A stretch of DNA of 64,000 bases, taken from positions 18,063 through 82,062 of the forward strand of contig JAGVWZ010000016.1 in the NCBI GenBank assembly GCA_018304045.1, written 5' to 3'. The translations under genes were made by a program, and so were the position numbers. Of this stretch, positions 1 to 64,000 are shown in pieces. Source of the stretch: Candidatus Pacearchaeota archaeon. GTDB lineage: Archaea > Nanobdellota > Nanobdellia > Pacearchaeales > GW2011-AR1. The notes below the pieces were generated by a model. It was given only the letters and a program-made list of their open reading frames with translations. It had not been told where the DNA came from and did no database searches. How positions within the stretch are numbered: position 1 is the first letter of the stretch; every line of letters starts with the position of its first letter.

Positions 1-285
1 ATCCATCACACTTTTTAAACTAGGAGGAACATAGCACCATCTTCTATTAGAAGTTAATAATGTAATTTCACTTTTTCTTACATAAAAAACATCAAACACC
101 ATGATTGCATGTGCTTTAATCAATGCATGAACAAGTCTGTCTCTAGAAGTTCCATCATATTGATGCAATTTATTATTAGCAAGTCTTTTCATTGCTTCCC
201 TAGTTTCCTGAAATTCTTGAAAAAATGTTTCTGTTCTTTCAACTCCAAATACTCCAAGCAAAGATTCAAGCATTGTTTTTTTCAT
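1..285 (-). CDS. hypothetical protein, 5' part only (continues past window start)
   Basis: Minus-strand reading frame open from the ATG at 285..283 to position 1 with no stop (MKKTMLESLLGVFGVERTETFF...); not in the ORF track because no stop lies within the window; it explains the antisense ORF 109..351. Confidence 0.3.
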   Translation of the reverse strand, partial: MKKTMLESLLGVFGVERTETFFQEFQETREAMKRLANNKLHQYDGTSRDRLVHALIKAHAIMVFDVFYVRKSEITLLTSNRRWCYVPPSLKSVMD

Positions 286-340
286 ACAAATCAACTAATA
301 AATTCAGTTTATAAGAATTATTGTAATAAAATAACTTTTT

Positions 341-2881
341 TCAGCATCTAGTATAGGTGCATTTAGAACACTTTTCACAACCTTCTTCACGAATCATTGG
401 ACTCTGGCAACTAGGACATAAGTTTGAACTTTTTCTTATTCTTGCTTTAGGAGATTCTTCACTATTTCCATTTGTATGGTTTCCATTATATCCTGCATTA
501 TATGGAGGCCCTTTTTCCAATGCTGTTCTTATAGCTTTTGCAAATGCATCGGGAAGTGATTTTACTTTATTTTCTCCAATTCCAGTTTGATTTTCTCCGC
601 CAATATCTTCTAATTGTTCAACTATTAATCTAGGATCAACACCAGCTTTTATTGCAAGAGACATTAATCTTCCACCCATTTCAGCTAAAGCAGGCAAATC
701 TCCTCCTGCTTTTCCAACAGCAACAAAACTTTCATATGGATGTGGAGCTTGTCCATCTTCAAAAGCCCAATTAAATGTTACAAATGCAGTATGGCCATAA
801 GGAGTTTTAACAGCAACAGTCCTTCCAAAAACATCTCCAGGTCTTGGTTTTTTTAATTCAGACCTAACCAATTGTTCAAGTTCCCCCCTCATATTCCTAT
901 TTGTCTTTCCATCAGATCTTGCTTCAGTATCTAATACCTGTGTTTCTAAACTTCCATCAACATAAACAGTTATTCCTTTACAACCTTTTTTATGCGCAAG
1001 AACATAAGCATCAAGAATATTTTCAACAGTTGCACCTGAACTAAAATTAATTGTTTTACTTATTGCATTATCAACATTTCTTTGGAATACTGCCTGCATT
1101 TCTATATGATGTTTATAATCTATATCCATTGAAGTCTTGAAAACATCCTGTATTTCCTTAGGAATTTCTTTAATACCCTGACAACTTCCTTTATTAGCCC
1201 TGACTTTTTCAATTATTTTATCGACATCAAGACCAGCTTCTTTTATTGCTTCAACAAAAGGAGGAACAATTACTTCAACACTATCTCCACCCCTCATTTC
1301 TTTATAGTATGTTAATGCATAATAAGGTTCAATTCCAGAATTTACACCAGCAACCATTGCAATAGAACCAGTAGGAGCAATTGTTGTTCTTGCAAGATTT
1401 CTAACTCTTTCATTAGGATTTTCTTTATCATAATCACTTTGATCAAATGCAGGAAAAACCCCTTTTTCAACACCAAGTTTAACAGATTCTTCTTTAGCAA
1501 CTTTGTTTATAACACCCATTACTCTATCAGCAAGTTCATATGCTTCAGGACTATCATAACCTATTTTCATTTTCATCAACATATCAGCCCACCCCATTAC
1601 ACCTAATCCAATTCTTCTATGTCTTCTAATTGTTTGTTCAATTTTTGGAATAGGTCCTTCATTTAAATCATTGACATTATCCATAAACCTTACAGCATGT
1701 CTTACTGTTTGTTCCAATCTAGAAAAATCAACTCCTTTATTGCTAACCATATTCGAAAGATTAACACTTCCAAGATTACATGCATCATAGGGATGAAGAG
1801 GTTGTTCACCACAAGGATTTGTAGCATCAAGTAAACCATCTGCCCTCAATAAATTATCTCTTTCAATTGTATCTAAAAATATTATTCCAGGATCCCCTCT
1901 TTTATGAGCATAGGCTGCAATTAAACCTAAAACTTTTTTTGTATCTATCTTAACAATGCCATGTTCATCAACTCTTCCAACAACTTCTTGTTTAGTTAAC
2001 ACATCTTGACCTTTTTCACCACTATATTGAATCATTCCAAGTTCATCAAGTACAGGATAACAATTAACAACATCTTGTCCTCTGATTAACAATGAAGCAG
2101 GTATTGGTTTTTTACCAACTTCAGATCCTGCTTTTGCAGTCATTATATTTATTTCTACATTTTCAAGATCTCTTGCAGTAATGTCTCTTCCATCAAATCT
2201 TAATGTATATTCTTCTCCTCTTTCATAGGCTTCCATAAATCTATTGCTCATTCCAACAGAAATATTAAAATTTCTTAAAACTCCATACATATCCTTTGCT
2301 CTTATAAAATCAAAAATATCCGGATGTTCAACATTAAGCACACCCATATTTGCACCTCTCCTATTTCCGGAATTAATTACTTCTGTTTCTTTATCAAATT
2401 GCCCTGCAAATGATATAGGGCCTGATGCAACACCTTTTTTTACTTTAAATCCACGAGGTCTTAATCTAGAAAAATTATAACCAGTTCCACCACCATTTTT
2501 ATGAACAAGTGCAGCTTCAGCAACAGCTTGATATATTTGTCCAAGATCATCTGGAACAGGCAATACATAACAATTAGCAAGAGCTTTTACTTCTGTTCCC
2601 AAATTTGCCAGAACTCTTCCTCCAGGAAGAAAATCTAGGGAAGACATCATTTCATAAAATTTTTTAGCATAACTTTCAACCTGTTTGGCATCAGCACCAT
2701 ATTTTACTTCAGCTCTTGCAGCTTCTGAAGAAATAGTGTATAATCTTTCTGCAGGAGTTTGAACTCTACCACTGTCAGTTGTAAGATATTTTTTTTCCAT
2801 AATACCTACTCCTGATTCTCCAAGCCTATCCTCAAGCATGTTTGGATTTACATAATCTGGCATTTGTAGTGTTGTAGTCAT
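341..2881 (-). CDS. nrdJ: ribonucleotide reductase, class II (adenosylcobalamin-dependent), with C-terminal Cys4 zinc ribbon
   Basis: 859-aa ORF with RNR-like conserved blocks (VLPVPDDLGQI, NPCGEQPLHPYDACNLGS, GIGLGVMGWADML) and a C-terminal CPSCQSP...CEKCSKC zinc ribbon. The ORF track starts at a GTG (2920); the ATG at 2881 (MTTTLQ...) is preceded by a GGAGAT Shine-Dalgarno-like sequence and is the more likely start. Confidence 0.9.
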   Translation of the reverse strand: MTTTLQMPDYVNPNMLEDRLGESGVGIMEKKYLTTDSGRVQTPAERLYTISSEAARAEVKYGADAKQVESYAKKFYEMMSSLDFLPGGRVLANLGTEVKALANCYVLPVPDDLGQIYQAVAEAALVHKNGGGTGYNFSRLRPRGFKVKKGVASGPISFAGQFDKETEVINSGNRRGANMGVLNVEHPDIFDFIRAKDMYGVLRNFNISVGMSNRFMEAYERGEEYTLRFDGRDITARDLENVEINIMTAKAGSEVGKKPIPASLLIRGQDVVNCYPVLDELGMIQYSGEKGQDVLTKQEVVGRVDEHGIVKIDTKKVLGLIAAYAHKRGDPGIIFLDTIERDNLLRADGLLDATNPCGEQPLHPYDACNLGSVNLSNMVSNKGVDFSRLEQTVRHAVRFMDNVNDLNEGPIPKIEQTIRRHRRIGLGVMGWADMLMKMKIGYDSPEAYELADRVMGVINKVAKEESVKLGVEKGVFPAFDQSDYDKENPNERVRNLARTTIAPTGSIAMVAGVNSGIEPYYALTYYKEMRGGDSVEVIVPPFVEAIKEAGLDVDKIIEKVRANKGSCQGIKEIPKEIQDVFKTSMDIDYKHHIEMQAVFQRNVDNAISKTINFSSGATVENILDAYVLAHKKGCKGITVYVDGSLETQVLDTEARSDGKTNRNMRGELEQLVRSELKKPRPGDVFGRTVAVKTPYGHTAFVTFNWAFEDGQAPHPYESFVAVGKAGGDLPALAEMGGRLMSLAIKAGVDPRLIVEQLEDIGGENQTGIGENKVKSLPDAFAKAIRTALEKGPPYNAGYNGNHTNGNSEESPKARIRKSSNLCPSCQSPMIREEGCEKCSKCTYTRC

Positions 2882-2918
2882 TTTATCTCCTTTTTTGTTT
2901 ATGTCAGGAATTAAAACC

Positions 2919-2934
2919 ACATTCTTTAGAATGT
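2919..2934. promoter_or_regulatory. NrdR-box-like 16-bp palindrome (acattctttagaatgt) in the nrdJ leader
   Basis: Perfect inverted repeat ACATTCT-TT-AGAATGT lying between nrdR and nrdJ; it matches the ACA...TGT palindrome class bound by NrdR in bacteria. Confidence 0.45.
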
Positions 2935-2995
2935 GGTAGTAATTTAACAGGTTTTAATTCCTGAACATCCTAAAAACAAGTGCCTGTCGCAAACC

Positions 2996-3011
2996 ACACA
3001 CTAAAGTGTGT
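2996..3011. promoter_or_regulatory. NrdR-box-like 16-bp palindrome (acacactaaagtgtgt) in the nrdJ leader
   Basis: ACAC-N8-GTGT palindrome agreeing at most positions with the bacterial NrdR-box consensus acaCwAtATaTwGtgt; second box ~77 bp from the first. Confidence 0.5.
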
Positions 3012-3142
3012 TGTGGCATATTGTTTTTTTGATTTTATGTTTACTATTTTTTTAATCAACCTCTTTCATTGCTTTCTTGAAAACTTCAAATCGTTAGATT
3101 TGAATGTTGCCAAAAATTTAAAAATTTTTTAGCATTAAGATT

Positions 3143-3577
3143 TTAATCAACTTCCTTCATTGCTTTTTTAAAATCTTTTAAATCATTAAAGTTCATATAG
3201 ACACTTGCAAACCTTATGAATGCAACATCATCTAATTTTTTTAATTTGTTCATCACCATTCTTCCTATTATTTCAGTTTTTACTTCTTTTCCCTTCTTCT
3301 TTAAATTTTCTTCAATTTCTTCAACTATCTCATCTATTTTTTCAATAGACACTGGCCTTTTTTCACAAGCTCTTATTATACCATTTTTTATTTTCTCTTT
3401 GGAAAAAGCTTCTCTTCTTCCATCTTTTTTTACAACAATAATATTTCCCTGTTCTGCTTTTTCATAGGTTGTAAATCTTTTTTTGCATTTTAGACACTCT
3501 CTTCTCCTTCTCGTACCATCAGGAGACTCACGTTTATCAGTGACATGAGTTTCTAGACCACAAAATATACATTTCAT
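3143..3577 (-). CDS. nrdR: transcriptional repressor NrdR (zinc ribbon + ATP-cone)
   Basis: N-terminal CxxC...CxxC zinc ribbon (MKCIFCGLETHV...CLKCKKRFTTYE) followed by an ATP-cone-like region (VVKKDGRREAFSKEKI...); located directly upstream of nrdJ on the same strand. Confidence 0.85.
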   Translation of the reverse strand: MKCIFCGLETHVTDKRESPDGTRRRRECLKCKKRFTTYEKAEQGNIIVVKKDGRREAFSKEKIKNGIIRACEKRPVSIEKIDEIVEEIEENLKKKGKEVKTEIIGRMVMNKLKKLDDVAFIRFASVYMNFNDLKDFKKAMKEVD

Positions 3578-3675
3578 TTATTTTTTATAGTTCTATATCG
3601 TGTAAACTAGGAGATTTTTAATCTCCTCCCTAACCCTGACGATATACAACCTATTGTATACCTCCTTTTTCTAAA

Positions 3676-3691
3676 ACACAACTACTTGTGT
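3676..3691. promoter_or_regulatory. NrdR-box-like palindrome (acacaactacttgtgt) upstream of nrdR
   Basis: ACAC-N8-GTGT palindrome ~100 bp upstream of the nrdR start, consistent with autoregulation; the neighbouring hairpin ggagatttttaatctcc is also present. Confidence 0.35.
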
Positions 3692-3812
3692 TTTGTAGTA
3701 TTCTAATAAAACAGTACTTTATAAATATTTCTGTAATTAACTACATACAATTTTTTTTCCGACGATAAATTTAAATCTAAAGATTTATAAATTAAGATAA
3801 ATTATTAACAAT

Positions 3813-4091
3813 ATGGTAGGTGAAGAACTTTTTTCAGCAAATCCAACTGCATTACTAAGCAGTTCACTTGGAATTTCAAACAATTTTGCAATAGCAATAA
3901 TTTTTATTATTACCATTTGGTCTTTAGCATGGAAAGGATTTGCATTATGGAAATCTGCCATGAAAAAAAATAAAGTATGGTTTGTAATACTATTAATTGT
4001 GAATACAATCGGAATCCTAGAAATTCTTTACATCTATGTATTTTCAGAAATGAATTTTAATAAAAAATATAATAAAATAAAGAAAAAATAA
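3813..4091 (+). CDS. small membrane protein (2 predicted TM helices), paralog of 16916..17347
   Basis: Shares the motif KGFALWKSAMKKNKVWFVILLIVNTIGIL with KGFAMWRASKKNSKLWFWILLIVSTFGIL in the 16916..17347 ORF. Confidence 0.5.
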   Translation: MVGEELFSANPTALLSSSLGISNNFAIAIIFIITIWSLAWKGFALWKSAMKKNKVWFVILLIVNTIGILEILYIYVFSEMNFNKKYNKIKKK

Positions 4092-4141
4092 TTAATTACT
4101 TTTTTTATGAAGGTTCGTAAGAACCGAATAATAGAAAAATT

Positions 4142-4201
4142 CTAATTTTTCTTTTTAGCTTTTTTCTTAGCCTTTGATTTACAACAACATCCACATGGCA
4201 T
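4142..4201 (-). CDS. 19-aa Cys-rich mini-ORF (MPCGCCCKSKAKKKAKKKN) downstream of iscU
   Basis: ATG at 4201..4199, stop at 4144..4142; five Cys within positions 3-7 followed by a Lys-rich tail; same strand and immediately 3' of the Fe-S scaffold gene; below the length cut-off of the ORF track. Confidence 0.2.
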   Translation of the reverse strand: MPCGCCCKSKAKKKAKKKN

Positions 4202-4252
4202 TTTGTTTTTACCTCTTTCTATAATAATTAAAAATATTAGAATTATATAAAT

Positions 4253-4741
4253 CTAATGATGTTCCCCATTAGCTTCTTTATCTAATTTTTCCAATTCTTT
4301 TTTATATAGTTTTTCTCCGAGGTCTTTTTTAAAAGAGCTCTTTCCATGTTTCATTTCATAATCTAAAATAGCTTTTTTTAATCCACTTGAACCAAGCACA
4401 GAGCAATGAACTTTAACAGAAGGCAATCCTTCAAGTTTATCAACAATCTTCTGATTTGATATCTTCTTTGCTTGTTCAATTGTTTTCCCTTTTGCAATTT
4501 CACATAATGCTTCAGAACTTGCAATTGCACTAACACATCCGAATGTTTGAAACTTAATATCTTTTATCTTGTTGTCCTTAACCTTAAGATAAATTTTCAT
4601 AATGTCCCCACATTGAGGATTTCCAACTTGCCCAACCCCATCTGGATTTTTTATTTCTCCAAAATGTTGAGGATTTGTAAATCTCTTCAAGACTGCCTTT
4701 GTATACGCATTAAAATTATTTTTTTCTTGTTTTTTTACCAT
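4253..4741 (-). CDS. iscU: Fe-S cluster assembly scaffold IscU/NifU-like
   Basis: Three conserved scaffold cysteines in context (NPQCGD, FGCVSA, HCSVLG) plus a Lys/Glu-rich C-terminal extension. Confidence 0.8.
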   Translation of the reverse strand: MVKKQEKNNFNAYTKAVLKRFTNPQHFGEIKNPDGVGQVGNPQCGDIMKIYLKVKDNKIKDIKFQTFGCVSAIASSEALCEIAKGKTIEQAKKISNQKIVDKLEGLPSVKVHCSVLGSSGLKKAILDYEMKHGKSSFKKDLGEKLYKKELEKLDKEANGEHH

Positions 4742-4838
4742 TTTGTTTATTATTAGTAATATTTAATTAAACTTAGATTACCTATTAGCTTAAACTCATA
4801 TACTTTCTCATTTTTGTTATTATACATTAACGATATTT

Positions 4839-5147
4839 TCATTTTCTTTTAATTTTCTTCTTTTCCTTTAATTTATTCTCTCCATTAAGTTCTTTCACAA
4901 GTTCATCAACATCAATTCCATGAACCAATGCACCTTGTTCCAATGTTTCAAATCCAGCCATACCGCAGCCAATGCAATGCATTCCTTTTTCAAATAATAT
5001 CATGATTGCATCTGGATTTTTTTCAATTATTTCATTGAATGTCATTTCTTTAGTTATCTTTATTTTCAAATCTTTCTTTGTTTCTGAAGATTTGGAAAGA
5101 CTGAAATTGTTAGTTTCAGACAATTTCTTTATTTTTTGTTTTTTCAT
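4839..5147 (-). CDS. DUF1858-like redox-disulfide domain protein
   Basis: C-terminal segment EIIEKNPDAIMILFEKGMHCIGCGMAGFETLEQGALVHGIDVDEL matches the DUF1858 (hybrid-cluster-protein-associated) CxxC pattern; sits between iscS and iscU. Confidence 0.5.
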   Translation of the reverse strand: MKKQKIKKLSETNNFSLSKSSETKKDLKIKITKEMTFNEIIEKNPDAIMILFEKGMHCIGCGMAGFETLEQGALVHGIDVDELVKELNGENKLKEKKKIKRK

Positions 5148-5256
5148 GATATTTTTTATTAATGTTTATAGAGTTTATTAGTTATGCAGTTTAGTCTAAT
5201 CAGCTTAGATACTCACTTTATTGTTGTTTAACATTAACAGTATGTCACCTTTTTGT

Positions 5257-6438
5257 TTATTGTATCGGACTCATTTTTCTTAATTTTTCAACAATTCCAG
5301 GTAATATTCCTAAAACATAATCTATTTCTTCTTCTGTATTAAATTTTCCAAGACTTAGTCTTATTGAACTATTTATTTGCATATGAGAAAGTCCAATAGC
5401 AGTAAGCACATGGCTTTTTTCAAGTGAATGTGACGCACAAGCACTTCCTGTTGAACTACTTATTCCATAGGAATCTAAAAATCCACCAATTGCTTCACCT
5501 TCAATATTATTGAATCTTATGTTAATATTATTTGCAAGTCTTTTACTTCCACTAGGCCCATTTAAATTTGTATTCGGAATTTTTAAGATTCCTTCAATTA
5601 ATTTATCTCTTAATCTTCCAATTTCCTTTACATCTTTGTGACCCATAAGTTTCACAGCCTTTGCAAAACCAACAATTCCAGAAACATTTTCAGTTGAACT
5701 TCTTAATTTGAATTCATGTCCACCTCCATGAAATAAAGGAGTTATTTTGTTCTTAACATCCTTGTTTATATACAATCCCCCAACTCCCTTAGGCCCATGA
5801 ATTTTATGAGAATTCAAAGTTAAAAAATCAAGATTCATTTTATTAACGTCAATGTCTATCTTAGTATAGCTTTGGCAAGCATCTGAATGAAAATAAACAT
5901 TATTTTTCTTACAAATTTTTCCAATTGCTTCTAAGTTCTGTATTGTTCCTATTTCATTATTGCCATGTATAACACTTACAACAAGAGTTTTATCAGTAAT
6001 AGCTTCTTCTAGTTCTTTTAAATCAATAAAACCTTCAGAATCAACATTAAGATAAGTTATTTTAGCTCCAAGTGTTTCAAGCCATTTACAACTATTCAAA
6101 ATACAATCATGTTCTATTTTTGTAGTAATAATATGATTCTTTTCTTTTCCAAAAGAAAAAAACAATCCTTTTAATGTAAAATTATTGCTTTCTGTTCCTC
6201 CAGAAGTGAATATTATTTCTTCTCTTTTTGCACCAATTGATTTTGCAATTACATCCCTAGAATCTTCAAGAGCTCTTTTTGCTTCCTGCCCAATAAAATG
6301 CTGAGAGCTAGCATTTCCAAATTTTTCAGTAAAATAAGGCAACATCTCTTTAACAACTTCATCATCAACCCTAGTTGTTGCAGCATTATCTAGGTAAACT
6401 TTTTCAACTTTTGTTTTGTTTTTATTAAATATTCCCAT
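5257..6438 (-). CDS. iscS: cysteine desulfurase (class V aminotransferase, IscS/NifS type)
   Basis: Conserved desulfurase blocks (SHKIHGPKGVGGLYI) and the active-site loop SSGSACAS. Confidence 0.9.
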   Translation of the reverse strand: MGIFNKNKTKVEKVYLDNAATTRVDDEVVKEMLPYFTEKFGNASSQHFIGQEAKRALEDSRDVIAKSIGAKREEIIFTSGGTESNNFTLKGLFFSFGKEKNHIITTKIEHDCILNSCKWLETLGAKITYLNVDSEGFIDLKELEEAITDKTLVVSVIHGNNEIGTIQNLEAIGKICKKNNVYFHSDACQSYTKIDIDVNKMNLDFLTLNSHKIHGPKGVGGLYINKDVKNKITPLFHGGGHEFKLRSSTENVSGIVGFAKAVKLMGHKDVKEIGRLRDKLIEGILKIPNTNLNGPSGSKRLANNINIRFNNIEGEAIGGFLDSYGISSSTGSACASHSLEKSHVLTAIGLSHMQINSSIRLSLGKFNTEEEIDYVLGILPGIVEKLRKMSPIQ

Positions 6439-6440
6439 AT

Positions 6441-6472
6441 TATTATTATTATTATTATTATTAATTTATTCA
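6441..6472. repeat. (ATT)n trinucleotide microsatellite immediately upstream of the iscS start codon
   Basis: Nine or more tandem att units in the 5' leader or promoter of iscS. Confidence 0.8.
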
Positions 6473-6556
6473 GAAGATGTTTAAGTAGCAAGATTAATAT
6501 TTTATGCTCAACTTACTTATCTTACATACATTACTGATTTATATTTTTCCTCCATT

Positions 6557-6883
6557 TCATTTTATTCCTTTAGCTAAGCATTTCTTACAATATTTACTTT
6601 CATGCTGGTCTAATATTTCAAGCATAGGAAGGATAGTTTCTTTATTCAAATGATAAATTCTTTGCTTACCTTTTTGTTTCATCTGAACAATAGCACAATT
6701 CTTCAAAGATTTTAATGCATGGCTTATTTTTGATTGTTCTTCTTTTAATTCCTTTGCTAAGTCTAGAACACTCATTTCTTTTTCCTTAAGCATTCCAACA
6801 ATTCTAATTTTAAGGGGATTTGCAAGATTTCCAAAAAAAGGATAGTATTTTATATTCTCCATTGTATATTTCTTAGTATTCAT
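6557..6883 (-). CDS. ArsR/SmtB-family winged-helix transcriptional regulator
   Basis: HTH signature LANPLKIRIVGMLKEKEMSVLDLAKELKEEQSKISHALKSL; heads the iscS-iscU strand block. Confidence 0.6.
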   Translation of the reverse strand: MNTKKYTMENIKYYPFFGNLANPLKIRIVGMLKEKEMSVLDLAKELKEEQSKISHALKSLKNCAIVQMKQKGKQRIYHLNKETILPMLEILDQHESKYCKKCLAKGIK

Positions 6884-7070
6884 ATGAACTAAGGTTCATA
6901 TATAAATGTTTCTATGATACAAAATAATCATTATCCTTACTAACAATAATGCATTTAAACTCCAATTAATCAATATAAAAGAAAAGGATGGATGTTAAAC
7001 AATAACTTATCTAACCAAGCTTACCACTTACTAAACCAAGTTTTACATTAGCTAATAATATAAATATAAA

Positions 7071-8042
7071 ATGGTAAATCATAAATGCTCAATTATTGCA
7101 GATCCAGATAGTCCTGGATGGGAATTTGCAGAAAAAATTTATCATGAGCTTAGGATGAAAAGTGATTTATTTGAACTGAACAAAATTAACATTAAAAGAT
7201 TTAGAGATAATGAAATAAAACCAAAAATAGAGCTAAATGTAAGAGAAAGATATTGTTTTTTTATCCATAATTCAAATTCAAAACCAAGTGACTGGTTTTT
7301 AGAACTTGCCTTGATAAATCAAGCCCTTGTTAATTCCTCAGCCTATAAAGTGATTAATGTTCTTCCATATTTAAAATTCAGTAGGCAAGATAGAAAAGAT
7401 GAATCAAGAGTTCCAATATCTGCAAAGGCAATAGCAGATGTAATTAGTTTATATGCAAATAGGGTTCTTACCTTAGATGTACATAATCTAGCTATCCAAG
7501 GATTCTATGATACTAAGGTTATTTTTGATAGTCTTTATTCTTTTCCAACAGTTATTAATTATTTAAAAAAACACCATCCAGAAATAATCAATAATCTTGT
7601 AATAATGTCTACAGATGCAGGAGGAGCTCAAAGAGCAAAAATGTTTGCAAAATGTTTAGGAATAAAAGATATTGCAGTTGGTTATAAAACAAGGGAAAAA
7701 ACAGGAGAAGTTGAGGACTTAAAAATACTTGGAGATGTTAAAGATAAAGATGTATTAATAATTGATGATATTGTTGATTCAGGTGGAACTTTAATAAAAG
7801 CAGCAGAAGCATTGAGAAAAGAAGGTGCAAATAAAGTATATGTTTATGCAACTCATGGAATATTTACAAAAGGATATAAAGAAGTTACAGACTGCTTTGA
7901 TAAATTATTCATAGGAGATACAATAAAACAGCCAGAGGACATTAATGCCGAAATAATTTCCTTCATACCATTATTTGCAGAAGCTATCTATAGAATCAGT
8001 GAAGGTGAAAGTCTAAGTGAATTATTCAAGGATGGATATTAA
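7071..8042 (+). CDS. prs: ribose-phosphate pyrophosphokinase (PRPP synthetase)
   Basis: PRPP-binding motif VLIIDDIVDSGGTL and overall Prs-like architecture. Confidence 0.85.
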   Translation: MVNHKCSIIADPDSPGWEFAEKIYHELRMKSDLFELNKINIKRFRDNEIKPKIELNVRERYCFFIHNSNSKPSDWFLELALINQALVNSSAYKVINVLPYLKFSRQDRKDESRVPISAKAIADVISLYANRVLTLDVHNLAIQGFYDTKVIFDSLYSFPTVINYLKKHHPEIINNLVIMSTDAGGAQRAKMFAKCLGIKDIAVGYKTREKTGEVEDLKILGDVKDKDVLIIDDIVDSGGTLIKAAEALRKEGANKVYVYATHGIFTKGYKEVTDCFDKLFIGDTIKQPEDINAEIISFIPLFAEAIYRISEGESLSELFKDGY

Positions 8043-8046
8043 ATAT

Positions 8047-9774
8047 CTATTGTCTAGCTAGTATGAATTTCTTCATTAATTCCAGAATTTCTTCTTGTTT
8101 ATTAGGCAAAAATGTAATTGAACCTGCATTTTTATGCCCGCCACCTTCAACAAAAGAATTTGGAGTGTGTTTATTCAAATAGGAAATAAGTTCATGCATT
8201 GAAAAATTAGAATCATCAGTTGCACGAATAGTTATTGCAGTCCTCATTAAACCAGCAGTGACTAAATTGTTTACACCATGGGTTTTTTGCAAATCATCAT
8301 GCACCATTCCAACACACTTTCCAGGTTTAGGATAAAATCCAAATCCAGGAAAAGTATTTTCAATATCTAGTAATTGTAAAGTTGTCTTTCCAATTTTTTC
8401 AACATCTGTATTTGACTTAGCAATAAGAAGTCCTTTTTCTTCTAATCCAATAATATAAGGTGCCATTAAACTAACAAGTTCTTTTTGTTTATGTCTTGGT
8501 TCTCCGAATATAACTCCAATATATTCTCTAACTTCCATAAATCTTACTTTTGCAGAAACAAAATCAATAACTTTTGAAATATTAACAAGCAATTCTTTTG
8601 TATAACCTTCTTTTTCAGCAATTTTTACATATTCTTTTATCAGTTCTGGATTTGTAATATCAACCCTATCTGCTAAGCCTGCAATAGCAGGAAGCACTTC
8701 TAAACCCTGAACATTATTGATAAATCTAGCTAATTCAGCACCCAACATTCCAGCAGAAAATTTGCTTCCATCTTCACCAACCAAGAAAGGATTTACATGA
8801 GTTAATACTTCTCTAGAAATAACATCATGATGTTCAAATTTTTGATTTCCTTTTTGATTTGAACAGACAGAAGATATATTATCTTCTGTATCAAAAAAAT
8901 GATGATCAATAACAATAAATTCAATTCCATGAACTTTTCCCTGTTTTATTCCAAATAAATCTTCAGGAGTAGAACCATTATCAGTTATAATAACCAAAGG
9001 CATTTTATTTGAGAATTTAGCTACATTTCTAAGAGAATTAGCAGTATCTCTAATAGAATCATCAATTTCATAAAAAGGAGCCTGACAAGGACTTCTCATA
9101 AAAAATTCATAACCTGCTTTTTCACTTCCATGTTCTTTCTCAATTAATGGTAAGATTGCTTTTTCAAGAGCATAACCAGCACAATACCCATCTGTATCAT
9201 TATGATGTCTTATTATAATTGGCCTATTCTGTATAATTGCAAGCCTGATTTCAAAAGCAGCTTTAATAATTAGTGGTTTTAATTTTTCAATAATTTCACT
9301 TTTAACTAAAAAATCAATTTCTTTAACTTCAGCTCTTTTTTTCTGTAAATGAATTATTTTTTCAAGATAAACCTTATGCTCTTCAGGATTTAATTTTTCT
9401 ATTTTTTCTATTTCCCCTTCCAACTCACCATTATATTCATTGATTGTAACAACAGCCTTTATTGTATCACCCATATCAATTTCAGGATAAGCTCTTTGAC
9501 CCTGGCCAACAAATCCTTTTAGTGCAAGAGTAGCTGTTCCATCAGAAACAACAAATATAGTTGGCCCACCAGTTTGTGTAACCTGTTCAATCAATCCAGA
9601 AACTTCAACATTTTGATTAAAAAAATCCTGATTAATATCTTTTATTTCAACACTTTCAGCTGCTTTATTCACAAACTTTTCAAATTTAGAGAATTTGTCT
9701 GATTTTTCAAATTTTCCCTTTGAAAAACCTTTCTTCTGAAATTTATTATTAAACCGATTGTTTTTGTTTCCCAT
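8047..9774 (-). CDS. DHH-family RecJ-like nuclease (archaeal RecJ/Cdc45/GAN type) with N-terminal OB-fold
   Basis: DHH motif I (HNDTDGYCAG), motif III (ITDNGST) and IVIDHHF; N-terminal OB-like region; C-terminal DHHA1-like GGGHKNAG. Confidence 0.65.
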   Translation of the reverse strand: MGNKNNRFNNKFQKKGFSKGKFEKSDKFSKFEKFVNKAAESVEIKDINQDFFNQNVEVSGLIEQVTQTGGPTIFVVSDGTATLALKGFVGQGQRAYPEIDMGDTIKAVVTINEYNGELEGEIEKIEKLNPEEHKVYLEKIIHLQKKRAEVKEIDFLVKSEIIEKLKPLIIKAAFEIRLAIIQNRPIIIRHHNDTDGYCAGYALEKAILPLIEKEHGSEKAGYEFFMRSPCQAPFYEIDDSIRDTANSLRNVAKFSNKMPLVIITDNGSTPEDLFGIKQGKVHGIEFIVIDHHFFDTEDNISSVCSNQKGNQKFEHHDVISREVLTHVNPFLVGEDGSKFSAGMLGAELARFINNVQGLEVLPAIAGLADRVDITNPELIKEYVKIAEKEGYTKELLVNISKVIDFVSAKVRFMEVREYIGVIFGEPRHKQKELVSLMAPYIIGLEEKGLLIAKSNTDVEKIGKTTLQLLDIENTFPGFGFYPKPGKCVGMVHDDLQKTHGVNNLVTAGLMRTAITIRATDDSNFSMHELISYLNKHTPNSFVEGGGHKNAGSITFLPNKQEEILELMKKFILARQ

Positions 9775-9993
9775 TTTAATAAAATAATTTATCCAAAACT
9801 CTCCTTTTTATATAATTAGATATAATCAGGGTTTTTAAATTATGCTTCATTTCTAAATCATATGAATATTTACCTGTTTTTTAATACTTTTTTAATAGAT
9901 GCACTTACTTAATCCAAAGATTTAGAGTTATATGCAGATATCAATATAAATTAGAAAGATGTTTAACCTCTATTTTTTATTTTAAGACGTTTG

Positions 9994-10566
9994 TTATATC
10001 AGTTCATGTATTCCCTTTGCAATCATTTCAATTGCAACAGCAGTTAAGAACAGTCCAAGAACCCTTGAGGTGATATCTATCACCTTTACATTTATTTTAG
10101 CTATTGTAAAAGAGAAGAATATGAATATTATTGCAACAAATATAAATGCTACAAAGATATTGGATATCATTGAAAAACTTCCAATTTCATAGGCCTTTAA
10201 AGTAATAAATGCAATTGTTGAAGGTCCTGTAAGCAAAGGAGTTGCAATTATGGATACAAGAGCATCTGTTTCCTTTATATTTTTTTTATCATCCTGCTTT
10301 GCTCTTATTTTATCTAACCCTAAAAGCAAGAGTACAACTCCTCCAGCAACTCTAAAAGAATCTATTGATATTTTAAACAAATTAAACAAAGAAGGTCCAA
10401 CAATAGCAATAATCACTGCAACAATAAATGCTACAATAACAGCACTAACTGCAATCTTCTTAACATTCATTTTGCTTTTGTATGCAGAAAGCAACACTGG
10501 GAATGAAGAAAGTGGATTTATTAGTATAAATAATTGAACAATTAATGCATAATCAAAAAGATTCAT
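9994..10566 (-). CDS. MarC-family (UPF0056) integral membrane protein
   Basis: Six predicted TM helices; N-terminal FILINPLSSFPVLLS motif typical of MarC. Confidence 0.5.
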   Translation of the reverse strand: MNLFDYALIVQLFILINPLSSFPVLLSAYKSKMNVKKIAVSAVIVAFIVAVIIAIVGPSLFNLFKISIDSFRVAGGVVLLLLGLDKIRAKQDDKKNIKETDALVSIIATPLLTGPSTIAFITLKAYEIGSFSMISNIFVAFIFVAIIFIFFSFTIAKINVKVIDITSRVLGLFLTAVAIEMIAKGIHELI

Positions 10567-10682
10567 TTTTACCTCTCAATTAATTAATCCAGTTTAGGTA
10601 TTTAAATTTATTTAATCAATAATCTTCATCTAAGGAATAGATTTTAAAATACTGAATTATTAATATTCTAAAGAGGAATAAT

Positions 10683-11297
10683 ATGAATTTTACAAATTTT
10701 GATCAAGTTCTGAATTTTATACAAGTTCAAGGATATATTGTAATTTTAATCCTAATGATTATTGAAGGCCCAATAGTTACAACAGCAGCTGCATTTGCAG
10801 CTTCTTTTGGTATTTTTAATATTTTTATTATATTCTTCTTGTCAATTGCAGGGGATTTGATTGGAGATATTATTTATTTTGAAGTAGGAAAAAAAGTAAG
10901 AGGAAATTTTATTGAAAAATATAGCAAGAGAATAGGTGTAGAAAATAAAACTCTAAAAAATATTGAGTCTATGCTTCATAATAATTTAATGAAAGCAATG
11001 GTTTTTATTAAATTTACACCTGTATTAGCAAGTATAGGCCTTCTTTTAAGCGGAGCACTAAGAACTCCCAGAAGAAAGTTTATCATTGCCTCATTATTAA
11101 TAACAATCCCAAGAGCAATATTCTTTACAGTGGTTGGATATTATTTTGGATTAGCAATAAAACCAATATTAAAATACTATAACTTAACAGGATACATATT
11201 TTTTATAATTGTGGTATTAATGCTTATTTTTTATATCTTTTACAAATGGTTCATTGAAAAATTAATCCTTTCTTACACTAAAGAAATAAGTAAATAA
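10683..11297 (+). CDS. DedA/VTT-family membrane protein
   Basis: GYIVILILMIIEGPIVTTAAAFAASFG ... AGDLIGDIIYF pattern of DedA (SNARE-associated Golgi protein) family. Confidence 0.5.
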   Translation: MNFTNFDQVLNFIQVQGYIVILILMIIEGPIVTTAAAFAASFGIFNIFIIFFLSIAGDLIGDIIYFEVGKKVRGNFIEKYSKRIGVENKTLKNIESMLHNNLMKAMVFIKFTPVLASIGLLLSGALRTPRRKFIIASLLITIPRAIFFTVVGYYFGLAIKPILKYYNLTGYIFFIIVVLMLIFYIFYKWFIEKLILSYTKEISK

Positions 11298-12098
11298 TTT
11301 TCTTGTGTTCTTAACAATAAAATAGTGCACAGGTTTTACTTTATTATGACACTTACCATATCCAAAATTTTTAATACACCTAAAAAAATCACCTGCATTA
11401 TGAACAATAGGAATTATCTTTCCATTACTAAGAAACATTCCATTTTTTATTTTAAATTTTCTATTGAATATTGTTATAATAAAATTATAATCACTACCTA
11501 TTTCAAAAAAACCATGTCTATAGAAATAAATATTAACTAAAAACTGGTCAGGTCCAAAAACCTTTTTGTTTATTAGATTATCTTCAATAAACTTACAAAG
11601 CATAATGAATTTATCAGTTGGAGCAACAATAAATCCAGCATTTAATGATTTTTTATTATTTAGAATTTGGATTATTTCTTTTTTCAGATGTTTGCTAAAA
11701 AGATTTCTCCTTAGTATCTGTTTCATAAAAGGATCTTTCAATTCTTCTGCAACAATCCTAAAATCATTTTTATTTTTAAAAAATAGATGGGTTATATCTT
11801 TTTGAAATATAATATCTCCACTATCACAGGAAATTATTTGTTCATACTTATTTTTTTCTAAAAATTTTCTTAAATCCCTAAATCGAATATTTACAACATG
11901 CCCATCTCTATTACATTTTATAACAATAACTTCTTTAGATAAGAGTCTTTCTTTTTGTTCATTTGTAAGTCCATAGTCTAAAACAACAATATCCACCAAG
12001 TTTCTGTCTATATTCATTAAAAGTGATTTTAACCAATGATTAACTAAGAAATTTCCATACTTAGAATCACAGGCAGTTATAATTGCAAATTTCTTCAT
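11262..12098 (-). CDS. hypothetical protein, possibly nucleotide-diphospho-sugar transferase fold
   Basis: N-terminal IITACDSKYGNFL...VDIVVLDYG resembles Rossmann-like glycosyltransferase starts; weak. Confidence 0.3.
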   Translation of the reverse strand: MKKFAIITACDSKYGNFLVNHWLKSLLMNIDRNLVDIVVLDYGLTNEQKERLLSKEVIVIKCNRDGHVVNIRFRDLRKFLEKNKYEQIISCDSGDIIFQKDITHLFFKNKNDFRIVAEELKDPFMKQILRRNLFSKHLKKEIIQILNNKKSLNAGFIVAPTDKFIMLCKFIEDNLINKKVFGPDQFLVNIYFYRHGFFEIGSDYNFIITIFNRKFKIKNGMFLSNGKIIPIVHNAGDFFRCIKNFGYGKCHNKVKPVHYFIVKNTRKLFTYFFSVRKD

Positions 12099-12138
12099 AG
12101 AATTACATTCTATCTTTCTTTATAAATTTTAAGATATT

Positions 12139-12666
12139 CTATTTTTTCCAATCATGAGTTAACTTGCTACAGGTATCAATTGTTAAGGACTCATTATCCT
12201 CTTGAATTTCATTTAAAAATTCTTTTCTAGCTTCTGAAATCTTCTTTTTAACATTCATCTCATCTCCATTACCTTCATCCCCACTAAATTCCGACTCATC
12301 ACCCCTATTATTATTATTATTATTATTTCGATTATTCCAACTTACACCACCATAACTTTTTCCATTATTAAACCCATTCTGTTCACTATGGCTCTCTCCT
12401 TCACCCACACTTCCAAACACCTCCACAGTTCCACATTCTCTAGTCTTAAACCTATCTCGAAGAATGTTTGCATTTGCCGCCCCATCAATCTCATTAGAGT
12501 CCTCTCGGATATATTTGCTAATATAGTCAATTTCCTTGATAGAATTAGGTAGTTTAGAAATTGGCTTATTAGAGAATCCTTCTTTGGAAGTAATCTTATT
12601 CGAAGGATTGTCTATAAATCTATAATCTTCAGAAGAATTTTCATCAACCTCAATTGCCATAGGCAA
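12139..12666 (-). CDS. hypothetical low-complexity protein (Asn-run)
   Basis: ORF contains NNRNNNNNNNRGDE, encoded by an (ATT/AAT)n tract at ~12306..12332. Confidence 0.3.
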   Translation of the reverse strand: MPMAIEVDENSSEDYRFIDNPSNKITSKEGFSNKPISKLPNSIKEIDYISKYIREDSNEIDGAANANILRDRFKTRECGTVEVFGSVGEGESHSEQNGFNNGKSYGGVSWNNRNNNNNNNRGDESEFSGDEGNGDEMNVKKKISEARKEFLNEIQEDNESLTIDTCSKLTHDWKK

Positions 12667-12704
12667 TTAAGCAGAGCATAGTTTATAAAATAATATATAA
12701 TACA

Positions 12705-12714
12705 CGCCCGCGCC
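12705..12714. repeat. att-like copy of the tRNA-Asp 3' end (cgcccgcgcc), distal boundary of cassette array
   Basis: 10-bp all-GC match to the tRNA-Asp acceptor or T-stem 3' strand in ~30% GC DNA; one of four copies spaced 0.1-1.2 kb apart. Confidence 0.6.
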
Positions 12715-12745
12715 AAACTCTCGATAAAAGTGTCTCAGTTGAGCC

Positions 12746-13792
12746 TCACAAGAATATATTCCAGTAACTTTCAATCATCTCACTAGCAATAAACTGTACT
12801 AATTCAAAATAATCTTCAATTTTTACCTTAAACAAATCAGAATTATCAGCTTTTCTCATAGCTTTAAGATATTTTTCACGATTTTTATTTCTAATGACTA
12901 TTGGCGGATAATTATTTTTAATTAAAATATAATTTAGTAACATTCTTCCAGTTCTTCCATTTCCATCCATAAACGGATGGATTTTTTCAAACTTATGCTG
13001 AAAAATAATAGCTAAAACTAATGGATGAAGCTTTTCCTTATTTTCTTTATCTGAAGATTGCTTTGCAATCGAAGATTTGAGAACTCGGTTCTCATTATAC
13101 CATTTTAATAATAAATCCATATCTGTTTTTACATAAGGGGCAGGTGTTGATTTAAAATTAGCTTTTATAACCCTAACATCTTGAGTTCTATAGCCTATTC
13201 TTTTATCAATATTATCTAAAAGATTTTTGTGAATATTTATTATAAAATCATGAGTAATTTCTTCTTTACTTTCAATTACTTCAGAAAATACTTTTTCTGT
13301 ATTCTGCAAATCATAAATTTCTCTAAGTGTTCTGTTTTTAGGTGTTTTTCCATCTTCCAATAGTTTTTTTGCTTCTGCAAGTTTTATTGTATTTCCTTCA
13401 ATTGAAGTAGTATTATAAGCAAATTCTATTAGAAAATTCTTTAGAATTTCCCTGCGAGTCAAAGAATCATGTTTTTGAAATTCTCTTAAATAATGAAGTT
13501 TGCAAGCCTCAACTTCACTAAGTTTTTCTCCTAAAAATAAATCTTGTTTTAATTTTAACTTTTTGACTTCATCAACAAGCCTATTTGATTCTAGAAAATT
13601 ATGAATAGTCTTATATGCCTTTCTTATTTCATTTTTATATTTTGGAAGGTTTTCAAGTGATTTTTTTACATCTTCAGTATTACTTCCAAGATATGCTAAA
13701 TCTTTAGTAACAAGCTTATCTTCTTTTTTTTCAGATGCCCTTAAGTAATAATATTCTTTCTTTCCAATAGTTTTCTTATAGATATATGCCAT
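12746..13792 (-). CDS. Fic/DOC family protein (cassette gene)
   Basis: Fic motif HPFMDGNGRTGR. Confidence 0.85.
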   Translation of the reverse strand: MAYIYKKTIGKKEYYYLRASEKKEDKLVTKDLAYLGSNTEDVKKSLENLPKYKNEIRKAYKTIHNFLESNRLVDEVKKLKLKQDLFLGEKLSEVEACKLHYLREFQKHDSLTRREILKNFLIEFAYNTTSIEGNTIKLAEAKKLLEDGKTPKNRTLREIYDLQNTEKVFSEVIESKEEITHDFIINIHKNLLDNIDKRIGYRTQDVRVIKANFKSTPAPYVKTDMDLLLKWYNENRVLKSSIAKQSSDKENKEKLHPLVLAIIFQHKFEKIHPFMDGNGRTGRMLLNYILIKNNYPPIVIRNKNREKYLKAMRKADNSDLFKVKIEDYFELVQFIASEMIESYWNIFL

Positions 13793-13861
13793 AGGAAATC
13801 TAAGAAAGCCTAGTTTATAAATCTTACCCTTTATTTATAAAATTATATTATAAAGGGTAAA

Positions 13862-13871
13862 CGCCCGCGCC
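13862..13871. repeat. att-like copy of the tRNA-Asp 3' end (cgcccgcgcc)
   Basis: Same core as 12705, 15795 and the tRNA itself; followed by the conserved cassette-end motif caaaaggacttttagtaaat. Confidence 0.6.
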
Positions 13872-13960
13872 GAACAAAAGGACTTTTAGTAAATATTAAT
13901 AAAATTGGAAAGAACTTTTGTGAATAGAACTCTGGATAAAAGTGTCTCAGTTAGAAGAAA

Positions 13961-14209
13961 TTATTGTTCTTTTTTATGATATAAATTTAATATGATTACT
14001 CTTTCCTCATGTTTTATATAGCAATAAGAAAGTCTAAATGGAGATACATATAATTCTCTTGTTCCTCTTCGGTCATACATCATAGGTTTTCCAATTTCAG
14101 GATTATTTTTTATTTTTTCAATTTGTTTGATTACTCTTTCCTTTAAATTATTATCCTTAATTTTTGAAAATGTTTCTCTAAATTTATCATCAAAATTAAC
14201 TCTTGTCAT
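13961..14209 (-). CDS. RelE/ParE-family type II toxin (cassette gene)
   Basis: 82 aa; close paralog of 39767..40015 (shared KIKDNNLKERV...NPEIGKPM...GTRELYVSPFRLSY); RelE-like size and basic character. Confidence 0.6.
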   Translation of the reverse strand: MTRVNFDDKFRETFSKIKDNNLKERVIKQIEKIKNNPEIGKPMMYDRRGTRELYVSPFRLSYCYIKHEERVIILNLYHKKEQ

Positions 14210-14250
14210 TTTAACCTCTTTTTTATTATAATCTGAGAAATAGAATTAAA

Positions 14251-14520
14251 TCACCATTTCTTCATTTCTTCTATAAAATTGTCAAATCCCATTTCTTTAA
14301 ATTCCCCTCTTTCATACCTTTTATATGCCTCTTCAGTTCTTCTTGCAAATTCTAAATCTTCCTCAAGAGTTTTACTAAATTCATCAGCTTTTTTTAATAT
14401 TATCTGACTATCATTTTTAATTATAACAAGTTTATCTCCTTCTTTCAAATCTCCTCTCATCTCTAAAGGTATAACTATTTGTCCTTTAGAGCTTATTCTT
14501 GTTATTGATATATTTTCCAT
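14251..14520 (-). CDS. AbrB/MazE/SpoVT-type antitoxin
   Basis: Swapped-hairpin motif ISSKGQIVIPLEMR; immediately upstream of the toxin on the same strand; C-terminus similar to 39579..39773. Confidence 0.6.
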   Translation of the reverse strand: MENISITRISSKGQIVIPLEMRGDLKEGDKLVIIKNDSQIILKKADEFSKTLEEDLEFARRTEEAYKRYERGEFKEMGFDNFIEEMKKW

Positions 14521-14654
14521 GTTAAATTTTTAAATTTAATCAGACAGAAAATTCTTAATTTTCTGTATATGTAAGATTAGTCTTACTAGTATATAAATAT
14601 TTCTATGAACAAATCTTACTCTCTACAAATGATATTTGTATTGTAAGGGGTAAC

Positions 14655-14664
14655 CGCCCATGCC
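14655..14664. repeat. degenerate att-like copy (cgcccatgcc) of the tRNA-Asp 3' end
   Basis: gggtaaCCGCCCATGCCAga versus gggtaaACGCCCGCGCCGaa at 13856; it separates the toxin-antitoxin cassette from the Fic-2 cassette. Confidence 0.45.
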
Positions 14665-14812
14665 AGACACCCATCATCTGGGTATATCTTAGTGTTTTTA
14701 TAAGAATTACTTAATCTATTGAATTTATAAGAGCTGTCGAGATAAAATATATCTATTTGACTTACCCCTACATAATAGGAAGATTTAAATATGTGTAGGG
14801 GTATAAATAATT

Positions 14813-15763
14813 ATGGTAAGTGTTAAATATAAAACTATTAATGGAAAGAAATATCTTTATGCAGAACATTCTTTTAGATTGCCTAATGGCAAAATCAAAA
14901 AAATATCTAAATTAATACAAAACAAAGAAGAAGAAAAGAATAGGGGGATAAAAGATTATTTCTTAAAAAAACAAATGGAATCTTATCAGGATTATGCATT
15001 AGAAACCTATAAACCAGATAGTATACTTAATGAAGAACAGATAAAAAAATTAGAACAGATAAAAGTAGAATATAAAGAAATAATGAAATCTTTTACTAAA
15101 AATCAAATAAAAGACATTTTAGACAGATTTACTGTTAATTTTACTTATGAATCTAATGCTATTGAAGGCAATTCTTTAACTCTAAAGGATGTAACTCTTA
15201 TACTTGGGGAAAATGTTGTTCCAAAAAACAAGGATTTAAGAGAAGTTTATGAAACAAGAAATACAAGAGAAGCCCATGAATTATTATTCAAAAATAAAGT
15301 AAAAATAAATATCAAAGATATAATTAATATTCACTCTATTCTTGTAAAGGATACAGGTGTTCAATTAGGATTTAAGAAACTTCCAAATTATCTTTTAATG
15401 AGGGATTTAAAAACAACTCCTCCTGAAAAAGTTGAAGAAGAAATGAACAAACTAATCCTTTGGTATAAAGCGAGTAAAAATAAAATTCATCCATTAAGAC
15501 TCGTGAGCGAATTTCATGCAAGATTTGAAAGTATCCATCCATTTGATGATGGAAATGGAAGAACTGGAAGAATTTTGTTAAATGCTATACTTTTTGAACA
15601 TAATTATCCTCCTTTAATTATAAGAAAAACAGCAAGAATTGCATATTTTTCTTCATTAGAAGCTTTTGATAAAGGATATAAAAATAAACTAGAAAGATTT
15701 TTGCTCGATAAGATAAAAGATACCTTTGAAAAATTTTTTAAGATTTATGTTAAATATCTTTAA
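14813..15763 (+). CDS. Fic/DOC family protein (cassette gene)
   Basis: Fic motif HPFDDGNGRTGR. Confidence 0.85.
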   Translation: MVSVKYKTINGKKYLYAEHSFRLPNGKIKKISKLIQNKEEEKNRGIKDYFLKKQMESYQDYALETYKPDSILNEEQIKKLEQIKVEYKEIMKSFTKNQIKDILDRFTVNFTYESNAIEGNSLTLKDVTLILGENVVPKNKDLREVYETRNTREAHELLFKNKVKINIKDIINIHSILVKDTGVQLGFKKLPNYLLMRDLKTTPPEKVEEEMNKLILWYKASKNKIHPLRLVSEFHARFESIHPFDDGNGRTGRILLNAILFEHNYPPLIIRKTARIAYFSSLEAFDKGYKNKLERFLLDKIKDTFEKFFKIYVKYL

Positions 15764-15794
15764 ATATAAGGACCAGAATAGGATATAACAAATC

Positions 15795-15804
15795 CGCCCG
15801 CGCC
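15795..15804. repeat. att-like copy of the tRNA-Asp 3' end (cgcccgcgcc)
   Basis: Exact 10-bp copy 108 bp from the tRNA 3' end. Confidence 0.6.
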
Positions 15805-15911
15805 TGTTTAAATTCCCATTTCTTTATTATTAATCTTACCAAAATGATAATTTAAAACTCAAACATCGGGTTCCCCGAGTTCATAGTCTCGGTTAAAATT
15901 ATAAGAGAAAG

Positions 15912-15983
15912 CGCCCGCGCCGAGACTCGAACTCGGGTTGCATCCGTGACAGGGATGAGTGCTAACCACTACACTACGCGGGC
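15912..15983 (-). tRNA. tRNA-Asp (anticodon GTC)
   Basis: Manual fold: acceptor GCCCGCG/CGCGGGC; anticodon stem CATCC/GGATG with loop CTGTCAC; T-arm CCGAG-TTCGAGT-CTCGG; discriminator G; no encoded CCA. Confidence 0.8.
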
Positions 15984-16087
15984 AAGTTTAAGCTAAGTCA
16001 AATATCTGCTTTAATAGCTAGATTGAACTTGACCTAGGCATGATTATTTTACAATTTTAAGATTTTTAAACCTTAGTATTTATAGAA

Positions 16088-16480
16088 TTATCTCTTTCTC
16101 TTTTTCATCCAATTAAGAATAAACATTACACCAATAATAATAGCAGGTAATGCAATTATCATTGACCAACTAAGTGCAATATACCATTGTGGCCACAATC
16201 TTATGGCTGTTGATATAAAATAAAGCACGCCCAATCCAATAAATATAATTCCTCCAACTAGATTATATCTCCATGCAATTAGCAGAACAATTATTAATAA
16301 AAAACTAGGAATCAAATGCATAAATAGCCCTAAGATTGTTCCCCAAAAACCAAGATTCGAATCAAAAATATCCAATGCAAATAAACTAATAAACATTACA
16401 AATAATATGGCTAATATTCTGGGAGTCCAAAACAACCATTTATTGACTTTCTTATTCTTTTTTAAAATTATTTTTTTCAT
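16088..16480 (-). CDS. small integral membrane protein
   Basis: Four hydrophobic segments; no recognisable domain. Confidence 0.4.
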   Translation of the reverse strand: MKKIILKKNKKVNKWLFWTPRILAILFVMFISLFALDIFDSNLGFWGTILGLFMHLIPSFLLIIVLLIAWRYNLVGGIIFIGLGVLYFISTAIRLWPQWYIALSWSMIIALPAIIIGVMFILNWMKKRKR

Positions 16481-16750
16481 ATATAGCTAATGAATTAGAA
16501 GTATTTATATCCTGTTATCAATAATTTATTTCAGCAAGAGGAAAGTATCTCTAACTTCTAAACTAACAAATTCTTAAGAGGCTGAACATGAGAAGACTCA
16601 AACAAATTTTAACATTAATAATAAGACCCAATTAATCAACCTAAGAACTATTTCTTCAATAATATAATAAACCTACTAAGTTTTGCATGACTAATTAATA
16701 TAAACACTACCAATAGAAAAGATTTTGGTTAGACTTATCTTCCAAAATTA

Positions 16751-16890
16751 GGCTCTGTCCGGAATAAATTAATCTAGTCTTATATTGAATAATAAATCTC
16801 TTCATTTTTCTTTCACGCCCTCAATTATTAGGGGCGCGTAAATAAAAATAAGTTTAATTCTAATAAGTATAAAGAACTCCGGACAAAGCC
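16751..16890. mobile_element. MITE-like element, copy 1 (~140 bp, 12-bp perfect TIR GCTCTGTCCGGA, internal hairpin)
   Basis: Terminal inverted repeats ggctctgtccgga ... tccggacaaagcc; flanked by a direct repeat ccaaaatta (possible target-site duplication); second copy at 25043..25192. Confidence 0.55.
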
Positions 16891-16915
16891 CAAAATTAAA
16901 ACCCTAATAAAAACA

Positions 16916-17347
16916 TTATTTCTTCCTATGAGCTTCGCCCTTCTCAACCCTTTTTGTGAATATTAAATAACAAACAGGTAATATTCCAAAAGTGCTTACT
17001 ATTAATAATATCCAAAACCAAAGTTTAGAATTTTTCTTAGAAGCTCTCCACATTGCAAATCCTTTCATAATCATATCAAATATAGTAAGCAACATTATTC
17101 CAAAAATAACAGCTAAGGACTTTATAACTTCCTTTCTAACATCAGGATTAGTTTTTATAGCATTTATAAGAGCTTCCTTAGGATTAGGCGGGCTTATTCC
17201 ATTCTGAAGATAATTCATCTGATTATTTGCTATTTGCTGTTGAATTGAACCCTGCACAGTATTAGCACTAACAAAACTAAAAATATTAATTAAAAATATT
17301 AATCCAAAAATTAAAGCTAATTGTTTTTTCATTTCCTCTTTTTCCAA
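16916..17347 (-). CDS. membrane protein, paralog of 3813..4091 (N-terminal signal or TM, Gln-rich segment, two C-terminal TM helices)
   Basis: Shared KGFA(L/M)W...KKN.K(V/L)WF.ILLIV.T.GIL motif. Confidence 0.45.
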   Translation of the reverse strand: MEKEEMKKQLALIFGLIFLINIFSFVSANTVQGSIQQQIANNQMNYLQNGISPPNPKEALINAIKTNPDVRKEVIKSLAVIFGIMLLTIFDMIMKGFAMWRASKKNSKLWFWILLIVSTFGILPVCYLIFTKRVEKGEAHRKK

Positions 17348-17666
17348 TTTATAATTAATATAAAAATTAGGAGTTTATAAATTATACGAATTTATAACAG
17401 ATCTCAATTAGTCTCTACTTATCTTTCTAAATCTATTAATCAAAAAAATGATCCTTGACAAAGTCAGGTTATTTTTTTCCCAAGAATTTTATTAGTCTTA
17501 GGACCTATCAGCTATTTGATTAATTAAGTTATAACTTACTTCCCTATGCTAGATTATATTGTTTTACATACGATACCTATACTTTAAGATATTCTGCTTT
17601 ACAATTATAAGGGAATATTCAATTAACAATATTTAAAAATCCTTATGGCTATGTTTTAATATCACA

Positions 17667-18659
17667 ATGAACAACAATGATGAAACAGGGGGAGTACTTC
17701 AGAGTATATTATACTTTTTTATACTAATTTTATTATTAGTTCTACTAAGTGTATCTATTTATGCAGGATATATTATATATAGGGATTTGCCAAGAGAACC
17801 AGAAAATTTAAATGTAGTATTAAATCCTGAGGCCAATGATTCTACAAATTATGATTCTGATGTTAATCAGTTTAATAAAAACATGAAGTTTAATCATAAT
17901 AATATTTCCTATAGATTTTTTGATTGCAACTATGAGCAAGAAATAAGAGTGTTAAATGCATTTGAAATTCTGTCCAATGAAACAGGATTAATAACCTTTG
18001 TTAAATCATTAGGATTTCCAGACATTGAAATTTTATGTTCTGAAACTAGCAAGCAGACACAAGAACTAGGATCAGAGTATTTTATAGCAGGAGAAGGAGG
18101 AGCAAAAGAAATAATTCAAACAATCAAGTATAATATTATAACCTCTGGTTCTATATTGCTCTATGATTCTCCAACAGGTTCTTTAAAATGTAATTCTCCT
18201 GAAATAGAATTACATGAATTACTTCATGTCTTTGGTTTTGACCATTCTTCAAATAAGAATAGTTTAATGAACCCCTATCTAAGTTCCTGTAAGCAAAAGA
18301 TTGATGTTTCAATAATCAATGAATTAAAAAGATTGTATGCAGAAACAAATCTTCCAGACTTGTATTTTGAAACTTTTTCCCAACCAATTAAAAAAGGAAG
18401 ATATTTGGATTTGAATTTTACAATAAAAAATTCAGGAACAGTAGATGCAGAAAATGCAAGTTTTTCAATCATTGAAGAAGGAAAAATTTTAGAGACCCAT
18501 AGCCTAGCAGATATAAATTTTGGGGCAGGAGTATTAATGAAAATGGAAAATATAAAATTAAGAAGTTCAGACCCAAAACAAATTTCAATAATAATTGATT
18601 ACAATCAGAATATACCAGAACTAGATAAAGAGAATAATATAGCGGAGATAACTTTCTAA
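17667..18659 (+). CDS. membrane-anchored metzincin-type zinc metalloprotease with C-terminal CARDB-like domain
   Basis: HELLHVFGFDHS (HExxHxxGxxH) plus a downstream Met-turn candidate (SLMNP); N-terminal TM helix; C-terminal region resembles CARDB adhesion domain. Confidence 0.65.
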   Translation: MNNNDETGGVLQSILYFFILILLLVLLSVSIYAGYIIYRDLPREPENLNVVLNPEANDSTNYDSDVNQFNKNMKFNHNNISYRFFDCNYEQEIRVLNAFEILSNETGLITFVKSLGFPDIEILCSETSKQTQELGSEYFIAGEGGAKEIIQTIKYNIITSGSILLYDSPTGSLKCNSPEIELHELLHVFGFDHSSNKNSLMNPYLSSCKQKIDVSIINELKRLYAETNLPDLYFETFSQPIKKGRYLDLNFTIKNSGTVDAENASFSIIEEGKILETHSLADINFGAGVLMKMENIKLRSSDPKQISIIIDYNQNIPELDKENNIAEITF

Positions 18660-18700
18660 AAAATATACAAATAGTTATTCATTAAATTTTAAATATGTTA

Positions 18701-18925
18701 ATGTCAGAAATTAAACCACATCTTTTAAGATGTGGATGTTTACTTGTTTTAATTTCTGAGCCATCAAAATATTTTAAATATTTTGTGGCGCCTAAAACTT
18801 CTGAAAGTTTTAGTGCGCATCCTAAAAACAAGTGCCTGTCACAAACCACACATGTCAGAAATCTTTTATGGATTTCTGAGCACTATTGAGAATTAAAAAT
18901 TCTCAAAGCTTTAGTGTGTTAAGTA
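18701..18925. ncRNA. copy B of the nrdJ-leader element family (orphan copy between convergent genes)
   Basis: atgtcagaaattaaaccacatcttttaagatgtgg...gttttaatttctga ... cctaaaaacaagtgcctgtcacaaaccacaca aligns with 2901..3016; outer stem shows compensatory changes (ggaattaaaac/gttttaattcc versus agaaattaaac/gttttaatttct); extra 9-bp perfect hairpin ctaaaacttctgaaagttttag. Confidence 0.4.
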
Positions 18926-18986
18926 AATTATAATTGGCTTAAAAGAAATTATACAAAATTACTATAAAAAATAAAAAATAAAAAAT

Positions 18987-19112
18987 CTAGTCAGGAGAAA
19001 TTTCTTCTTCCTCTTCATCATCTTCAGATTCATCATCTAAATCTTCATCAAATTCTTCATCGTCTAGATCTTCATCATCAGATTCTTCAATTTCTTCTTT
19101 TTCTTCTATCAT
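18987..19112 (-). CDS. 41-aa hyper-acidic mini-protein (MIEEKEEIEESDDEDLDDEEFDEDLDDESEDDEEEEEISPD)
   Basis: Clean ATG to stop ORF below the ORF-track cutoff; ~75% Asp/Glu. Confidence 0.3.
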   Translation of the reverse strand: MIEEKEEIEESDDEDLDDEEFDEDLDDESEDDEEEEEISPD

Positions 19113-19321
19113 CTTTTTGATTGTATAAATTTAATTAAAATAAGTTGTTTTTTTCTGTTTTTAAACCTTTTCAATAAAAGACTATTTTAATTTTTGATGA
19201 CAAAGCTTTATTAATAGGCTGTAATCACGAAATTTTAAATTTTTATAATTAATATTATATTTAGTTATTACTATTAAATTACACTAAATAGCAATCTTTA
19301 AAAAGCTATTTTCTATCATAT

Positions 19322-20287
19322 ATGATACATACAATGCAATCTAAACAAAGTAATCTTTTAGTAATTGTACTTACAATTTCAATACTATCAATCATAATTA
19401 TAACAGGCCCTGCAAAAGCCTTTGTTTTAAACCTAACATCTGACAAATCTAGTGTAACAATAGGGGATTCATTAGTATTTAATGCATCAATTAGCATAGT
19501 AGACGAAAGTTTGCCAATTGAAAAGATAATTCTAGAACTAGAGGGTCCTGAAAATATATCCTGTGAATTTCAACCAGATTCAACAATTTTAACAGGTTGT
19601 AAGGGAATTTCAATTAAAAAAATAACAGGAGATTCTTCTGAATATGGCTATAACTATGGATATAATGAAGGTTATAGCTATGATTTTGGCTATGGCTATG
19701 GTTATCTAGGGGATTTAACCTATGAAATAACTCTTTCAACTGCAGATTATCTAACAGGAGAATACAAAACAAAACTAGTAGTCCCAATGGATAATAAGAA
19801 TTTTACAAAAGATGGGCCAACTTTAAACATAAACGCAGTTGTTGTTTCCACAACACCGAATAGACATAATTCTACAACAAGAACTGTTATATGTACATCA
19901 GCTAATTGGCAATGCACTGATTGGAGTCAATGTATAAACGGCTATGAAACAAGAATATGTACTAATTCTAATGATAATTGTTTACTATATCTAATACCTA
20001 ATCAAACAAGAACCTGTTTAATTGAAAACAACAATACAAACTCAAATAATCTGGGAAATTTGAACGAGAATATAACAAACTCTACAACAGAAAATCTTTT
20101 TCAAACCAATAGACTTTCAGGAATAACAGGAGCTGTTATTGGAAGCCTAGGAAGCACTCCTGGAAAAATAATCATATTCCTAATAATCACAATCTTAATA
20201 CTTTTATCAATAGTATTTGGAGCAATATCTTTCCTAAGGTATAAAAGATTTAAAACAACAAATACTCTAAAATTAGAAACTCAATAA
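19322..20287 (+). CDS. secreted or surface protein with Gly/Tyr repeats, Cys-rich module and C-terminal TM anchor
   Basis: N-terminal signal-like segment, GYNYGYNEGYSYDFGYGYGY repeat, CxxxxWQCTDWSQC...C module, C-terminal hydrophobic helix followed by RYKRFK. Confidence 0.5.
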   Translation: MIHTMQSKQSNLLVIVLTISILSIIIITGPAKAFVLNLTSDKSSVTIGDSLVFNASISIVDESLPIEKIILELEGPENISCEFQPDSTILTGCKGISIKKITGDSSEYGYNYGYNEGYSYDFGYGYGYLGDLTYEITLSTADYLTGEYKTKLVVPMDNKNFTKDGPTLNINAVVVSTTPNRHNSTTRTVICTSANWQCTDWSQCINGYETRICTNSNDNCLLYLIPNQTRTCLIENNNTNSNNLGNLNENITNSTTENLFQTNRLSGITGAVIGSLGSTPGKIIIFLIITILILLSIVFGAISFLRYKRFKTTNTLKLETQ

Positions 20288-20304
20288 TTCTTAATCAAAC
20301 CGAA

Positions 20305-20898
20305 TCAAGCTAAAGAATATACTCCATCTCTTGCTTTATATACAACAGCCCCTCTAAGGTATCCCTGTTCATGGTTCATTGGAAGTGCTAAATTCATTAT
20401 ATGAACTAATTCTTCTGCAGCATCCTCATTTGTATGTCCTGGAAATCTAGCTCTTAAGGAGTATTTTAAGCCAGATAAAGCCCTTGCCTCAGGTTCAATA
20501 CTTCCTCTATTTTCATGCTCAACATTGATTCTATAGTCATCAGGATAGGCTAATAATTCTCTTAATTTAGGATCAAGTTGTAATTCAGCACTTCCTTCAG
20601 ATAACACAAGTTCAAGTCCCTCAGGAGTTTGAGCATCTCTTTTAATATATGGTAAACTTTTCTCAATTCCCCCTTTACTTACAGCACAATCAAAAAAAGC
20701 ATAGGCTTCTCCAACATCAGTTTCACCAGCATTTCCGCACTTTCGTCTAAGAAAATCAGTTCTACTAGGCACAACTTTTCTTTCTTGCCTGTCGATAAAT
20801 GACATGTCTCTAGGGTATACTTCTTTATTTGCCATAGGATATAATAGCTTCACAACTATATAAACCTTATCATTAGTGTAACTTAAAAGTAATAACAA
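20305..20898 (-). CDS. hypothetical protein (compositionally GC-richer than its surroundings)
   Basis: No recognised motif; likely start at MANKEVYPRD; elevated GC suggests horizontal acquisition. Confidence 0.35.
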   Translation of the reverse strand: MLLLLSYTNDKVYIVVKLLYPMANKEVYPRDMSFIDRQERKVVPSRTDFLRRKCGNAGETDVGEAYAFFDCAVSKGGIEKSLPYIKRDAQTPEGLELVLSEGSAELQLDPKLRELLAYPDDYRINVEHENRGSIEPEARALSGLKYSLRARFPGHTNEDAAEELVHIMNLALPMNHEQGYLRGAVVYKARDGVYSLA

Positions 20899-20907
20899 TA
20901 TAATTGA

Positions 20908-21018
20908 TTATTTTTTTGTTCCTTTTTCTTTGCATTTATTACAAAATCTTTGATGAACCCTTTTAGGAATAAACTCCTTTTTGCATAAGTCACATACCCT
21001 TGATTCTCGTTTTTCCAT
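20908..21018 (-). CDS. 36-aa zinc-ribbon mini-protein (MEKRESRVCDLCKKEFIPKRVHQRFCNKCKEKGTKK)
   Basis: CxxC...CxxC; paralog of the 52-aa protein at 38445..38603 (MEKQIKCKDCGKDF...YCDKCSKK). Confidence 0.35.
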   Translation of the reverse strand: MEKRESRVCDLCKKEFIPKRVHQRFCNKCKEKGTKK

Positions 21019-21075
21019 AGTTAATTAAGGATTTTGAACATTATAAACTAATCACTTTGCTCTAGAAGGGATAAA

Positions 21076-21090
21076 TCCCAGGGAGAGAGC
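21076..21090. repeat. att-like copy of the tRNA-Tyr 3' end (tcccagggagagagc)
   Basis: Matches tRNA-Tyr 3' terminal sequence tccccagggagagag (22260..22274); distal boundary of the array. Confidence 0.55.
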
Positions 21091-21172
21091 GATATTACTC
21101 CCTACTTTTCAGAATTAGATATATAGGCACTGTATTAATAAAATTTATAAGTATTTTAATTCTTAATAATCT

Positions 21173-21487
21173 ATGTATAGAGTTTTTCGTTCTGGAAAAT
21201 ATGAAAAGAGGCTAAATAAATTAGATAAATCCGAATCAGATAGAGTTGTTGATTTTGAACAATCCTTAAAAATTGAGCCTTATAATGGAAAACCTTTAGG
21301 ATATGAATTTTTTAGGGAGAAAAAATTCAATGGAAATAGAATTATATTCTTAATTTATGAACAACATAAATGTGTTTTCCTTGTAGTTATAACTAATAAG
21401 AAAATACAACAACAAGAAATTAATCTGATAAAAGCAAATCTTGATGTTTACAAAGAGGAAATAGAAAAAAGAATAAAAGAACTTTAA
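21173..21487 (+). CDS. RelE/ParE-superfamily toxin-like protein (cassette gene)
   Basis: 104 aa; GKPLGYEFFREKKFNGNRIIFLIYEQHKCVFLVVI resembles the RelE/StbE core. Confidence 0.45.
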   Translation: MYRVFRSGKYEKRLNKLDKSESDRVVDFEQSLKIEPYNGKPLGYEFFREKKFNGNRIIFLIYEQHKCVFLVVITNKKIQQQEINLIKANLDVYKEEIEKRIKEL

Positions 21488-21702
21488 ATTTCTTTTATAT
21501 TTCCCTGAATTATATCTTTTATACCTTCCGCTATCTCTTTAATAAGTTCTCCATCTACTTCTTTACATTTTATTAATTCTTCATATTCTTCTCTTGAAAT
21601 AGTTATTGTCTCTTCCATGATAATTTTAGTATTTTTAGGTTTAAATAATTGTTGGTTATAGCTAAATAATATCCCCTGGGAGAGAGCAAAACAAAAGTTC
21701 AT
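21484..21702 (-). CDS. small hypothetical protein (probable start at MEETITISREEYEEL, ~44 aa)
   Basis: Convergent with and 4 bp overlapping the toxin-like gene; helical acidic peptide. Confidence 0.25.
   Translation of the reverse strand: MNFCFALSQGILFSYNQQLFKPKNTKIIMEETITISREEYEELIKCKEVDGELIKEIAEGIKDIIQGNIKEI
21672..21687. repeat. att-like copy of the tRNA-Tyr 3' end (tcccctgggagagagc)
   Basis: Second copy separating two cassettes. Confidence 0.55.
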
Positions 21703-21713
21703 TCCCTCTGATT

Positions 21714-22196
21714 TTAATCGGATTTATAAAAATCATAAACCTGTTCATCAGCCCATACTCTTTCAGAGTCAGGAACTTCTGTATCCACAGCCCATTTTCT
21801 TTTGTTTTTGGGTGTTGCATTAAGAACATTATTCATAAATTCTAATTTTCTTTCTTTAACTGTTTTTTTATCAGTATCTTCTAATCTCCATCCATTTAAT
21901 ACAAATTCTACAAACCTCATGTGGTCTGGATGTCTCATATAGGCTAACATTTCATCTTCTGAGTCAAATGTGATGTTCATTCCAACATCAAATCTATATA
22001 CTTGAACTGCCCTTCCAGAATCATATCTTGGAGCAACTAAAAAATCTCTAACTCCAGGTATTTGAGCTAGATATCTATTTGCATTATCAATAATTTGCTG
22101 TACAGCTTGAGGATTATTAGGATTAGTTTGATATAAGACTATGTGGCTAAATCCATTACCTAATATTTTTTCTAAATCTACATTCTCAGTTACCAT
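21714..22196 (-). CDS. hypothetical protein, possible Dabb/stress-responsive alpha-beta barrel domain (cassette gene)
   Basis: N-terminal FSHIVLYQT...resembles Dabb starts; otherwise unassigned. Confidence 0.3.
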   Translation of the reverse strand: MVTENVDLEKILGNGFSHIVLYQTNPNNPQAVQQIIDNANRYLAQIPGVRDFLVAPRYDSGRAVQVYRFDVGMNITFDSEDEMLAYMRHPDHMRFVEFVLNGWRLEDTDKKTVKERKLEFMNNVLNATPKNKRKWAVDTEVPDSERVWADEQVYDFYKSD

Positions 22197-22259
22197 AAAT
22201 TTATCAGAATTCTCTAATTTAAAAATCTTTCCATTTTGTAATAACTATATAGTAACAAA

Positions 22260-22331
22260 AATATAAACATCCCCAGGGAGAGAGTCGAACTCCCGTCATC
22301 CGGTCTACAGCCGAAGGTAATAACCGTTATA
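22260..22331 (-). tRNA. tRNA-Tyr (anticodon GTA), archaeal-type C1:G72
   Basis: Manual fold: acceptor CCCCAGG/CCTGGGG; anticodon stem TTCGG/CCGGA with loop CTGTAGA; T-arm GGGAG-TTCGACT-CTCTC; discriminator A. Confidence 0.7.
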
Positions 22332-22476
22332 CGACCTGGGGATCTGATTTTGCCATATATTCCTCCATTCCTCTGAAATCAGGTCCACAGGGAATTGGGA
22401 TAAACATACTAAAAAGTTACTATATTTAAAGATTTGTTTTGAATAAGTTTAAATAATATATATTTTACTGCAGTTT

Positions 22477-22794
22477 ATGGCAAGTACTCATATAAAATCA
22501 GGAAGTCTTGAATGGGAAGTATTAAAACAGGGAATATGTAGAAAGATTCTTTTTAGAGAAGATTCAAGAAATCTTGAAATAGATTTGATAAGATTAGAAC
22601 CTAGTGCACAATCTCCAATTCATACACACAAAGGGGATGAATGGGTCTATGTTTTAGAAGGTTCAATGAGTGATCAAACAGGAACTTATAATCAAGGAGA
22701 TTTTTTAATAAACCAAAAAGGGACAGAACATCAGGTTACTGCCGGAAGAGATGGATGCTTAATCCTTGCATTATATTCTGAAAAACCATATTAA
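22477..22794 (+). CDS. cupin-domain protein
   Basis: PIHTHKGDEWVYVLEGS...GTEHQV two-motif cupin signature. Confidence 0.55.
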   Translation: MASTHIKSGSLEWEVLKQGICRKILFREDSRNLEIDLIRLEPSAQSPIHTHKGDEWVYVLEGSMSDQTGTYNQGDFLINQKGTEHQVTAGRDGCLILALYSEKPY

Positions 22795-22797
22795 TAT

Positions 22798-23004
22798 TTA
22801 TTCTTTACCAACAACAATCTTCTTGATTATATCAACTTTTTTAATAGCATCAAAATTAACAAAACCCTTTTCTCTATAACCATTGACATTTTCTTCATCT
22901 AATTCAATAACCCTAATAATCCTTGAGGAATAATCAATAACACCTACAAAAAATTCAACACTATTATCTAGATAATAGATTTTAACATAATAAATATCAT
23001 CCAT
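22798..23004 (-). CDS. hypothetical protein
   Basis: ORF only. Confidence 0.25.
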   Translation of the reverse strand: MDDIYYVKIYYLDNSVEFFVGVIDYSSRIIRVIELDEENVNGYREKGFVNFDAIKKVDIIKKIVVGKE

Positions 23005-23005
23005 T

Positions 23006-24391
23006 TTACATTAGATTATGTTTAAGTCTGTTAATAAAAAAAGATTTGTTTGATAAACTAGTTTTTACTTCCCCATTTTTTTTATATACTGCTTTTGCAG
23101 AAGGAAGTTCAAATCTACCTACAATTCCAATCTTAGAGTATATTATATAAGAAAAAACCCTTTCTTCTCCTGGATTTAAAACTTCTAGATTCCATTCAAT
23201 TCTTTTATTGACCAAGTCTATATTATCAGGAGATATTGCGCCAAATTTATCATATAAAGTCACTAAAGGAGGTAGTCTATCAACTAAGTTTATTTTTTCA
23301 ACAAATTTCTTTGCTTTAACTTTTAAATGTACTCTTAATGCAAATTCTCCCCCCCTTGTCCTAACATAATAAACTTTCTTTTTCAAGATTAAATCAGTTC
23401 CCAAATATTTTTTAACAAGAAATATTAGAACAATAATCAATATTAATGCAATAATAGGATAAAACCAATTAGTCCTAATAATAATTTTTAATTCTTGACC
23501 AGGAGTTAATTCTTTCTCCCAAAGATAATATTTATTTACACCATAAATTTGACTTCTAGTTGGAGAAACACTTAAAGATGTAAATAAAGAAGATATTAAG
23601 TTTTTTTGAGCTTCAACACTCACAATTTTTTTAGTATTCCCAATATTTTTTCTCACTATTTCAGTTCTCCTTATAAAAAATCCTTCTGTCAGGCTACTTT
23701 GTTCAATATTGTCCTCTTCTAAAAATTTTAAAACAATTTCTTTTTGACCCATTTTATTATTTAATTTTATTTGGGTATTTACTATATACTGACCAGCATT
23801 TAAGTTTCTCAATTTATCTATATTCAAAGGAATTTCAATTATTTTTTCTTCATTAGGCTTAATTGAAAGTTCTGTTTCATAATCAAAAAAAGGAGAATTC
23901 ATTTTTATTTGAACATTATTAAAATCCTTATTAAGAAGGTTCTTAATGGTTATTCCAACTTTATCTGATTTAGTTGTTATATCTCCAGATTGAATAAAAA
24001 AAGAATCAATTAAACTTATTATATTAATCCCTAACTTATCTACAACAATTTCTCCAGCAGAATTTTGAATTATATACTCAAATATCAAAACCCCTTTATT
24101 TTGTATTAAAGAATTATATGGAGTTGCATTTATTCTCAGGGTTTTAGATTGACCTTTTTCTATAAAAAAGACATCAGCAGGCATTATGTCAATTCCAGCT
24201 GCAGAATATATTCTAAAACTATCTGAACTATCTTTATTTTTAATAGTTACATCAAAAAAAACAGGGTCATTGAATTCAGTTATAAAGCTATTTTGTATGG
24301 TTTTTGAACTAACCTCTAAATCAATTGCACTCAAAAGATTTATTGAAATTAATAAACTCAACACAGCTAACCAGATAACTCTTTTTTCCAT
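23006..24391 (-). CDS. secreted or membrane protein (signal peptide, large ectodomain, one TM helix near residue 300)
   Basis: N-terminal hydrophobic leader, C-proximal WFYPIIALILIIVLIFLV helix. Confidence 0.4.
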   Translation of the reverse strand: MEKRVIWLAVLSLLISINLLSAIDLEVSSKTIQNSFITEFNDPVFFDVTIKNKDSSDSFRIYSAAGIDIMPADVFFIEKGQSKTLRINATPYNSLIQNKGVLIFEYIIQNSAGEIVVDKLGINIISLIDSFFIQSGDITTKSDKVGITIKNLLNKDFNNVQIKMNSPFFDYETELSIKPNEEKIIEIPLNIDKLRNLNAGQYIVNTQIKLNNKMGQKEIVLKFLEEDNIEQSSLTEGFFIRRTEIVRKNIGNTKKIVSVEAQKNLISSLFTSLSVSPTRSQIYGVNKYYLWEKELTPGQELKIIIRTNWFYPIIALILIIVLIFLVKKYLGTDLILKKKVYYVRTRGGEFALRVHLKVKAKKFVEKINLVDRLPPLVTLYDKFGAISPDNIDLVNKRIEWNLEVLNPGEERVFSYIIYSKIGIVGRFELPSAKAVYKKNGEVKTSLSNKSFFINRLKHNLM

Positions 24392-24460
24392 TTTAAAATC
24401 AATAATTTATGTGTTAATTATATAATAACTGGCATATATAAAGATTTTTATGAATCAACA

Positions 24461-24961
24461 CTAATGTCGCGCTTCTATTGCTAAGAAGGATTTACACTGA
24501 CTAACCATATCTTCTACTTCTTCAATCAGCTTAATTTGGTATTCATCAATTCTACTTTTAATCACATATCTGTCATAAATACCCCTCATAAACTTCCAAA
24601 AAGGCTGATTTTCCCATCTATCTTCATAATCTTTAAGAAGAACTCCCTTAAATTTGACTTCTAATGAACCAGAATCCATCTTAATTTTTTTATCTTCTTT
24701 TTGAACATCCACTGATTTCATACCAAGTATTTGCCATTCTACTTTTATCTGGAATTTAAAATAATCAGAAACCTCTTTAGCAGCTTCCCAGGTTATTTCA
24801 ATCTGTTTTGAGTCTCCAGAAATTTTTTCAGAATAGGACTTTTCTACTATATCATATCCTTCTTCTTTTAACCAGCTATATAAAAAAGCATAAAGGTCTT
24901 TAAAACTAAAGATTCCAGATTGTTTGACTTTTCCTTGATAAACTTTGTCTTTTTCACTCAT
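24461..24961 (-). CDS. hypothetical protein
   Basis: ORF only. Confidence 0.3.
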   Translation of the reverse strand: MSEKDKVYQGKVKQSGIFSFKDLYAFLYSWLKEEGYDIVEKSYSEKISGDSKQIEITWEAAKEVSDYFKFQIKVEWQILGMKSVDVQKEDKKIKMDSGSLEVKFKGVLLKDYEDRWENQPFWKFMRGIYDRYVIKSRIDEYQIKLIEEVEDMVSQCKSFLAIEARH

Positions 24962-25042
24962 TCTGCTTATAATAAACCTCTTTTACGTAATTCCTAATTA
25001 ATTGTTCTTTAAAAAATCTTCGTTTTTGGAATATTCTAAAAA

Positions 25043-25192
25043 TGCTCTGTCCGGAATTAAATCTCCTAACTTCGAATATTCTAAAAAATCACTTATTTTT
25101 CTTTATCCCCCTCATTAATTAGGGGGGAGTAAATAAAAATAAGACAATAATAGATTAACTTTTATTAAAAATAAAGGACTCCGGACAGAGCA
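25043..25192. mobile_element. MITE-like element, copy 2
   Basis: TIR tgctctgtccgga ... tccggacagagca (perfect 13 bp); internal hairpin tccccctcattaattaggggggag corresponds to cgccctcaattattaggggcg in copy 1 (compensatory G:C to C:G swaps); conserved core ttttctttNNcNccctcaattattaggggNgNgtaaataaaaataag. Confidence 0.55.
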
Positions 25193-25235
25193 TTTAAAAA
25201 GTAAGATTTAAATATGGTTTTCAATTAATTAAACA

Positions 25236-25571
25236 ATGACAAAAGAAGGTGTGAGAATAAAAATATTAAGAAGAGATTTTATTTGGGACAGCGTAAGAAT
25301 AAGTTTTTATTTAATGATTGGATTTTGGATAATATTTACAATGTTAGACACAATGATTTTAAAAAAAAATCCAGGACTTTTAATAATTTTATTATCGTTC
25401 CTATGGGTGATTATAACGATTTTTAATTTTGTAACTTCAATAATTCATCTTACAAAATATAGGCAAAGAACATTTGCCATAGTTTCTCTAGTCTTTTCAT
25501 CAATATTCCTATTATTATTTCTCATAGGAATAGGAATTGGAATAGCTCGTCAGATAATTATCCTAGAATAA
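25236..25571 (+). CDS. small membrane protein
   Basis: Three hydrophobic helices. Confidence 0.35.
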   Translation: MTKEGVRIKILRRDFIWDSVRISFYLMIGFWIIFTMLDTMILKKNPGLLIILLSFLWVIITIFNFVTSIIHLTKYRQRTFAIVSLVFSSIFLLLFLIGIGIGIARQIIILE

Positions 25572-26135
25572 TTAAATTTCATCCATGCAGCTTTCACACA
25601 TTAATTTTCCATTTTCTAAATATAATATATCATAATTGCCACATTCTTCACAAATTCCTTCTTTTATAGCCTCTCCAGGCCTTTCTGCATTTTTTTTATC
25701 CAAGGGCCAGTTTAGATTATACCCCTCTCTTGCAATTTCAAATAATTCAGGTTGTATTTTTAAAATTTCTTTTAAAGTCAAAAATCCAATAACTTTTTTA
25801 TTTACAGCAACAGGAAGTCTTCTAAACTTTTTCTTTTTCATAAGAACAATTGCATCATAAATATCAGCAGAAGGTTTTATTGTTGTTATTTTCCTAGTAC
25901 AAATATCCCCTGCAATTACATTTGAAAGATCTTTTTTCTTTGAAAGTGCCCACATAATGTCTTTTTCAGTCAATATCCCCTTTAAAAAACCATTTTCTTC
26001 AAGAATCAGACTGCCAACTCTTTTCTTAACCATTAATCTAACAGCAGAAAGTACAGGAATATCAGGTCTTGCAGAAACAAAACTCCGAGTCATAATATCT
26101 CCAACCATAATACCTATTTTCATATGAAGGCACAC
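25572..26135 (-). CDS. CBS-pair domain protein with C-terminal zinc ribbon
   Basis: Two CBS-like repeats (IMTRSFVSARPD...; ICTRKITTIKPS...) and C-terminal CEECGN...CESC. Confidence 0.65.
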   Translation of the reverse strand: MCLHMKIGIMVGDIMTRSFVSARPDIPVLSAVRLMVKKRVGSLILEENGFLKGILTEKDIMWALSKKKDLSNVIAGDICTRKITTIKPSADIYDAIVLMKKKKFRRLPVAVNKKVIGFLTLKEILKIQPELFEIAREGYNLNWPLDKKNAERPGEAIKEGICEECGNYDILYLENGKLMCESCMDEI

Positions 26136-26335
26136 CTCCCGTGCCGAAGAGCCTGAAAATTCCCAATTTTCTGGATACGAAGTTTCGCGAGAAACGAGGT
26201 TTTCATAAAAAAATTAAGAATAGGAATTATATAATAAATATCAACATATAATATATACATTCTAGTATATATTTCATTCTTTATTAAAATATAAATACCT
26301 TAATTATAATTTAGAAATAATAAAAGGGAGATAAA

Positions 26336-27955
26336 ATGTCAGATAAACAACCAATTTATATTATGCCTGAAAATACTGAAAGAACAATTGGCAGAGATGC
26401 CCAAAGAAACAATATTCTAGCTGCAAAACTAGTTGCAGAAGCAATTAAAACAACCCTCGGTCCAAAAGGTATGGATAAAATGCTTGTAGATTCTTTAGGA
26501 GACATTACAGTTACAAATGATGGAGTAACTATTCTAGAAAAAATGGACATAGAACATCCTGCTGCAAAAATGATGGTTGAAATTGCAAAGACTCAAGAAA
26601 GTGAAGTTGGAGATGGAACAACAACTGCTGTAATGTTAGCAGGAAAATTATTAGAAAATGCAGAAAAATTGCTTGATTTGAAAATACATCCAACAGTCAT
26701 AACAAAAGGATATAAATTAGCATCTGAAAAAGCAAAAGAAATCCTGAATAGAGAATCAATAGAAATAACATTGGATAATGAAGAACTTTTAATAAATATT
26801 GTTAAAACCGCAATGACAGGAAAAGGTGCAGAATCTGAAAAAGAAAAATTTTCAAAAATAATTGTTACTGCAATAAGCCAAATTGAAGAAAATAACAATG
26901 TTAATCTAAATAATATAAAAATAATAAAAAATAAATCTTCTGGCATAGAAGATACAGAACTAATAAGAGGAATTATAATTGATAAAGAGAGAGTTTCAAT
27001 AGACATGCCTCAAAAAATTGAAAATGCAAGAATTGCATTGATAAGTGAGCCATTGGAAGTTAAAAATCCCTCTCAAGAAGCAAAAATTTCAATTTCAACA
27101 CCAAGTCAATTGCAGGATTTCATAAACAGAGAAGAGCAAATGTTAAAACAGATTGTTGAAAAAATTAAACTATCAGGAGCAAATGTTATTTTTTGTCAAA
27201 AAGGAATTGATGATATTGTCCAGTATTATCTTGCAAAAGAAAATATCTATGCAACAAGAAGAGTCCCAAAATCAGACATGGAATCACTTTCTTCTGCAAC
27301 AGGTGCAAGAATAATAAGCAATTTAAATGAATTATCTCCATCAGAACTTGGAAGAGCAAAAATTGTAGAAGAAGTAAAACATGGAGATGAAGCAATGACT
27401 TATGTAAGAGGATGTGAAAATCCAAAAACACTAACAATTTTAATCCATGGCGGAAGTGAACATGTTTTAGATGAAATAGAAAGAGCATTTAAAGATGGTT
27501 TAGGGGATGTTGCCACAGTCATTAAAGATAGAACAATAGTTGCAGGTGCAGGAGCAATTGAAATGGAACTTTCAAAACAATTAAAAGAATTTTCTCAAAC
27601 ACTTTCAGGAAGAGAGCAGCTTGCTGTAAATGAATTTGCAAATTCACTGGAATTTATTCCCTCAACACTAGCTGAAAATGCAGGACTTGACCCAATAGAT
27701 GTTTTAACAGAATTAAAACAAAAACATGATGCAGGAGAAAAATATGCAGGAATAAATATTTTCACAAATAAAGTTGAAGATGTAGTTGAAAAAGGAATTC
27801 TAGAGCCTTCAAGAATAAAAAAACAAGCCATATCCTCTGCAACAGAAGTTGCCATAATGATTCTTAGAATAGATGATGTTCTTGCATCAAAAACAAGTCC
27901 AAGATCAAGCCCATCCATGGGCAGAGGAATGCCTGACATGTCAGGCATGGATTAA
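26336..27955 (+). CDS. ths: thermosome subunit (group II chaperonin)
   Basis: [32 protein letters not shown]-terminal GMPDMSGMD tail; preceded by GGGAGA RBS and AT-rich TATA-like tract. Confidence 0.95.
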
Positions 27956-28299
27956 TACTTCCCAATATAATAATGTTTAAAAAGAAGTTTAATTAAATAT
28001 AATTATATCAACAGGTCTAGATCCAAATTTAGGATGTAAAACACTTTATGTTTATGGAAATCCTGATGATAAAACAAAACCTAATCCTTGTGTAGAATAT
28101 CTTACTTCCCCCCAGCAGGAGAGCTAGGTAATCAAGGAGTAGGAGATTTAAACTCACTTCTTCCAACTTTTAGAAAACTAATTAATGCAGGTTATAAACT
28201 TCATATAGGTAAACCCAACTCTAGCCCCTCTTGTTTAGATGAAAGAACTTTAAAATTTCTTTTAGAATTTACTCAAAGCAAATAGAAAAATTATAATTT

Positions 28300-28509
28300 T
28301 TATTCCCCACACATTAATTCAGAATATCCTTCAAATAATGGTGCAGGTCCAAGTTCTCTAGCAGGACTTTTTCTAGATGTCTTAACAGCAGGAACAGAAA
28401 TAATTCTTTTAGCTAATCCTCCACAATCACACTTATCTCTATCTCTTAATTCTCTTTGAATTCTTTCATACACCCCACATTTAGTACATTGATATTCATA
28501 GATTGGCAT
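28300..28509 (-). CDS. FmdB-family zinc-ribbon protein
   Basis: MPIYEYQCTKCG...CDCGG pattern (MPIYEY(R/Q)C..C start typical of FmdB-family regulatory zinc ribbons). Confidence 0.55.
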   Translation of the reverse strand: MPIYEYQCTKCGVYERIQRELRDRDKCDCGGLAKRIISVPAVKTSRKSPARELGPAPLFEGYSELMCGE

Positions 28510-28613
28510 GAATAATTAATTAAAAATCAATTTATAAAAATATAGGTAAAAAATTATATAATCTTATATCATAATACAATAATACTTATAAATCAATAAA
28601 ACATAGAATAAAA

Positions 28614-29135
28614 ATGCTTACTGAATTAGACACATCAGAAGGAAAAAGATATACACCAATTCCTAAACCAGATGTAGACGAATTTAACAGATTATATAAT
28701 GCTCTTCCACACCAAAATTTACCAAATCCAAGGAGAATTCTTGCATTAGATATGGGATCAAGACTCTATATTGAAATGTGTTTAGAAGGTATAAGACCGC
28801 ATATATATGAAAAAACAACAGAAATTTATGACTTATTTGTTAGAGATGAAACTCATTTAGAATTAGTAAGAAGCGGTTGTCCATGGGATCATGCCTCAAA
28901 TCAATTTACAAGCCTATCTGCAGAACAATACAAACAAACAAGAGACAAAGTCCTCGCAGGACTTGCATTAAGGGCAATTGAATTATTCACAGACTGGGAA
29001 GGAAAAATAAGCCCGCCAGGTAGGCGAGATGAACAACAAAACTATGTCCATGATGATAAAAGAAATCTAAGGGCTGACCTAAGAGATTACATAGCAAGAG
29101 CAGAACAATTATTACAACAACCTCAAGCAGCCTAA
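28614..29135 (+). CDS. hypothetical protein, paralog of 29182..29664
   Basis: Shared blocks RLYIEMCLEG...YDLFVRDETHLELVRSG / RIYIEWCLEQ...YEKFIADETIYELERST and C-terminal NLRADLRDYIARAEQLLQQPQAA / NLRCDLKPFLERMHQQTAA; GC-richer than neighbours. Confidence 0.45.
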   Translation: MLTELDTSEGKRYTPIPKPDVDEFNRLYNALPHQNLPNPRRILALDMGSRLYIEMCLEGIRPHIYEKTTEIYDLFVRDETHLELVRSGCPWDHASNQFTSLSAEQYKQTRDKVLAGLALRAIELFTDWEGKISPPGRRDEQQNYVHDDKRNLRADLRDYIARAEQLLQQPQAA

Positions 29136-29181
29136 GCTTAATAACAACAATATTTAAAAATAAACAAGAATTATATAAAAA

Positions 29182-29664
29182 ATGAGATTATATAATTGTC
29201 TTTTGCAACAATCCTGGTTTGAAGGATTGCCAGAAGCAAGAATTCCCTATGGCGATGAAGATAAAATTAGAGAATATTTTGATTCTTCTGAACTTTCAAA
29301 AGAAATATCCCCAGATGATTTTTTATTTGTTATAAGAAAAAGAATTTATATTGAATGGTGTTTAGAACAAGAATCAAAAGGCCTTAAAACTGGAGAAGGA
29401 AGGGATTTTGATTATAGGGTCTATGAAAAATTCATAGCAGATGAAACTATTTATGAATTAGAAAGATCAACTGCTCCTGAAGAAAGAAGTGATAGGGGAG
29501 TTTACTATGGGGCAAGACATAGAGTTTTAGAAGCATTTGTTCAAAATGCAGCACTTTTTTTAAAAGAAAATCAAGGTATTGATGGAAAGGATGGTAACCA
29601 TAGAAATTTAAGATGTGATCTAAAACCTTTCTTAGAAAGAATGCATCAACAAACCGCAGCATAA
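29182..29664 (+). CDS. hypothetical protein, paralog of 28614..29135
   Basis: See 28614..29135. Confidence 0.45.
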   Translation: MRLYNCLLQQSWFEGLPEARIPYGDEDKIREYFDSSELSKEISPDDFLFVIRKRIYIEWCLEQESKGLKTGEGRDFDYRVYEKFIADETIYELERSTAPEERSDRGVYYGARHRVLEAFVQNAALFLKENQGIDGKDGNHRNLRCDLKPFLERMHQQTAA

Positions 29665-29709
29665 AATATAATTAATTTACAATTAGCATCAATTTTTATC
29701 TACTTATCT

Positions 29710-29967
29710 TTAATATTCTATTTCAACCTTTGTTCCTTTAGGAACCGCTAGAACTAAAAGAGGAACTCCGCTACACAAAGGACAACCAGAACTATAATCT
29801 GCTTTTCCAGGCTTTGAACTTCCTATTAAAGGTTTTGCAGGAACACTTAAAACTCTTTCAGCAAGTCCGCCACAATCAATACATGATTGGGTTTTAGAAG
29901 CAGTGCTAGGTTCAAGTTGATCATATAATCTATCACATTGGTTACATCGATATTCATAGATTGGCAT
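29710..29967 (-). CDS. FmdB-family zinc-ribbon protein (second copy)
   Basis: MPIYEYRCNQCD...CIDCGG. Confidence 0.55.
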   Translation of the reverse strand: MPIYEYRCNQCDRLYDQLEPSTASKTQSCIDCGGLAERVLSVPAKPLIGSSKPGKADYSSGCPLCSGVPLLVLAVPKGTKVEIEY

Positions 29968-30315
29968 GAAAAAACAAAGAAATAGGTGCTTTAAAAATCT
30001 TTGGATTGAGTTTAGTAGTTGAACATTTGTCTAACAAGCTGAAATAAGTATAGCCATAATTTATCTGAGAAAGTCTTTTATGAAAAGATTTCCATACAGT
30101 TTAGATGAAAGAAGTTATAGATATTCTACAGAATCAATAAAACTACTGCTTTACTATAAAAACTAAACAAGTTCTTAGAAAAACGAATCTATGAGTTTTA
30201 AAATACTTTTGTAGATACTGATTATTATTTATTAAATATCTGCGAATAAACAATAACAATAGCAGATATAATCTCATACACAAATCCTTAAAAACCACTG
30301 AGAATTAAAATAAAA

Positions 30316-30858
30316 ATGCAAGAAGATGATTTTCATTCAGCAACAATCTATGTTTGGGAAAATGGTGCTTCTATAGATATTTCTAATATGCTTTCTGTTT
30401 TAGGTGGCAGATTAGCTCCAACAATGAGAGAATTAGAAATTAAGATGTTAATACAACCTTGTGTTCCTCTCCACATCACAAGAGATTTCAAAATTTATCA
30501 AGTAACAGGACAAATGAATGAAAAGAATCAACGATTAAAAACAACATTAAGTAATTCACTTGCATATATTGCAGATCACAGAAGTCCTGGTTTTTCAACT
30601 GTCCTTCTTGAAGAAAGATTAGCAAAGTTAGGTTTAGTATTGCCAGATCATGAGCTTAGATTTCTTCCAAGAACAGAACAAGGAGCAATGCCAAACTATG
30701 AAAAAGTTTCTCAAGTTGCAGCCTATCTTGAATTAAGGGGTCAACCAAGTTTAGAAGTTCTAGCAGTTCCAGGCACAAATATAGAAGATGAGCAACTTTA
30801 TGCTTCAAGAGAAATTGCTAGAAAATTAGGCATGCCTCTGGAAATAACATCTGCATAA
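30316..30858 (+). CDS. hypothetical protein
   Basis: ORF only; elevated GC. Confidence 0.35.
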   Translation: MQEDDFHSATIYVWENGASIDISNMLSVLGGRLAPTMRELEIKMLIQPCVPLHITRDFKIYQVTGQMNEKNQRLKTTLSNSLAYIADHRSPGFSTVLLEERLAKLGLVLPDHELRFLPRTEQGAMPNYEKVSQVAAYLELRGQPSLEVLAVPGTNIEDEQLYASREIARKLGMPLEITSA

Positions 30859-30863
30859 TAATT

Positions 30864-32372
30864 CTAAACTCTAAAATCAGTAGGCTTAAAACAATCAACA
30901 CAAACCTTCTTTTTTAATTTAAAATCAATTTTACTACATCTGCTGCACATTTCCTTGCCACAAATACCACATCTAAAAAAGTTAGCTTTGTTTGAAAACT
31001 TATTGCATATGGAACAATATTTTGCGCAATGATTGCAAATATGTCTTCCAGTTAAATTATCTAAACACATATCAGAAGAACAAGCATATTTATTGCATAT
31101 AGAACATCTTGCTCCACATTTAATACAAACACCTCTTCCACAAATATTGCAACTAAGCTTTTCACATTTTTCACAGGTTTCAGTTCCACATACACATCTA
31201 TTGCCACAACCTTCACAGTAAATATGATTTGAATGACAAATATTTACCTTAGCAAGTTTTTCCCCACAATTTTCACAATTTAAAGAACTTAATTCTTTTT
31301 TAACAGGATTAAAAACAAGATTGATATGTTTTACATGCTTATTCTTATTGAGAAGAGAAACATCAATATTATAAATAGGATAATAAATAATAGAAGTATT
31401 GATTAATTTATTATTTACATTTAAACTATGTTTGCTTTTTTCATCATTTATATAAACATCCCTTTCTTTTTCAACCCTATTCATATCATCAGAATTCTTT
31501 ATCTTTTCAATATTTGATTTTAATCTTTTTATTTTTTCTTCAGCTCCAACAACATCTTTTTCAATTCCCTTCCTAATTCTTTCTTTCAATGAAAGAATAT
31601 TTTCTTCATTTCTTTTTATCTCAGAATTAAACTCATCCATTTGATGAAGATAATGTGATTTTATTCTATTCATAGCACTTTCAAGTGAAAAATTAAGTTT
31701 GTCAACTATTTCCTTTGTTTTTTCATTAATATTTTCCTTTAACTTTTTCTTAGAAATAATATATTCTTCATTTATATCTTTAATATTAATCTCTTCTTTT
31801 TTACCTTCAACAGAATCAAAATCTTCAACATCAAATTTATCTAATATTTTTTTATCCTTGATATAAATAGAACTTGTTATCTGCTCCCTTTCATTTAAAT
31901 ACTGAAAGTTTGTAAGAAAAATAAATCTTATTATATAATCATAATTTATCTTATCATCAATACCTTTCAGAACATAGCCATTTAAATCAATTTCTTTTAA
32001 AACCAAATCTTTCAGATTAGGATTAAAATTAAGTCTCAATAATGTTGTCTGTCCTCTTTCTTCAAGGTAATTAGCTATTATTTTTAATAAAACACTTCCC
32101 CTTGCAACCAATTCAGAATTTTCATGTTTGTCATAGTCTTCTCTGTTAAAAACTAAAAAATAAGGTCCTTTTTTTCCAAAATCTTTTTCAAAATCCTCAG
32201 GAACATTATTAATAACTAAAACTTTGCCATCCCAATTAATTTTACATTTTAGATTTTTAAAAAAACCCTCTGCAAGTTTCATTATATTTTCTTCTTCTTT
32301 AGCCATTTTATGAATCAAGTATCTCCTCATTATATTTTTTTGAATTACTATAGGCTTCCATGCCTTCTTCAA
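30864..32372 (-). CDS. coiled-coil protein with C-terminal cluster of ~8 CxxC zinc-ribbon motifs; partner of SNF2 helicase
   Basis: C-terminal 130 aa contain ~14 CxxC/CxxxC pairs (CENCGEK...CEGCGNRC...CEKCEK...CNICGRG...CIKCGARC...CNHCAKYC...CGICGKEMCSRC...CVDC); central Lys/Glu coiled coil; overlaps the upstream helicase gene by 65 nt. Confidence 0.5.
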   Translation of the reverse strand: MKKAWKPIVIQKNIMRRYLIHKMAKEEENIMKLAEGFFKNLKCKINWDGKVLVINNVPEDFEKDFGKKGPYFLVFNREDYDKHENSELVARGSVLLKIIANYLEERGQTTLLRLNFNPNLKDLVLKEIDLNGYVLKGIDDKINYDYIIRFIFLTNFQYLNEREQITSSIYIKDKKILDKFDVEDFDSVEGKKEEINIKDINEEYIISKKKLKENINEKTKEIVDKLNFSLESAMNRIKSHYLHQMDEFNSEIKRNEENILSLKERIRKGIEKDVVGAEEKIKRLKSNIEKIKNSDDMNRVEKERDVYINDEKSKHSLNVNNKLINTSIIYYPIYNIDVSLLNKNKHVKHINLVFNPVKKELSSLNCENCGEKLAKVNICHSNHIYCEGCGNRCVCGTETCEKCEKLSCNICGRGVCIKCGARCSICNKYACSSDMCLDNLTGRHICNHCAKYCSICNKFSNKANFFRCGICGKEMCSRCSKIDFKLKKKVCVDCFKPTDFRV

Positions 32373-34086
32373 TCATTTGAGCTATTTCCTCAACACCTTT
32401 TGAAAATATTTCTAGATTATTTTTTGAGTCTATAAATTTATTCATAAGCATTTCTTCAATCTTATTATAACCATTTTCGCTTTTACCATCTAAACCAAGA
32501 TTAAATAAAATTATTGGAAGTTCACCAATAACAAGTCCAATACAGCACATTTTATTTATTATTAAATCAACAACATGTTCTTCCATTGTTCCCTTAGTTG
32601 CAAGGCTAAAAATATTCATGTCGTGATTCTGCCCAATTCTATCAATTCTTCCGATTCTTTGTTCAACAGACATTGGATTCCATGGTAAATCATAGTTAAT
32701 AATATTATGGCAGAATTGAAAATTTAATCCTTCACATCCTGTTTCAGTTGAAATCAATATATTTGCACTTTCTTTAAACTCTTTTATTATAGCTGTCTTA
32801 CCTTCCCTATCAATTCCACCCATGAATTCTAATACCTTAAGATTATAGGGTTTTAGTTTCTCAGAAATATATCTTAAAGTAGTAGGATGTTTAGTATAAA
32901 TAAGAATCTTCTGATTTCTGTCTTCCTTTAACAACTCATCAACAATTTCAATTAATTTTTCAATTTTTGAATCTTTTTTCAAATTTTTATATTTTTCAAC
33001 TATTCCAAGTGCAAATTGCTTTGTATCATTATGATACTTTTCATTATTAGAAATATTAGTCAAAGTCTCAATTGCAGATATTGAAGAACTAGTTATCTTA
33101 GGAAGTATAGCATAAATAGCCAGTTTTCCATTAATCTTATCACCATTAACTCCAAAATATCTCGTTTTCAACAACTCACAAATATCCTCATATATCTCTG
33201 TTTCTTCCTTAGATAGTTCAACACTGACAATCCTAGGAATCCTTTTCATATAGCTCACAGTTGTTTCAGATCTCTTTCTTCTGACCATAACTTCATCTAA
33301 TTTTCTTTTCAAGTCCCTAGGATTTATAGGAATTCTTTTATTACCCCGATCTAAAAACTGTCCCTTAAACTGGTTTACAGTGCCAAGATGCCCTCTTTTT
33401 AATAAATGTAGAAGATTATACAGCTCAATTAAATCATTTTGAAAAGGAGTTGCAGTAAGAATCAAAAATCTTTTTTTCTGTATTTTATCAACAAACTTCC
33501 ATCTTGTTGTTCGCCTATCTTTTAATTTATGAGCCTCATCAACAATTAATAAATCCCAGGAAATATTATGGCATTGTTCATGTTTAAATTTTTTATTCTC
33601 TCTGTCATAGGACTTGACTCTATCAATAGAAGCTATAGCAAGATTATACTTTTCCCAATCATTTTCATTTTCTATTATTCCAAAATCAATTTCAAACTTT
33701 TCTTTTAGTTCAGCAACCCACTGATCAACTAAAGATGGAGGAGTAAGTATTAATACTCTTTTTACAAATCCTCTTTCAATACATTCCTTTAATATTAAAC
33801 CCGTTGTTATTGTTTTTCCAAGTCCAACCTCATCCGCAAGCAATGCATTACCATTGAATTCTCTCAATATTCTTAAAGCACCTTCTGGCTGATGAGGCAG
33901 TTCATAGACAAGATTTTTCTTTATAGAAGGATAAGTAATTAATTCATTTATTTCATTTTCCCTAGATATTTCATTAGCTTCAATTTTAAGATTTAAAAGT
34001 TCCTCTGAATCAAAATTAATCTTCTTTATATTCCCAAATAGGTCTTCATAATCTGAAAAACTTTCATTTATTATAATATCTTCCAT
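32308..34086 (-). CDS. SNF2/SWI2-family helicase core (592 aa)
   Basis: Motif I DEVGLGKT, motif II LLIVDEAHKLK, motif III LILTATPFQN, helicase-C block ETGCEGLNFQ...NYDLPWNP...QRIGRIDRIGQ. Confidence 0.85.
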   Translation of the reverse strand: MEDIIINESFSDYEDLFGNIKKINFDSEELLNLKIEANEISRENEINELITYPSIKKNLVYELPHQPEGALRILREFNGNALLADEVGLGKTITTGLILKECIERGFVKRVLILTPPSLVDQWVAELKEKFEIDFGIIENENDWEKYNLAIASIDRVKSYDRENKKFKHEQCHNISWDLLIVDEAHKLKDRRTTRWKFVDKIQKKRFLILTATPFQNDLIELYNLLHLLKRGHLGTVNQFKGQFLDRGNKRIPINPRDLKRKLDEVMVRRKRSETTVSYMKRIPRIVSVELSKEETEIYEDICELLKTRYFGVNGDKINGKLAIYAILPKITSSSISAIETLTNISNNEKYHNDTKQFALGIVEKYKNLKKDSKIEKLIEIVDELLKEDRNQKILIYTKHPTTLRYISEKLKPYNLKVLEFMGGIDREGKTAIIKEFKESANILISTETGCEGLNFQFCHNIINYDLPWNPMSVEQRIGRIDRIGQNHDMNIFSLATKGTMEEHVVDLIINKMCCIGLVIGELPIILFNLGLDGKSENGYNKIEEMLMNKFIDSKNNLEIFSKGVEEIAQMIEEGMEAYSNSKKYNEEILDS

Positions 34087-34213
34087 AAATCACCTTTAAA
34101 TAGTATTTCATAATGAGAATTAGACTATTTAATTTTAATTATTATATGAGCTGTCAAATTAACGTCAGGTGATTTAAAGCAAAGTTTTTAAATTAGTCAA
34201 AGTTAGATTTAAA

Positions 34214-34687
34214 ATGCTAAAAAAAGGTTTAGGGCTTATAGGTCTTGTAGTTACAATTTTAATATTCTTTAGTGGAGGATTGTTTAGTTTTTACTTTTTT
34301 GATATTAAGACAAGTATTCCATTACTTAATGCACTTATTATAACAATAAAACCGTTTATACTCCCAATTGCTATTTTTTGTGTTATACCTTTAATTGTGT
34401 TTATAATCTGCGTATTGAGAGCAAAACCCAATACTAATATAGATGAGATATTCTTTTGGAAAATATTGAATTTAATTACTCATCTTATATTATTAATTTT
34501 AATATTATTTATTATTGGTTGGTTTTGGGCATTGATGATGATAGGATTAATGATAATTTCAAATAATATTAATATTTCATTAATAATCCCCTGCATCATA
34601 GTAATTGTTTCTATATTTGTAATAGATGCATTAGTACAAAAACATTTTAAGATTAGATATTATAATATACTTCATTGGCTTAAATAG
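34214..34687 (+). CDS. integral membrane protein
   Basis: Four to five TM helices. Confidence 0.35.
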   Translation: MLKKGLGLIGLVVTILIFFSGGLFSFYFFDIKTSIPLLNALIITIKPFILPIAIFCVIPLIVFIICVLRAKPNTNIDEIFFWKILNLITHLILLILILFIIGWFWALMMIGLMIISNNINISLIIPCIIVIVSIFVIDALVQKHFKIRYYNILHWLK

Positions 34688-35549
34688 AAGCCATTTTAAT
34701 TAATCCCAACCATCTATTTTCTCCTAAATCTAAATCTTGACCTGCAAGAGAACAAGGAACTTGTTTAGTTGTGGTATGTTCTTCTATAAAATTATGTTGT
34801 ATGGTTAGACCTGCCATGATTATTGGAGCAGACCAAAGGGCTTTCAATCCTCTAAAATCATCAACTCTATCTTTAATCTTCATAAAAACAGTTTCTATTT
34901 TATAATTATGAATATGAGTTTTATGATAATTTTGTATTTTATGCTCTACTTCATAACCACCACCAAAACCTAATTTATTATTGTAAAACATTTTTTTAAA
35001 TGCCTTAGGATAGAAAACTCCTGCATCTGTTTGAATAAACTTGGGTTTTCCTTTGCTTATTGCTTTCTCTAAGAATATTTTTGCTTGATTAGGATTTGTA
35101 GCTGTGCTATAATGTATTCCAGTAATCATTCTAGTATTCCAGTCAACACAACACCAATATTTATCTAAATGCCCACTTCTATTGATTACTGTTTCATCAG
35201 CATAAAATGAATTACCTAGATTATAACCTAATTTTTCAACAAAGTTATAAACCTTTAGAGCATACTTGTAAACCCAGTTTAAAATAGTTTGATGGCTTAC
35301 TTTAAAATTGAAATGTCTTTTTAATTGGTTTCTCATTTTTCTGCTTGAAAGGTTTGATAAGTACATATCAATGGACATAGCAATAGTTCTATTATCAGTT
35401 CTCATCCTATAAAAGCCATTGTCAGCAGTAAAGTATTTCTTACAATCAGAACAATAGTATTTCTGAATCTTACCTCTATTTTCAGTTTTTCTGTATCCTT
35501 GCTTTGAAAAGTTGATACTTCCACAATGCTTACATTTTATTTCTTGTTT
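34680..35549 (-). CDS. IS6-like DDE transposase with N-terminal zinc finger
   Basis: N-terminal CKHCGS...CSDCKKYF zinc finger; DDE candidates ADETVIN / IQTDAGVFYPKAFK / NFIEEHTTTK resemble the IS6/IS26 DETY...TDKAPAY...IEQ spacing; probable start at MKQEIKCKHCG. Confidence 0.5.
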   Translation of the reverse strand, partial: KQEIKCKHCGSINFSKQGYRKTENRGKIQKYYCSDCKKYFTADNGFYRMRTDNRTIAMSIDMYLSNLSSRKMRNQLKRHFNFKVSHQTILNWVYKYALKVYNFVEKLGYNLGNSFYADETVINRSGHLDKYWCCVDWNTRMITGIHYSTATNPNQAKIFLEKAISKGKPKFIQTDAGVFYPKAFKKMFYNNKLGFGGGYEVEHKIQNYHKTHIHNYKIETVFMKIKDRVDDFRGLKALWSAPIIMAGLTIQHNFIEEHTTTKQVPCSLAGQDLDLGENRWLGLIKMASI

Positions 35550-35680
35550 CATAATATATTCATGTACCTGAACTATATAAATGTTTCGGTACATGAAAAA
35601 GATATTTAAATACAAAAAAGCTTATAAACTGATAAAAAGAAGAGAAGAAAAGGTAATTGTGATATAACCAAGATTTAAAA

Positions 35681-35944
35681 ATGACTTTTAATAATAACAC
35701 TATGGATGAAAATTTATCTCATGATTTAGAAAGATTTCAAGAAGATATTTTATATTTTGAAAATAAAAAAGAGGAATTAAGAGCAGAATTCTTAAATAAA
35801 TTTGTTGCAATAAAAAATAAGAGGATTATAGATTCTGGTAACTCCATAGAAGAGCTAAGGAACCGATTAGAAAACAATAATCAAGACCCTGCAAGAATAA
35901 TAATAGAATTTGTACCAGAAGAAGAAACTATAATGATTTTATAA
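35681..35944 (+). CDS. hypothetical coiled-coil protein
   Basis: ORF only; adjacent to the aspartic protease gene with a 1-bp gap. Confidence 0.3.
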   Translation: MTFNNNTMDENLSHDLERFQEDILYFENKKEELRAEFLNKFVAIKNKRIIDSGNSIEELRNRLENNNQDPARIIIEFVPEEETIMIL

Positions 35945-36382
35945 ATGACAAAAATTCCTTTGTTTATGGGTAAGAGTCTTGGTTTTGATAGATATATGGT
36001 TTCAATGTCTGTTAAATATTGTAATTTACCCTGTTTTTTTACTAAAGCTATTGTGGATACTGGATGCCCTTATACAATTATAAGCGAGAGTACATTAAAA
36101 AAGACAAGGATACCTTATAATGATAAACCATTTAAATGCCAAGTTCAATTAGGAAATATTCCTTTAGAATTAAAAGAACTAGGTATTTGTGAACTTCAAT
36201 TTAGAGATGAAAATGGGAATATTATAAAATTTAAACAAGAAATTTATGTTGGAATTCCTATAATGAAGGGGTATCTCGCCCAAGAACTTCCAAGTTTTAT
36301 CGGGAAAGATTTAATGGATACAAATTTTATATCGGTAATAAATAAAAAAGATGGTTCTAGTCATTTATATTTAGATGATTAA
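35945..36382 (+). CDS. retropepsin-like (clan AA) aspartic peptidase
   Basis: Active-site motif AIVDTGCPYTIIS (D-T-G) in a ~145-aa protein, as in archaeal AF_0612-type aspartic proteases. Confidence 0.5.
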   Translation: MTKIPLFMGKSLGFDRYMVSMSVKYCNLPCFFTKAIVDTGCPYTIISESTLKKTRIPYNDKPFKCQVQLGNIPLELKELGICELQFRDENGNIIKFKQEIYVGIPIMKGYLAQELPSFIGKDLMDTNFISVINKKDGSSHLYLDD

Positions 36383-36599
36383 ATTAATAATTTATTCTTT
36401 TTCAATTAAAATTTTTCCATCATTCAATGATGCTTTAAGTTCTTTTCCTAATAACTTAGATTCTTTTACGACATCCTTAGGTAAAATTAAAATATATCTA
36501 TTATAAGTAACATCACCTATTTTCTTGTCTAATACTTCACGAATTTTCATAGAATAAACAGGTACATGAAGTATTTAAAACTTTAGGTACATGAAAGAA

Positions 36600-37394
36600 T
36601 TATTTTAATATCTCTTTTAAATCAAGATTAATAGATTCAAAATATTTAACTGGGCTATTTTTTTTCAAATTCTTTGTTGTTTTACCTTCTTTAAATAAAT
36701 CAATAAAATTTGATAAACCTTTTTTATATTTTTCTTTTATTTTAGGAAGAAGTTTTTCCTTAGCCTGATTTAAACAATTCTTGCTACAAAAATTTCTAGT
36801 TATTTTATTCTCTTTAAAATTAATGAATCTATTGTTATGTTCTTTTCCACAAACAATACAAATATCTTTCTCATCAGTTATTCTTTGTCTAAAAGAATAA
36901 CCATATTTATTAATATAACAATCCGCGCATTTAGATGAACAAAAGTCAGCCATATTACTAAACCCTGCATTTGAATGAATTATAAAGCCATCATGTCCTT
37001 TTCCGCACACTATACATTTATACCTAAACTTCATCCCAAATAATCTTTTAAAAAAAAGTTTTGGTTTATGAAACCAAATCCTACCTTGTATAATTTCTCC
37101 TTTTTCAGTATTAGGTTTATTCGGTTTAGAAATAAGTTTTTCTTCTTTAGGTTTAACAACAAAACATTTAATTTTTTGTTTTTCCATTTGCGGCTTAATT
37201 TCTGAAAGATATTCTTGTAATCCTTTAATTTTACTATAATCCGTTTCATCAGTCTTCATTCTTAAAAATAAAGTTCTTTCTATTTTATTATTAATCGTCT
37301 GATTTCCAAATCCTTCTATTTCAAAATAAGCATTTGGAGAGGGTTCGGTAATATTTATTACTTTGTCATGAGTCTTTCTATTTTCCTTTTTCAT
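36600..37394 (-). CDS. protein with two TRASH/zinc-ribbon-like metal-binding modules
   Basis: CIVCGKGHDGFIIH...FCSSKCADCY and CIVCGKEHNNRF...FCSKNC (Cx2C-x19-22-Cx3C TRASH spacing). Confidence 0.45.
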   Translation of the reverse strand: MKKENRKTHDKVINITEPSPNAYFEIEGFGNQTINNKIERTLFLRMKTDETDYSKIKGLQEYLSEIKPQMEKQKIKCFVVKPKEEKLISKPNKPNTEKGEIIQGRIWFHKPKLFFKRLFGMKFRYKCIVCGKGHDGFIIHSNAGFSNMADFCSSKCADCYINKYGYSFRQRITDEKDICIVCGKEHNNRFINFKENKITRNFCSKNCLNQAKEKLLPKIKEKYKKGLSNFIDLFKEGKTTKNLKKNSPVKYFESINLDLKEILK

Positions 37395-37499
37395 TTAATT
37401 ATAACGATTTTACAACTTATAAATATTGCTTTCTTAGAAATGGGAAATTAATAACTGACGTTTACTTTACAACTCATTATTATAGCAAATAACAAAAAT

Positions 37500-38372
37500 C
37501 TAATTAATAACAGTGCTATTGAGTTTTTTAATTGCAATACTATTTATTGTTTCTATAATATAATTGCTTTCAAGAGCAAAACCAATATTTTCTGCATTTG
37601 CCTTAAAATTATTTATACCTATGACTTTTCCATTTGTATTTATTAAAGGTCCACCTGAATTTCCAGGATTAAGAGAAGCATCTGTTTGTATATATCCATT
37701 AATCCCATTATTACCTACTCTATCAATAGCACTTACAATTCCCTCTGAAACAGAAAAACTAAGTCCAAGAGGATTGCCAATTGCAATAACTTTTTCTCCA
37801 ACCCTAATATTGTCAGAATCTTCAAATTCAAAATAATCATAACTTCCATCAATTTTTAATAATGCCAGATCCATTGTATCATTATATCCAATCAATTTCA
37901 TTTTCTTTGTTTCTTGATCACTAGTAATGGCATTGGCATAGCTTCCATCATACAAAACATGGGCATTTGTAATAACATATCCGTCATTGCTTATTATAAA
38001 TCCAGTGCCCTGAGAAACATCTGTTTTTATTGTAACAACTGATTTCTTTGAAGTTTCAATTATATTAGAAAAATCCGAACTAGATTTAGCTTTTATAATT
38101 CCAACCTCTTTAATAAGATTTGTCCTTGTATCAAGAATATCTTTTTCAACACTAGTTATTTGATTTTGAACAGTCAGTTCACTATCATCTATTCGTTGGT
38201 TTATAGAAATATTAAGATTACCAAGTGATTCTAGGTTTAATCTATCTTGATTCTCTAGACCATATATCTTGATTATGGAATATACAATCAAAACACTTTG
38301 AAATATTAAAATCACAACTACAACAATTGAAAATACTTTCAAAGAATTATCATCAAGTTTTTTCATAATCAA
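37500..38372 (-). CDS. membrane-anchored trypsin-like serine protease (HtrA/DegP S1C family, no PDZ)
   Basis: Catalytic-triad contexts VITNAHV, D...LALLKI, GNSGGPLIN; N-terminal TM helix. Confidence 0.8.
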   Translation of the reverse strand: MIMKKLDDNSLKVFSIVVVVILIFQSVLIVYSIIKIYGLENQDRLNLESLGNLNISINQRIDDSELTVQNQITSVEKDILDTRTNLIKEVGIIKAKSSSDFSNIIETSKKSVVTIKTDVSQGTGFIISNDGYVITNAHVLYDGSYANAITSDQETKKMKLIGYNDTMDLALLKIDGSYDYFEFEDSDNIRVGEKVIAIGNPLGLSFSVSEGIVSAIDRVGNNGINGYIQTDASLNPGNSGGPLINTNGKVIGINNFKANAENIGFALESNYIIETINSIAIKKLNSTVIN

Positions 38373-38444
38373 TTATAGATTCTAAAATATATAAGCATTG
38401 TGAATTGCAATTCTTAATCAATCAACTAATCTTCTGCCTTTTCA

Positions 38445-38603
38445 TTAATCTTCGTCACAATCTTCAAATTTTACAGAATGAAGATTTTCGTATTCTTCTT
38501 TTCTTTTTTTACTGCATTTATCACAATATTTTCTTGTGTATCTTCCAGAAACTTTAGCTAAAAAATCCTTTCCGCAATCCTTACATTTTATTTGTTTTTC
38601 CAT
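38445..38603 (-). CDS. 52-aa zinc-ribbon mini-protein (MEKQIKCKDCGKDF...YCDKCSKKRKEE...)
   Basis: CxxC...CxxC; paralog of 20908..21018; directly upstream of tRNA-Gly. Confidence 0.35.
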   Translation of the reverse strand: MEKQIKCKDCGKDFLAKVSGRYTRKYCDKCSKKRKEEYENLHSVKFEDCDED

Positions 38604-38756
38604 GACTAAATCAGGATTTTTAAGAATTTAAACTTTGCTGCCCAGTTTTAATATGGATTAATAAATCTTGCCATACTACTCTATGGTTAAAATGACCTAA
38701 CCTAAACATAAAATCTTTTAAACCCCTTTTTATTGTTATGTTATATTCAAAATATT

Positions 38757-38882
38757 GCGCCGCTAGTTTAGTGGTAGAACATATCGTTGCCAATAAAGAA
38801 ATTAGATTAATTTCTAATTTTTCCTTTCATAAGGAAAGAAAGCAAAAACGATAGGATCCGAGTCCGATTCTCGGGTGGCGCA
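38757..38882 (+). tRNA. tRNA-Gly (anticodon GCC) with ~55-nt intron after position 37
   Basis: Exon 1 GCGCCGC-TA-GTTT-AGTGGTA-GAAC-A-TATCG-TTGCCA; intron aataaagaaatt...gcaaaaa (approximately 38793..38847); exon 2 (A)CGATA-GGAT-CCGAG-TCCGATT-CTCGG-GTGGCGC-A; acceptor 7 bp with one G:U. Confidence 0.7.
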
Positions 38883-39007
38883 TTCATATTTGCAAGGCAA
38901 ATATGTCATCCGGGATGTCGTAAAGAATTCAAACAGTGATAAGGTCTGATTCCGAGCAAAAGGACTTTTAGTAAATTTGATAGAATAAGAAAGCACTTTT
39001 GCGAGTA

Positions 39008-39018
39008 GGGTGGCACAT
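39008..39018. repeat. att-like copy of the tRNA-Gly 3' end (gggtggcacat)
   Basis: tRNA ends cgggtggcgca; the copy is preceded by the conserved cassette-end motif. Confidence 0.55.
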
Positions 39019-39081
39019 TTTATTATTTTCTAGTAGTAACAAAATAGGAAGATTTAAAAATGTTAAAGAATAGTTAATTTT

Positions 39082-39537
39082 ATGGGATATGATTATAAAA
39101 GTTTAGAAGATTTTAAAATGGGTTTTCCATTTCTTCGTAGCTGTAGCAAACTTGGAGATTTTAAACTTTTTATTATAGGTGAAGAAAAAAGTGAAAGATT
39201 AAGGGCTTGTGAATTTACCCAAGGAGTTCTTGAGAGAATGTTGGATGAAGCTAAAAGCTCTGGAGATATTAGAGACTATGAAGTAAAAATCATTGATCTT
39301 GCAACTTCTACTAAAGCTACTCGAATTGATCCATTATATCCAGAAGAATGGGGAAGAATAGGAAATAAAGATGGTTTAGTTTTTCTTCCAATATTTCATA
39401 ATACAGATGGTGAACCATGCTTACCTCAAGTTGCATTTGATGAGCATTTACCGGCGATTTTTTCAGTTTCACAAAAAGGATATAATGCAGTAGTAAATCG
39501 TTCTAAAAGAGATTGTTATGATACTGTAAGAGTTTAG
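39082..39537 (+). CDS. hypothetical protein (cassette gene)
   Basis: ORF only. Confidence 0.3.
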   Translation: MGYDYKSLEDFKMGFPFLRSCSKLGDFKLFIIGEEKSERLRACEFTQGVLERMLDEAKSSGDIRDYEVKIIDLATSTKATRIDPLYPEEWGRIGNKDGLVFLPIFHNTDGEPCLPQVAFDEHLPAIFSVSQKGYNAVVNRSKRDCYDTVRV

Positions 39538-39578
39538 TAAACCAAAAATTTTATAAATAATCATTTACTATAAACTAC

Positions 39579-39773
39579 ATGGAAACACAAACAATAGACA
39601 ATTTGTCAAAAGAAGTAATGCTGTTAAAAAAAGAATTTGCTAAAATGAAAGAATTCATGGAAGAAGATCTTGAATTTGCAAAAAGAACAGAAGAAGCATG
39701 GCAGGAAATTGATGAAGGAAAATGCACTTGTATAAATTCTGAAGACTTTTTAAAAGAAATTAAAAAATGGTAG
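39579..39773 (+). CDS. antitoxin (C-terminally similar to 14251..14520)
   Basis: EEDLEFAKRTEEAWQE...FLKEIKKW versus EEDLEFARRTEEAYKR...FIEEMKKW; immediately precedes and overlaps the toxin gene. Confidence 0.5.
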   Translation: METQTIDNLSKEVMLLKKEFAKMKEFMEEDLEFAKRTEEAWQEIDEGKCTCINSEDFLKEIKKW

Positions 39774-40015
39774 AAATAATCTATGCAGATAGATTCAAAA
39801 GAACATTATCAAAAATTAAGGATAATAATCTTAAAGAGAGGGTAGCAAAACAAATTGCAAAGATTATTGAAAATCCTGAAATAGGCAAACCAATGAGTTA
39901 TAATAGAAAAGGGACAAGAGAACTTTATGTTTCACCATTTAGGCTATCTTATGCTTTTATCTCACATCAAAATACAATTTATTTTTTAGATTTGTATCAT
40001 AAGGATGAACAATAA
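39767..40015 (+). CDS. RelE/ParE-family toxin, paralog of 13961..14209
   Basis: ~70% identical to the tRNA-Asp-array toxin. Confidence 0.6.
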   Translation: MVEIIYADRFKRTLSKIKDNNLKERVAKQIAKIIENPEIGKPMSYNRKGTRELYVSPFRLSYAFISHQNTIYFLDLYHKDEQ

Positions 40016-40060
40016 AAGTTCAATTTCCCATATTGAAAATCGCATTTTGGGTGGGTACCC

Positions 40061-40072
40061 GGGTGGCGCATG
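40061..40072. repeat. att-like copy of the tRNA-Gly 3' end (gggtggcgcatg)
   Basis: Preceded by cccgggtgg as in the tRNA. Confidence 0.55.
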
Positions 40073-40109
40073 CTTTTTTTTATAGAAGAGAAATTAGGGA
40101 ATCGAACTT

Positions 40110-40820
40110 TTAACTTATTTCTATCCTTCTACAGGCTAAACATAAAACATCTTTATAAGCATCTTCTCCTACCAAAACTGCTGTAAAATCATATTCTGCT
40201 ATTTGATTACCAGAAATATTATTTGCAATAACCTGTCCTTTGGCAATATTATCAAAATTATTTATCAAGACATTCTCTTTAGATTTTTTTATTATATTAA
40301 AGACCTCAAATATCTCCATATCCTCATTAATCTTATTTTCAATGATATTTTTTATTAACAAGCTTGCTTCTTCTACATTTTCTTTCCTATTATGTGGACC
40401 TACTTCGATGCTTATGCCACAATCAACAAAATCTATTAATGCTTTTCCACTTGCAAAAAATTCAGGCATTATAACTAATTTTTTTAAACCCAATAGTTTT
40501 GCAAATTCTATTTTTTCATTATTTGGTTTTGTTATTATCCCAAACATAGGGCAGTTATTAGATGAAGAATGAATATCTATTATATAATAAAAATCTTTTA
40601 GTCTTTTAATCAGATTATAGGCCAGTTTTTCCTCATGATTCCCATCTATCTTTCCTGGAAAACATCGGTTTAAATCAGTATCTATAAATCTTTTATTCTC
40701 AATAAATGCTTTTTTATTTGAAAGAAAAAAAGGGAAGAAAGACTGGTTTTTACTAACTTCAAAGCCATATCTTTCATTCCCATGTAAACAACAAACAATT
40801 GCTAAATTTTTCATAGTCAC
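40110..40820 (-). CDS. succinylglutamate desuccinylase/aspartoacylase (AstE/AspA) family zinc hydrolase-like protein
   Basis: Conserved CCLHGNERYG (HGNE) motif and IIDIHSS block. Confidence 0.5.
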   Translation of the reverse strand: MTMKNLAIVCCLHGNERYGFEVSKNQSFFPFFLSNKKAFIENKRFIDTDLNRCFPGKIDGNHEEKLAYNLIKRLKDFYYIIDIHSSSNNCPMFGIITKPNNEKIEFAKLLGLKKLVIMPEFFASGKALIDFVDCGISIEVGPHNRKENVEEASLLIKNIIENKINEDMEIFEVFNIIKKSKENVLINNFDNIAKGQVIANNISGNQIAEYDFTAVLVGEDAYKDVLCLACRRIEIS

Positions 40821-40821
40821 G

Positions 40822-41289
40822 TTATAAGATACCTATTGCAAGAACCGCATCTCCCTTATCTAATGCCATTTTCAAATCTTGTTTAAAGAATCTACTTACT
40901 GAACAATGTTCTGGTTCTCTTCCATAGAAAAGTCCTCCATAATATCCTTTGACTACTCCATTAGAATCAGAATTACAATTAAGATAGACTGCAAACTCTT
41001 CTTGTAGAGTTCTAATTTGCCTAGGCATGCCACTCAATCCTGGAAATGTACTTTGGCAGTAATTCAACAATGCTTTATACATTCTTGGATTTTGAGTCCT
41101 TAAACATATTGCTCTTTCTCCATTGATTGCTTGATTTGTAATCTCTCTAAATATTCCCTTTCCTTGAATAGATGAATCTAGACAAATTCCTTCTACAATT
41201 AGAGAAGGAAATCCTGCAAAAGATCTTCTATTATAACTTGCCATTGCTTTGATTTCTCCATTTCTAAGAAGAAATACTCTTTCTGGCAA
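40822..41289 (-). CDS. GNAT-family N-acetyltransferase-like protein
   Basis: Motif A-like IVEGICLDSSIQGKGIF; adjacent to the AstE/AspA-like gene. Confidence 0.45.
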   Translation of the reverse strand: MPERVFLLRNGEIKAMASYNRRSFAGFPSLIVEGICLDSSIQGKGIFREITNQAINGERAICLRTQNPRMYKALLNYCQSTFPGLSGMPRQIRTLQEEFAVYLNCNSDSNGVVKGYYGGLFYGREPEHCSVSRFFKQDLKMALDKGDAVLAIGIL

Positions 41290-41764
41290 AGTTATATGAT
41301 TATAGATATCTTGAAAATCTAAATCCCTCCCAAATCCATTTCTTACAACACTTACAACTTGTTCTAAATCATCAGGATTTGAATCAAAATGCTTCTTAGG
41401 ATTTGTGATTTCTTCTATGTTGCCAAAGACAGCTAGAAGATTTAATTATTTTATTTACCATTTTACTCCTGACCTCCTTTCAGCCTTTTTCAGAAAGAAT
41501 TTCAAAATAAGAAAGATTAAATTAACAGGGCTATGCCCAGGGATATTGAATTAAAAATTTATTATATAGGGTTTTAACTAGGAAGAATATAATTTTATTG
41601 CCAGAGATAACCTCTAGATTGTATTGTCATATAAATTTGATTATTAATTGCTATTTAAATTTTCCTATTCAATTCCCTCCTTTAAAAAAGCAAAATCCCT
41701 GGCTTCTTGAGTATCTAACCTACCCAACCAAAAATTTTATATAGCTTACTTTCTAAGAATAAAT

Positions 41765-41926
41765 ATGGAAAACGAAGAATTAATTATAAGCAAATTAGAT
41801 GTATTAAAACAAGAAATTGACTTTATTAAAAAACATTTAATAGATGTAACTTTAACTCAAGATGATGTTAAATCTTTATGTGAAGCTGAAGAAGATTTAA
41901 AAAAAGGAAGAACAAAGAGGTTGTAA
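41765..41926 (+). CDS. 53-aa antitoxin-like protein upstream of RelE/ParE toxin
   Basis: MENEELIISKLDVLKQEIDFIKKHL...; stop 1 bp before the toxin start codon; below ORF-track cutoff. Confidence 0.45.
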   Translation: MENEELIISKLDVLKQEIDFIKKHLIDVTLTQDDVKSLCEAEEDLKKGRTKRL

Positions 41927-41927
41927 A

Positions 41928-42188
41928 ATGTATTTTGTAGAGCTATCAGTTAAAGCTCAAGATTTCTTAGAAAAAATTGATAAAGATACTAAAGATAGAA
42001 TAGAAAAAAGATTAAAAAATCTTGAAAGTAATCCTATTCCAAGCGATTCAAAATTTATTGGAAGAGATAATAATGAAATGGTTTTTAGATACAGGATTGG
42101 TAAATTCAGAGCTCTGTATAAAGTTAAAGAAGCTCAAAAGATAATTTTAGTCACTAAAATTGATAAAAGAGACAAAGTTTATGATTAA
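41928..42188 (+). CDS. RelE/ParE-family toxin
   Basis: 86 aa; FRYRIGKFRALYKV...IILVTKIDKRDKVY typical RelE/StbE C-terminal region. Confidence 0.6.
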   Translation: MYFVELSVKAQDFLEKIDKDTKDRIEKRLKNLESNPIPSDSKFIGRDNNEMVFRYRIGKFRALYKVKEAQKIILVTKIDKRDKVYD

Positions 42189-42304
42189 ACTAAATTCCTT
42201 ATAGTAAAACAATAAAATTTTGTGCAAACTGAACTTTTTTCTTGTTTACGAGCAAAAGGACTTTTAGCAAATTCGATGAAATAAGAAAGCACTTTTGCGA
42301 GTAG

Positions 42305-42315
42305 GGTGGCGCATG
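42305..42315. repeat. att-like copy of the tRNA-Gly 3' end (gggtggcgcat)
   Basis: Preceded by the conserved cassette-end motif (42253..42304). Confidence 0.55.
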
Positions 42316-42364
42316 TTTTACTGAACATTATATAGTCCTTAAACTAAAATGTGGTAGCCGAGAA

Positions 42365-42375
42365 GGGTAGCGCAT
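42365..42375. repeat. att-like copy of the tRNA-Gly 3' end (gggtagcgcat), last of the array
   Basis: 50 bp after the previous copy (empty cassette). Confidence 0.45.
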
Positions 42376-42430
42376 TTCTATTATAATTAAGGTTCATAAA
42401 ACATTTAAACTTAATTAAGCTCTTTTTTAC

Positions 42431-43549
42431 ATGGTTTTAAAAGAGCTGATTAAAAACCACTCTGGAAAGATACAAGCATCTCTATCAACGATTATAAAGA
42501 TAATACTTATTTTTTCTATTTTCTATGCCACATACTATCATCTTTGGCATATTTTGTTTGCCAATATTTTTTTATTGTTCTTATTATTTACACCATATTT
42601 TCTAAGAAAAAAATATGAAGTTCATATTCCAAAGGAATTCGAGTTTATTTTTCTTGCATTCATAATAATCTCGTTTTTTCTAGGTGATATAAGGGGAACA
42701 ATTATACAGATTTTTTTTGGAACTGCTATAGCTTTTATTGGATTTACAATAATGCTGATATTGTTTTCAAATAGCAAATTTAAGGCCAATTATCTATTAG
42801 TTATGCTATTTTCATTCAGTTTTTCTGTAACTTTTGGACTTATTGCAGAAATGATAAAATATTATCTAAAAACTTATTTTAATGAAGGAATAGTAAATCT
42901 TAGTGACTATACTTTTGCCATGCAAAATCTTACTTTTGTTGCCATAGGAGCTTTAACTGCATCAGTATTTGGTTTTATTTACATGAAAGGATTTAGAAAC
43001 AAGCTAATGAAAGAATGGGTTGGCAAATTTAAGAAAAGCAATCCAAATTTATTTATTCAAAGAACTGAATCACCTGAAGAAATATTAAAATTAATTAAAA
43101 AAGGTGAGAATGAAAAATTAGAATTCAAATCAACATTAAGGATGAATCTTCATACAGGAGAAAAAGATAGAAAAGTTGAAAATTCAGTTCTTAAAACAAT
43201 TGTTGCATTTTTAAATTCTGAAGGAGGTTGTTTATTAATTGGAATTTCTGATAATAGTGAAATAATTGGTATAGAAAAAGATGGATTTGTTAATAATGAT
43301 ATGTTTAATAGGCATTTTACAAATCTAATAAAAGAAAAAGTTGGAAATGAGTTTTTACCATTTATGAATTTTGAAATAGTATCATTAGATGGAAAAAATA
43401 TCCTTAAGGTAGATTTAGGAAAAAGTGATAAGCCAGTCTTTCTAAAAAATAGCAATGAGGAATTTTACATAAGAGTTGGAGCATCATCAATTCTGTTGAA
43501 TGGAAGTGAATTAATTGAGTATATCAAGAATAAATTTCATATAAGATAA
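42431..43549 (+). CDS. membrane-anchored Schlafen/AlbA_2-domain protein
   Basis: N-terminal ~200 aa with five or six TM helices; C-terminal EKLEFKSTLRMN...VLKTIVAFLNSEGGCLLIGISDNSEIIGIEKD matches the AlbA_2 (divergent AAA / Schlafen) signature. Confidence 0.6.
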   Translation: MVLKELIKNHSGKIQASLSTIIKIILIFSIFYATYYHLWHILFANIFLLFLLFTPYFLRKKYEVHIPKEFEFIFLAFIIISFFLGDIRGTIIQIFFGTAIAFIGFTIMLILFSNSKFKANYLLVMLFSFSFSVTFGLIAEMIKYYLKTYFNEGIVNLSDYTFAMQNLTFVAIGALTASVFGFIYMKGFRNKLMKEWVGKFKKSNPNLFIQRTESPEEILKLIKKGENEKLEFKSTLRMNLHTGEKDRKVENSVLKTIVAFLNSEGGCLLIGISDNSEIIGIEKDGFVNNDMFNRHFTNLIKEKVGNEFLPFMNFEIVSLDGKNILKVDLGKSDKPVFLKNSNEEFYIRVGASSILLNGSELIEYIKNKFHIR

Positions 43550-43601
43550 TAAAAATGTATTATTTGTTATTATTTATAAATTAAACAACCTTAATCAATT
43601 C

Positions 43602-44264
43602 ATGGAAAAAAACATAAAAGTAACAGAAAACGGACCCTATGAAGTCTATGGGAATATTCCATTGGATGAACAAGAAATAAAAACAGATGATAAAGGTTAT
43701 CCTTTAAAATATGAAAAAACAAAAAATCATCCAGCAAGTGAAACTTACTACCTATGCAGATGTGGCCATTCCTCAACAAAACCATTCTGCAGTTGGAATC
43801 ATTTAAAAATAAAATTCAATGGAAAAGAAACAGCACCAAAAAACAAATACATAGATAGGGCAGATGAATTAGAAGGCAAGAATATTATTTTAACAGATGA
43901 TTTTTCACTTTGTTCACAAGCTGGATTTTGTCATGGAAGAGAAGGAGAAACCTGGGATTTAATAAGATCTAAAGACAAAAAAGATAATGAAATTGCAATT
44001 CAACAATGTTTTGATTGCCCATCAGGAAGATTGGTTTTATGGGATGAAAAAACAAAAAAACCAATTGAACCTGATTTTAAACCACATATTTCCATATTAT
44101 ATGAACCTTGGAAAAAAGTAGAAGGTTCTATCTGGGTAAAAGGAAATATTCCAATAGAATCTAGTGATGGATATAAATATGAAGTAAGAAATAGAGTTAC
44201 TCTTTGCAGATGTGGAAAAACAGGAAACATGCCTTTTTGTGATGGAACTCATAGAATAAATTAA
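43602..44264 (+). CDS. CDGSH-type iron-sulfur domain protein (two CDGSH modules)
   Basis: CRCGHSSTKPFCSWNH and CRCGKTGNMPFCDGTH. Confidence 0.7.
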   Translation: MEKNIKVTENGPYEVYGNIPLDEQEIKTDDKGYPLKYEKTKNHPASETYYLCRCGHSSTKPFCSWNHLKIKFNGKETAPKNKYIDRADELEGKNIILTDDFSLCSQAGFCHGREGETWDLIRSKDKKDNEIAIQQCFDCPSGRLVLWDEKTKKPIEPDFKPHISILYEPWKKVEGSIWVKGNIPIESSDGYKYEVRNRVTLCRCGKTGNMPFCDGTHRIN

Positions 44265-44644
44265 ACTTTTTTCTTTTTATTATTAAAATTAATTAAATCT
44301 TTCTTAGAATTAAAAACTCCGGAGTCTTGAAACTCAATAGGACGTTCTTTTCCAGCCCTATAAACAGCTTTTTTACTTCCACTTCTAAAAATACCAAGTT
44401 TTCTTTGATTATCAGAAGCTCCATTTTTTATAATATCAATTATAGCAATTAAAATTCCAATTCCTATTAAGACATAACCAATTAATCTATTATCTCCGAA
44501 TATAATTCCAGCTAAAATAAATGCAAAAGCAAGTCCAAACAAATAATTAAATTTCTTCTTTTTATTGCCCTTAATTACAAATACTAAAATAGCAATTATC
44601 AATAGAACAATTATTGAAATTAAAATATAAAGTGTAGATGCCAT
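44261..44644 (-). CDS. small membrane protein
   Basis: Three TM helices. Confidence 0.35.
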   Translation of the reverse strand: MASTLYILISIIVLLIIAILVFVIKGNKKKKFNYLFGLAFAFILAGIIFGDNRLIGYVLIGIGILIAIIDIIKNGASDNQRKLGIFRSGSKKAVYRAGKERPIEFQDSGVFNSKKDLINFNNKKKKV

Positions 44645-44688
44645 GATTTTAATAAATTTTAAAGCTATTTAAATTTTTAGACAATCCA

Positions 44689-44961
44689 TTATTCTCTAAA
44701 TTGTTCTCCCCTATACCATAAACAATTATCATACCTATCTTTATCTAAACACCATAATTGCATAGAAGCAGAATCACAAATTATTCTTCTTCCAGAAGAT
44801 ATGTTTGAATGAGTATGCTGTCCTTCTGTAAGATCTCTTCCACAATAAGGCCCTATTTCATCAGTGCAAAAATGTGGGCATCTATATTCAACTTTGCTTT
44901 CTCTTAATAATCCTAAAACTAAATGCCCTTCAAGTTCTGCAGGAGCTCTAAAATTTCCCAT
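44689..44961 (-). CDS. small Cys-rich hypothetical protein
   Basis: ORF; seven Cys; GC-richer than flanks. Confidence 0.3.
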   Translation of the reverse strand: MGNFRAPAELEGHLVLGLLRESKVEYRCPHFCTDEIGPYCGRDLTEGQHTHSNISSGRRIICDSASMQLWCLDKDRYDNCLWYRGEQFRE

Positions 44962-45364
44962 ATTAAATTAGAAATATCTTTATTTTTAAATCTTCGCACT
45001 ACTTTTTAGCTACAGCCGCCGAAATAAGTAATTCAAATCCCAAAGGTGCCATTAATTCCTCAAGATTTAGTCCAGAATCAGTTTTTTCAACAACTCTTGA
45101 AATAAGGAAAGGAAATCTATTATCTGTATGTTGTTGATAATTTGTTTTTAATAAAAATTGTGATAAATCCTCTTTTTTATAGAATATATAATTACCATAG
45201 CTAGAAATATTGCCATCTCTATAAATTTTAAATAAAGCATCTCCAGTAACTTTTATTCCATTGGCACATTCTTCTTCATTTCCTATACTGGGTCTATGGA
45301 TGTAATCCACCATGGATTATTCAGATAAATAGGTTTTTTAATAATTATTGTAATAATAACATAC

Positions 45365-45658
45365 TTAATTTTCCATCATTCTCAAAATCTCTTCAAGTTC
45401 AGCTACTTTTTTATTAAGATCAGGATCGTCTCTCAAATAAAACTTTTCTCCACTATCTCTAATAGTGTCTACACAATGTAGGCAAAAGCAGTCTGATTGT
45501 ATCCCTGGGTCAGTAAAATCATCTGAATGATGATAGCAATCTTCAGGGGGCACATGAGTATAAACACAACCTTGACAAACCCTATATGCTCCAGCCATTA
45601 CACCTCTTTCTTTCAAAGCAGGGACTAATCTTTTAGGGTTATAGTACTTAAATTCCAT
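45365..45658 (-). CDS. small Cys/His-rich hypothetical protein
   Basis: CQGC...C..H...CFCLHC pattern. Confidence 0.3.
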   Translation of the reverse strand: MEFKYYNPKRLVPALKERGVMAGAYRVCQGCVYTHVPPEDCYHHSDDFTDPGIQSDCFCLHCVDTIRDSGEKFYLRDDPDLNKKVAELEEILRMMEN

Positions 45659-45938
45659 TAAATAAAATAAATAAAGAAATTTTTAAGTATTTGTATAAAC
45701 TTTAACTTACATTCCCAAGGATTTAAGCAATTCGTATACTAAAAATGCAGGCCAAACAAGAGCTTTCAAAACACCTAAAACTCCTAGCCAAAAGCTTCCA
45801 GCAGTAGTTACATAGTAAACAGCTGCACCAATAAATCCAAGGCCATAGACCGCTCCGCCGCAACCAGATCCGCAATTTTTTAGGTTACATTTCATATCTT
45901 TTTTATTCATTTTTTTACCTCCTTTTATGATTTTAAAA

Positions 45939-46421
45939 TCATTTTACTTTTGCAAAAAAAATCATATAATTATTTCCATATTTTTTTACGCATTTTGGAC
46001 AATAGGCATAATGTATATAATAATCCTTAGCAGTTTTTCCTTTTTTTAATAAATATTCTTTCATTTGCTTCATTAATTTAGGAATATCTCCATAATCTCC
46101 TGTAAAAACTCTTGCAATAAATGTTCCAGATATTTTAACATTATTCCTATTAGAAACATTTCCTGTAACAGAGACATATATTTCTGTCCTAAATGCACTT
46201 GGATCATGGAATAATATTAACATTTCATCTTTTTTTGAAGAAACTTTTTTTGATTTTTCTGCAAGATCCATCATTTTAGTTATTCTACTTCCAATCATTG
46301 GAGGAAAAGGTATGTGAAATAGAGTTGGAATAGATTCTTTAATAAAAAATTTATTTTTCCAAACAAAAGTCTTTCCATCCCATTTACTAGGATTAAATTT
46401 TGGGCAGCATTCTTCTTTCAT
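45939..46421 (-). CDS. hypothetical protein
   Basis: ORF only. Confidence 0.3.
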   Translation of the reverse strand: MKEECCPKFNPSKWDGKTFVWKNKFFIKESIPTLFHIPFPPMIGSRITKMMDLAEKSKKVSSKKDEMLILFHDPSAFRTEIYVSVTGNVSNRNNVKISGTFIARVFTGDYGDIPKLMKQMKEYLLKKGKTAKDYYIHYAYCPKCVKKYGNNYMIFFAKVK

Positions 46422-46476
46422 AAAAATAATAGTATTTGATTATATTTAAATTTAATTAGTGTTTTTTATCTTTCAT

Positions 46477-47070
46477 TCAAACAAGAGATATAACTTTTCT
46501 CTCTGAATCCGCATACAAAACATATCCAACTCCATTATTCATACCAATTGAATATTCTCCTCTATTAAAACCATAATATTCTTCTGCAGATTGAATACTT
46601 TCTCCCATCCTAGTAAAACTCCTATCCAAAATAATATTTCTAATCAAACTAGGTTTTACCATGCAATAAACTAAGCCTTTTTTACTGGTTCTTTTTTCCA
46701 TATTAAAAACCTGATGCATAATCCTACTAGAAATAAAATACGTTTCAACAATATCCATATGTTTTTCAAGATATCTTTGTCTTCCCAGCTCTGTTCTTTG
46801 ATTTAATCTTCTTATGGCATCATGAAGATTATGCATTCCAAAAGCATAAACAACAGGTTCTTGAAAACCTTTAATCTGAGCTAACTGATATTCTTTTATT
46901 CTACCTCCCCAAAGAACATTACCTGCTTTTGCCTCAATCCAAAAACCAGATGGATGATAAAAGTCAGGAACATTTTCATCTCCAGCAGTAGACTGCAAAA
47001 CAGGATATCTTTCTTGTAATATTCTTTCCCATCGCAATCCAATACTATTTTGAACAACTCCCATGAACAT
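46477..47070 (-). CDS. hypothetical protein with PD-(D/E)xK-like motif
   Basis: VPDF...WIEAKAG arrangement compatible with a restriction-endonuclease-like fold. Confidence 0.3.
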   Translation of the reverse strand: MFMGVVQNSIGLRWERILQERYPVLQSTAGDENVPDFYHPSGFWIEAKAGNVLWGGRIKEYQLAQIKGFQEPVVYAFGMHNLHDAIRRLNQRTELGRQRYLEKHMDIVETYFISSRIMHQVFNMEKRTSKKGLVYCMVKPSLIRNIILDRSFTRMGESIQSAEEYYGFNRGEYSIGMNNGVGYVLYADSERKVISLV

Positions 47071-47231
47071 CTTTTATAAAAAGAAGTTATAAGGATTATT
47101 GTTCTAGATGAATCTCAAAAATATGGGCCCACGCGGCCCTAGAATCGCGGAGAGCTCGGTGTAAAAAATAAGAACCTTTTTGTATCCAAAAGAATAATAA
47201 TATTTATAAACTGTACAGTTTATTATATTGT

Positions 47232-48497
47232 ATGTACAAAGATAGATACATTAGAAGAAAAGGGGAATTTTTGGATAATAAGGATATTAATCCTAAAAAT
47301 AGGAAGGTTACTGAAAAGTTCTTTGAATTTGAAGAATACAAACTAAAGAGGAAGCAAGGATTAGCAGAGGTTGATGAAAAATCCTACAAAACACTTTATT
47401 TCTATGTTGGTAGATTGATTAATTTGAATAATTGGTTTAAGAATAAAGATTGGTCTAAATTAACTGAAGAAGAAATAAAAAAATTAATTGATGATTTAGA
47501 AGACGGAAAAATAACAACTCATAAAGGGACAAGATTTACAGACAGGAGTTTGTATTATCAAATGATAAAAGGAAAATTATTTGATTTAGTTGGTAAGAGT
47601 TTTATTGCAACACAAATCCTAAAAGAGTTCTCAATAAAAGGAAGAGAGTTTAGAGATGAAGTAAGATATATTGAAGAAGAGTCTTTTAGAAAAATTGTTG
47701 ATTGTGCTCCAAAGTCAGAACATAAGTGTTTGATGTGGTTAGCTTTTGATATAGGTGAGAATATTGGAACTCTCTTAGAATTGACTAGAGAAGATTTCCA
47801 AAGACAAATCAATCCAGACACTAATGAACCAGAATATTTAGTTATGCTAACTAAAGATAGGATTAAGAGGAGTAGAACTGCAAGAGGTGAAACTACCAAT
47901 CATCAGGAAACTGTAAAATATTTAGATATAATTCTTAGAAACCTAAAACCAGCATCACCAAAAACTTCCACTAGCCGGTATCGCAGGTCACTTAAAACTT
48001 TAAATGAACTACATCCAGAAAACAAACTATTCAAGTTTGGCCACAAAGCATCTGTAAAGTTTTTTGACAGAGCAGTTGTAAGAGCAGGAGTAAAATGTTT
48101 ACCTGGTGGTCAAAAAGTTACATGGAAAGATTTGAGAAGTTCTATGGCTTGTAATTTATTGAGAAAAGAGTGGTCCAGAGACGAGGTAAATGCTAGACTT
48201 GGACATAAGCCTTCTAGTCGTATCATAGATTCTTACATCAACTATCTTTCATTAGATAGAAGAAAACCACAAAAGAAAGTTTATGAAAGCAGTTTAAAAA
48301 AGATTGAAGCTGATTTTGAAAAACAAAAAGAAGTTTCAAAATTACAGGGATTAAAAATTGAAAATCTAAGAGAGGATATAAAACAAATCAAAACAGACTT
48401 TAAATTAGCAATGGAAAAACAAAGAAAACAATTAATTGAAATTGTTATGGAATTAAAGAAGGGACAAGTAAAACCTATTGTTGTTAAGAGTCATTAA
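47232..48497 (+). CDS. tyrosine recombinase/integrase
   Basis: C-terminal catalytic region with R...LGHKPSSRIIDSYINY (H-x-x-R, Y); preceded by GC-rich palindrome gggcccacgcggccc at 47124..47138. Confidence 0.65.
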   Translation: MYKDRYIRRKGEFLDNKDINPKNRKVTEKFFEFEEYKLKRKQGLAEVDEKSYKTLYFYVGRLINLNNWFKNKDWSKLTEEEIKKLIDDLEDGKITTHKGTRFTDRSLYYQMIKGKLFDLVGKSFIATQILKEFSIKGREFRDEVRYIEEESFRKIVDCAPKSEHKCLMWLAFDIGENIGTLLELTREDFQRQINPDTNEPEYLVMLTKDRIKRSRTARGETTNHQETVKYLDIILRNLKPASPKTSTSRYRRSLKTLNELHPENKLFKFGHKASVKFFDRAVVRAGVKCLPGGQKVTWKDLRSSMACNLLRKEWSRDEVNARLGHKPSSRIIDSYINYLSLDRRKPQKKVYESSLKKIEADFEKQKEVSKLQGLKIENLREDIKQIKTDFKLAMEKQRKQLIEIVMELKKGQVKPIVVKSH

Positions 48498-49066
48498 AGT
48501 CTTCTGGGCATTTCAAATAATTTTATCATCTTCTCATCTAACTTCTTTTTAAAATCGTCAGGTCTACCTTTTTGTTTAATAATATAATAGATAACATAAA
48601 ACTTTATTGCAGAGATAAAAATATTTTCTCCAGCATTAAGTTCACATATAACTTCTCTTGCTTCAGGATTATCATATATTTCATTTAAGAATTTCTTTTC
48701 TCTTTGATTTAATTTAATATGCAATTCATCAAATGAATCAAATATAAATTTTATTTTAATTTTATGAACAGGGCTTCTTTGAGTATATTTTGTTCCATTG
48801 AAGTTTGTTTTATTTATTGCATCTGTTCCTTCTTCAATATAATCTGCTTCTTTGAGTTTATCAAATACTTTTGTCACAGCTCCAATACTTTTTACATCTT
48901 TTTTAGTATTTGGATATAATTTTCTCGTAACTTCTCCATGTGTAACAAACTTTCTAAAATATTCTAAAGCGACTTTGTTTTCTCCTATCCCTTTTATCAA
49001 TGGGGGTCTTACAGCAGGATAAACTATTATTGGTTCATCATCTAAAGTTTTTTTTCCTTTCTTCAT
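48494..49066 (-). CDS. hypothetical protein (mobile-element gene)
   Basis: ORF only. Confidence 0.3.
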   Translation of the reverse strand: MKKGKKTLDDEPIIVYPAVRPPLIKGIGENKVALEYFRKFVTHGEVTRKLYPNTKKDVKSIGAVTKVFDKLKEADYIEEGTDAINKTNFNGTKYTQRSPVHKIKIKFIFDSFDELHIKLNQREKKFLNEIYDNPEAREVICELNAGENIFISAIKFYVIYYIIKQKGRPDDFKKKLDEKMIKLFEMPRRL

Positions 49067-49115
49067 TTTAGGGTACCATTAACAGGTATATTAAGTATTT
49101 ATACTTTATTATAAA

Positions 49116-49259
49116 ATGGAACTACAAAAACCAATAAAATGTGAATGCAAGAAGTGCGGCTGGTGCTGGTATTCTACACTTGGCAGAAAACCAAAAGTCT
49201 GCGTCAGGTGCAAGAGGTATGACTGGCAGGAGGAGAAAGATGAGCGAAAACAGCAATGA
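49116..49259 (+). CDS. 47-aa zinc-ribbon protein (MELQKPIKCECKKCGWCWYSTLGRKPKVCVRCKRYDW...)
   Basis: CxCxxC...CxxC; alternative frame to the listed ORF 49141..49395, whose N-terminus (MNARSAAGAG...) looks non-genuine. Confidence 0.35.
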   Translation: MELQKPIKCECKKCGWCWYSTLGRKPKVCVRCKRYDWQEEKDERKQQ

Positions 49260-49521
49260 TTCTATTCTCCTCCAAAAAGAGTCCTTAGACAGAGTCTTTG
49301 ATATAATTGATGAAATGCAGGGCGATATTATTGGTTTAGAGTCAAAATGGTTAAAAGAGGTGCAAGAGGATGACAGAGAACAACAGAGTGATTGATATGA
49401 ACCTATCTGAACCTAATAGCCAATACTTCTCACCACTAGATGATATAATATATGGTGGTCTTATTTTTCTTATATTCTTCCGGAAGAAAAGATTGATTGA
49501 AAGGAGGTTCCGAACTACAAA

Positions 49522-52500
49522 ATGATACCACCTATTCAACTTAGAAAACCCCAATTTAAGTTTATACTGTTGGGTAGGTGGAATCAATATAAAGATAGTA
49601 ATAAAACAATCCATATTTTTGAACCAAAAACGAAGGAAGAATTTGATTCTATAAAAGAGCAGGGTTTTGCCTCCATTGGAAAAGCTCCTATTGAATCTGG
49701 CTGGACTAAGAATTCAGACTATATTTATGCAGACCCAAAACTACTTAGCCATATCTCTGCAGGATATAATTATGGTGTAAAATGTGGACCTGGAAGATTA
49801 AGTATCCTTGATGTTGATGACACATCCATTATCCCAGAGTTAGATAAGATGGTTCCAGAAACCCTAACCATTGAAACAGGAAGTGGAAAACAGCATAGGT
49901 ATTTCCTAGTTCCTGTAGGAACTCCTAAAATAATTTTAGAAAAGAATAAAGTCCATTATGGAGAACTGCAAGGTCCTGGTTCTCAATGTGTTGGGGCAGG
50001 TTCAAAACATCCAATTGGCGGAAAAGAGTATAATGTTATAAAAGATGTGGATATTACAGAACTTTCACAGGAGATTATAGATAAAATTAAAGATAACTAC
50101 ACAGACTTTAATAATGACCCTATAAAAGTCATTTCTCCAGATTGGAATCAGTATAATAAGACAAATATAAGTGACTTATTATCAATAACCACTTTAGTTA
50201 ATTTAGGTAGTATGAAGAAAACTGGTGGAGAGTATTTTGGTTCCCATCCAGTTCATGGCTCACAGACAGGTATGAATTTTTTTATTAATCCATCTAAAAA
50301 TCTCTGGCATTGTTTCAGGTGTGATTCTGGAGGAGATTCTTTATCCCTCTTAGCAGTCAATGAAGGTATTTGCGGATGTAGCGACTTTTCAAGAAGTGGA
50401 AAGAAACTAAGGGGAGAAGATTTTATCAAAGTGAAAAAAATTGTTGAAGAGAAATATAACATCAAGATTCCTCAAAAAGAACTAGAATTAACTCCTTTAA
50501 AGAATATCAAAGTAGAGTTAGGTAGGCGTGTTAAAACAATCGTTTCTGTTTTAGATATGACTCCGGGAGTTAGTATGGTTGTAGGGTATGAAGCAACTTG
50601 TCCACAATGCCTTAGAAATACAATTTTATACCACAAAAATCCTACCTCTTGCTCAATAGCTTTTGCAGAAGAATTAAAAAATGAAAATAAAGCCGGTTGT
50701 CTTGATAGTGCTAATAAACCTATAAAAGTAGATATCAAACCAATACATGAAACAGGTTATTTATTGAGTGTATTTGACCCAAAAGATACTGGAAATAATA
50801 TGCAAATAACTCCAATTTTTATAAAGAATGATTTAATACCTAAAGATTACAAATCTAAAAAAGATTGGGAAGGAGATTTATTAATAAAACCCCTTATTTT
50901 AGAAGGTAAAATCGGAGTTTTTCAATCTTTTAAAAAAAAGTTTGAGGATTGGTTTATTCATGTGGAGAATTATGAGTTTGAGGTGAAAAAAGAAGATGTT
51001 AACTACACACTTTTAAGAAAGTTTGGAGATATCGAGAGGGGTAAGAATTTTTTTGCAGAAAATTTCGCTCCAAGAATCTATGATAGAACACTAGCTAAAA
51101 AGATGTACACATTAACATTACTTTCACCAATAAAAATAAATTTACCTAATGATGAAATTGATTATGGAATAATAAATACGATAGATATGGGTGATGCTGG
51201 ACAAAGCAAAACAAAGCTTAGTAAAGAAACCTTAAAATGTGCAAAGGGGACCAACTCTAAATTTATCAGTGTTGAGAATTCTACAAATAGGGGATTACTA
51301 GGTTCAGTAGTAAAAAGTCAGAATTCTGAATCATGGACAGTTAAGGTTGGAGAGATACCTAAAGCAAGTAATGGATTAGTTTGTTTAGATGGTTATTCAA
51401 AGTTGTCACCTGACGACATGACTCAATTTAGAGGGATTTTAGAGGAGAAAGAGTTTCAGATTACAAAAGCAGGTGGAGTGCAAAAAGAATGTCCTGTTAG
51501 AATTATAATGTTAGGAAATATCGTAAAACCAATAGGGCAATACTCCACCAAACATCAAGCAAGTTTTAATATGGGTGCAACAGAGTCTGATGAAACAAAT
51601 AAATTTTCGGGTCCAGACAGAAGAAGAATTCATCATGTGTCTATTGTTGCTGATTCTGATACCAATGCTAGGGATATTGATATGCATTTATCAAAAAAAT
51701 ATGATAAAGAAAAAATAAGAGAATTGGAAAATTATTGGTCTAATTTAAGAGCTTTCTCTTGGACAAGAAAAGCTGGAGATTTTATCTGGGAAAGTGGTAT
51801 TATAGAATATGTTCAAACAAAAATAGACAGTCTTAGAAAGAAATATCCCAGGTTCTCAATGCAATATGGTGTCTTATCTAAAGGAGGGTCAAAGATGTTT
51901 ACAATCCAGTTACCCACAGTAGCAATGTTACATGAATCAATTGATGACAGTCACAAAGTCGTTATCAGGAAGGACCATGTTGATTGGTTATACCATATGT
52001 ACTTAGAGGAATTTAATGAGTTAGGATTGGGGGCTGAAAATGAAGTATATAGTATTCATAAATTGCATGCTATAGCTATTAGTCGTAATTGTTCAAAGGA
52101 AGTAAAGGAGATATTATTACTTTTACAGAGATATGGGGGAAATCAAACTGCAATTGAAAATGCAGGAGTTGTAAGTCGTATGCACATTAGTCGAATGTTG
52201 AGCAATCCAATAGAGTATGAACTAAAACACATCAGTGGTATAAAACCTCATTGGTATAAACTTAATGAAGGTTCTGGCGAACCAAAAGAAACAAGAGAGG
52301 GTATTAAATTTTTCCCTGATGACGATTTACCATCTATAACAAAAAGGGGCACAGGTTCTTTTACAGATTTTGGTAAAATCTTAATTCAAGAAATATTAAG
52401 GTTAAAAAATGAGGAACTTCAAAAGGATAAGATAATAGGAATCCCCGATTTAGAAGATGTTACATCTGTTACAGGCAGGAATGAAAGTTTAGATAACTAT

Positions 52501-52761
52501 GCAGTTGGCGGCGTTACATCTGTTACAGGTGTTACACCAAAAGAGGATATATCAAATAAAAATATAGAAAAAGTAGGAGAAGTAATACAAAGTAATACTA
52601 GTTCTATTGAAATTAAGAAAAAGAATATACTTGATATTAAAAATAGTGTAACAGATGTAACGAGTGTAACAAAAGATATATTGAATCTCAATAATACTAT
52701 AGGGGATAGTGTAATAGATGTAACAGAAGAACCTGAGTATGAAACGGAGGATTTAACATGA
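49522..52761 (+). CDS. replication protein: primase-polymerase-like N-terminal region + SF3 (D5-type) helicase, C-terminal VTSVTG repeats
   Basis: N-terminal SILDVDDTS / HCFRCDSGGDS (prim-pol and zinc-binding-like); Walker A-like MGDAGQSKT; Walker B VCLDGYSKL; 1079 aa. Confidence 0.6.
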   Translation: MIPPIQLRKPQFKFILLGRWNQYKDSNKTIHIFEPKTKEEFDSIKEQGFASIGKAPIESGWTKNSDYIYADPKLLSHISAGYNYGVKCGPGRLSILDVDDTSIIPELDKMVPETLTIETGSGKQHRYFLVPVGTPKIILEKNKVHYGELQGPGSQCVGAGSKHPIGGKEYNVIKDVDITELSQEIIDKIKDNYTDFNNDPIKVISPDWNQYNKTNISDLLSITTLVNLGSMKKTGGEYFGSHPVHGSQTGMNFFINPSKNLWHCFRCDSGGDSLSLLAVNEGICGCSDFSRSGKKLRGEDFIKVKKIVEEKYNIKIPQKELELTPLKNIKVELGRRVKTIVSVLDMTPGVSMVVGYEATCPQCLRNTILYHKNPTSCSIAFAEELKNENKAGCLDSANKPIKVDIKPIHETGYLLSVFDPKDTGNNMQITPIFIKNDLIPKDYKSKKDWEGDLLIKPLILEGKIGVFQSFKKKFEDWFIHVENYEFEVKKEDVNYTLLRKFGDIERGKNFFAENFAPRIYDRTLAKKMYTLTLLSPIKINLPNDEIDYGIINTIDMGDAGQSKTKLSKETLKCAKGTNSKFISVENSTNRGLLGSVVKSQNSESWTVKVGEIPKASNGLVCLDGYSKLSPDDMTQFRGILEEKEFQITKAGGVQKECPVRIIMLGNIVKPIGQYSTKHQASFNMGATESDETNKFSGPDRRRIHHVSIVADSDTNARDIDMHLSKKYDKEKIRELENYWSNLRAFSWTRKAGDFIWESGIIEYVQTKIDSLRKKYPRFSMQYGVLSKGGSKMFTIQLPTVAMLHESIDDSHKVVIRKDHVDWLYHMYLEEFNELGLGAENEVYSIHKLHAIAISRNCSKEVKEILLLLQRYGGNQTAIENAGVVSRMHISRMLSNPIEYELKHISGIKPHWYKLNEGSGEPKETREGIKFFPDDDLPSITKRGTGSFTDFGKILIQEILRLKNEELQKDKIIGIPDLEDVTSVTGRNESLDNYAVGGVTSVTGVTPKEDISNKNIEKVGEVIQSNTSSIEIKKKNILDIKNSVTDVTSVTKDILNLNNTIGDSVIDVTEEPEYETEDLT
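52459..52728. repeat. iteron-like repeats GTTACATCTGTTACAGG (x2 direct) and GTAACAGATGTAAC (x2 inverted) inside the 3' end of the rep gene
   Basis: Copies at 52459..52475, 52513..52529 (+) and 52647..52660, 52714..52727 (reverse complement); also encodes the VTSVTG peptide repeats. Confidence 0.55.
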
Positions 52762-53012
52762 GTAAACAAATAGATTATAACATAGAATTTTTCGGACTTG
52801 TTCCTTTCAAATGTAAAAAATGTAAAACTAAATTAAAAATGGGTCATATTCCATATAAGGATAAAAGAATTACCATCCCACTACTTTTTTGTCAAAAGTG
52901 TAATGAAATCTTGGAACTGCAAGTATTCTATCATGATGATTGTCCTGCATCAAAAGCAAAAAAGATTAGGGATAAATTTGCTAAAAACTATGGATTAAGA
53001 ATTATTAATTAA
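52758..53012 (+). CDS. zinc-ribbon protein
   Basis: CKKCKTK...CQKCNE. Confidence 0.4.
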   Translation: MSKQIDYNIEFFGLVPFKCKKCKTKLKMGHIPYKDKRITIPLLFCQKCNEILELQVFYHDDCPASKAKKIRDKFAKNYGLRIIN

Positions 53013-53063
53013 TTTTTCCGTCGACAAAGGGATAGTATTTAAACTTTAACTCATTAGAGATAT

Positions 53064-53528
53064 ATGAGGAAAGATAAAGTAAGATTTGGTGCAGTTGTCT
53101 TTATGGTTTTATTTGTTGGTTTGTTAGTTGCAGGATTGTTCTATTTAAGTTATGGAATTGAACAAACTTCTTTTAAATTAAATGAAAAGAAAACAGGAGT
53201 GCAAGAAGATAATATAAAATTCACGGATGCAACATGGCACTTAGTAGATTTTTCTTCCTGCGAAAATGCTTATGATGAAAACAGGGCAATGCAGGAAATT
53301 GGTTTAATATATACTATTCCTTATTATGGAAATGATTATAACTGCAATCTTCAGATAACAACATACTATGATGATGGAAAGGTAAGCACACCTCAATCTA
53401 AAAGATTAGATGAAACAATTCATACCTTTAGTGGATTTAATGTGTTTGACAGCTATAAGTTTACTATTTGTTGCACAGATAATTTTGATACTGCATGTAA
53501 ATCAAAGATGGTTGAAAGTTATTGCTAG
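53064..53528 (+). CDS. membrane-anchored Cys-containing protein
   Basis: N-terminal TM helix; six or more Cys. Confidence 0.35.
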   Translation: MRKDKVRFGAVVFMVLFVGLLVAGLFYLSYGIEQTSFKLNEKKTGVQEDNIKFTDATWHLVDFSSCENAYDENRAMQEIGLIYTIPYYGNDYNCNLQITTYYDDGKVSTPQSKRLDETIHTFSGFNVFDSYKFTICCTDNFDTACKSKMVESYC

Positions 53529-53680
53529 GGGTTGCTTATATCAATTAGTTCGGAGTTCAATTCTATTCAGACCCATTTTTATGAATACAGGATAAACAAT
53601 ATCTTAATCTTGTTGTATGGTCTGATACTCTGCTTGTTTATATACTTCTCCTTATGATTAAATAAATATTAAAGAATAAG

Positions 53681-54058
53681 ATGACAAAGTTAAAAGAGAA
53701 TGTAAATAGATTAAACGCCTTGCTTAAAGAAGGCAAAATTGCGGAGGCTTTTGAAAAATATTACAATCTGGATGTAACTATACATATTGATGGAAATCCG
53801 CCTATAACTGGGAAAGAACAAAAAAGAGAAATGATTTTTCTTCAAGAAATAGAAAAATTAAACAATGCCGAAATAAAGTTAGTTGCTTTTGGAGGAACTG
53901 ATAATGATGTTTCAGTAACAGAATGGGAAATAAATATTGAAAATAAAGAAGGAGTTAAAAAAATAATTTATCGTGTAAATATTCAACATTGGAAAGAAGA
54001 TAAAATTATTAATGAAAAGATATATTTTTGTGGTGACCAAAAATTCAAAGTAGAGTAA
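53681..54058 (+). CDS. SnoaL/NTF2-like fold protein
   Basis: Size and alternating pattern resemble the SnoaL-like polyketide cyclase/NTF2 superfamily; weak. Confidence 0.35.
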   Translation: MTKLKENVNRLNALLKEGKIAEAFEKYYNLDVTIHIDGNPPITGKEQKREMIFLQEIEKLNNAEIKLVAFGGTDNDVSVTEWEINIENKEGVKKIIYRVNIQHWKEDKIINEKIYFCGDQKFKVE

Positions 54059-54343
54059 ATATATATTTTTATAGTTGTAATCAAATCATCTGGATAAATA
54101 CCAGTTTATTAATCCAAGCTGATTAATTAGAGCATAAGCTGTTAAAAAGACTGCAATAAACAAACATATGTACTTTGCATATTTCAGAATATCTTTCTTT
54201 TCTTTTGGAATTGCAATACTAAGAGTAAAGAAAATTGCTATTAAAAGAGGCATTAAGACTTTTTCTGTGTATCCTTGTATCATTTTACTATCTGGTAACT
54301 ATGTGGTAAATATACTATTTAAGTATTATGGTAACTAAGTTAT

Positions 54344-54613
54344 ATGAAAAAGGTAACCAAATGGGACTTAGTTAGTTATGTGCTTGCTAGTTCTTATAGG
54401 AAGAAAGTATTGTCTGCTTTATCAACCCCTAAGACTCCATCAGCTATAAGCAAAGAGATAAGCATAAACAAAACTCACATAAGCAGAGCATTAGCAGAGT
54501 TAGAAGATAAAGGTTTGATTAAGTGTTTAACTCCAAACTCAAAGAAAGGTAAGATATACTCAATCCAAGACTTAGGTAAAGAGACACTAACAGAAGTCAA
54601 TAAGCTAAAGTAA
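54344..54613 (+). CDS. winged-helix transcriptional regulator
   Basis: SAISKEISINKTHISRALAELEDKGLI HTH; followed by an 8-bp-stem hairpin aaagccca...tgggcttt (terminator-like). Confidence 0.5.
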   Translation: MKKVTKWDLVSYVLASSYRKKVLSALSTPKTPSAISKEISINKTHISRALAELEDKGLIKCLTPNSKKGKIYSIQDLGKETLTEVNKLK

Positions 54614-55120
54614 GCCAAAAGCCCATGTCGTTCTATGCCCGAGTAGTTGTGGGCTTTAAAAGAACTGTTAAACCCAAACAATTTAAACAGTTTAATTATA
54701 CCCTTTTATTAGTATATTATTTAACAATTTAATATACTCTGTGGGCACAGCAGGGCTACAGCACCATAACCAAACTAACTAAAAGGGTTAGTCTGACTAT
54801 ATTAAATTACTTTAATATACTAAATAAGTGTGCTAAAGATTTTAAGATGATTTGTCAGCTTAACTCTGATTAATTTTATGTGTTTGTTTTAATGGTTCAT
54901 TTAATCTTTTATGCTAAAAGATTTAACTTCTCAGATAAATAAAGGTAATGACTCTGAATTTATTTTTATATAAATTAAAATTTTTATATAAATTTTCATC
55001 CGGCGTCTCCGGCCTACGCGTATATATATATAATAAAATAGATAGCAGAACTAATAAACAGTTGTATGCGCATGATTGTGTGCATTAAAAGATAAAAGAT
55101 TAAGGATGGATTGATGTTAA

Positions 55121-56005
55121 TTAGTGAACTTCGACTAACATTTTTTGTTGTTGTGGAACTTGAAAGCTTGTTAAGGAAACATTTCGTTTGAATATTTTTG
55201 AAGTAGAGTTATTGTATTTCCTTTTAGTTCCATATTTGATATGGTACTTAATTCCCCTTTCTTTACAAAAGGTTTCTACTACATCTGCTTGATCTTCATA
55301 GAATTGTTCATTGTTAGGGTAATTACTTGAATGGCAATTATAATTTAATTTTCCAAAGATGATATTATCAACAAAAGATACTTTCTCTAAAATGTCTATT
55401 AAATCCTGTTCAACTAAATTGGGTGTTGGATATGGTTCCATACTAACCCAAGTTTTAAGTCCAGCATCATGTAATAGCTTTAAAGCTTTAATTCTACCCA
55501 TATAAGGAGAGCTACCTGGTTCAAATTGTTTCTTAAAGTTTTCATTTAAAGAGACTAATGTAATTCCATATTCATTCTTATCACTATATTTATTTGTATT
55601 TCTTAGTTCCTTAGGATATATTCCTTTTGTTAGAATGGTACACTTTATCCCATTAGAGTTCAACTTATTTATAATCTTAAGAGTCATATCTGCGACTTCA
55701 GGATACAGATACATAAAAGGGTCAGTCATAAAACAAAGATGAACAAACTTAATATCCTTTTTATATTTTGGAATTTCTTTGTCTAATAATTCAAGAGCAT
55801 TTTTCACAAGTTTAGGTTTACACCAATCTTCATAAGATTTTACCTTTCCAAATCTTCTTGACATCATAAAAGCATAACAAGGAAACTTACAACCATGAGC
55901 ACAGCCAATAACATGATTAATACAATAATCTGCATACTCTACTTTGCTTTTATACAACAAAGAATTACGATTAACATATCTCATTTTTATCATCTCCTTC
56001 TTCAT
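55121..56005 (-). CDS. Cys-motif protein (GCAHGCKFPCY), possible divergent radical-SAM-like DNA modification enzyme
   Basis: Three-Cys cluster CxxxCxxxC near the N-terminus; co-operonic with a methyltransferase-like gene. Confidence 0.35.
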   Translation of the reverse strand: MKKEMIKMRYVNRNSLLYKSKVEYADYCINHVIGCAHGCKFPCYAFMMSRRFGKVKSYEDWCKPKLVKNALELLDKEIPKYKKDIKFVHLCFMTDPFMYLYPEVADMTLKIINKLNSNGIKCTILTKGIYPKELRNTNKYSDKNEYGITLVSLNENFKKQFEPGSSPYMGRIKALKLLHDAGLKTWVSMEPYPTPNLVEQDLIDILEKVSFVDNIIFGKLNYNCHSSNYPNNEQFYEDQADVVETFCKERGIKYHIKYGTKRKYNNSTSKIFKRNVSLTSFQVPQQQKMLVEVH

Positions 56006-56062
56006 AATTAAATAATGTTTTTGGTATATATAAGTGTTACCACCACTTCAAAAATAAGAAAT

Positions 56063-57016
56063 TCAAAATAGAGTTCTTTGTCTCTTAGTTACCAGTTCTA
56101 ATGCCATTTCAACGGATTTATCAGAATTAGATTCTATTTCTTTTTTTGCCTTTTCTAATGCTTTTAACCAAGAGGAATCATTTTTTGTTTTATGTGTAAT
56201 AAATAACATATGATATACAAAATTAAATTTTTTTGATTGTATTTTTATATCTTTAACAATACAATCCCCTTTTTCTTTCACAATATTTTCACTATAAACT
56301 TTTACTAAATCGTCAACATCATCTATAGATTTCCAAGACTCATCTCCAAAAAAAACATTTAATCCTTCTCCAGCACATTCTTTATATTTTTTAGCTAACT
56401 GAACTGTTCTTATTATCTGTCCACTCATTAATGTAAAAACAATATCACTCCTTAAGTTAAGAACTTTTTTCATTGATCCCCAATCAAATTCCATACAATG
56501 AGGATCAATGAAAAAGAAAGAATAACCTTGATCTTTATTAATCTCTCTTATAATATCATCTAGACATTCATTACAATTTTTTGAAAAAGTTAATAATTTC
56601 TGTTCTTTAAAATAATCTAGTCTTTCTTTTAATGAGTCAAAAAGAGATAAATCACTTTCACAGAAAAATAGTTTTGTAAATTTATTTCTGTATCTTAATG
56701 TAGCAATTAATGGAGAACCTATAAGAAAATCTTTTTTGTTCTTCATCTTATTTATCCCAGAACCGGCAAATAAATCCACATAATATTTGTTATCAAAATA
56801 TTTGTTGATTATGATAGTGCAGACGTCTAATGCATAATTTAGAAAGACTAATTTAAGTGGTGTCCATTCATTAAATTCATTATAAACCTCTGGTTGTATT
56901 TTTATTATTTCATCTATATCTTTCTTAAACTGAGAGTTTGTAACTTCTAGGGGTTGTATATGTTTCTTTAACCAGTCCATTCCTGTAATCTTTTCCATAC
57001 TAAACAAATAAAACAA
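56063..57016 (-). CDS. methyltransferase-like protein (DxFxGxG motif)
   Basis: VDLFAGSGI matches SAM-binding motif I of DNA methyltransferases; no clear motif IV. Confidence 0.4.
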   Translation of the reverse strand: MFYLFSMEKITGMDWLKKHIQPLEVTNSQFKKDIDEIIKIQPEVYNEFNEWTPLKLVFLNYALDVCTIIINKYFDNKYYVDLFAGSGINKMKNKKDFLIGSPLIATLRYRNKFTKLFFCESDLSLFDSLKERLDYFKEQKLLTFSKNCNECLDDIIREINKDQGYSFFFIDPHCMEFDWGSMKKVLNLRSDIVFTLMSGQIIRTVQLAKKYKECAGEGLNVFFGDESWKSIDDVDDLVKVYSENIVKEKGDCIVKDIKIQSKKFNFVYHMLFITHKTKNDSSWLKALEKAKKEIESNSDKSVEMALELVTKRQRTLF

Positions 57017-57018
57017 GA

Positions 57019-57423
57019 CTATTTAGGATTTATGTTTTTCACAAAAATCCTAACATCACTAAGTTTTGGATTAACAGTATCTTCATCTAACTTATCATCA
57101 TATCTAAATTGAATGAGTTTTAATCCATTTTCTTTACACTTGATAACCCTTAATTCATCATATCTCTTTCTTTGTTCTGTTCTTCCTTCTCTCCTATCCA
57201 TCAGTTTGTTTGGTTTAAAATGTTGTTTTCCCATATATTCAACAACTAACTTATAATCAGGAAAGTAAGCATCAACAGGAAGTTTAGATTGTTTATTTGT
57301 TTTTTTACTTACATCTCCCAAAAGAAAAGGAAATCTGTGTTGCAGGAGAACATTATCTGTTTTGAGAACTTTCTTAAAAAAATTTATACAATTCATTTCT
57401 CCTATTTTCTTTATTGATACCAT
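57019..57423 (-). CDS. hypothetical protein, possible PD-(D/E)xK nuclease fold
   Basis: VDAYFPDYKLVVEYMGKQH; first gene of the three-gene strand block. Confidence 0.3.
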   Translation of the reverse strand: MVSIKKIGEMNCINFFKKVLKTDNVLLQHRFPFLLGDVSKKTNKQSKLPVDAYFPDYKLVVEYMGKQHFKPNKLMDRREGRTEQRKRYDELRVIKCKENGLKLIQFRYDDKLDEDTVNPKLSDVRIFVKNINPK

Positions 57424-57549
57424 TTTTATAGTAAATCTTAAACTGGTTATTATTTATTAATTTCTATTATTAACTATTCAGTTTAACACTAAAAACCTTT
57501 AAAAGGCATAGGTTTATTATTATTTTAAGATTAATTAATAATCTTAAAT

Positions 57550-57620
57550 GGGCTATTAGGCTAGTGGCAAACCGATTCCTTTACACGGAATATTCACCAG
57601 TTCGATTCTGGTATGGCCCA
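57550..57620 (+). tRNA. tRNA-Val (anticodon TAC)
   Basis: Acceptor GGGCTAT/ATGGCCC (one G:U); anticodon stem ATTCC/GGAAT with loop TTTACAC; T-arm ACCAG-TTCGATT-CTGGT; discriminator A; D-stem imperfect. Confidence 0.6.
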
Positions 57621-58075
57621 TATAAATAAAATGAAGACCTCCATAAAAATACTTTTAATTGTAGTATATTTAATTGGTTTTACATTGTTATTACCTTTCT
57701 TTTTTAGTATGCTTGACAAACTTCCTGATTCTTATGCTTTGGGAGTTATCGCTGTCTTGATTATTGTTTTTATGTATTGTTTTATTCCATATAAAATCTG
57801 GAAGTTGAAAAAATGAGTTCATCAGTTTTATACACTAGAGGAATACCAATATTGATTGGGGTTATAATATCTTTTATACTCTATCTACTCTCACAATGGC
57901 TTTTGAACAGAAAAAAATGAGATTGTTTACACAAAAAATTCACTAGTTTGATTTTGACATAATTTCACATGTTTTTTTATAGATTTTTTGTTTTAGAAAA
58001 GTTTATAAGTTTACAATATGGAAAAATATATAGGGGTGAGAAGCACCTCAGGAGCTTATTCTGAGAAGATTTAAG

Positions 58076-59803
58076 ATGGAAAGAAAATCAGAATTTGGTG
58101 GAAAGGGAAATGGATTAGTTTGGCTTGCACAAAATACAGATTTAGGATATGATGTTCCTCAATTTGAAATTATAGACACTTCCTTCTATGAGCAATTTAA
58201 AGGGCAATCTCAAACTCCTCAAAGGTTAGAAGAAAAGTGTAGAGAACTTTCACAAAAATTTAGTGGTAGAGCAGTTTCAGTTAGAAGTTCAGGAGTTGTT
58301 TCTGAAGATAATGATAGATTTTCAGGAGCAGGAATTTATGAGACTTTCTTTTTAGAATCAATGCAATTAACTCCTCAAAGTCTTCATGATTCAGTTTTAA
58401 AGGTTTATTCATCAGTTGATTCAGAAAGAGCAGTTCAATATAGAAAAGAAGCTGGATTGGGAAATGAAAAAATGGCTGTTGTTGTACAAGAAATTGCTGA
58501 TGGGGAGAATGGAGTTTTTATGTCAAGATTACCTGCAAGAGCAGGAATAATTCCTGCTTCTTGGTCAAGAACAATTGGGGCAGTTGTTCAAGGAGATACA
58601 GAATCAGAAGTCCATAGAGCATTTTTTGCATTAACTAAAGATGGTTATAAATTAATGTTTTTAGATGAAAGCTCACCTTATACTGAAGCTACAAATCTAG
58701 GAAATAGATTAGTTCCTTTAACTCAAAGATTAAAAGAAAGATATGGTAAAGAATTTGAAGCAGAATTTTCATATAATCCTAAAAATGAAAAATTGTCTAT
58801 GTTACAAATAAGACCCTTAACAAATGTTCAAGATAAAGAAGTAAAGTTTCCTGATAAAGAACCAATTTTCACAGCAGAATTATGTATGGGTGTTGGAGAA
58901 TATATTGGTCTCATGGTTACTCCTGGAGGTAACACAAATCCTGTTAGAAAATTTTGGGATGAACCAAATCATTATGCTTTTGTTACACCAAGATTAGAAA
59001 AAACTATTCAAAGAGGTTTTGGAGGTTTAGGTTCTTTACTTGGTAAAGGTGATGATTTTGCTTTAGATTATGACCTATTAACTCCTGGTAAAAAAGCTAT
59101 TGTTTTAACACATCAAGCACTTCCAGGTATGCATGCTATGACTGTAGCAAATGAAAAAGGAATACTCTGTTTAGCAAGAGAATGTAATAAATTAGGTGAT
59201 GATGAATTAATTCATAGATATGGAGTAGATAGAGGTTATATAATGGAAATGTTGGGTGGAAGCACTTTATTAGATTCTCCAAAATTTGATATTCCTCTTG
59301 AAGAAGTTGGAAAATATATTCATGTGGTTTCAGACGGATTAAGAGGTCATGTTTATAGAGCAACAGAAGAAGAAGCAAGAGAATTTGAAAAAAGAATGTT
59401 GGGAGATGAAAGATTTGTAGTTTCAGAGATAAGCAGTCCATACGGTGGGGAACTTGCAGATAAGTTTTGGGATTGGGAATTTAAAATAAAACCTCAAACA
59501 GCATTAGTATCTTATCAAACAGTTTGCCAAGATTTTGTTGAACATATGAGAAGAGTATCAGGAAAAAGATTTAGATTAAATGTCTCTCCAGCAAATAATT
59601 CTTATGAACTCACTCATCCATCTAGTGAGTTTGAAGTATTTTATGCTCATTTTGACCCAGAAAAAAGAGATGAAGGAATTTTCTTTGCAACAGGAAGAGG
59701 AGTTTCAGATATATCTGATAAAGAAACAACAAGACAATGGTTTCAACAATTTGTAGACAGAGTTAAAAATCCAGATTATAAACCTCAAGTTGAAGAATAT
59801 TAA
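58076..59803 (+). CDS. PEP-utilising-enzyme N-terminal (PPDK_N, ATP-grasp-like nucleotide-binding) domain protein
   Basis: N-terminal FGGKGNGLVWL as in PEP synthase or rifampin phosphotransferase GGKxxxL motif; GC-richer than genome average. Confidence 0.55.
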   Translation: MERKSEFGGKGNGLVWLAQNTDLGYDVPQFEIIDTSFYEQFKGQSQTPQRLEEKCRELSQKFSGRAVSVRSSGVVSEDNDRFSGAGIYETFFLESMQLTPQSLHDSVLKVYSSVDSERAVQYRKEAGLGNEKMAVVVQEIADGENGVFMSRLPARAGIIPASWSRTIGAVVQGDTESEVHRAFFALTKDGYKLMFLDESSPYTEATNLGNRLVPLTQRLKERYGKEFEAEFSYNPKNEKLSMLQIRPLTNVQDKEVKFPDKEPIFTAELCMGVGEYIGLMVTPGGNTNPVRKFWDEPNHYAFVTPRLEKTIQRGFGGLGSLLGKGDDFALDYDLLTPGKKAIVLTHQALPGMHAMTVANEKGILCLARECNKLGDDELIHRYGVDRGYIMEMLGGSTLLDSPKFDIPLEEVGKYIHVVSDGLRGHVYRATEEEAREFEKRMLGDERFVVSEISSPYGGELADKFWDWEFKIKPQTALVSYQTVCQDFVEHMRRVSGKRFRLNVSPANNSYELTHPSSEFEVFYAHFDPEKRDEGIFFATGRGVSDISDKETTRQWFQQFVDRVKNPDYKPQVEEY

Positions 59804-61097
59804 CATGTTACCAAAAACAGAAATAGATAGATACGGAGGAAAAGCAGCAATCTTGAATCATATTAGAGACAACACGGATTTACCTATTCCACCTTATGTT
59901 GTCGTGCAGGCAGGTCAAGAGATGAGTTCAATAAATGGAGATTTTGATTCTATGAAAAAACCAGTAATTGTAAGGTCGTCTTCACCTTATGAGTATGGAG
60001 ATTTTGAAGGAATTTTTGAATCTGTAAGAGATGTAACTAATAGAGCTCAACTTGAAATGGCTGTAAGAGATGTTCAAGAAAGTGCAAGAAGTGAAAGAGC
60101 AAAACAATATGCAGAACAACATGGATTTAAAATTAGAGAAAATATTCATTTGATTGTTCAAGAACAAACTCCTTCTTTAAGTGGAGGAATGTTAAGACAT
60201 CCAAATAATCCAGATTTAGTATTTATTACATATTTTGAAGGAAGAGGGAAATACAATCAACATTATCACACTTTCCTTTTTGATGAAACAACAGGTGATG
60301 AAAGATATTGTAGAGGATTTACCTCTCATGGAATAGAAAGAAAAGATGCACAATTTTTAGTTGAACAGTATAAAAAGATTGAAGGACTTGAGCAAATTGC
60401 AGATGATTCTACATTATTTGTAGAATTTGGATTTAATCCATTTGCAGTTTATCAAGCAAGACCATTTATGAAAAAACAAATTGCAGACTTTAAATTACCT
60501 GATAATGATTCCGAAAATGATTTAAGAACTGATTTTGTTTTAGGAGTAACCCCTCCTGAAGGTGTATGTTTACCTATTGTAAAAAGTGTTGGATATGACT
60601 TTGCTTTAGCAGCAGTTAATGATGCTGGTAGATTAATGGCAGATGATAGAATGTATCGAGGATTAGATGAAATATTAAAACATGGTCTTGTAACAGTTGG
60701 AATGGTAAGGCAATTTGGAGGACAAATTAACGAGATGGAAGCAACAACTTCCAAAATGAGGGAACTTTATTATGATGCAGAACAACATTTTGAAGGTAAG
60801 CCTTATGGTTTATTAATGAGTAATGCAGAAAGAGACCCATATGATTTAGATTTAATGGTACCAAATATGAGGGGTCTTGTTATAGGCCAAACAGATAGAT
60901 TTTTAGTTCATAATCTAATGAGATTATTCAAGAGAGCAGATGTTACATTAGGAATTGGTCCAAATTTATTTCATACTGAATTTTATAAAAATAGAAATGC
61001 TCAATCTTTTTCTGGAAGGGTTAGGTTATATAGTAATGGAAAAGAAGGAGTTGCTACATTAGAAGAACTTCCTAAAGAAGATGATTGGGAAAATTAA
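59790..61097 (+). CDS. second PPDK_N-domain protein (tandem paralog)
   Basis: YGGKAAILNHI motif; overlaps the upstream gene by 14 nt. Confidence 0.5.
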   Translation: MKNINMLPKTEIDRYGGKAAILNHIRDNTDLPIPPYVVVQAGQEMSSINGDFDSMKKPVIVRSSSPYEYGDFEGIFESVRDVTNRAQLEMAVRDVQESARSERAKQYAEQHGFKIRENIHLIVQEQTPSLSGGMLRHPNNPDLVFITYFEGRGKYNQHYHTFLFDETTGDERYCRGFTSHGIERKDAQFLVEQYKKIEGLEQIADDSTLFVEFGFNPFAVYQARPFMKKQIADFKLPDNDSENDLRTDFVLGVTPPEGVCLPIVKSVGYDFALAAVNDAGRLMADDRMYRGLDEILKHGLVTVGMVRQFGGQINEMEATTSKMRELYYDAEQHFEGKPYGLLMSNAERDPYDLDLMVPNMRGLVIGQTDRFLVHNLMRLFKRADVTLGIGPNLFHTEFYKNRNAQSFSGRVRLYSNGKEGVATLEELPKEDDWEN

Positions 61098-61170
61098 ATA
61101 ATATACAAATAGATTCTAAACATTATTACTAAAAAAGGAACAAAAAGGTTCATATTGGTGTAAACGAGGT

Positions 61171-61224
61171 GGTTTGCCACTAGCCTAATCGCCCATTAGA
61201 TTATTATTCATAATCTTAAAATAA
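61171..61224 (-). pseudogene. inverted partial copy of tRNA-Val (promoter + positions 1-26, then divergent anticodon stem with the same TTTACAC loop)
   Basis: Reverse complement reads tattttaagattatgaataataatctaat-GGGCGATTAGGCTAGTGGCAAACC-ACCTCGTTTACACC, versus ttattttaagattaattaataatcttaaat-GGGCTATTAGGCTAGTGGCAAACC-GATTCCTTTACACGGAAT at 57521..57590. Confidence 0.45.
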
Positions 61225-61344
61225 CTAAAAGTTAAGCATTTAAAAAGCTTACCTGCTTGAAAATAAAGGTTTTGACAACATCTTTAAAAGTTTCTGAATA
61301 AGATTTTACATAATATATTTAAGCAATCATAAAATAAAAATAAG

Positions 61345-61860
61345 ATGAGATTATTAAAAAGTTCAATGTTAGCACTTGCAGTATTAGGATTTGCAGGATG
61401 TCATGAATCAGCAATTCAACAAACAACACAAACATCAACTCTAAGAAAAATAGATATTGATATAAGGACAGGAGATGATTTCTTATATTTATTGAAGTTT
61501 CAGTATGGTATTAATATTTCAGAAGAACAAAGACAATCAATAAAAGAATCCTGGAAAAGAATAGATCCAAGTGAAAAAGCTTTTTTAGCAAAAACATATC
61601 AAAATCCTTTTTCATTAATTGATTCTTTTGATAAAGAGGATCTTGAGTTTTATACATCTGCCAATCCAGATACTCTTTCTGATAAAGAAAAACAAGATTT
61701 TTTAAAATACTACCCTTGGATGGATTTTAAAAATCCATCTAAACTAGATAAGACAAAAAATCCTTTTCAATATCAAAGAAGAATTGCAGACAAGATAATA
61801 ATCATTCATGAGAAAACTCTTGAGGCAATTGCAGAAAGCGGAATATTAGCATTCCCTTAG
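61345..61860 (+). CDS. lipoprotein-like secreted protein
   Basis: Signal peptide with lipobox-like LGFAGC. Confidence 0.4.
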   Translation: MRLLKSSMLALAVLGFAGCHESAIQQTTQTSTLRKIDIDIRTGDDFLYLLKFQYGINISEEQRQSIKESWKRIDPSEKAFLAKTYQNPFSLIDSFDKEDLEFYTSANPDTLSDKEKQDFLKYYPWMDFKNPSKLDKTKNPFQYQRRIADKIIIIHEKTLEAIAESGILAFP

Positions 61861-61869
61861 TCTATTCTA

Positions 61870-64000
61870 TTAACAAATATTCTCAAATAATTGTATTTCA
61901 TTAATATGCCTATTATCCCCACCACCATTAATTTCTATTCCAATATTTCTAACTCTATCAATCTTTGGAAAAAATTCAGTACCATTTATATATGAAGCAC
62001 AGGAATAGTTTTTGCTTCCAAGTAATCCTAAATTCACATCATAGAATTTAATTGTTCCAAAATTACCAATTCCCCCTTCACATATGAAATTATATGCAGC
62101 AATAGAATAATCTCTTGTAAAACCAATATAATAATTTACATCTTGGCTATCACCTGAATTCCATGAACTTCCAGGATTTCCATCAACAGCAGAGCGAGTA
62201 TAACTTCCTGAAGCTGTCTTTGTTGCATCTGTTGCTTGGCCAATTGCAATATTTTGAGCTGTACATTTTTTCTGGCAGTTCAAACAATTCAATTGAGGTA
62301 TGCATCCAAATACCTTGAATTCTTGAACATTTCCTGAATCATACCTATTCTCTCCTCTTTCTCCGATTTTAACACTTACTTTATTTGCAAAAACATTGTT
62401 TAAGGCATAAGAGTTTCTTGCTATTTGACCATATTTGCACTGATATGTATAATTAGATGTTTTTCCTTTTGAATCAATAAAATAGATTGTTCCATAATTT
62501 CCTTGCACACCTTCACACTGAAGTTCATATGTATTTATTTTATATTCAAGAGGATAGGTTATATTTAAGTATTGGACTCCAAGTGCCCCTGAATTCCACG
62601 ATGTTCCATAATTATTATCAATCGCAAGGTTTGGATCGCTAAGAGATGGATTTGTATAAGCTATTGCAGATTTTTCAGGTAGCTCAACTGAACCACTACA
62701 ATCCCCACTACATCCGCAGTTTATTGTAGCTCCACACCCATCACTCCATTCTCCACAAGTTTTTCCAAGGCTTTGGCATGTAGCTCTTTTACAAATACAT
62801 TTTTTATTATTGCATTCATATCCAGGAAGACAATTCTCTTGACAAGAACCATCATAAAATCCATACATCTCAAACTCAGCTATATTCCTTTCACCAGTCC
62901 CACCAGAAGCTTCAATAACAACTTTTTTAACACCTTCAACAGGCTCAATAATCTGCTCTTGAAATACTAAGAACTGTTTACACAAATATGTTTTTGAATA
63001 TTTAAGATTACTCAATGCATCATAAAGATATACAGTACCTGTATTTCCATTACCACTACCATCACATTTTATAGAATAATCTAAAATAGTATAACTATCA
63101 AGAAGATCAATTGATAATGTTGCTGTTCCAGTATTTATTTTAGATTTCCAGGAATTATATGTAGTTCCATCAACAGCCAAAAGAGCAGACCACCAATCTC
63201 CATGAGAAGCATTTACAGGCTTTTTCAAAGCAACATTTTCTATATTATCTGGAGCTAATGCTTCAGCAGAGGACAAGACTTCTGACACTTGATCCATCTC
63301 ATCAGTCTGGCCAGGAATATAACAACCAGATAGATTATATTGGACTAATGTGAATTTAACATTAGTTTTCAGAGCATTCTTTGGTATAGTCATAGTGAAT
63401 TCACCATAATTTATTTTTCCACCTTTTTTTCCAATAGTCACAGAAACAGTTTTTAATGCTTTTTTAGAAGTGCAAGCAGCTAATATGCCATCATGGTCAG
63501 TGTATTTGTATGTCTCTATTTTTGTAGTATCAGGATATTTTGAATAGCTCATTGAAACATTAGCAGCAATACTAAAATTTACATGAGGTTTTATAATATA
63601 AGCAATACCATCTAATATCATATTATCTTTCTCTCTTATCATATAAACAGAAGTTGTTGCTGTTTGAGAATTTCCCCCAACCCTGTCTGCTTTATTATAA
63701 CATACAGGAACACCATTTGGATTTGTTGAACCAATCTCTGTAGCAGTATTACAACATCTTTGGATTGTCATGCCTTCTTCAGTTGTTGAAAAGACAGGTC
63801 CAACTCCTTTAATTGGTTCAAATCCAGTAGGACATAACTGTGGAATGCATAATGGAAGTCTAATTGTTAGAGGTAACATTCCGCCTAGCTTAGTCTTTTT
63901 TACTATGTTTCCACATTTCTCATCCTTAGTACAGCAATATTCTCCCTTGGTTAAATATGGGTTCTTGCAATTAGTTTCTCCAGCAGCGAGATTACATTGT
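61870..64000 (-). CDS. secreted Cys-rich protein with three discoidin (F5/8 type C)-like domains and EGF-like linkers; N-terminus beyond window end
   Basis: Repeated N(I/V/L)A..K......AVDG....SW.S blocks; Cys-rich CQENCLPGYECNNKKCICKRATC linker; the frame remains open upstream of the listed start to position 64000. Confidence 0.5.
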   Translation of the reverse strand, partial: QCNLAAGETNCKNPYLTKGEYCCTKDEKCGNIVKKTKLGGMLPLTIRLPLCIPQLCPTGFEPIKGVGPVFSTTEEGMTIQRCCNTATEIGSTNPNGVPVCYNKADRVGGNSQTATTSVYMIREKDNMILDGIAYIIKPHVNFSIAANVSMSYSKYPDTTKIETYKYTDHDGILAACTSKKALKTVSVTIGKKGGKINYGEFTMTIPKNALKTNVKFTLVQYNLSGCYIPGQTDEMDQVSEVLSSAEALAPDNIENVALKKPVNASHGDWWSALLAVDGTTYNSWKSKINTGTATLSIDLLDSYTILDYSIKCDGSGNGNTGTVYLYDALSNLKYSKTYLCKQFLVFQEQIIEPVEGVKKVVIEASGGTGERNIAEFEMYGFYDGSCQENCLPGYECNNKKCICKRATCQSLGKTCGEWSDGCGATINCGCSGDCSGSVELPEKSAIAYTNPSLSDPNLAIDNNYGTSWNSGALGVQYLNITYPLEYKINTYELQCEGVQGNYGTIYFIDSKGKTSNYTYQCKYGQIARNSYALNNVFANKVSVKIGERGENRYDSGNVQEFKVFGCIPQLNCLNCQKKCTAQNIAIGQATDATKTASGSYTRSAVDGNPGSSWNSGDSQDVNYYIGFTRDYSIAAYNFICEGGIGNFGTIKFYDVNLGLLGSKNYSCASYINGTEFFPKIDRVRNIGIEINGGGDNRHINEIQLFENIC

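Follow-up and report, generated by a model that had tools for sequence, protein, structure and literature searches.

Repeats of a tRNA 3′ End, Several with a Conserved Hairpin Beside Them, Bound Integrase-Less Segments Behind a tRNA-Gly Gene of a Pacearchaeon: A Candidate Gene-Capture Site

In the genome of a tiny groundwater archaeon of the Pacearchaeota, the 3′ end of a tRNA-Gly gene recurs several times downstream of the gene, with toxin-antitoxin and other genes between the copies. How did these segments come to lie there, and is the end of the tRNA gene the point at which they entered? A sequence-only reading of the 64-kb stretch of DNA that carries the locus (the window) had proposed an array of mobile cassettes. 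Here we analyze the locus, its counterparts at other tRNA genes and its relatives.

The tRNA-Gly Gene and the Copies of Its 3′ End

The gene and the repeats are as follows.

About 38757–38882, plus strand: tRNA-Gly(GCC), ARAGORN with introns allowed
38757–38792, plus strand: exon 1
38793–38847, plus strand: intron
38848–38882, plus strand: exon 2
38873–38882, plus strand: last 10 nt of tRNA-Gly, the repeated core, GGGTGGCGCA
39008–39018, plus strand: core copy 1, GGGTGGCACAT, one mismatch
40061–40071, plus strand: core copy 2, exact
42304–42314, plus strand: core copy 3, exact
42365–42375, plus strand: core copy 4, GGGTAGCGCAT (GGGTAGCGCA at 42365), the most degenerate

The gene was missed by the default (bacterial) mode of ARAGORN and by Rfam. 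In intron mode, ARAGORN placed a 55-nt intron at the canonical position 37/38 and did not reject the glycine call, and the predicted fold of the RNA (−38.7 kcal/mol, z = −4.3) has the acceptor, D, anticodon and T arms of a cloverleaf. Both results bear out the proposed intron-containing tRNA-Gly. The intron varies among orthologous genes, being 43 nt long in the relative L066 and absent from L067–L070 and L084.

The core GGGTGGCGCA begins 2 nt before the end of the T stem, runs through the whole 3′ acceptor strand (7 nt) and ends with the discriminator. A search of the 64 kb for GGGTGGCGCAT with at most one mismatch found five sites (38873, in the tRNA itself, 39008, 40061, 42304 and 42365). 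All are on the plus strand, and the four copies outside the tRNA are all downstream of it. The chance expectation was 0.05, and five copies were reached in 0 of 100 shuffles. The repeats at 39008 and 42304 form the ends of a 75-nt direct repeat that is 89% identical. The copies lie as first described, except that the position given as 42305 should read 42304. Their cassette-like spacing also held: the first segment measures 124 nt without its repeat, and the next three are 1042, 2232 and 50 nt long. Core copy 4 may differ in origin from the other copies.

Segments and Cargo

The intervals between the cores, and the gene that follows them, contain these features.

38883–39007, plus strand: segment 1, with a hairpin, a spacer, a T-loop-like stretch GGTCTGATTCC and element E
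39019–40060, plus strand: segment 2, between core copies 1 and 2
39082–39537: 151-aa ORF of unknown function, segment 2
39579–39773: 64-aa antitoxin-like ORF, segment 2
39767–40015: 82-aa ParE/RelE toxin, segment 2 (Pfam ParE_toxin, E = 5e-7)
40072–42303, plus strand: segment 3, composite, between core copies 2 and 3
40110–40820, minus strand: AstE/AspA-like gene (Pfam AstE_AspA)
40822–41289, minus strand: 155-aa partner of the AstE/AspA-like gene, segment 3
To 41668: conserved non-coding leader of ~380 nt, segment 3
41765–41926: 53-aa antitoxin-like ORF, segment 3
41928–42188: 86-aa ParE/RelE-family toxin, segment 3 (Pfam)
42315–42375, plus strand: 50-nt segment with the degenerate core copy 4
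42431–43549, plus strand: membrane-anchored SLFN/AlbA_2 gene (Pfam SLFN_AlbA_2, E = 1.3e-22)

A small ORF, overlapping or abutting, precedes each ParE/RelE toxin. Pfam agreed with the earlier calls for the RelE toxins, the AstE/AspA-like gene and the SLFN_AlbA_2 gene after the array. The partner at 40822–41289, called a GNAT acetyltransferase, had no Pfam match; with a profile of four sequences, the acetyltransferase YncA was matched only below threshold (E = 0.28), and the GNAT call is not confirmed. The first interval, described as an empty 126-bp cassette, is not empty, as it contains the conserved 57-nt hairpin E and a second hairpin at about 38885–38905 (arms catatttgc/gcaaatatg). The ~2.2-kb cassette is indeed bounded by cores, at 2232 nt, but it is composite, and its AstE module also occurs elsewhere (see below). 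An ORF and Pfam scan found no recombinase gene within the Gly array.

The SLFN/AlbA_2 gene, whose product has a hydrophobic N-terminal half, belongs to the chromosomal flank rather than to a cassette; in relatives (synteny, L066–L070) its place is 5′ of tRNA-Gly, adjoining the protease gene. Homology to the AlbA_2 promoter region of the relatives begins at 42381, 6 nt past core copy 4, and the 50-nt segment with that copy may be the scar of an inversion and not a cassette at all.

A Conserved Hairpin at the Junctions

Element E is a 57-nt imperfect hairpin, C-GA-GCAAAAG-GA-CTTTT-(variable A/T loop)-GAAAG-CA-CTTTTGC-GA-G. The window has three copies, every one of which touches a core.

38953–39007, plus strand: E copy 1, directly abutting core copy 1 (nhmmer E = 1.6e-15)
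42249–42303, plus strand: E copy 2, between the cassette end and core copy 3
13871–13923, inverted orientation: E copy 3, in the tRNA-Asp array

In a consensus structure from 14 copies, the stems were invariant and the loop variable; the outermost pair covaried from C-G to U-A in three of them, with no other covariation. All copies gave the same DNA fold, which would suit a palindrome in double-stranded form, or a terminator, just as well as a hairpin. At the junctions, E is a discrete indel of 54–55 nt between cassette end and core, whichever its orientation: copy 2 is a 54-nt insertion, exactly before the core, relative to the homologous cassette end of L067 (forward, Gly3 versus L067), and the comparison of Asp3 with Asp4 gave the inverted case.

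E is conserved beside copies of tRNA 3′ ends in many DPANN genomes. We found it in about 10 other DPANN contigs (Nanoarchaeota and Pacearchaeota, several sites), where it lies 2–12 nt upstream of the local tRNA’s acceptor 3′-strand copy, after tRNA-Gln, Leu, Ile, Glu and others. The 13 E-core junctions in the window and the 10 other contigs have 11 different core sequences, which supports the suggestion that the system is independent of tRNA type. Units like segment 1, 125–170 nt long, occur behind at least 8 different tRNAs in several genomes, on one plan of hairpin, spacer, T-loop-like stretch, E and core. They are identical and in tandem in L044, and at L013 and L020, which belong to one genome, they have only E in common. 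The core or duplicated stretch measures from 10 to at least 16 nt, and ~39 nt in L020. For 18 tRNAs, at 10 of the 20 non-redundant loci of the window and DPANN set, a copy of the last 10 nt was found downstream in nine cases, upstream in one and inverted in none. The E copy in L038/L055 had no tRNA within 13.8 kb upstream. E matched no Rfam family, had no counterpart in the sequence libraries and literature searched, and was absent from the viral or plasmid-like contigs searched.

Arrays at Other tRNA Genes of the Window

Arrays follow three of the four tRNA genes in the window; the two besides that of tRNA-Gly are given here.

12705–15983, minus strand: tRNA-Asp(GTC) array, tRNA at 15911–15983
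21076–22342, minus strand: tRNA-Tyr(GTA) array, tRNA at 22269–22342

The same organization had been claimed for tRNA-Asp, and GGCGCGGGCG is repeated there in like manner, with four exact copies (the tRNA’s own 3′ end, 15795, 13862 and 12705) and a degenerate one at 14655. The Gly and Asp cores have the same boundaries within the tRNA. The Asp cargo comprises two Fic genes and an AbrB-type antitoxin with a RelE toxin. The tRNA-Tyr array, the third in the window and absent from the earlier reading, has a 14-nt core, CTCTCTCCCTGGGG, repeated at 21673 and 21076, and carries a Dabb-domain protein and a small two-gene module.

The Gly toxin at 39767–40015 resembles that at 13961–14209 in the Asp array, at 66% protein identity (54/82) rather than the claimed ~70%, and the antitoxin C-termini are alike, as stated (45% over 53 aa). 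That the same mobile cassette inserted at both tRNAs is, however, an overstatement. With identities of 66% and 45%, and E as the sole flanking DNA in common, the two modules are related at the family level and not by a recent common insertion.

Variation Among Relatives and Within the Source Population

Comparison with related genomes showed that the segments are no ancestral, invariant feature. The alignment of L066 to the window continues on either side of segment 1, but exactly 135 nt, made up of segment 1 and one core, are missing; L067 has a different cassette; and the tRNA-plus-array block is inverted relative to the relatives, with which the flanks are collinear. The L067 order is a segment 84% identical to segment 1, a ~700-nt toxin-antitoxin cassette, a core and a Zn-ribbon gene, and its toxin has only 32% identity to that of the window. 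At L084 the tRNA-Gly has just a 55-nt partial duplication. The first ~40 nt of segment 2 past the core match the tRNA-Gly trailer of L066, with unrelated genes downstream, and the L067 toxin-antitoxin cassette ends in a stretch that matches the ~30 nt before E copy 2. The repeats are placed non-randomly, related genomes differ by indels that end at cores, and different cargo lies between the cores. Because related genomes have different segments at tRNA-Gly, the site looks like a gene-capture site.

The AstE-plus-partner module (40126–41668) is 80–89% identical to DNA of L059, L061 and L064, where it sits in three different contexts, none with an adjacent tRNA, E or cores; part of the cargo at least may therefore have come by another route. 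All of the ~20 source-population contigs, which come from several samples, carry one and the same Gly array, and among these contigs neither the predicted circular forms nor empty sites were seen. Given this invariance, current mobility is unproven.

How the Array Might Have Formed

We think it somewhat probable that the 3′ end of tRNA-Gly is a recombination hot spot, at which a tandem array of integrase-less segments accreted by site-specific recombination in trans. A segment would enter by conservative recombination between the short chromosomal core and an identical core on the entering DNA, which is presumably circular. Each insertion would regenerate the tRNA and leave a core copy at the far end of the insert, and because any core copy would be reusable, segments could pile up, be lost or be exchanged, and the whole block could invert. 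Toxin-antitoxin cargo may stabilize the array. Since no segment encodes a recombinase, the enzyme would have to act in trans, as for cis-mobilizable elements and the cargo-only elements of tycheposon islands. E is likely the recognition module by which the machinery identifies the cassette end, whether as a palindrome bound by a dimer or, like attC, as a folded strand, and this would explain how the same element works beside different tRNA cores. We infer site-specific recombination, rather than transposition or homologous exchange, as well as action in trans and the role of E. Precedents exist for the parts of this model: short att sites (8–26 bp) and arrays in archaeal integrated elements (PMC6563490), accretion of integrase-less elements in bacteria (PMC5704250; 10.1101/2020.12.28.424599), and cargo of ParE/RelE toxin-antitoxin pairs and Fic/SoFic-like proteins, which is typical of mobile cassettes (PMC9668308).

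The proposed recombination system with relaxed tRNA specificity is supported as regards tRNA type, but we identified no recombinase for the core or E sites. A single integrase is encoded in the window, a tyrosine recombinase (47232–48497) that lies inside a 14-kb element flanked by tRNA-Val halves, and the tRNA-Val anticodon loop was the site of its family in the four elements examined. None of the larger loci examined had an integrase adjoining an E-bearing tRNA. The window also contains an IS6-family transposase, with no link to E.

Integrase-bearing elements are abundant in these genomes, and plasmids or viruses of this kind could have integrated repeatedly at tRNA-Gly and then decayed by deletion until just attR scars remained, along with cargo that is addictive or under selection (toxin-antitoxin, Fic), so that the segments were never mobile as small units. 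The missing integrase, the degenerate core copies 1 and 4 and the invariance within the source population would all fit such decay, and both cis-mobilizable elements (PMC5704250) and the island remnants of Prochlorococcus (10.1101/2020.12.28.424599) are documented to have arisen by decay and subsequent accretion. We nevertheless consider this origin unlikely, as independent deletions would not converge on same-plan 125–170-nt units behind at least 8 tRNAs, the invariant stems and drifting loop of E across genomes indicate selection on E itself, and E alone forms a clean indel at junctions. It is slightly less probable still that the ~130-nt unit, or E alone, behaves like a MITE that targets the tRNA acceptor 3′-strand junction and duplicates its target, the gene-bearing segments being unrelated insertions or captures between such elements. 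The inverted termini of E (GCAAAAG...CTTTTGC), its occurrence in both orientations, the clean presence or absence of the 135-nt unit and of E alone, and the identical tandem units in L044 are all in keeping with this, and the IS6-family transposase might be cited too, yet it is unlinked to E and no associated transposase is known. A duplicated stretch that ranges from 10 to at least 16 nt, and ~39 nt in L020, is unlike a fixed target-site duplication; moreover, units of one genome may agree in E only (L013 versus L020), and outside the tRNA-derived core there is no common target sequence.

A functional, non-mobile role would make the core copies and E regulatory or processing signals that are retained behind tRNA genes (terminators or insulators, for example, or decoys of the enzymes that process tRNA), with gene content differing through ordinary rearrangement. 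T-runs and hairpins in E and behind the tRNAs, oligo-T tracts at cassette ends, as expected for archaeal terminators, the constraint on E and the stability of the array in the population speak for such a role. However, orthologous tRNA-Gly genes manage without the elements (L066 has no unit, L084 just its partial duplication), mismatches in core copies would break acceptor pairing, differences in gene content end exactly at core copies, and no Rfam family matches, and we regard this explanation as very improbable.

Comparison with Known Systems

By analogy, the arrays resemble cis-mobilizable elements (CIMEs) and tycheposon islands. In Dehalococcoides, genomic islands integrate at a single small-RNA gene, the tmRNA gene ssrA (PMC3146451). 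They are reportedly arranged in tandem and delimited by direct repeats of the 3′ end of ssrA. These bacterial islands differ from the present arrays in being large, in being associated with their own integrases and in occupying one locus per genome.

Integrons, including archaeal ones, also form arrays of small cassettes enriched in toxin-antitoxin and acetyltransferase-type cargo, and their cassette ends, like E, are imperfect palindromes, at least ~57 nt long, whose stems are conserved and whose center varies, and they adjoin a short conserved crossover sequence (PMC9668308). The present arrays have no R″/R′ motifs (RYYYAAC/GTTRRRY). Furthermore, no intI adjoins the array, the boundary is tRNA-specific and not GTTRRRY, the cassettes are multi-gene, in both orientations and with their own upstream regions, and E is at some junctions only, in either orientation. 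Integrated elements of Thaumarchaeota share 3′-distal insertion in tRNA genes, intron-containing ones included; their att sites go down to 8 bp (median 17), and the tyrosine-recombinase elements form arrays (PMC6563490). Those elements are multigene, several kb to tens of kb long and mostly with an integrase, whereas integrase-less units of under 1 kb to 2 kb that share a hairpin in arrays are not described for them (PMC6563490).

Tycheposon islands of Prochlorococcus are, like the loci described here, tRNA-anchored and hypervariable, in small streamlined genomes, with later integrations pushing older ones outward and partial tRNAs and remnants scattered about (10.1101/2020.12.28.424599). Tycheposons have their own tyrosine recombinase and replication module, neither of which any segment here has, and their excision was shown experimentally, whereas the arrays here are known from sequence. 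The partial tRNAs are much shorter here, and an E-like element is not described there (10.1101/2020.12.28.424599).

CIMEs and tandem accretion of the ICESt1 type, in bacteria, are reviewed in PMC5704250. The present units are smaller (0.05–2.2 kb versus several kb), the cores are just 10–16 nt, the host is a DPANN archaeon, three of the four tRNA genes in 64 kb have arrays, a conserved 57-nt hairpin abuts the core, and no helper element or integrase was identified. In common with the Gly array, CIMEs are without integration genes, keep attL and attR and follow a tRNA gene in tandem, with a copy of that gene’s 3′ end as the boundary of each and an att copy as the point of entry for new ones (PMC5704250).

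The tRNA-Gly gene and the copies of its 3' end

The window has a G+C content of 29% and is archaeal. When introns were allowed, ARAGORN placed a tRNA-Gly(GCC) gene at 38756-38883 with a 55-nt intron at 37/38, and a cloverleaf was obtained on folding its sequence. The gene was missed both by the default mode of ARAGORN and by Rfam, each of which reported just tRNA-Asp, tRNA-Tyr and tRNA-Val in the window. In the minimum-energy fold, the 3' splice site of the intron lies in a 3-nt bulge beside a 3-bp helix; the strict second bulge and helix of the bulge-helix-bulge motif were not evident in that fold. With up to one mismatch, GGGTGGCGCAT was found five times in the window, at the 3' end of the tRNA-Gly gene and downstream of it at 39008, 40061, 42304 and 42365, with all copies on the plus strand and co-oriented, against 0.05 expected. 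The intron-mode call, the cloverleaf and the number of copies uphold the tRNA-Gly gene and downstream 3'-end copies that had been proposed in a sequence-only reading. We refer to the repeated sequence as the core. Within the tRNA, the cores of the Gly and Asp arrays begin and end alike, comprising the final two T-stem bases, the 7-base 3' acceptor strand and the discriminator. A search of the window for further copies of the tRNA-Gly 5' end found none.

The orthologous gene varies among relatives. A 10-nt copy of its 5' end (TGCGCTGCTA, in tRNA orientation) was observed in one related locus, L067, at ~1218-1227, ~56 nt upstream of the gene, and likewise in another, L066, where it brackets the tRNA promoter region as in L067. 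The intron is 55 nt long in the window (38793-38847) and 43 nt in L066 (locus 863-978), and there is none in L067 (1084-1156), in three further relatives (L068-L070) or in a related Pacearchaeota contig, L084 (7716-7788). This is intron gain or loss in tRNA-Gly among close relatives, at a proposed recombination hot spot.

Genes of the array

The successive segments of the Gly array contain 0, 3, 4 and 0 genes, with genes on both strands in segment 3 (40072-42303). A Pfam search with nine ORFs between 39082 and 43549 assigned four to the ParE toxin, AstE_AspA and AlbA_2 families, and the other five had no match. The assigned genes are:

39767-40015, ParE/RelE toxin (PF05016 Pfam match)
40110-40820, minus strand, AstE_AspA (Pfam)
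41928-42188, ParE/RelE toxin (PF05016 Pfam match)
42431-43549, SLFN_AlbA_2 (Pfam)

Both PF05016 matches (E = 5e-7 and 6e-9) are above the curated cut-off. A 64-aa ORF upstream of one toxin overlaps its start and a 53-aa ORF abuts that of the other, and the pairs fit predicted type II toxin-antitoxin modules of the ParE/RelE superfamily. The Pfam matches agree with the toxins, AstE_AspA and SLFN_AlbA_2 genes named earlier; the GNAT acetyltransferase assigned to 40822-41289(-) was not confirmed. Neither this 155-aa protein nor two longer orthologues had a Pfam match, and a profile comparison of it with the PDB gave YncA weakly (E = 0.28), in the motif-A region only. The first Gly-array toxin (39767-40015) is 66% identical to the tRNA-Asp-array toxin, and the antitoxins share 45% identity in a 53-aa C-terminal stretch, so that "the same cassette" at two tRNA genes, as had been claimed, was an overstatement.

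Segment 3 contains a module that was also found elsewhere. The stretch 40126-41668, which comprises the AstE-like gene, its partner and ~380 nt of upstream non-coding DNA, is 80-89% identical at the DNA level to sequences in three relatives (L059, L061 and L064), where it occurs in three different neighbourhoods, none beside a tRNA gene and none with the hairpin element E described below. The best protein relatives of the AstE-like protein are 89-93% identical, versus 72% for the neighbouring protease. This difference hints at lateral movement of the AstE module and is not proof of it. Between the module and the next core, the window has a toxin-antitoxin pair and a copy of E joined to it. The ~2.2-kb cassette proposed earlier is a composite.

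Additional features of segment 3 were noted. The ~380-nt non-coding region upstream of the AstE partner (41290-41668(-)) is ~80% identical in the three relatives. It contains a strong AGGAGG as well as a short upstream ORF (ATGGTAAATAAA...), matches no Rfam family and is possibly a leader or a regulatory RNA. In relatives, the partner is 171-189 aa long, versus 155 aa as an ORF in the window. At the start of the segment, 26 nt from core copy 2, there is an inverted T-loop-like fragment, AGTTCGATTCCC (40097-40108(-)), that resembles the T arm of the L067-type tRNA-Gly.

Element E

The core copies at 39008 and 42304 form the ends of a longer direct repeat (75 nt, 89% identical), the main part of which is a 57-nt imperfect palindrome that we called E (copies at 38953-39007 and 42249-42303). 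The first cassette of the Gly array, which had been described as empty, contains this conserved element. A third copy (13871-13923) is in the tRNA-Asp array, in the opposite orientation relative to the tRNA and likewise touching a core. E has the form C-GA-GCAAAAG-GA-CTTTT, a variable A/T-rich loop of ~22 nt, and RAAAG-YA-CTTTTGC-GA-G. Comparison of 14 copies revealed that the stems are invariant and that the loop varies in sequence and length, with the outermost C-G pair changed to U-A in 3 of the 14. The single-stranded DNA fold is identical in every copy, though weak (-5 to -9 kcal/mol).

An e-value scan of 38600-42500 against Rfam returned nothing relevant, and E has no Rfam family. When one genome per species was scanned for the exact pattern, E was found in two contigs of a Nanoarchaeota MAG (L013, L020) and in a Rifle Pacearchaeota MAG (L029), the remaining matches being chance matches in bacteria. 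With a gapped pattern, 17 more stretches with a true copy, on ~10 distinct contigs, were found in JGI metagenomes, and a scan of IMG/VR for extrachromosomal copies found none. Almost every E is 2-12 nt upstream of a copy of a 3' acceptor strand, with the matching tRNA encoded 110-150 nt upstream. These tRNAs include Gln(CTG), Gln(TTG), Leu(CAA) and Ile(TAT, with intron), and a diverged E follows Glu(TTC); for several further tRNAs only the 3' part is on the contig. For one E (L038/L055), no tRNA was found within 13.8 kb upstream. With the Gly and Asp arrays of the window counted, there are 13 element-core junctions with 11 different core sequences, which supports the earlier idea of a process that is indifferent to the tRNA.

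The units have a common layout: a hairpin immediately downstream of the tRNA, then a spacer, a palindromic T-loop-like stretch (…TTTGAACC…GGTCTCAAATCC…), E and the core. Sequence conservation between units of one genome is confined to E; in one contig (L044), two identical units follow one another in tandem. Since units at different tRNA genes have the T-loop-like part in common, it is not a copy of the local tRNA.

Several known kinds of RNA were considered for E and its units and were rejected. A split or permuted tRNA, or a trans-spliced 3' half, does not fit, as a 5' acceptor strand to match, a D arm and an anticodon arm are all missing from the units. The 4-bp central helix of a bulge-helix-bulge, as in a tRNA-type intron, could form in some copies only. 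A C/D-box sRNA would have conserved C and D boxes, which are absent; AUGAUGA occurs in one copy, by chance.

Arrays at other tRNA genes

Downstream of the tRNA-Asp gene (15911-15983, minus strand), GGCGCGGGCG recurs in three exact copies (four with the gene's own 3' end) and one degenerate copy. Two Fic-domain proteins in its array (12746-13792(-) and 14813-15763(+)) have matches among the candidate defence families of PADLOC (SoFic and PDC-S04), with E down to 1e-39. The last 14 nt of the tRNA-Tyr(GTA) gene (22269-22342, minus strand) recur twice downstream, at 21673 and 21076, against 0.00 expected. This is a third array, absent from the list in the sequence-only reading:

21076-22342, minus strand, tRNA-Tyr array, with a Dabb-domain gene (21714-22196) and a small module of two genes, one at 21173-21487 and the other a short opposite-strand ORF

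Its first cassette ends in GAACTTTTGT, 4 nt ahead of the core. No downstream 3'-end copies were found for the tRNA-Val gene in the window, giving arrays at three of the four tRNA genes in 64 kb.

Among 18 tRNAs, which came from 10 of the 20 non-redundant window and DPANN loci scanned, a copy of the 3' end was found downstream in 9, upstream in 1 and inverted in none. The fraction of 9 in 18 is biased upward because many loci had been fetched for containing E; in loci fetched through proteins, 5 of 10 had a downstream copy. The duplicated stretch is 10-11 nt at Gly and Asp, 14-16 nt at Tyr, at least 14 nt at a tRNA-Ile (L043) and ~39 nt at a tRNA-Leu (L020).

Short units were also seen in L084. 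Its tRNA-Tyr gene (2200-2479(-)) has an E-less unit of ~145 nt (repeat included), with a hairpin, GGTTCGA and an A/T-rich stretch, that ends in a copy of the tRNA's 3' end, and downstream of its tRNA-Gly gene (7716-7860(+)) there is a 55-nt unit with a partial copy, GGCGCATTTTA, at its end. Short duplications of a tRNA 3' end thus also occur without canonical E.

The tRNA-Gly locus in relatives and in the source population

Orthologous loci were reached via homologues of the flanking protease (69-72% identity). In L066, the 3' end of tRNA-Gly and the next ~40 nt align with the window, and segment 1 plus one core (135 nt) is absent; the 154-aa gene that is next in L066 is unrelated to the 151-aa gene of the window. 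In L067, the tRNA-Gly gene is followed by a segment 1 that is 84% identical to that of the window, E included, and this first unit is also present in L068-L069 (L070 is cut off at the tRNA). Segment 1 of L067 is followed by a core, a ~700-nt cassette (RHH/VapB-like antitoxin plus a ParE toxin 32% identical to the window's second toxin), another core and a 52-aa Zn-ribbon gene. About 30 nt ahead of the core are conserved between L067 and the window, where E is inserted exactly between this conserved end and the core. The same relation was found inside the window, between the cassette ends Asp4 (no E) and Asp3 (inverted E). Overall, the presence and absence of elements between these related genomes (L066, L067) coincides with the core repeats.

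The Zn-ribbon and AlbA_2 flanks are collinear in the window and L067, and the tRNA-plus-array block is inverted. Relating the two takes at least two nested inversions, with no confident simple history that includes core copy 4. A small Zn-ribbon gene (CxxC...CxxC) lies just past the last core in both the tRNA-Gly array of L067 (2-157(-)) and the tRNA-Tyr array of the window (20908-21018(-)); the Zn-ribbon gene 38445-38603(-) is on the 5' side of tRNA-Gly in the window because the block is inverted. The two Zn-ribbon proteins of the window are weakly similar (37% over 27 aa).

No variants were seen in the source population, in which ~20 contigs from several samples and years had the identical arrangement, as determined by exact-protein look-ups with AlbA_2 and both toxins. 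Groundwater metagenome contigs of up to 93 kb carry identical proteins, and the genome is present in Rifle-type groundwater samples such as ERZ27254847 and JGI 3300002093/3300003358.

Recombinases and the tRNA-Val element

None of the array ORFs resembles a recombinase, and the arrays neither contain nor adjoin an integrase. The closest tyrosine recombinase is encoded 4.9 kb past the Gly array, within another element. This 421-aa protein (47232-48497) has a sub-threshold Phage_integrase match, is the only integrase in the window, and belongs to a large Pacearchaeota/Nanoarchaeota family in which many members have PF00589. Its element is 14 kb long (47125-61240). The terminal inverted repeat GAACCTTTTTGT, 12 nt and perfect, is present at 47172-47183(+) and 61140-61151(-), in both places 6 nt away from TTTACAC, the anticodon-loop sequence of a tRNA-Val fragment. 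The element also encodes two PEP-utilising-type enzymes. Its other features and its flanks are:

47125-47166, minus strand, degenerate 3' half of tRNA-Val
49522-52761, Prim-Pol/MCM protein
57549-57621, intact tRNA-Val(TAC)
61158-61240, minus strand, orphan tRNA-Val 5' half (GGGCGATTAGGCTAGTGGCAAACCACCTCGTTTACAC) with a promoter region like that of the intact tRNA-Val

It appears that a host tRNA-Val gene, split at the anticodon loop, surrounds the element, which would thus carry an intact copy of its own. As the two flanking halves do not match one another, the history is more complex. No 3' half matching the orphan 5' half was found within the window; its acceptor strand matches a 3' half in L084 that adjoins the integrase there. 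This L084 integrase is 90% identical to that of the window and is beside a canonical tRNA-Val 3' half at a different chromosomal position, and two more distant homologues directly follow tRNA-Val 5' halves ending at TTTACAC. As all four members examined are at the tRNA-Val anticodon loop, the family is specific for that site. The window integrase was rejected as the enzyme of the arrays based on the location of these four members and on arm sequences that differ.

GAACCTTTTTGT is similar to the end of the tRNA-Tyr cassette and to the arms of E. In the window, G[AC]AC(C)TTTT(T)G[TC] has six matches versus ~1.1 expected: three in E arms, one at the first tRNA-Tyr cassette end and one at each end of the integrase element. 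Five of these matches are separated from a tRNA-derived junction by 4-7 nt; the one at 13912, in the inverted E, is ~40 nt from the Asp core. The resemblance is a lead only, because the arms of homologous elements differ.

Other repeats and a transposase gene were noted in the window. An IS6-family (DDE_Tnp_IS240) transposase gene (34680-35615(-)) is accompanied by a 66-nt direct repeat, 77% identical, with copies ~1 kb apart (35547-35612 and 36545-36610). About 3.4 kb (34087-37499) separates the protease from an SNF2 helicase, genes that are adjacent in L066. Two dispersed repeats are a 35-nt pair, 97% identical and 15.8 kb apart (2966-3000 and 18818-18852; CATCCTAAAAACAAGTGCCTGTC.CAAACCACACA), and a 49-nt pair, 86% identical, with a G+C-rich palindrome (16804-16852 and 25095-25143).

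Interpretation

We consider it somewhat better than an even chance that the segments were accreted and exchanged by site-specific recombination at the tRNA-Gly core. Co-oriented repeats, repeat-bounded insertions and deletions, differing cargo and an inverted block all fit recombination at the core. We do not rate this reading higher because no enzyme, circular intermediate or present-day mobility was observed. The view of the locus as a variable cassette array, apparently indifferent to the tRNA, is retained from the sequence-only reading, less its single cassette at two tRNAs and its undivided 2.2-kb unit; no recombination system of the kind it invoked was found.

Accretion at the core has rivals that address the same repeats. 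The arrays could be the decayed remains of larger integrated elements, which we think unlikely, at around one chance in a handful. E and its duplications could instead come from a miniature transposable element that targets tRNA genes, a slightly less probable origin: the duplication has no fixed length (10-11 to ~39 nt), there are not many near-identical full-length copies per genome, and the rest of the ~130-nt units differs, both between L013 and L020 of one MAG and between Gly and Asp. That the arrays are instead functional signals with no mobility seems quite improbable to us. Accretion by recombination at the core may also be cast in a more specific and speculative form, which we hold to be doubtful, as an integron-like capture platform of Pacearchaeota and Nanoarchaeota. 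The 3' acceptor strand of the tRNA would then serve as attI and E, beside a copy of that strand, as an attC-like cassette site, and a hypothetical tRNA-indifferent recombinase would shuffle cassettes between loci and genomes. The small cassettes so shuffled would be toxin-antitoxin, Fic and metabolic genes.

DPANN archaea have tiny genomes and depend on hosts. To our knowledge, gene gain and loss in them is largely unknown and their mobile elements have barely been described. If the arrays actively capture genes, accessory genes of this lineage would enter mainly at tRNA genes, and E would offer a sequence handle for finding cassettes in metagenomes, nominating a recombinase by co-occurrence and testing the reaction in vitro. 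An old idea links tRNA introns and split tRNAs to the integration of mobile elements. The locus bears on it, with a tRNA-Gly that has a 55-nt, a 43-nt or no intron and a nearby element between tRNA-Val halves.

Comparison with known systems

We found neither E nor arrays of this kind in DPANN archaea described in the literature searched, the coverage of which was limited and gives no proof of novelty. The anatomy of E is shared with integron attC sites, with conserved stems, a variable centre, a length of ~57 nt and a position next to the crossover sequence, and the cargo resembles integron cargo (PMC9668308). However, E was rejected as an attC site, as it has no R''/R' boxes. A simple motif scan (not the IntegronFinder covariance model) for RYYYAAC/GTTRRRY found no pairs within 160 nt of 10 junctions or in the whole window. 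The intI gene at the head of an integron array is likewise absent here, where a 52-aa Zn-ribbon gene and a trypsin-like protease are upstream of the tRNA. Most integron cassettes consist of one ORF that has no promoter, in a common orientation, whereas the segments here are multigene and bidirectional. Target duplication of a casposon- or transposon-like kind was also rejected, based on its variable length and on the arrays having no Cas1 or transposase.

Segments that are accreted and exchanged through recombination at a core are on record for cis-mobilizable elements (CIMEs; PMC5704250), for tycheposon islands (10.1101/2020.12.28.424599) and for integrated elements of archaea that have short att sites (PMC6563490). 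In common with CIME-like accretion, the arrays have co-oriented 3'-end repeats, presence and absence bounded by repeats, and segments without an integrase. In contrast to all three of these systems, there is no integrase in or beside the arrays, the units are small and occur at three of four tRNA genes, and E, in either orientation, lies beside many tRNA cores.

Follow-up and report, generated by a model that had tools for sequence, protein, structure and literature searches.

A candidate replication origin overprinted by the tail of a PrimPol-MCM initiator gene in an integrative element of a Pacearchaeota archaeon

The origin of the staphylococcal islands (SaPI) is made up of 6-12 penta- or hexanucleotide iterons lying by the rep gene, with an AT-rich centre and at least two opposed iterons on each side; Rep, which contacts the iterons through its C-terminal winged helix, is a self-loading initiator of the MCM clade, sometimes fused to a primase (PriRep5), and its loading is believed to involve two hexamers (PMC9371898, PMC7581432). 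Both in SaPI and at the related Cch2 site of SCCmec, the short iterons are intergenic, just 3' of the helicase gene, and the host is a Firmicute. In archaeal chromosomal origins, inverted ORB elements lie round a DNA-unwinding element (DUE) and are bound by Orc1/Cdc6, MCM being loaded head to head. Hardly any origin is known for the plasmids, integrated elements and viruses of archaea, and DPANN archaea have no known example. The plasmid pRN1 of Sulfolobus, whose ORF904 joins a PrimPol to an SF3 helicase plus a winged helix, has its origin at the gene's 3' side, in a 100-nt non-coding stem-loop 'without the iteron structure', on which the loading of two hexamers has been proposed (PMC4234260).

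Here, I describe a 270-bp segment which probably serves an integrative element of roughly 8 kb as its origin, or at the very least as the place where Rep is loaded; it would be Rep-bound and bidirectional, and overprinted by the tail of the initiator itself. The element lies on a Pacearchaeota contig, in the 64,000-nucleotide stretch that was analysed as a whole (the window), and its features other than the arrays are the following.

47118-55070, no strand: module in common with the related elements of loci L003 and L001, approximate extent (blastn and tblastx)
47232-48497, plus strand: tyrosine integrase of the element, weak PF00589 match, ~90% identity to the integrase of the L003/L001 elements
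49522-52761, plus strand: replication gene, an open reading frame of 1079 aa (Pfam PF09250, PF01807, PF00493), consisting of PrimPol, CHC2 zinc ribbon, MCM AAA+ helicase, unassigned C-terminal region and repeat-bearing tail; an identical protein is on record under the name Candidatus Pacearchaeota
52069-52455, plus strand: conserved C-terminal region, aa 850-978 (alignment), directly 5' of the arrays; candidate iteron-binding domain
52726-52758, plus strand: acidic C-terminal end EEPEYETEDLT, translated 3' of the arrays

The PrimPol-zinc ribbon-MCM gene is part of an integrase-bearing element, and the hexamer arrays described below are all in its 3' end; the distance from the arrays to the borders of the element is about 5 kb on the left and about 2.3 kb on the right. 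PrimPol, zinc ribbon and MCM (PF00493, E = 2.6e-19) are the only domains that Pfam reports for the replication protein; among the 60 PDB matches listed for it, MCM2-7 and archaeal MCM rank at the top, the best being cellular MCMs, and no SaPI Rep chain is found. No direct repeat of at least 16 nt flanks the element as att sites, nor is there a partial copy of a tRNA-Val sequence at its left border.

The original prediction had placed 17-bp repeats, arranged as a pair of pairs, in the coding end of the replication gene. They do lie within the reading frame 49522-52761, and GTTACATCTGTTACAGG recurs exactly and in direct orientation at 52459-52475 and 52513-52529. The reverse-complement core GTAACAGATGTAAC, however, is exact only once (52648-52661), its second copy at 52711-52724 being GTAATAGATGTAAC, with one mismatch, and the starts first given for the two (52647, 52714) are off by 1-3 nt. 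The repeats are real, but more copies exist than had been noticed, and what repeats, rather than a 17-mer, is GTTACA, a hexamer in 9-bp phase. GTTACA starts on the plus strand at 52459, 52468, 52513, 52522 and 52531, and its complement TGTAAC at 52647, 52656, 52665, 52710 (a degenerate TGTAAT) and 52719. The result is a mirror layout, 2+3 | 3+2, with five plus-strand copies on the left and five minus-strand copies on the right. At the protein level, the predicted VTSVTG holds for the left copies, while the right ones encode VTDVT or VIDVT.

52458-52473, plus strand: left outer iteron pair, TGTTACA twice in 9-bp phase; encodes VTSVT; present in L001 and L003, missing in L085
52513-52536, plus strand: left inner iteron triple, GTTACA three times in 9-bp phase; encodes VTSVTGVT; no change at any hexamer position among the four homologs
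52537-52646, no strand: central spacer, 110 nt, 21% GC, 55% A on the plus strand; putative DNA-unwinding element
52581-52599, no strand: conserved spacer block AGTAATACAAAGTAATACT with two TAATAC 10 bp apart; 95% identity (54/57 positions) in four homologs, with differing flanks
52647-52670, minus strand: right inner iteron triple, TGTAAC three times on the plus strand (GTTACA on the minus strand); encodes VTDVTSVT
52710-52724, minus strand: right outer iteron pair, TGTAAT (degenerate) and TGTAAC; encodes VIDVT; TGTAAC twice in L001, L003 and L085

The arrays are confined to the reading frame, 37-303 nt 5' of the stop codon, and their occurrence is not random. The 64-kb window has 38 exact copies of the hexamer in all, nine of which are packed into these 270 bp (Poisson 4e-13 per 300-bp window); for the 14-mer with up to 3 mismatches, 23 matches were counted where 5.2 are expected, a number that no shuffle reached. 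The spacer is poorer in GC than the replication gene as a whole (33%). A second hexamer cluster was not found elsewhere in the element, and Rfam gave no match to a known RNA family.

Constraint acts on the DNA rather than on the peptide. The comparison concerns only four close homologs, with 56-71% protein identity, in which the hexamer positions are 96.4% identical, as against 72.7% for the remaining positions of the same span. Every Val of the left arms is written GTT and every Val of the right arms GTA, and when a Ser codon (AGT) ahead of GTA is replaced by a Pro codon (CCT), the T at its third position, which belongs to TGTAAC, is retained. Along the same line, identical residues use an identical codon at a rate of 0.90-0.91 in the tail versus 0.48-0.69 in the rest of the gene; recent common ancestry or recombination of the homologs' tails may be another source of raised synonymous identity. 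The original prediction had proposed to look for repeats kept as DNA among homologs, and had named synonymous variation as the outcome that would speak against it; the opposite was observed. As far as sequence comparison reaches, its reading of the repeats as Rep-binding iterons or an origin that doubles as coding sequence is supported.

Comparable arrays recur at the 3' end of rep in many lineages. When 82 PrimPol loci (about 830 kb) were scanned for inverted hexamer arrays with an 8-12-bp phase, 20 hits came up at 19 loci, all of them 1.6-3.0 kb 3' of the start of the PrimPol match, compared with 0-1 hit in shuffles; of the 55 loci that extend far enough downstream, about 44 gave no strict hit. 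About 15 further PrimPol-helicase lineages, with unrelated genes, show the same layout with other hexamers at the rep 3' end, and at many further loci with this layout a D5/SF3-type helicase stands in place of the MCM. The spacer has a lower GC content than the rep gene at 18 of the 19 loci. Where both arms are translated, their peptides may differ, as in the loci below.

L005: GTAAGC; arms VSAVSSVS / LTALTELT
L006: GATACG; arms DTHDTDDT / VSSVSSVSSVS
L051, L056 and L073: TGTTCC; arms VPxVPxVP / GTxGTxGT
L007: GTTACA; arms YTVTQVT / SNKCNPVT

The arm peptides also differ in L014, L027, L039 and L043, and in L037, L044, L068 and L016 the layout is intergenic, 10-138 bp past the rep stop codon. 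Given the codon conservation, the arms with different peptides and the intergenic arrays, the repeats are a DNA-level feature associated with the replication gene. Metagenome scans with a single-protein query returned nothing, and with an alignment query one new relative (L085); a close relative of Rep was not found in phage and plasmid collections.

On balance, though by a modest preponderance, these loci suggest a widespread and so far undescribed class of origins in PrimPol-helicase replicons of uncultured archaea, in which the rep 3' end carries opposed arrays of a lineage-specific hexamer with an AT-rich centre between them. In archaea the frame of the initiator would have run over the arrays, so that the iteron 'code' sets tripeptide-periodic tails, with peptides that differ between the arms, and the frame locks the spacing at exactly 9 bp, as opposed to 8-12 bp in the intergenic arrays. 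The hosts of the proposed class span DPANN, Bathyarchaeia, Thermoplasmata, Methanotrichales and Asgard, and some members are bacterial. Such a signature beside or inside a PrimPol-helicase gene would allow origins to be predicted straight from metagenomes, and rep alone might serve as a minimal replicon for vectors in organisms now without genetic tools. The self-loading-helicase design of the staphylococcal islands would extend to archaeal initiators of the MCM and D5 types, and the locus would offer a clear example from nature of dual coding, part of a protein sequence being set by a DNA array that binds protein.

Compared with the SaPI origin, the Pacearchaeota segment has an iteron number within the same range (ten GTTACA/TGTAAC, one degenerate), an AT-rich centre flanked by iterons, more than two opposed iterons on either side, and an initiator that PF00493 and the PDB matches place in the MCM (pre-sensor II insert) clade of AAA+ proteins. 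It differs in that its arrays are translated within the initiator, whereas the SaPI and SCCmec sites are non-coding and directly 3' of the gene, a position which the four relatives with intergenic arrays share; furthermore, its host is a DPANN archaeon and its primase an N-terminally fused PrimPol.

In its location inside the coding sequence of the initiator, the putative origin resembles ori-lambda, which sits in gene O (PMC6022878). A case in point is L003, where the array segment joins the MCM to a fused PIF1-like helicase and hence has a linker-like position within the reading frame. Lambda O is not a helicase; it brings in DnaB by way of P and has direct iterons of about 19 bp. The Pacearchaeota protein, by its Pfam domains, falls outside the lambda O family (PF04492) of initiators that recruit a host helicase. 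In the telomere phages N15 and PY54, repA acts as a minimal replicon with the origin within the initiator coding sequence; replication of the PY54 circular plasmid needs repA alone (PMC10612081), and N15 RepA is annotated as a large multidomain replication protein. Because the same scan did not find phased hexamer arrays in N15 repA, the latter is a positional analogue only.

In phage P4, where the alpha protein acts with ori and crr, the iterons are octamers and lie in non-coding regions. The alpha protein is alike in being a multifunctional primase-helicase, with a C-terminal winged helix that binds short origin repeats, but its primase is of the bacterial Toprim type (PMC4234260), unlike the Pacearchaeota PrimPol. 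The pRN1 plasmid is alike in being archaeal and in having a fused initiator with the origin at the 3' side, yet its helicase is SF3 instead of MCM, and a single stem-loop free of iterons does not describe the present site, which is coding and has iterons, a hairpin being possible. With archaeal chromosomal origins the common logic is that recognition elements face each other across an AT-rich unwinding element; those origins, however, use Orc1/Cdc6 and a long ORB box, while the element has no Orc1/Cdc6 and a 6-nt motif in 9-bp phase, and its helicase presumably loads itself. Classical iteron origins (Rep_3 / pi / RepA), with direct repeats of about 17-22 bp beside DnaA boxes and a Rep that switches between dimer and monomer to bind them, are unlike it in unit length (6 nt) and in orientation (inverted arrays), and no Rep_3-type protein is present.

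The origin reading rests on the hexamer clustering beyond chance, the DNA-level conservation, the recurrence at the rep 3' end, the AT-rich centre and the SaPI likeness, as well as on the lack of another cluster in the element and of an Rfam match. SaPI Rep, a self-loading helicase of the MCM-like type, can serve as a model for the mechanism, as can the large T antigen of SV40 and the E1 protein of papillomavirus. The hexamers would be read by the C-terminal part of Rep, and two helicase rings would be assembled in opposite orientation, one per arm; the AT-rich centre would then melt, possibly aided by cruciform extrusion of the arms, and priming would follow by the fused PrimPol domain. Rep binding, melting and priming at the array site are thus what one would expect by analogy with these systems.

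The alternative that best withstands the evidence holds that Rep binds the arrays but that replication starts elsewhere, the sites serving as a cis enhancer, in copy control ('handcuffing') or as an autoregulatory roadblock to the genes co-transcribed downstream. The rep stop codon overlaps the start codon of the next gene (ATGA, 52758-52761), and a protein bound to the arrays would therefore sit on the template of the operon transcript; as to an enhancer or copy control, a parallel exists in phage P4, whose crr region lies downstream of its alpha gene. Likewise, in pH6Ac of Methanothrix harundinacea, the sole cultured-host plasmid examined, larger iteron arrays lie 5' of rep in addition to a small inverted pair in the 3' coding end, and its 3' arrays may for this reason not be the main origin. 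Yet the Pacearchaeota element has no second hexamer cluster, opposed arrays enclosing AT-rich DNA, as is typical of a melting site, are found at 18 of the 19 loci, and SaPI sites of like layout are functional origins (PMC9371898). The alternative is rather unlikely.

Less probable by some way is a role of nucleic-acid structure, either a pRN1-type origin formed by a long hairpin or a cruciform, where the stem-loop also lies just 3' of a PrimPol-helicase gene (PMC4234260), or a structure in the 3' part of the mRNA, the hexamers being just stems. As single-stranded DNA the segment folds at -31.4 kcal/mol (z = -5.5), with outer and inner arms pairing in a nested fashion; the arms measure 15-16 nt and are 94-100% complementary, the 16 nt of the right inner arm (I1) being fully so to 52512-52527. 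In other lineages (L051, L073), however, complementarity is limited to the hexamers and often does not extend to the 3-nt gaps between them, so that the stems would be interrupted every 6 bp, and a hairpin requires neither the phased repetition of a single hexamer nor an AT-rich centre. The hairpin and iteron readings are compatible, since cruciform extrusion could help an iteron origin.

Slightly more doubtful still is that the arrays serve another protein of the element, as a centromere-like partition site, as arm-type sites of a recombinase or as the operator of a small winged-helix regulator whose gene lies at 54344-54613. Many plasmid centromeres consist of short repeats arrayed in phase, and the element does encode a MarR/TrmB-like HTH protein (Pfam) and an integrase. 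Against this, the arrays track the PrimPol-helicase gene whatever the accessory genes: a tyrosine integrase accompanies them here and in L001 and L003, what appears from the translated sequence to be a serine recombinase-like gene in L085, and varied neighbour genes at the other loci. Moreover, Pfam detects no ParA-like gene among the element ORFs scanned, and the arrays are placed mid-element. Finally, a low-complexity VTxVT repeat kept by protein-level selection or slippage, with no role of the DNA, is scarcely credible and was rejected: both arms do encode Val-Thr, and VTxVT gives inverted symmetry at 10/14 positions for free since GTNAC is nearly self-complementary, but codon choice is set by the arm in 4/4 homologs, the T before GTA survives the Ser to Pro change, and elsewhere the arms code for different peptides (about ten other lineages) or are non-coding (four).

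Returning to the origin reading, the candidate reader of the hexamers is the conserved stretch of ~130 aa before the arrays. It has no Pfam or PDB profile match, and no winged helix or other DNA-binding fold was found in it; AlphaFold models of the C-terminal region were too poor to be used (pLDDT 37 for the single sequence, 33 for a 3-sequence alignment). Co-variation between hexamer identity and this protein region was considered and proved uninformative, the TGTTCC and GTTACA groups not being matched by similarity: L073 shares TGTTCC with L051 and L056, yet its pre-array region is closer to those of L005, L027 and L014, which have other hexamers. Similarly, GTTACA is common to the Pacearchaeota element, L007 and L068, whose pre-array regions have no detectable similarity, a sharing left unexplained if this region reads the hexamer.

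As for the tail itself, its peptide is largely dictated by the DNA element, because the arrays lie in the reading frame and each hexamer is read as a Val-Thr dipeptide; it may act as a tolerant linker to the short acidic C-terminus. Similar acidic ends are found in P0003 (EEEPEYEMDN), in P0006 (EEPETETEDLTS), which has another helicase type, and in P0007.

The repeats reported at the 3' end of rep, the gene of a PrimPol-Zn ribbon-MCM initiator (Rep), are real, and the original prediction holds in its essentials, with small errors of detail. The 17-mer GTTACATCTGTTACAGG does occur as two exact copies, at 52459 and 52513; of the two reverse-complement cores placed downstream, one is exact (52648-52661) and the second carries a mismatch (52711-52724, GTAATAGATGTAAC). 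The actual repeat unit is shorter and has more copies than the 17-mer, being the hexamer GTTACA in a 9-bp phase:

49522-52761, + strand: rep ORF (ORF call), with the arrays in its final 300 nt
starts 52459, 52468, 52513, 52522, 52531, + strand: GTTACA, left arm
52537-52646: AT-rich spacer
starts 52647, 52656, 52665, 52710, 52719, - strand: GTTACA read as its complement TGTAAC, right arm (degenerate TGTAAT at 52710)

These iterons mirror each other, 2+3 / 3+2, on either side of a 110-nt spacer with 21% GC and 55% A, against 33% GC over the whole rep gene. Nine of the 38 exact hexamer copies in the 64-kb window fall inside 270 bp (Poisson 4e-13 per 300-bp window), and a 14-mer searched with up to three mismatches gave 23 matches against 5.2 expected, a number reached in no shuffle. 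As single-stranded DNA both arms can pair with one another (fold of -31.4 kcal/mol, z = -5.5). A 19-nt block in mid-spacer (AGTAATACAAAGTAATACT, 52581-52599) contains two TAATAC 10 bp apart and is 95% identical (54/57 positions) over the window and its close relatives, the contigs L001, L003 and L085; the adjoining sequence varies. This block could serve as a further functional site, in melting or priming.

GTNAC is nearly self-complementary, hence a VTxVT peptide repeat alone would give partial inverted symmetry; this explanation was put to the test. Close homologs offer a comparison of few sequences, namely three full-length homologs and the window; P0002 (encoded on L003) and P0003 are 69-71% identical to Rep and the L085 homolog 56%, and all three keep the layout. 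In all of them the Val codon is GTT in left arms and GTA in right arms, and T ends every codon preceding GTA, whereby TGTAAC is completed; in L085 this codon is CCT (Pro) in place of AGT (Ser), with the T retained. The four-way DNA alignment gives 96.4% identity to the window at hexamer positions, against 72.7% elsewhere in the same span. Of the residues that the window shares with L001 or L003, a fraction of 0.90-0.91 in the tail also share the codon, against 0.48-0.69 in other 100-aa bins; the amino-acid identity of the tail is not above that of the rest of Rep. The arm-fixed Val codons and the T kept across a Ser to Pro change indicate that the repeats are held at the DNA level rather than as a peptide repeat.

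A stronger test than close homologs is provided by distant Reps, whose PrimPol domain is the sole part in common with the window Rep. Tripeptide-periodic tails were first seen in three of them, and the DNA of their loci has the same architecture, with arms coding for different peptides:

L005: GTAAGC x3 / GCTTAC x3; left VSAVSSVS, right LTALTELT
L006: GATAC(A/G) x3 / CGTATC x4; left DTHDTDDT, right VSSVSSVSSVS
L007: GTTACA x3 / TGTAAC x3, spacing 8,9 and 9,8; left YTVTQVT, right SNKCNPVT

The pair GTTACA/TGTAAC is found in L007 at 3210-3347, in L067-L071 (about +2864 from the match start) and in L068 at 8764-8847, where the arm order is swapped (GTAACA left, TGTTACA right).

A scan of loci surrounding PrimPol relatives in genomes and viral contigs looked for hexamers chained at 8-12-bp spacing, with a chain of the reverse complement no more than 300 bp away. 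Under strict criteria 16 sequences match (15 fetched loci and the window), against none in five full shuffles of the 830 kb; slightly relaxed criteria give 20 matches in 19 of 82 loci, against one in three shuffles. All matches lie 1.6-3.0 kb downstream of the PrimPol match start, that is, at the rep 3' end, and none in the ~6-kb flanks. The layout is not universal: the strict test is passed by 11 of the 55 loci having enough downstream sequence, and several more have phased repeats on one side in that position. Arrays inside the ORF include:

L051, L056 (Bathyarchaeia) and L073 (viral contig): TGTTCC, encoding VPxVPxVP / GTxGTxGT
L014 (Parvarchaeota): GTCCAA
L027 (Hermodarchaeota): ATTGTC
L043 (Thermoplasmatales): TAACCT
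L039 (Methanotrichaceae): GCGGGTAGT

An intergenic version, 10-138 bp past the stop codon, exists in four lineages (L037, L044, L016 and the viral contig L068). Spacing is exactly 9 bp in the ORF, with very few exceptions, and 8 to 12 bp between genes, as expected if the reading frame constrains array expansion and contraction. In 18 of 19 loci the spacer is poorer in GC than the rep gene (mean difference, 10 points). The helicase module is MCM in the window and of D5/SF3 type in many other array-bearing loci; therefore, the layout goes with PrimPol-helicase initiators as a class. In a small sample in which binning may be wrong, arrays are intergenic in bacteria-binned L016, L037 and L044 (Omnitrophota, Kiritimatiellia, 'Bacterium R3-B46') and in-ORF in archaea-binned L014, L027, L039, L043, L051 and L056.

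The nearest known system is the SaPI origin, with six to twelve penta- or hexanucleotide iterons directly after rep, at least two per side in opposite orientation around an AT-rich centre. The helicase that reads them through its C-terminal winged helix is self-loading and of the MCM clade; in SaPI5 its primase is fused to it (PMC9371898). In site architecture the window agrees with this origin in all but one respect: its site lies inside the rep ORF, the SaPI site after it. SCCmec Cch2 also binds repeats directly downstream of its own gene (PMC7581432). The design is an established one, matching the SaPI-like origins that self-loading helicases use; apparently new are its embedding in the initiator's coding sequence and its recurrence over many archaeal lineages. 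Bacterial examples of an origin within an initiator gene include ori-lambda inside O (PMC6022878) and repA of PY54/N15, a minimal replicon (PMC10612081), but these initiators and repeat types are unlike those of the window, and a scan of N15 repA for such arrays found none. In pRN1, the best-studied archaeal PrimPol replicon, the origin occupies the same relative place, but is a stem-loop 'without the iteron structure' (PMC4234260). A paper on the plasmids pTN2/pT26-2 predicts origins in intergenic regions; a survey of archaeo-eukaryotic primases in mobile elements has no occurrence of 'iterons', and its origin and repeat passages lack this arrangement. No description of it was found in the literature searched, which is not proof of absence.

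The layout, conservation and recurrence of the arrays are observed, and this comparative evidence supports the original prediction of iterons or an origin doubling as coding sequence, with Rep as the presumed ligand. Rep would read the hexamers, probably via a conserved 130-aa region directly before the arrays, for which no DNA-binding fold could be demonstrated by Pfam, a PDB profile search or AlphaFold models (pLDDT 33-37); a weak point is that Reps sharing GTTACA/TGTAAC have pre-array regions without detectable similarity to that of the window. Two rings would form on the two arms in opposite orientation, the AT-rich centre would melt and the fused PrimPol would prime; since the arms can pair with each other, cruciform extrusion may contribute.

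In pH6Ac (L086, NC_016637.1; cultured host Methanothrix harundinacea), which encodes a PrimPol Rep, repeat sets lie at 690-1010, 4523-4605 and 5005-5029. The arrays upstream of rep are larger, and the 3' coding end has a small inverted pair only; in some replicons, therefore, the 3' arrays may serve Rep as an accessory site. The upstream set comprises an 11-bp tandem (~7 copies) and several phased hexamers, the inverted pair is ATCGCCTCC / GGAGGCGAT, and TGTCCA x3 is present upstream of rep and again directly after its stop codon.

The peptide encoded by the arrays resembles a passenger or linker. The frame of P0002, the 71%-identical homolog (L003 8001-12518, 1505 aa), runs past the arrays (10932-11282 onward) into a PIF1/AAA_30-type helicase domain, which makes the array-encoded segment an interdomain linker there, after MCM. 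In the window the tail is followed by a short acidic C-terminus, EEPEYETEDLT (52726-52758), which a host factor may use for docking; its recurrence in Reps with other helicase types would explain translation through the arrays. It is nearly unchanged in P0006 (EEPETETEDLTS; RecA/AAA_25-type helicase) and similar in P0003 and P0007, and acidic C-terminal tails are frequent among Pacearchaeota-type Reps.

The Rep of 1079 aa is a fusion of Prim-Pol, CHC2 zinc ribbon and MCM AAA+ module (Pfam); its best PDB matches, among those listed, are cellular MCMs, and an identical protein is recorded from a Candidatus Pacearchaeota (DPANN) assembly. Two genes flank it:

47232-48497: tyrosine integrase upstream of rep (weak PF00589 match)
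52758-53012: 84-aa zinc-ribbon protein, beginning on the rep stop codon (overlap ATGA; weak DUF7479 match)

By tblastx, the zinc-ribbon segment has no detectable similarity in L001, L003 or L085. A block at ~47118-55070 is common to related elements on L003 and L001; therefore, the window carries an integrative element of ~8 kb, in a chromosome of ~29% GC. All three elements start with TCGGTGTAAAAAATAAGAACC (window border 47118-47160). The left border in L003 adjoins a reverse-oriented 3' half of tRNA-Val (5594-5644), 88% identical to the intact window tRNA-Val at 57580-57630; the window flank differs, with no obvious tRNA half, hence integration sites differ between elements. The stretch that closes the shared module on the right (54617-55070, ~450 bp) matches L003 13970-14417 and L001 7908-8362 at 73% identity; it has no ORF of at least 50 aa except the start of a 68-aa minus-strand ORF (54475-54681), and candidate readings of it are an att region, a regulatory region and a non-coding RNA. 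The partial L085 contig shows no such rep-adjacent tyrosine integrase as the window, L001 and L003 have; the gene directly 3' of its rep (1233-1700) resembles, on reading its translation, a serine recombinase of resolvase/invertase type.

Follow-up and report, generated by a model that had tools for sequence, protein, structure and literature searches.

A half tRNA-Val gene at the probable border of a plasmid-like element that carries an intact tRNA-Val gene in a Pacearchaeota genome

The intact tRNA-Val gene and the half gene

The window (the whole stretch of 64,000 nt that was analyzed) carries an intact tRNA-Val(UAC) gene, which we call type A, and on the opposite strand, 3.6 kb away, the 5' half of a tRNA-Val gene of another type, type B, together with its upstream region. 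The features at these two places are the following, with coordinates given in the window.

57424..57549, plus strand: upstream region of the intact tRNA-Val gene, its putative promoter, from similarity to loci L009 and L035
57550..57620, plus strand: intact tRNA-Val(UAC), type A, from ARAGORN and Rfam, lying within the probable element described below, between attR and attL
61195..61250, minus strand: upstream region of the disrupted host tRNA-Val, its putative native promoter, from alignment with the upstream regions of intact genes
61158..61194, minus strand: 5' half (positions 1-38) of the host tRNA-Val(UAC) of type B, GGGCGATTAGGCTAGTGGCAAACCACCTCGTTTACAC, probably the host side of attL
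61164..61158, minus strand: 7-nt core TTTACAC in the 5' half, read directly from the sequence

ARAGORN and Rfam call the intact gene as tRNA-Val(TAC) on the plus strand, from 57549 or 57550 to 57620 or 57621, with an Rfam score of 57 bits against a gathering score of 29. The minus strand from 61224 to 61158 holds a tRNA-Val promoter block followed by tRNA positions 1-38. The initial annotation had described an inverted partial duplicate of tRNA-Val here, and the duplicate is real: blastn-short aligns 57520-57573 with 61224-61171 on the minus strand over 56 columns (89% identity, E 3e-9), the next-best match of the tRNA-Val region in the 64-kb window has an E of 0.19, leaving the half as the sole significant repeat, and the longest inverted repeat found in a repeat search is this same pair (40 nt, 88%). 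About 28 nt of upstream sequence and positions 1-25 are kept between the half and the intact gene with one change (T5 to G). The 5' strand of the anticodon stem is CCTCG in the half versus ATTCC in the intact gene, the loop TTTACAC is the same in both, and the loop of the half is followed by CAATATGAACCTTTTTGTTCCTTTTTT, with neither a T arm nor an acceptor 3' strand. Direct reading thus agrees with the annotation on the different stem, the common loop and the missing 3' half.

The annotation had put the shared promoter at about 28 bp. When the upstream region of the half is aligned with those of the intact tRNA-Val genes in the window, L009, L035 and L011, a TTTTAAGATTA...AATAATCT block is present at about -28, but a CTTTTTAAATG box at about -50 is also common to all tRNA-Val genes of this clade, so conservation extends beyond 28 nt. 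Going by these alignments, the region probably functions as a promoter. The upstream region of the type A gene is 83% identical to that of the tRNA-Val in L035, though the tRNA body differs there, and type A tRNA-Val with its upstream sequence is 88% identical to L009 over 228 nt including the tRNA. In L009 the neighbor of the type A gene is host-like and encodes a YitT membrane protein.

All positions of the 5' half (37/37) agree with the corresponding half of intact tRNA-Val genes in two loci from DPANN MAGs (L011 and L014), and its upstream region is 90% identical over ~50 nt to that of the intact type B gene in L011. Given this identity and the shared upstream block, the half is a truncated gene of another type and not a diverged copy of its neighbor, and the two resemble each other because both descend from this clade's tRNA-Val genes, to which the promoter and the D arm are common. 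An earlier suggestion that the half is the relic of a second tRNA-Val gene therefore holds insofar as it is the 5' half of a second host gene, but that gene is not a copy of the intact one.

A plain decayed duplicate had also been named, as the simplest reading should the half have neither a transcript nor a matching 3' half, meaning an inverted copy of the tRNA-Val and its promoter that lost its 3' half at random, with no mobile element involved. Although the near identity of the promoter and positions 1-25 fits this, as does a weak similarity after the loop to the 3' half of the intact gene (~14/24 by eye), the anticodon stem is unlike that of the neighbor and identical to that of intact type B genes elsewhere, and the half breaks off precisely at the end of the anticodon loop TTTACAC. 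Junctions in unrelated hosts moreover have this break point and the next 45 nt in common with it, and a reciprocal junction with a matching arm exists; both are described below. The type B identity and the shared junction contradict random decay, and we give it almost no credence.

The reciprocal junction and the region it bounds

The second junction and the features between the two are the following.

47124..47158, minus strand: remnant of a tRNA-Val 3' half, CGAGCTCTCCGCGATTCTAGGGCCGCGTGGGCCCA, from its tRNA length, TTC at the T-loop offset and ...GCCCA end
47159..47165, minus strand: second TTTACAC core, in direct orientation with 61164..61158
47166..47181, minus strand: element end (P arm), AAAAAGGTTCTTATTT, which adjoins the integrase gene and has an identical counterpart in L038
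47166..61157, no strand: probable integrated plasmid-like element of ~14.0 kb, bounded by the two TTTACAC cores
47232..48497, plus strand: tyrosine recombinase (integrase), 421 aa, from the Pfam matches of its homologues and a predicted fold
49522..52761, plus strand: PrimPol / Zn-ribbon / MCM-type helicase replication protein, 1079 aa, from Pfam
55121..57016, minus strand: cargo, a radical-SAM/DUF5131-like protein and a 317-aa protein, from PADLOC
58076..61097, plus strand: cargo, two PPDK_N (ATP-grasp-like) proteins of 575 aa and 435 aa, from Pfam
61113..61157, minus strand: element end (P' arm), the inverted repeat of the P arm, with CAATATGAACCTTTTT at 61157..61142, then a hairpin and T runs

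The reciprocal junction at 47181..47124 lies 14 kb from the half on the same strand and consists of a 16-nt arm, TTTACAC and the 3'-half remnant. We compared arm complementarity over the 130 TTTACAC site pairs in the window: the P' arm is complementary to 47181..47166 at 14/16 positions, and the maximum for the other 129 pairs is 9/16. The true partner of the half is this junction 14 kb away and not the intact gene 3.6 kb away. Downstream of CAATATGAACCTTTTT there is a small GAAC/GTTC hairpin and then the T runs, which could stop transcription coming from the tRNA promoter and so may serve as a terminator.

We believe that the half tRNA is probably the host side of attL of a ~14-kb element that split a host tRNA-Val gene, and that the tRNA-Val in its cargo presumably replaces that gene. 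A plasmid-like element with a tyrosine integrase and a PrimPol-MCM protein would have inserted site-specifically into a tRNA-Val(UAC) gene of the chromosome, in its anticodon loop, using an attP that we infer to be AAAAAGGTTCTTATTT-TTTACAC-CAATATGAACCTTTTT, that is, two 16-nt inverted arms around a 7-nt overlap equal to the anticodon loop, a layout that would mirror the stem-loop-stem of the tRNA gene. This attP and the type B gene have 8 nt in common (TTTACACC), and with so little shared between attP and target the tRNA gene would not be rebuilt. The host promoter and 5' half would be left at one end and a 3' half at the other, 14 kb off on the same strand. ARAGORN and Rfam found no tRNA at 61158-61194 or at 47124-47165, so the gene is rebuilt at neither junction, and the direct repeat between the junctions is the 7-nt core only, the sole significant repeat of the tRNA region being the inverted one. 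The intact tRNA-Val(UAC) at 57550-57620, inside the element, most likely replaces the destroyed function, as a spare presumably brought by the element for the disrupted host gene; by analogy with the phages discussed below it would complement that gene. Since the intact gene would then be cargo, its inverted orientation and 3.6-kb distance from the half are incidental. Catalysis by this integrase and the order of events are likewise presumed. We searched for an empty site and for a circular attP form and found neither in collections that apparently lack the source population.

The two halves in the window do not belong to each other. The T arm of the remnant at 47124..47158 is degenerate, and the remnant is no cognate partner of the 5' half; when the halves are joined, the acceptor stem has 4/7 pairs and ARAGORN makes no tRNA call even at -ps80. 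When the same remnant is joined to a 5' half of the L035 type, ARAGORN calls a tRNA at a relaxed threshold. With this acceptor pairing, this T arm and no tRNA call, the present flanks cannot have arisen in a single simple integration into one intact gene, and the non-cognate halves call for serial integrations or for recombination between elements. Such events are documented at loci L052, L011 and L012.

A further step would be a composite history, in which the half was still made by an integrase but 47166-61157 consists of joined elements, or of an element plus captured host DNA, so that the intact type A gene may be chromosomal and not cargo. The non-cognate halves are consistent with this, as are modules shuffled between the window and L035, the host-like gene flanking type A in L009, arrays of orphan tRNA-Val fragments at related loci and a branch in the assembly graph at 47126/47127. 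However, the two arms make up a near-perfect symmetric attP, in an independent host (L035) the P' arm is again accompanied by the block found upstream of the cargo tRNA, and no host-type genes were recognized between the junctions with Pfam, PHROGs or PADLOC. We consider a composite region unlikely.

The integrase ORF (47232-48497) is intact and full length against its homologues, of which there are 483, mostly from DPANN MAGs. Its own score against PF00589 is 23.1 bits, below the cut-off of 27.1, but 18/19 aligned homologues match PF00589 and eight match a SAM-like N-terminal domain. A PDB sequence-profile search with the alignment gave no match. For the AF2 model (pLDDT 78), the best 50 PDB matches listed are all tyrosine recombinases, including IntI, Cre, lambda Int, XerA, XerH and Tn1549 Int. 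Weak Pfam matches and a predicted fold thus point to the tyrosine recombinase family. The PrimPol-MCM protein is 71% identical to its counterpart adjoining the integrase in L038. The radical-SAM/DUF5131-like and 317-aa proteins match both components of the candidate defense system PDC-M41 in PADLOC; the PPDK_N pair, which sits between the cargo tRNA and attL, had no PADLOC match. No virion genes were recognized with PHROGs among the ten small or unassigned ORFs of the element, which matched regulators, HNH and proteins of unknown function only, and four scans of viral contig collections were without a match. Judging by these PHROGs matches and by the Pfam assignments (PrimPol-MCM, radical SAM, PPDK_N), the element does not have the gene content of a temperate phage or virus, although it may be a divergent virus.

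Related loci

In every genomic context of this integrase family that we examined (8/8), the integrase gene has a tRNA-Val half directly beside it. The break seen in the window recurs at the same position in L008/L036, L012, L035, L040 and L048-L051, and in L040 and L048-L051 the half adjoins the integrase. At least two unrelated sequences come after the break in the window, L008/L036, L012 and L035, and the same P' block follows three different tRNA-Val 5' halves (window, L035 and L008/L036).

In L038, where the integrase is 90% identical, an identical P arm and TTTACAC are followed by a well-formed tRNA-Val 3' half, with host genes such as a thermosome gene beyond the junction, and this 3' half together with the 5' half in L036, from the same Pacearchaeota MAG, gives a canonical tRNA-Val that folds into a cloverleaf. 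In L052, where the integrase is 98% identical, an arm identical at 15/16 positions and TTTACAC lead into the well-formed 3' half of another tRNA-Val. In L035, a different host 5' half is joined to the same P' arm, and an intact tRNA-Val(UAC) lies 1.4 kb inside attL on the opposite strand; its upstream block is that of the cargo gene in the window. No intact tRNA was found downstream of the integrase within 10 kb in L049 and L051 or within the shorter stretches available in L048 and L050.

The initial annotation had also raised the possibility of an inversion, to be checked by comparing orientations: the 3.6-kb segment with the PPDK_N gene pair, which does lie between the two copies as annotated (58076..61097, Pfam), would flip or have flipped between 57521-57586 and 61224-61158. 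An inverted repeat of 40-56 nt flanks the segment, a tyrosine recombinase gene lies 9 kb away and inversions between tRNA genes are a known effect of archaeal integrases (PMC8371274). Yet the half has the same orientation in all examined contigs that take in the tRNA gene as well as the half (L001, L002, L004 and L005), and contigs covering the half side only are collinear with the window, so that none of the contigs spanning either segment end is inverted and only one of the two orientations was seen. The arm by the half pairs with 47181..47166 and with nothing beside the intact gene, and an inversion would only swap which copy is intact, leaving the missing 3' half unexplained. We find an inversion very unlikely. 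The same annotation's idea of a scar left by integrase recombination was essentially right, except that the scar is probably an integration junction (attL) and not the trace of an inversion.

Comparison with split tRNA genes and known integrative elements

Split tRNA genes with trans-spliced halves occur in Nanoarchaeum equitans and Caldivirga, and the annotation had suggested that the half might be such a gene, with a 3' half carrying a complementary leader elsewhere. On this account the 5' half and a 3' half gene would be transcribed apart, pair and be spliced into tRNA-Val. The resemblance is considerable: there are separate half genes at 61194..61158 and 47165..47124, both on the minus strand of a DPANN-type archaeon, the break is at the anticodon loop, the 5' half retains an intact promoter block, and the leader of the 3' fragment and the trailer of the 5' half are complementary at 14/16 positions, with a duplex predicted by cofolding. 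The doubled 7-nt core gives an h-B-H-B-h' layout (4 + 3 nt per strand), in which cuts would restore UUUACAC, and the cognate halves in the Pacearchaeota MAG fold into a cloverleaf. A formal match to the predicted 3' half therefore exists at 47181..47124, but the attP, with its inverted-repeat arms, accounts for this complementarity. Because the halves in the window are not cognate (4/7 acceptor pairs, broken T arm, no call at -ps80) and do not join into a cloverleaf, trans-splicing finds no support here. A canonical bulge-helix-bulge (3-4-3) is also missing even though the layout fits: the central helix would be UUUA/UUUA with 2/4 pairs, and it is absent from the minimum-free-energy cofold. 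In contrast to the known split tRNAs, the halves are separated by an integrase gene and a replicase gene, and an intact isoacceptor gene, the tRNA-Val(UAC) 3.6 kb away inside the element, argues against the need for a split one; the 5' half in L008 has its G1 changed to A and lacks the promoter block. Trans-splicing is in our opinion a very improbable explanation, and it is the junctions of the element that mimic split tRNA genes.

If the half is a product of integration, the best reading, by analogy, is that the element is an archaeal counterpart of the tRNA-dependent lysogeny of actinobacteriophages such as Fionnbharth, Cluster L and Gaia, which has been proven experimentally (Guerrero-Bustamante & Hatfull 2024, PMC10865867). 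In those phages a tyrosine integrase uses an attB in the anticodon region of a tRNA gene, attP and attB share ~8-10 bp, and a functional tRNA is rebuilt at neither junction (PMC10865867). In the window we likewise find a tyrosine-family integrase, a probable attB overlapping a host tRNA gene, a shared core of ~8 nt with no rebuilt tRNA, and a tRNA-Val inside the element. The phages are bacterial and temperate with proven complementation (PMC10865867), whereas here a plasmid-like element, with a PrimPol-MCM protein and no virion genes recognized among the ORFs scanned, sits in a DPANN archaeon, and complementation is presumed. In addition, a near-perfect 16-nt inverted repeat flanks the attP core, and the target is tRNA-Val(UAC) across the whole integrase family. 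The combination of splitting a tRNA gene without rebuilding it and carrying a spare has so far been described only for some bacterial viruses.

Archaeal elements of the SSV1, pNOB8 and pTN3/pT26-2 types also have a tyrosine recombinase, a tRNA target and tRNA fragments at their borders, and strand exchange bordering the anticodon loop has been shown for SSV1 Int (PMC8371274). The attP of those elements includes 40-50 bp of tRNA sequence or more, and integration rebuilds the gene; the SSV type also splits its own int gene (PMC8371274). Here, unlike in those types, attL and attR share a direct repeat of 7-8 nt only, not one of tens of bp, int is uninterrupted and the tRNA gene is left split.

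In Caldiarchaeum subterraneum, a 5' fragment of tRNA-Thr(GGU) lies beside an inserted recombinase-encoding element, and the authors of that study suggested that tRNA halves become scattered through integration and subsequent recombination (Sugahara et al. 2012, PMC3293823). [quoted passage not shown] In Caldiarchaeum subterraneum, though, rebuilding left the tRNA whole, with an intron added, and the fragment lies 1.8 kb upstream as a direct repeat (PMC3293823), while here the gene is truly split and the element brings an independent, presumed replacement gene.

The intact tRNA-Val gene and its partial copy

The partial inverted copy of the tRNA-Val gene in the initial annotation was reproduced: 61224..61171 on the minus strand matches 28 nt upstream of the gene plus positions 1-25 over 56 columns at 89% identity (E 3e-9), while the second-best match of the tRNA-Val region within the 64-kb window has an E of only 0.19. 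A repeat search returned the same pair as the longest inverted repeat in the window. The copy diverges after the D arm and keeps the loop, as had been described, with CCTCG as its anticodon-stem strand followed by the same TTTACAC, and the absence of a 3' half behind it also stands, TTTACAC running into CAATATGAACCTTTTTGTTCCTTTTTT instead.

Principal features, in window coordinates
57550-57620 (+), intact tRNA-Val(TAC) gene, type A (ARAGORN; Rfam 57 bits)
61194..61158 (-), tRNA-Val(UAC) positions 1-38, the half
47158..47124 (-), 3' piece of a tRNA-Val gene, the remnant
47232-48497, integrase-like gene, left of the intact tRNA gene (Pfam)
49522-52761, PrimPol-Zn ribbon-MCM gene, left of the intact tRNA gene (Pfam)

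Relatives of the half were sought by scanning its D-arm 19-mer against one genome per species. All 37 of its nt (GGGCGATTAGGCTAGTGGCAAACCACCTCGTTTACAC) recur unchanged in the 5' half of an intact tRNA-Val(UAC) gene in two loci of other contigs (L011 and L014), whose type, which we call type B, has the 3' half sequence CGAGGATTCAGGAGTTCGATCCTCTTATCGCCCA; about 50 nt of upstream sequence is also common to the half and L011. Types A and B show covarying differences in the acceptor, anticodon, and T stems. Judged by its sequence, the half is a truncated gene of this other tRNA-Val type, and the apparent "promoter duplication" is seen because all tRNA-Val genes of the clade have the -28 block in common, along with another box near -50, as found in an alignment of five upstream regions. 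Two contigs (L025 and L026) have an extra segment of ~32 nt near 61308, between the upstream region of the half and a 171-aa ORF.

The window has a GC content of ~29%, and the named MAGs nearest to it belong to Pacearchaeota, Nanoarchaeota, and Woesearchaeota, all of them DPANN; groundwater metagenome contigs encode proteins identical to those of the window. The host is archaeal, since the tRNA-Gly(GCC) gene at 38756-38883 (+) carries a 55-nt intron at 37/38. This gene was found by ARAGORN -i alone and was called neither by default ARAGORN nor by Rfam at the gathering threshold. Ultra-small DPANN archaea have minimal genomes in which tRNAs are usually single-copy.

A recurrent break point and its reciprocal junction

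Orphan 5' halves of tRNA-Val genes in other loci break at the same place.

Orphan 5' halves outside the window
L008/L036: ends at TTTACAC; upstream unlike the window; then the window's 45-nt block
L012: ends at TTTACAC; upstream unlike the window; following sequence unrelated to the window
L035: different tRNA-Val, 2 nt after a tRNA-Gly gene; TTTACAC, then the window's 45-nt block

Because the break is fixed in the anticodon loop while its partners vary, we attribute it to site-specific recombination. BLAST found no direct repeat of tRNA-Val sequence near the integrase gene, and the reciprocal junction emerged from reading 47071-47231, where the minus strand upstream of the integrase gene directly reads AAAAAGGTTCTTATTT, TTTACAC, CGAGCTCTCCGCGATTCTAGGGCCGCGTGGGCCCA (47181..47124). 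The 16-nt arm at 47181..47166 (the P arm) agrees at 14/16 positions with the reverse complement of CAATATGAACCTTTTT, the 16 nt behind the half (the P' arm, 61157..61142), at equal distances from the core; when all 130 ordered pairs of TTTACAC sites across the window are compared, the runner-up reaches 9/16. The element so bounded extends from 47166 to 61157 (~14.0 kb), with the junction at the half as attL and that at the remnant as attR. Joining its ends would give a compact, symmetric attP (16-7-16) of the form IR16-TTTACAC-IR16, and IR-core-IR is the classical core-site layout of tyrosine recombinases. This layout also mirrors the stem-loop-stem of a tRNA gene. The inferred attP junction contains AAAAAGGTTCTTATTTTTTACACCAATATGAACCTTTTT and the inferred attB contains AACCACCTCGTTTACACCGAG, continued by the remnant or by a type-B 3' half, and the overlap between attP and the type-B gene is limited to TTTACACC.

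An inversion scar, a possibility also raised in the initial annotation, would mean that the 3.6-kb segment between the two opposed tRNA-Val copies flips or once flipped. However, the type-A gene and the half have the same relative orientation in every contig examined that spans both, contigs covering the half side alone are likewise collinear with the window, and the segment is inverted in none of the contigs compared. The P' arm, moreover, pairs with the arm at 47166 and not with sequence at the intact gene, and we consider an inversion highly improbable.

Several other candidates for the rest of the half were rejected. A structural scan of the window for a cognate 3' half (anticodon 3' strand, T arm, and an acceptor complementary to GGGCGAT) gave chance-like matches without a T loop, ATCGCCC occurs in the window only at 49320(-), within coding-like sequence, and in the half itself, and a match to GGTTCATAT at ~49400 was judged to be chance. 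A very long intron behind the half was also dismissed, intron-permitting ARAGORN returning only the tRNA-Gly gene as an intron-containing tRNA. By synteny, no type-B 3' half was found upstream of the gene at 20308-20907, the tRNA neighbor in L011, or after the tRNA-Gly gene, the tRNA neighbor in L035.

The PF00589 score of the window integrase itself is under the cut-off; this family is matched by 18 of 19 aligned homologues, and a SAM-like N-terminal domain by 8. A PDB sequence-profile search with the integrase gave no matches, and a fold search was used instead: the best 50 PDB matches listed for the AlphaFold model (pLDDT 78) consist entirely of tyrosine recombinases (IntI, Cre, lambda Int, XerA, XerH, and Tn1549 Int). 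The conserved residues R213/215/218, K299-x-x-R302, H325, and Y335 appear compatible with the tyrosine-recombinase catalytic signature. The 483 homologues at E < 1e-5, mostly from DPANN MAGs, point to a large, uncharacterised DPANN integrase family. In all genomic contexts examined (8/8), the integrase gene lies next to half of a tRNA-Val(UAC) gene that was cut at the loop.

Integrase loci outside the window
L038 (Pacearchaeota MAG), integrase 90% identical: identical arm and core, then a well-formed 3' half, CGAGAATTCACCAGTTCGATCCTGGTATCGCCCA
L052, integrase 98% identical: near-identical arm and core, then a well-formed 3' half belonging to a further tRNA-Val
L040 and L048-L051, integrases 58-65% identical: 5' half ending ...CTCG, then TTTACAC, directly upstream of the integrase gene

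In L038, the 3' half is followed by host genes syntenic with 16-28 kb of the window, and its opposite side carries the int, 190-aa, and PrimPol-MCM genes. When this 3' half is fused to the 5' half that L008/L036 of the same MAG supplies, default ARAGORN calls a canonical tRNA-Val. In L040 and L048-L051 it is the 5' half that lies upstream of the integrase gene, and therefore the orientation of attP is flipped. L052 contains two further orphan att-like remnants, at 7650-7692 (+) and ~115 nt beyond attR (-), one of which is a 3' half consisting of TTTACAC followed by GGAGAATTCACCAGTTCAATTCTAGTATCGCCCA, with an acceptor strand that would fit a GGGCGAT 5' half.

The two flanks in the window do not match each other: the remnant is GC-rich, its T arm is degenerate, its acceptor strand forms 4/7 pairs with that of the half, and the two joined are not called as a tRNA even at ARAGORN -ps80, while the remnant joined to an L035-type 5' half is called at -ps80. 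Since the half and remnant are not cognate, more than one event must lie behind the present flanks. At 47126/47127, inside the 3' end of the remnant, two MEGAHIT k141 contigs from one sample (L045 and L020) end or begin, with an overlap of exactly 141 nt, and this branch in the assembly graph hints at an unseen alternative allele. In viral and metagenome contigs, a degenerate attL/attR/attP/attB pattern that does match the window turned up neither an empty site nor a circular form. A scan for the exact P' arm yielded two useful loci plus three chance matches, again with neither form; viral contigs had no match to the P arm or to the cargo-promoter block, and look-ups of the flank proteins returned collinear contigs only, with no empty site.

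The probable cargo tRNA-Val gene and known systems

The intact type-A gene is positioned between attR and attL. L035, which represents an independent host, has on the opposite strand, 1.4 kb inside the same P' arm, an intact tRNA-Val(UAC) gene with a different body; the ~85 nt preceding this gene are homologous to window 57466-57548, and its neighbor is a homologue, 91% identical, of window ORF 53681-54058. On the most economical reading, the element would leave the tRNA-Val gene it cuts unrebuilt and bring a replacement. In L009, a locus without overlap to those of the Pacearchaeota element, the type-A gene adjoins a host-like gene, and no intact tRNA gene was found within 10 kb downstream of the integrase gene in L049 and L051 or in the shorter stretches of L048 and L050. 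From these findings together, we believe that the half is very probably the attL of an element that integrated into tRNA-Val(UAC), split it, and brought its own copy. Two of the three origins first offered for it are thereby retained, the integrase recombination scar as attL and the relic of a second gene as a truncated type-B gene; the third, a split tRNA, is not.

In actinobacteriophages, a tyrosine Int uses an 8-10-bp common core in a tRNA gene that is not reconstructed, and experiments have proven that a phage tRNA of the same isotype is required for lysogeny; archaea are unmentioned in that paper (PMC10865867). The window element likewise has a short core, an unrebuilt tRNA gene, and an element-borne tRNA gene of the same isotype. 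A review of archaeal tyrosine recombinases describes att sites that rebuild the gene and does not mention DPANN (PMC8371274). What we describe is an archaeal, plasmid-like, family-wide variant of the recently described bacterial-phage strategy, and the variant is new. It would extend "tRNA-dependent" integration, established experimentally only in actinobacteriophages (2024), to Archaea and to a plasmid-like replicon, and would point to a function for some, at least, of the tRNA genes on DPANN mobile elements.

Within the element, a radical-SAM/DUF5131-like protein and a 317-aa protein (55121-57016, -) match components B and A of PDC-M41, a candidate defence system in PADLOC. A 134-aa ORF (57019-57423, -) lies immediately upstream of the cargo tRNA-Val gene and matches phage HNH/homing-endonuclease families (PHROGs, E 1e-13).

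Split tRNA genes and scattered halves

Nanoarchaeum, known for split tRNAs, belongs to the DPANN superphylum, and the half had also been proposed as one piece of such a gene. Formally, the 3' piece that was to be looked for exists, with a leader complementary to the trailer of the half: the inverted attP arms would give the two half transcripts a complementary trailer and leader, and the 7-nt core on each piece would let the paired transcripts adopt the h-B-H-B-h' layout. Each strand of the core would supply UUUA to helix H and CA|C to the bulge, and cuts there would restore UUUACAC. However, helix H would have only 2/4 pairs and is absent from the cofold prediction, the two halves in the window are non-cognate, and the window also has an intact isoacceptor gene. 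Split-tRNA function thus finds no support in the window, and trans-splicing of separately transcribed halves in this system is very unlikely. In the window, the 5' half with its promoter might at least yield a stable tRNA-half RNA.

We see a slim chance that integrations by this family create ready-made split tRNA genes, so that cognate halves such as those of the Pacearchaeota MAG would, if the relaxed-specificity splicing endonucleases of these archaea process them, be nascent functional split tRNAs of the Nanoarchaeum type; if true, this would explain concretely how split tRNA genes and their complementary flanks originate. The architecture still offers a tangible path by which integration could lead to split tRNA genes, and it hints at a link to their origin. 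In these loci, tRNA genes have recently been severed in nature at the canonical position; the pieces have complementary flanks and are sometimes already scattered, which bears on how split tRNA genes arise. In Caldiarchaeum, an orphan tRNA-Thr 5' fragment lies by an inserted recombinase element, and Sugahara et al. (2012) proposed that integration and recombination scatter tRNA halves (PMC3293823).

In the Pacearchaeota MAG (JBAZJQ01), the cognate halves are on different contigs (5' in L036/L008, 3' in L038), and ~75 nt of element arm is left at the 5' half, which otherwise has host-like neighbors on both sides (saccharopine dehydrogenases, dUTPase, ion transporters). With the 5' half mostly host-flanked and the 3' half on another contig, the halves were therefore scattered after integration. 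In DPANN MAGs, orphan tRNA halves mark mobile-element borders precisely and call for a check before they are annotated as split tRNAs.

Arrays of orphan tRNA-Val pieces in both orientations occur in L011, L012, and L052. Those at L011:3442-3509 and 4173-4209 and L012:4139-4173 and 6350-6458 are "3' two-thirds" fragments (anticodon plus T arm) with hairpin-like leaders, some of them belonging to a ~110-nt repeat common to both contigs. L015:4573-4643 (-) is a chimeric tRNA-Val in which a type-B 5' half switches at the loop to a GC-rich 3' half (acceptor 5/7 pairs), consistent with anticodon-loop recombination between different tRNA-Val genes.

A break at 44990 was considered as an element border and is instead an IS200/IS605-like insertion polymorphism. 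At 44989/44990, compared with L022:1-146, one contig has an IS200/IS605-type TnpA-like C-terminus and a GC-rich hairpin to the left of 44990, and contig L018 begins exactly at 44990, which suggests an IS insertion there in some strains. A 79-nt repeat (~89% identical) occurs at 38947-39025, downstream of the tRNA-Gly gene, and at 42243-42320, upstream of a Schlafen/AlbA_2 gene. Left of the element, two small ParE-toxin-like genes and the Schlafen/AlbA_2 protein gene (39767-40015, 41928-42188, and 42431-43549) form a region that looks like an accessory or defence island.
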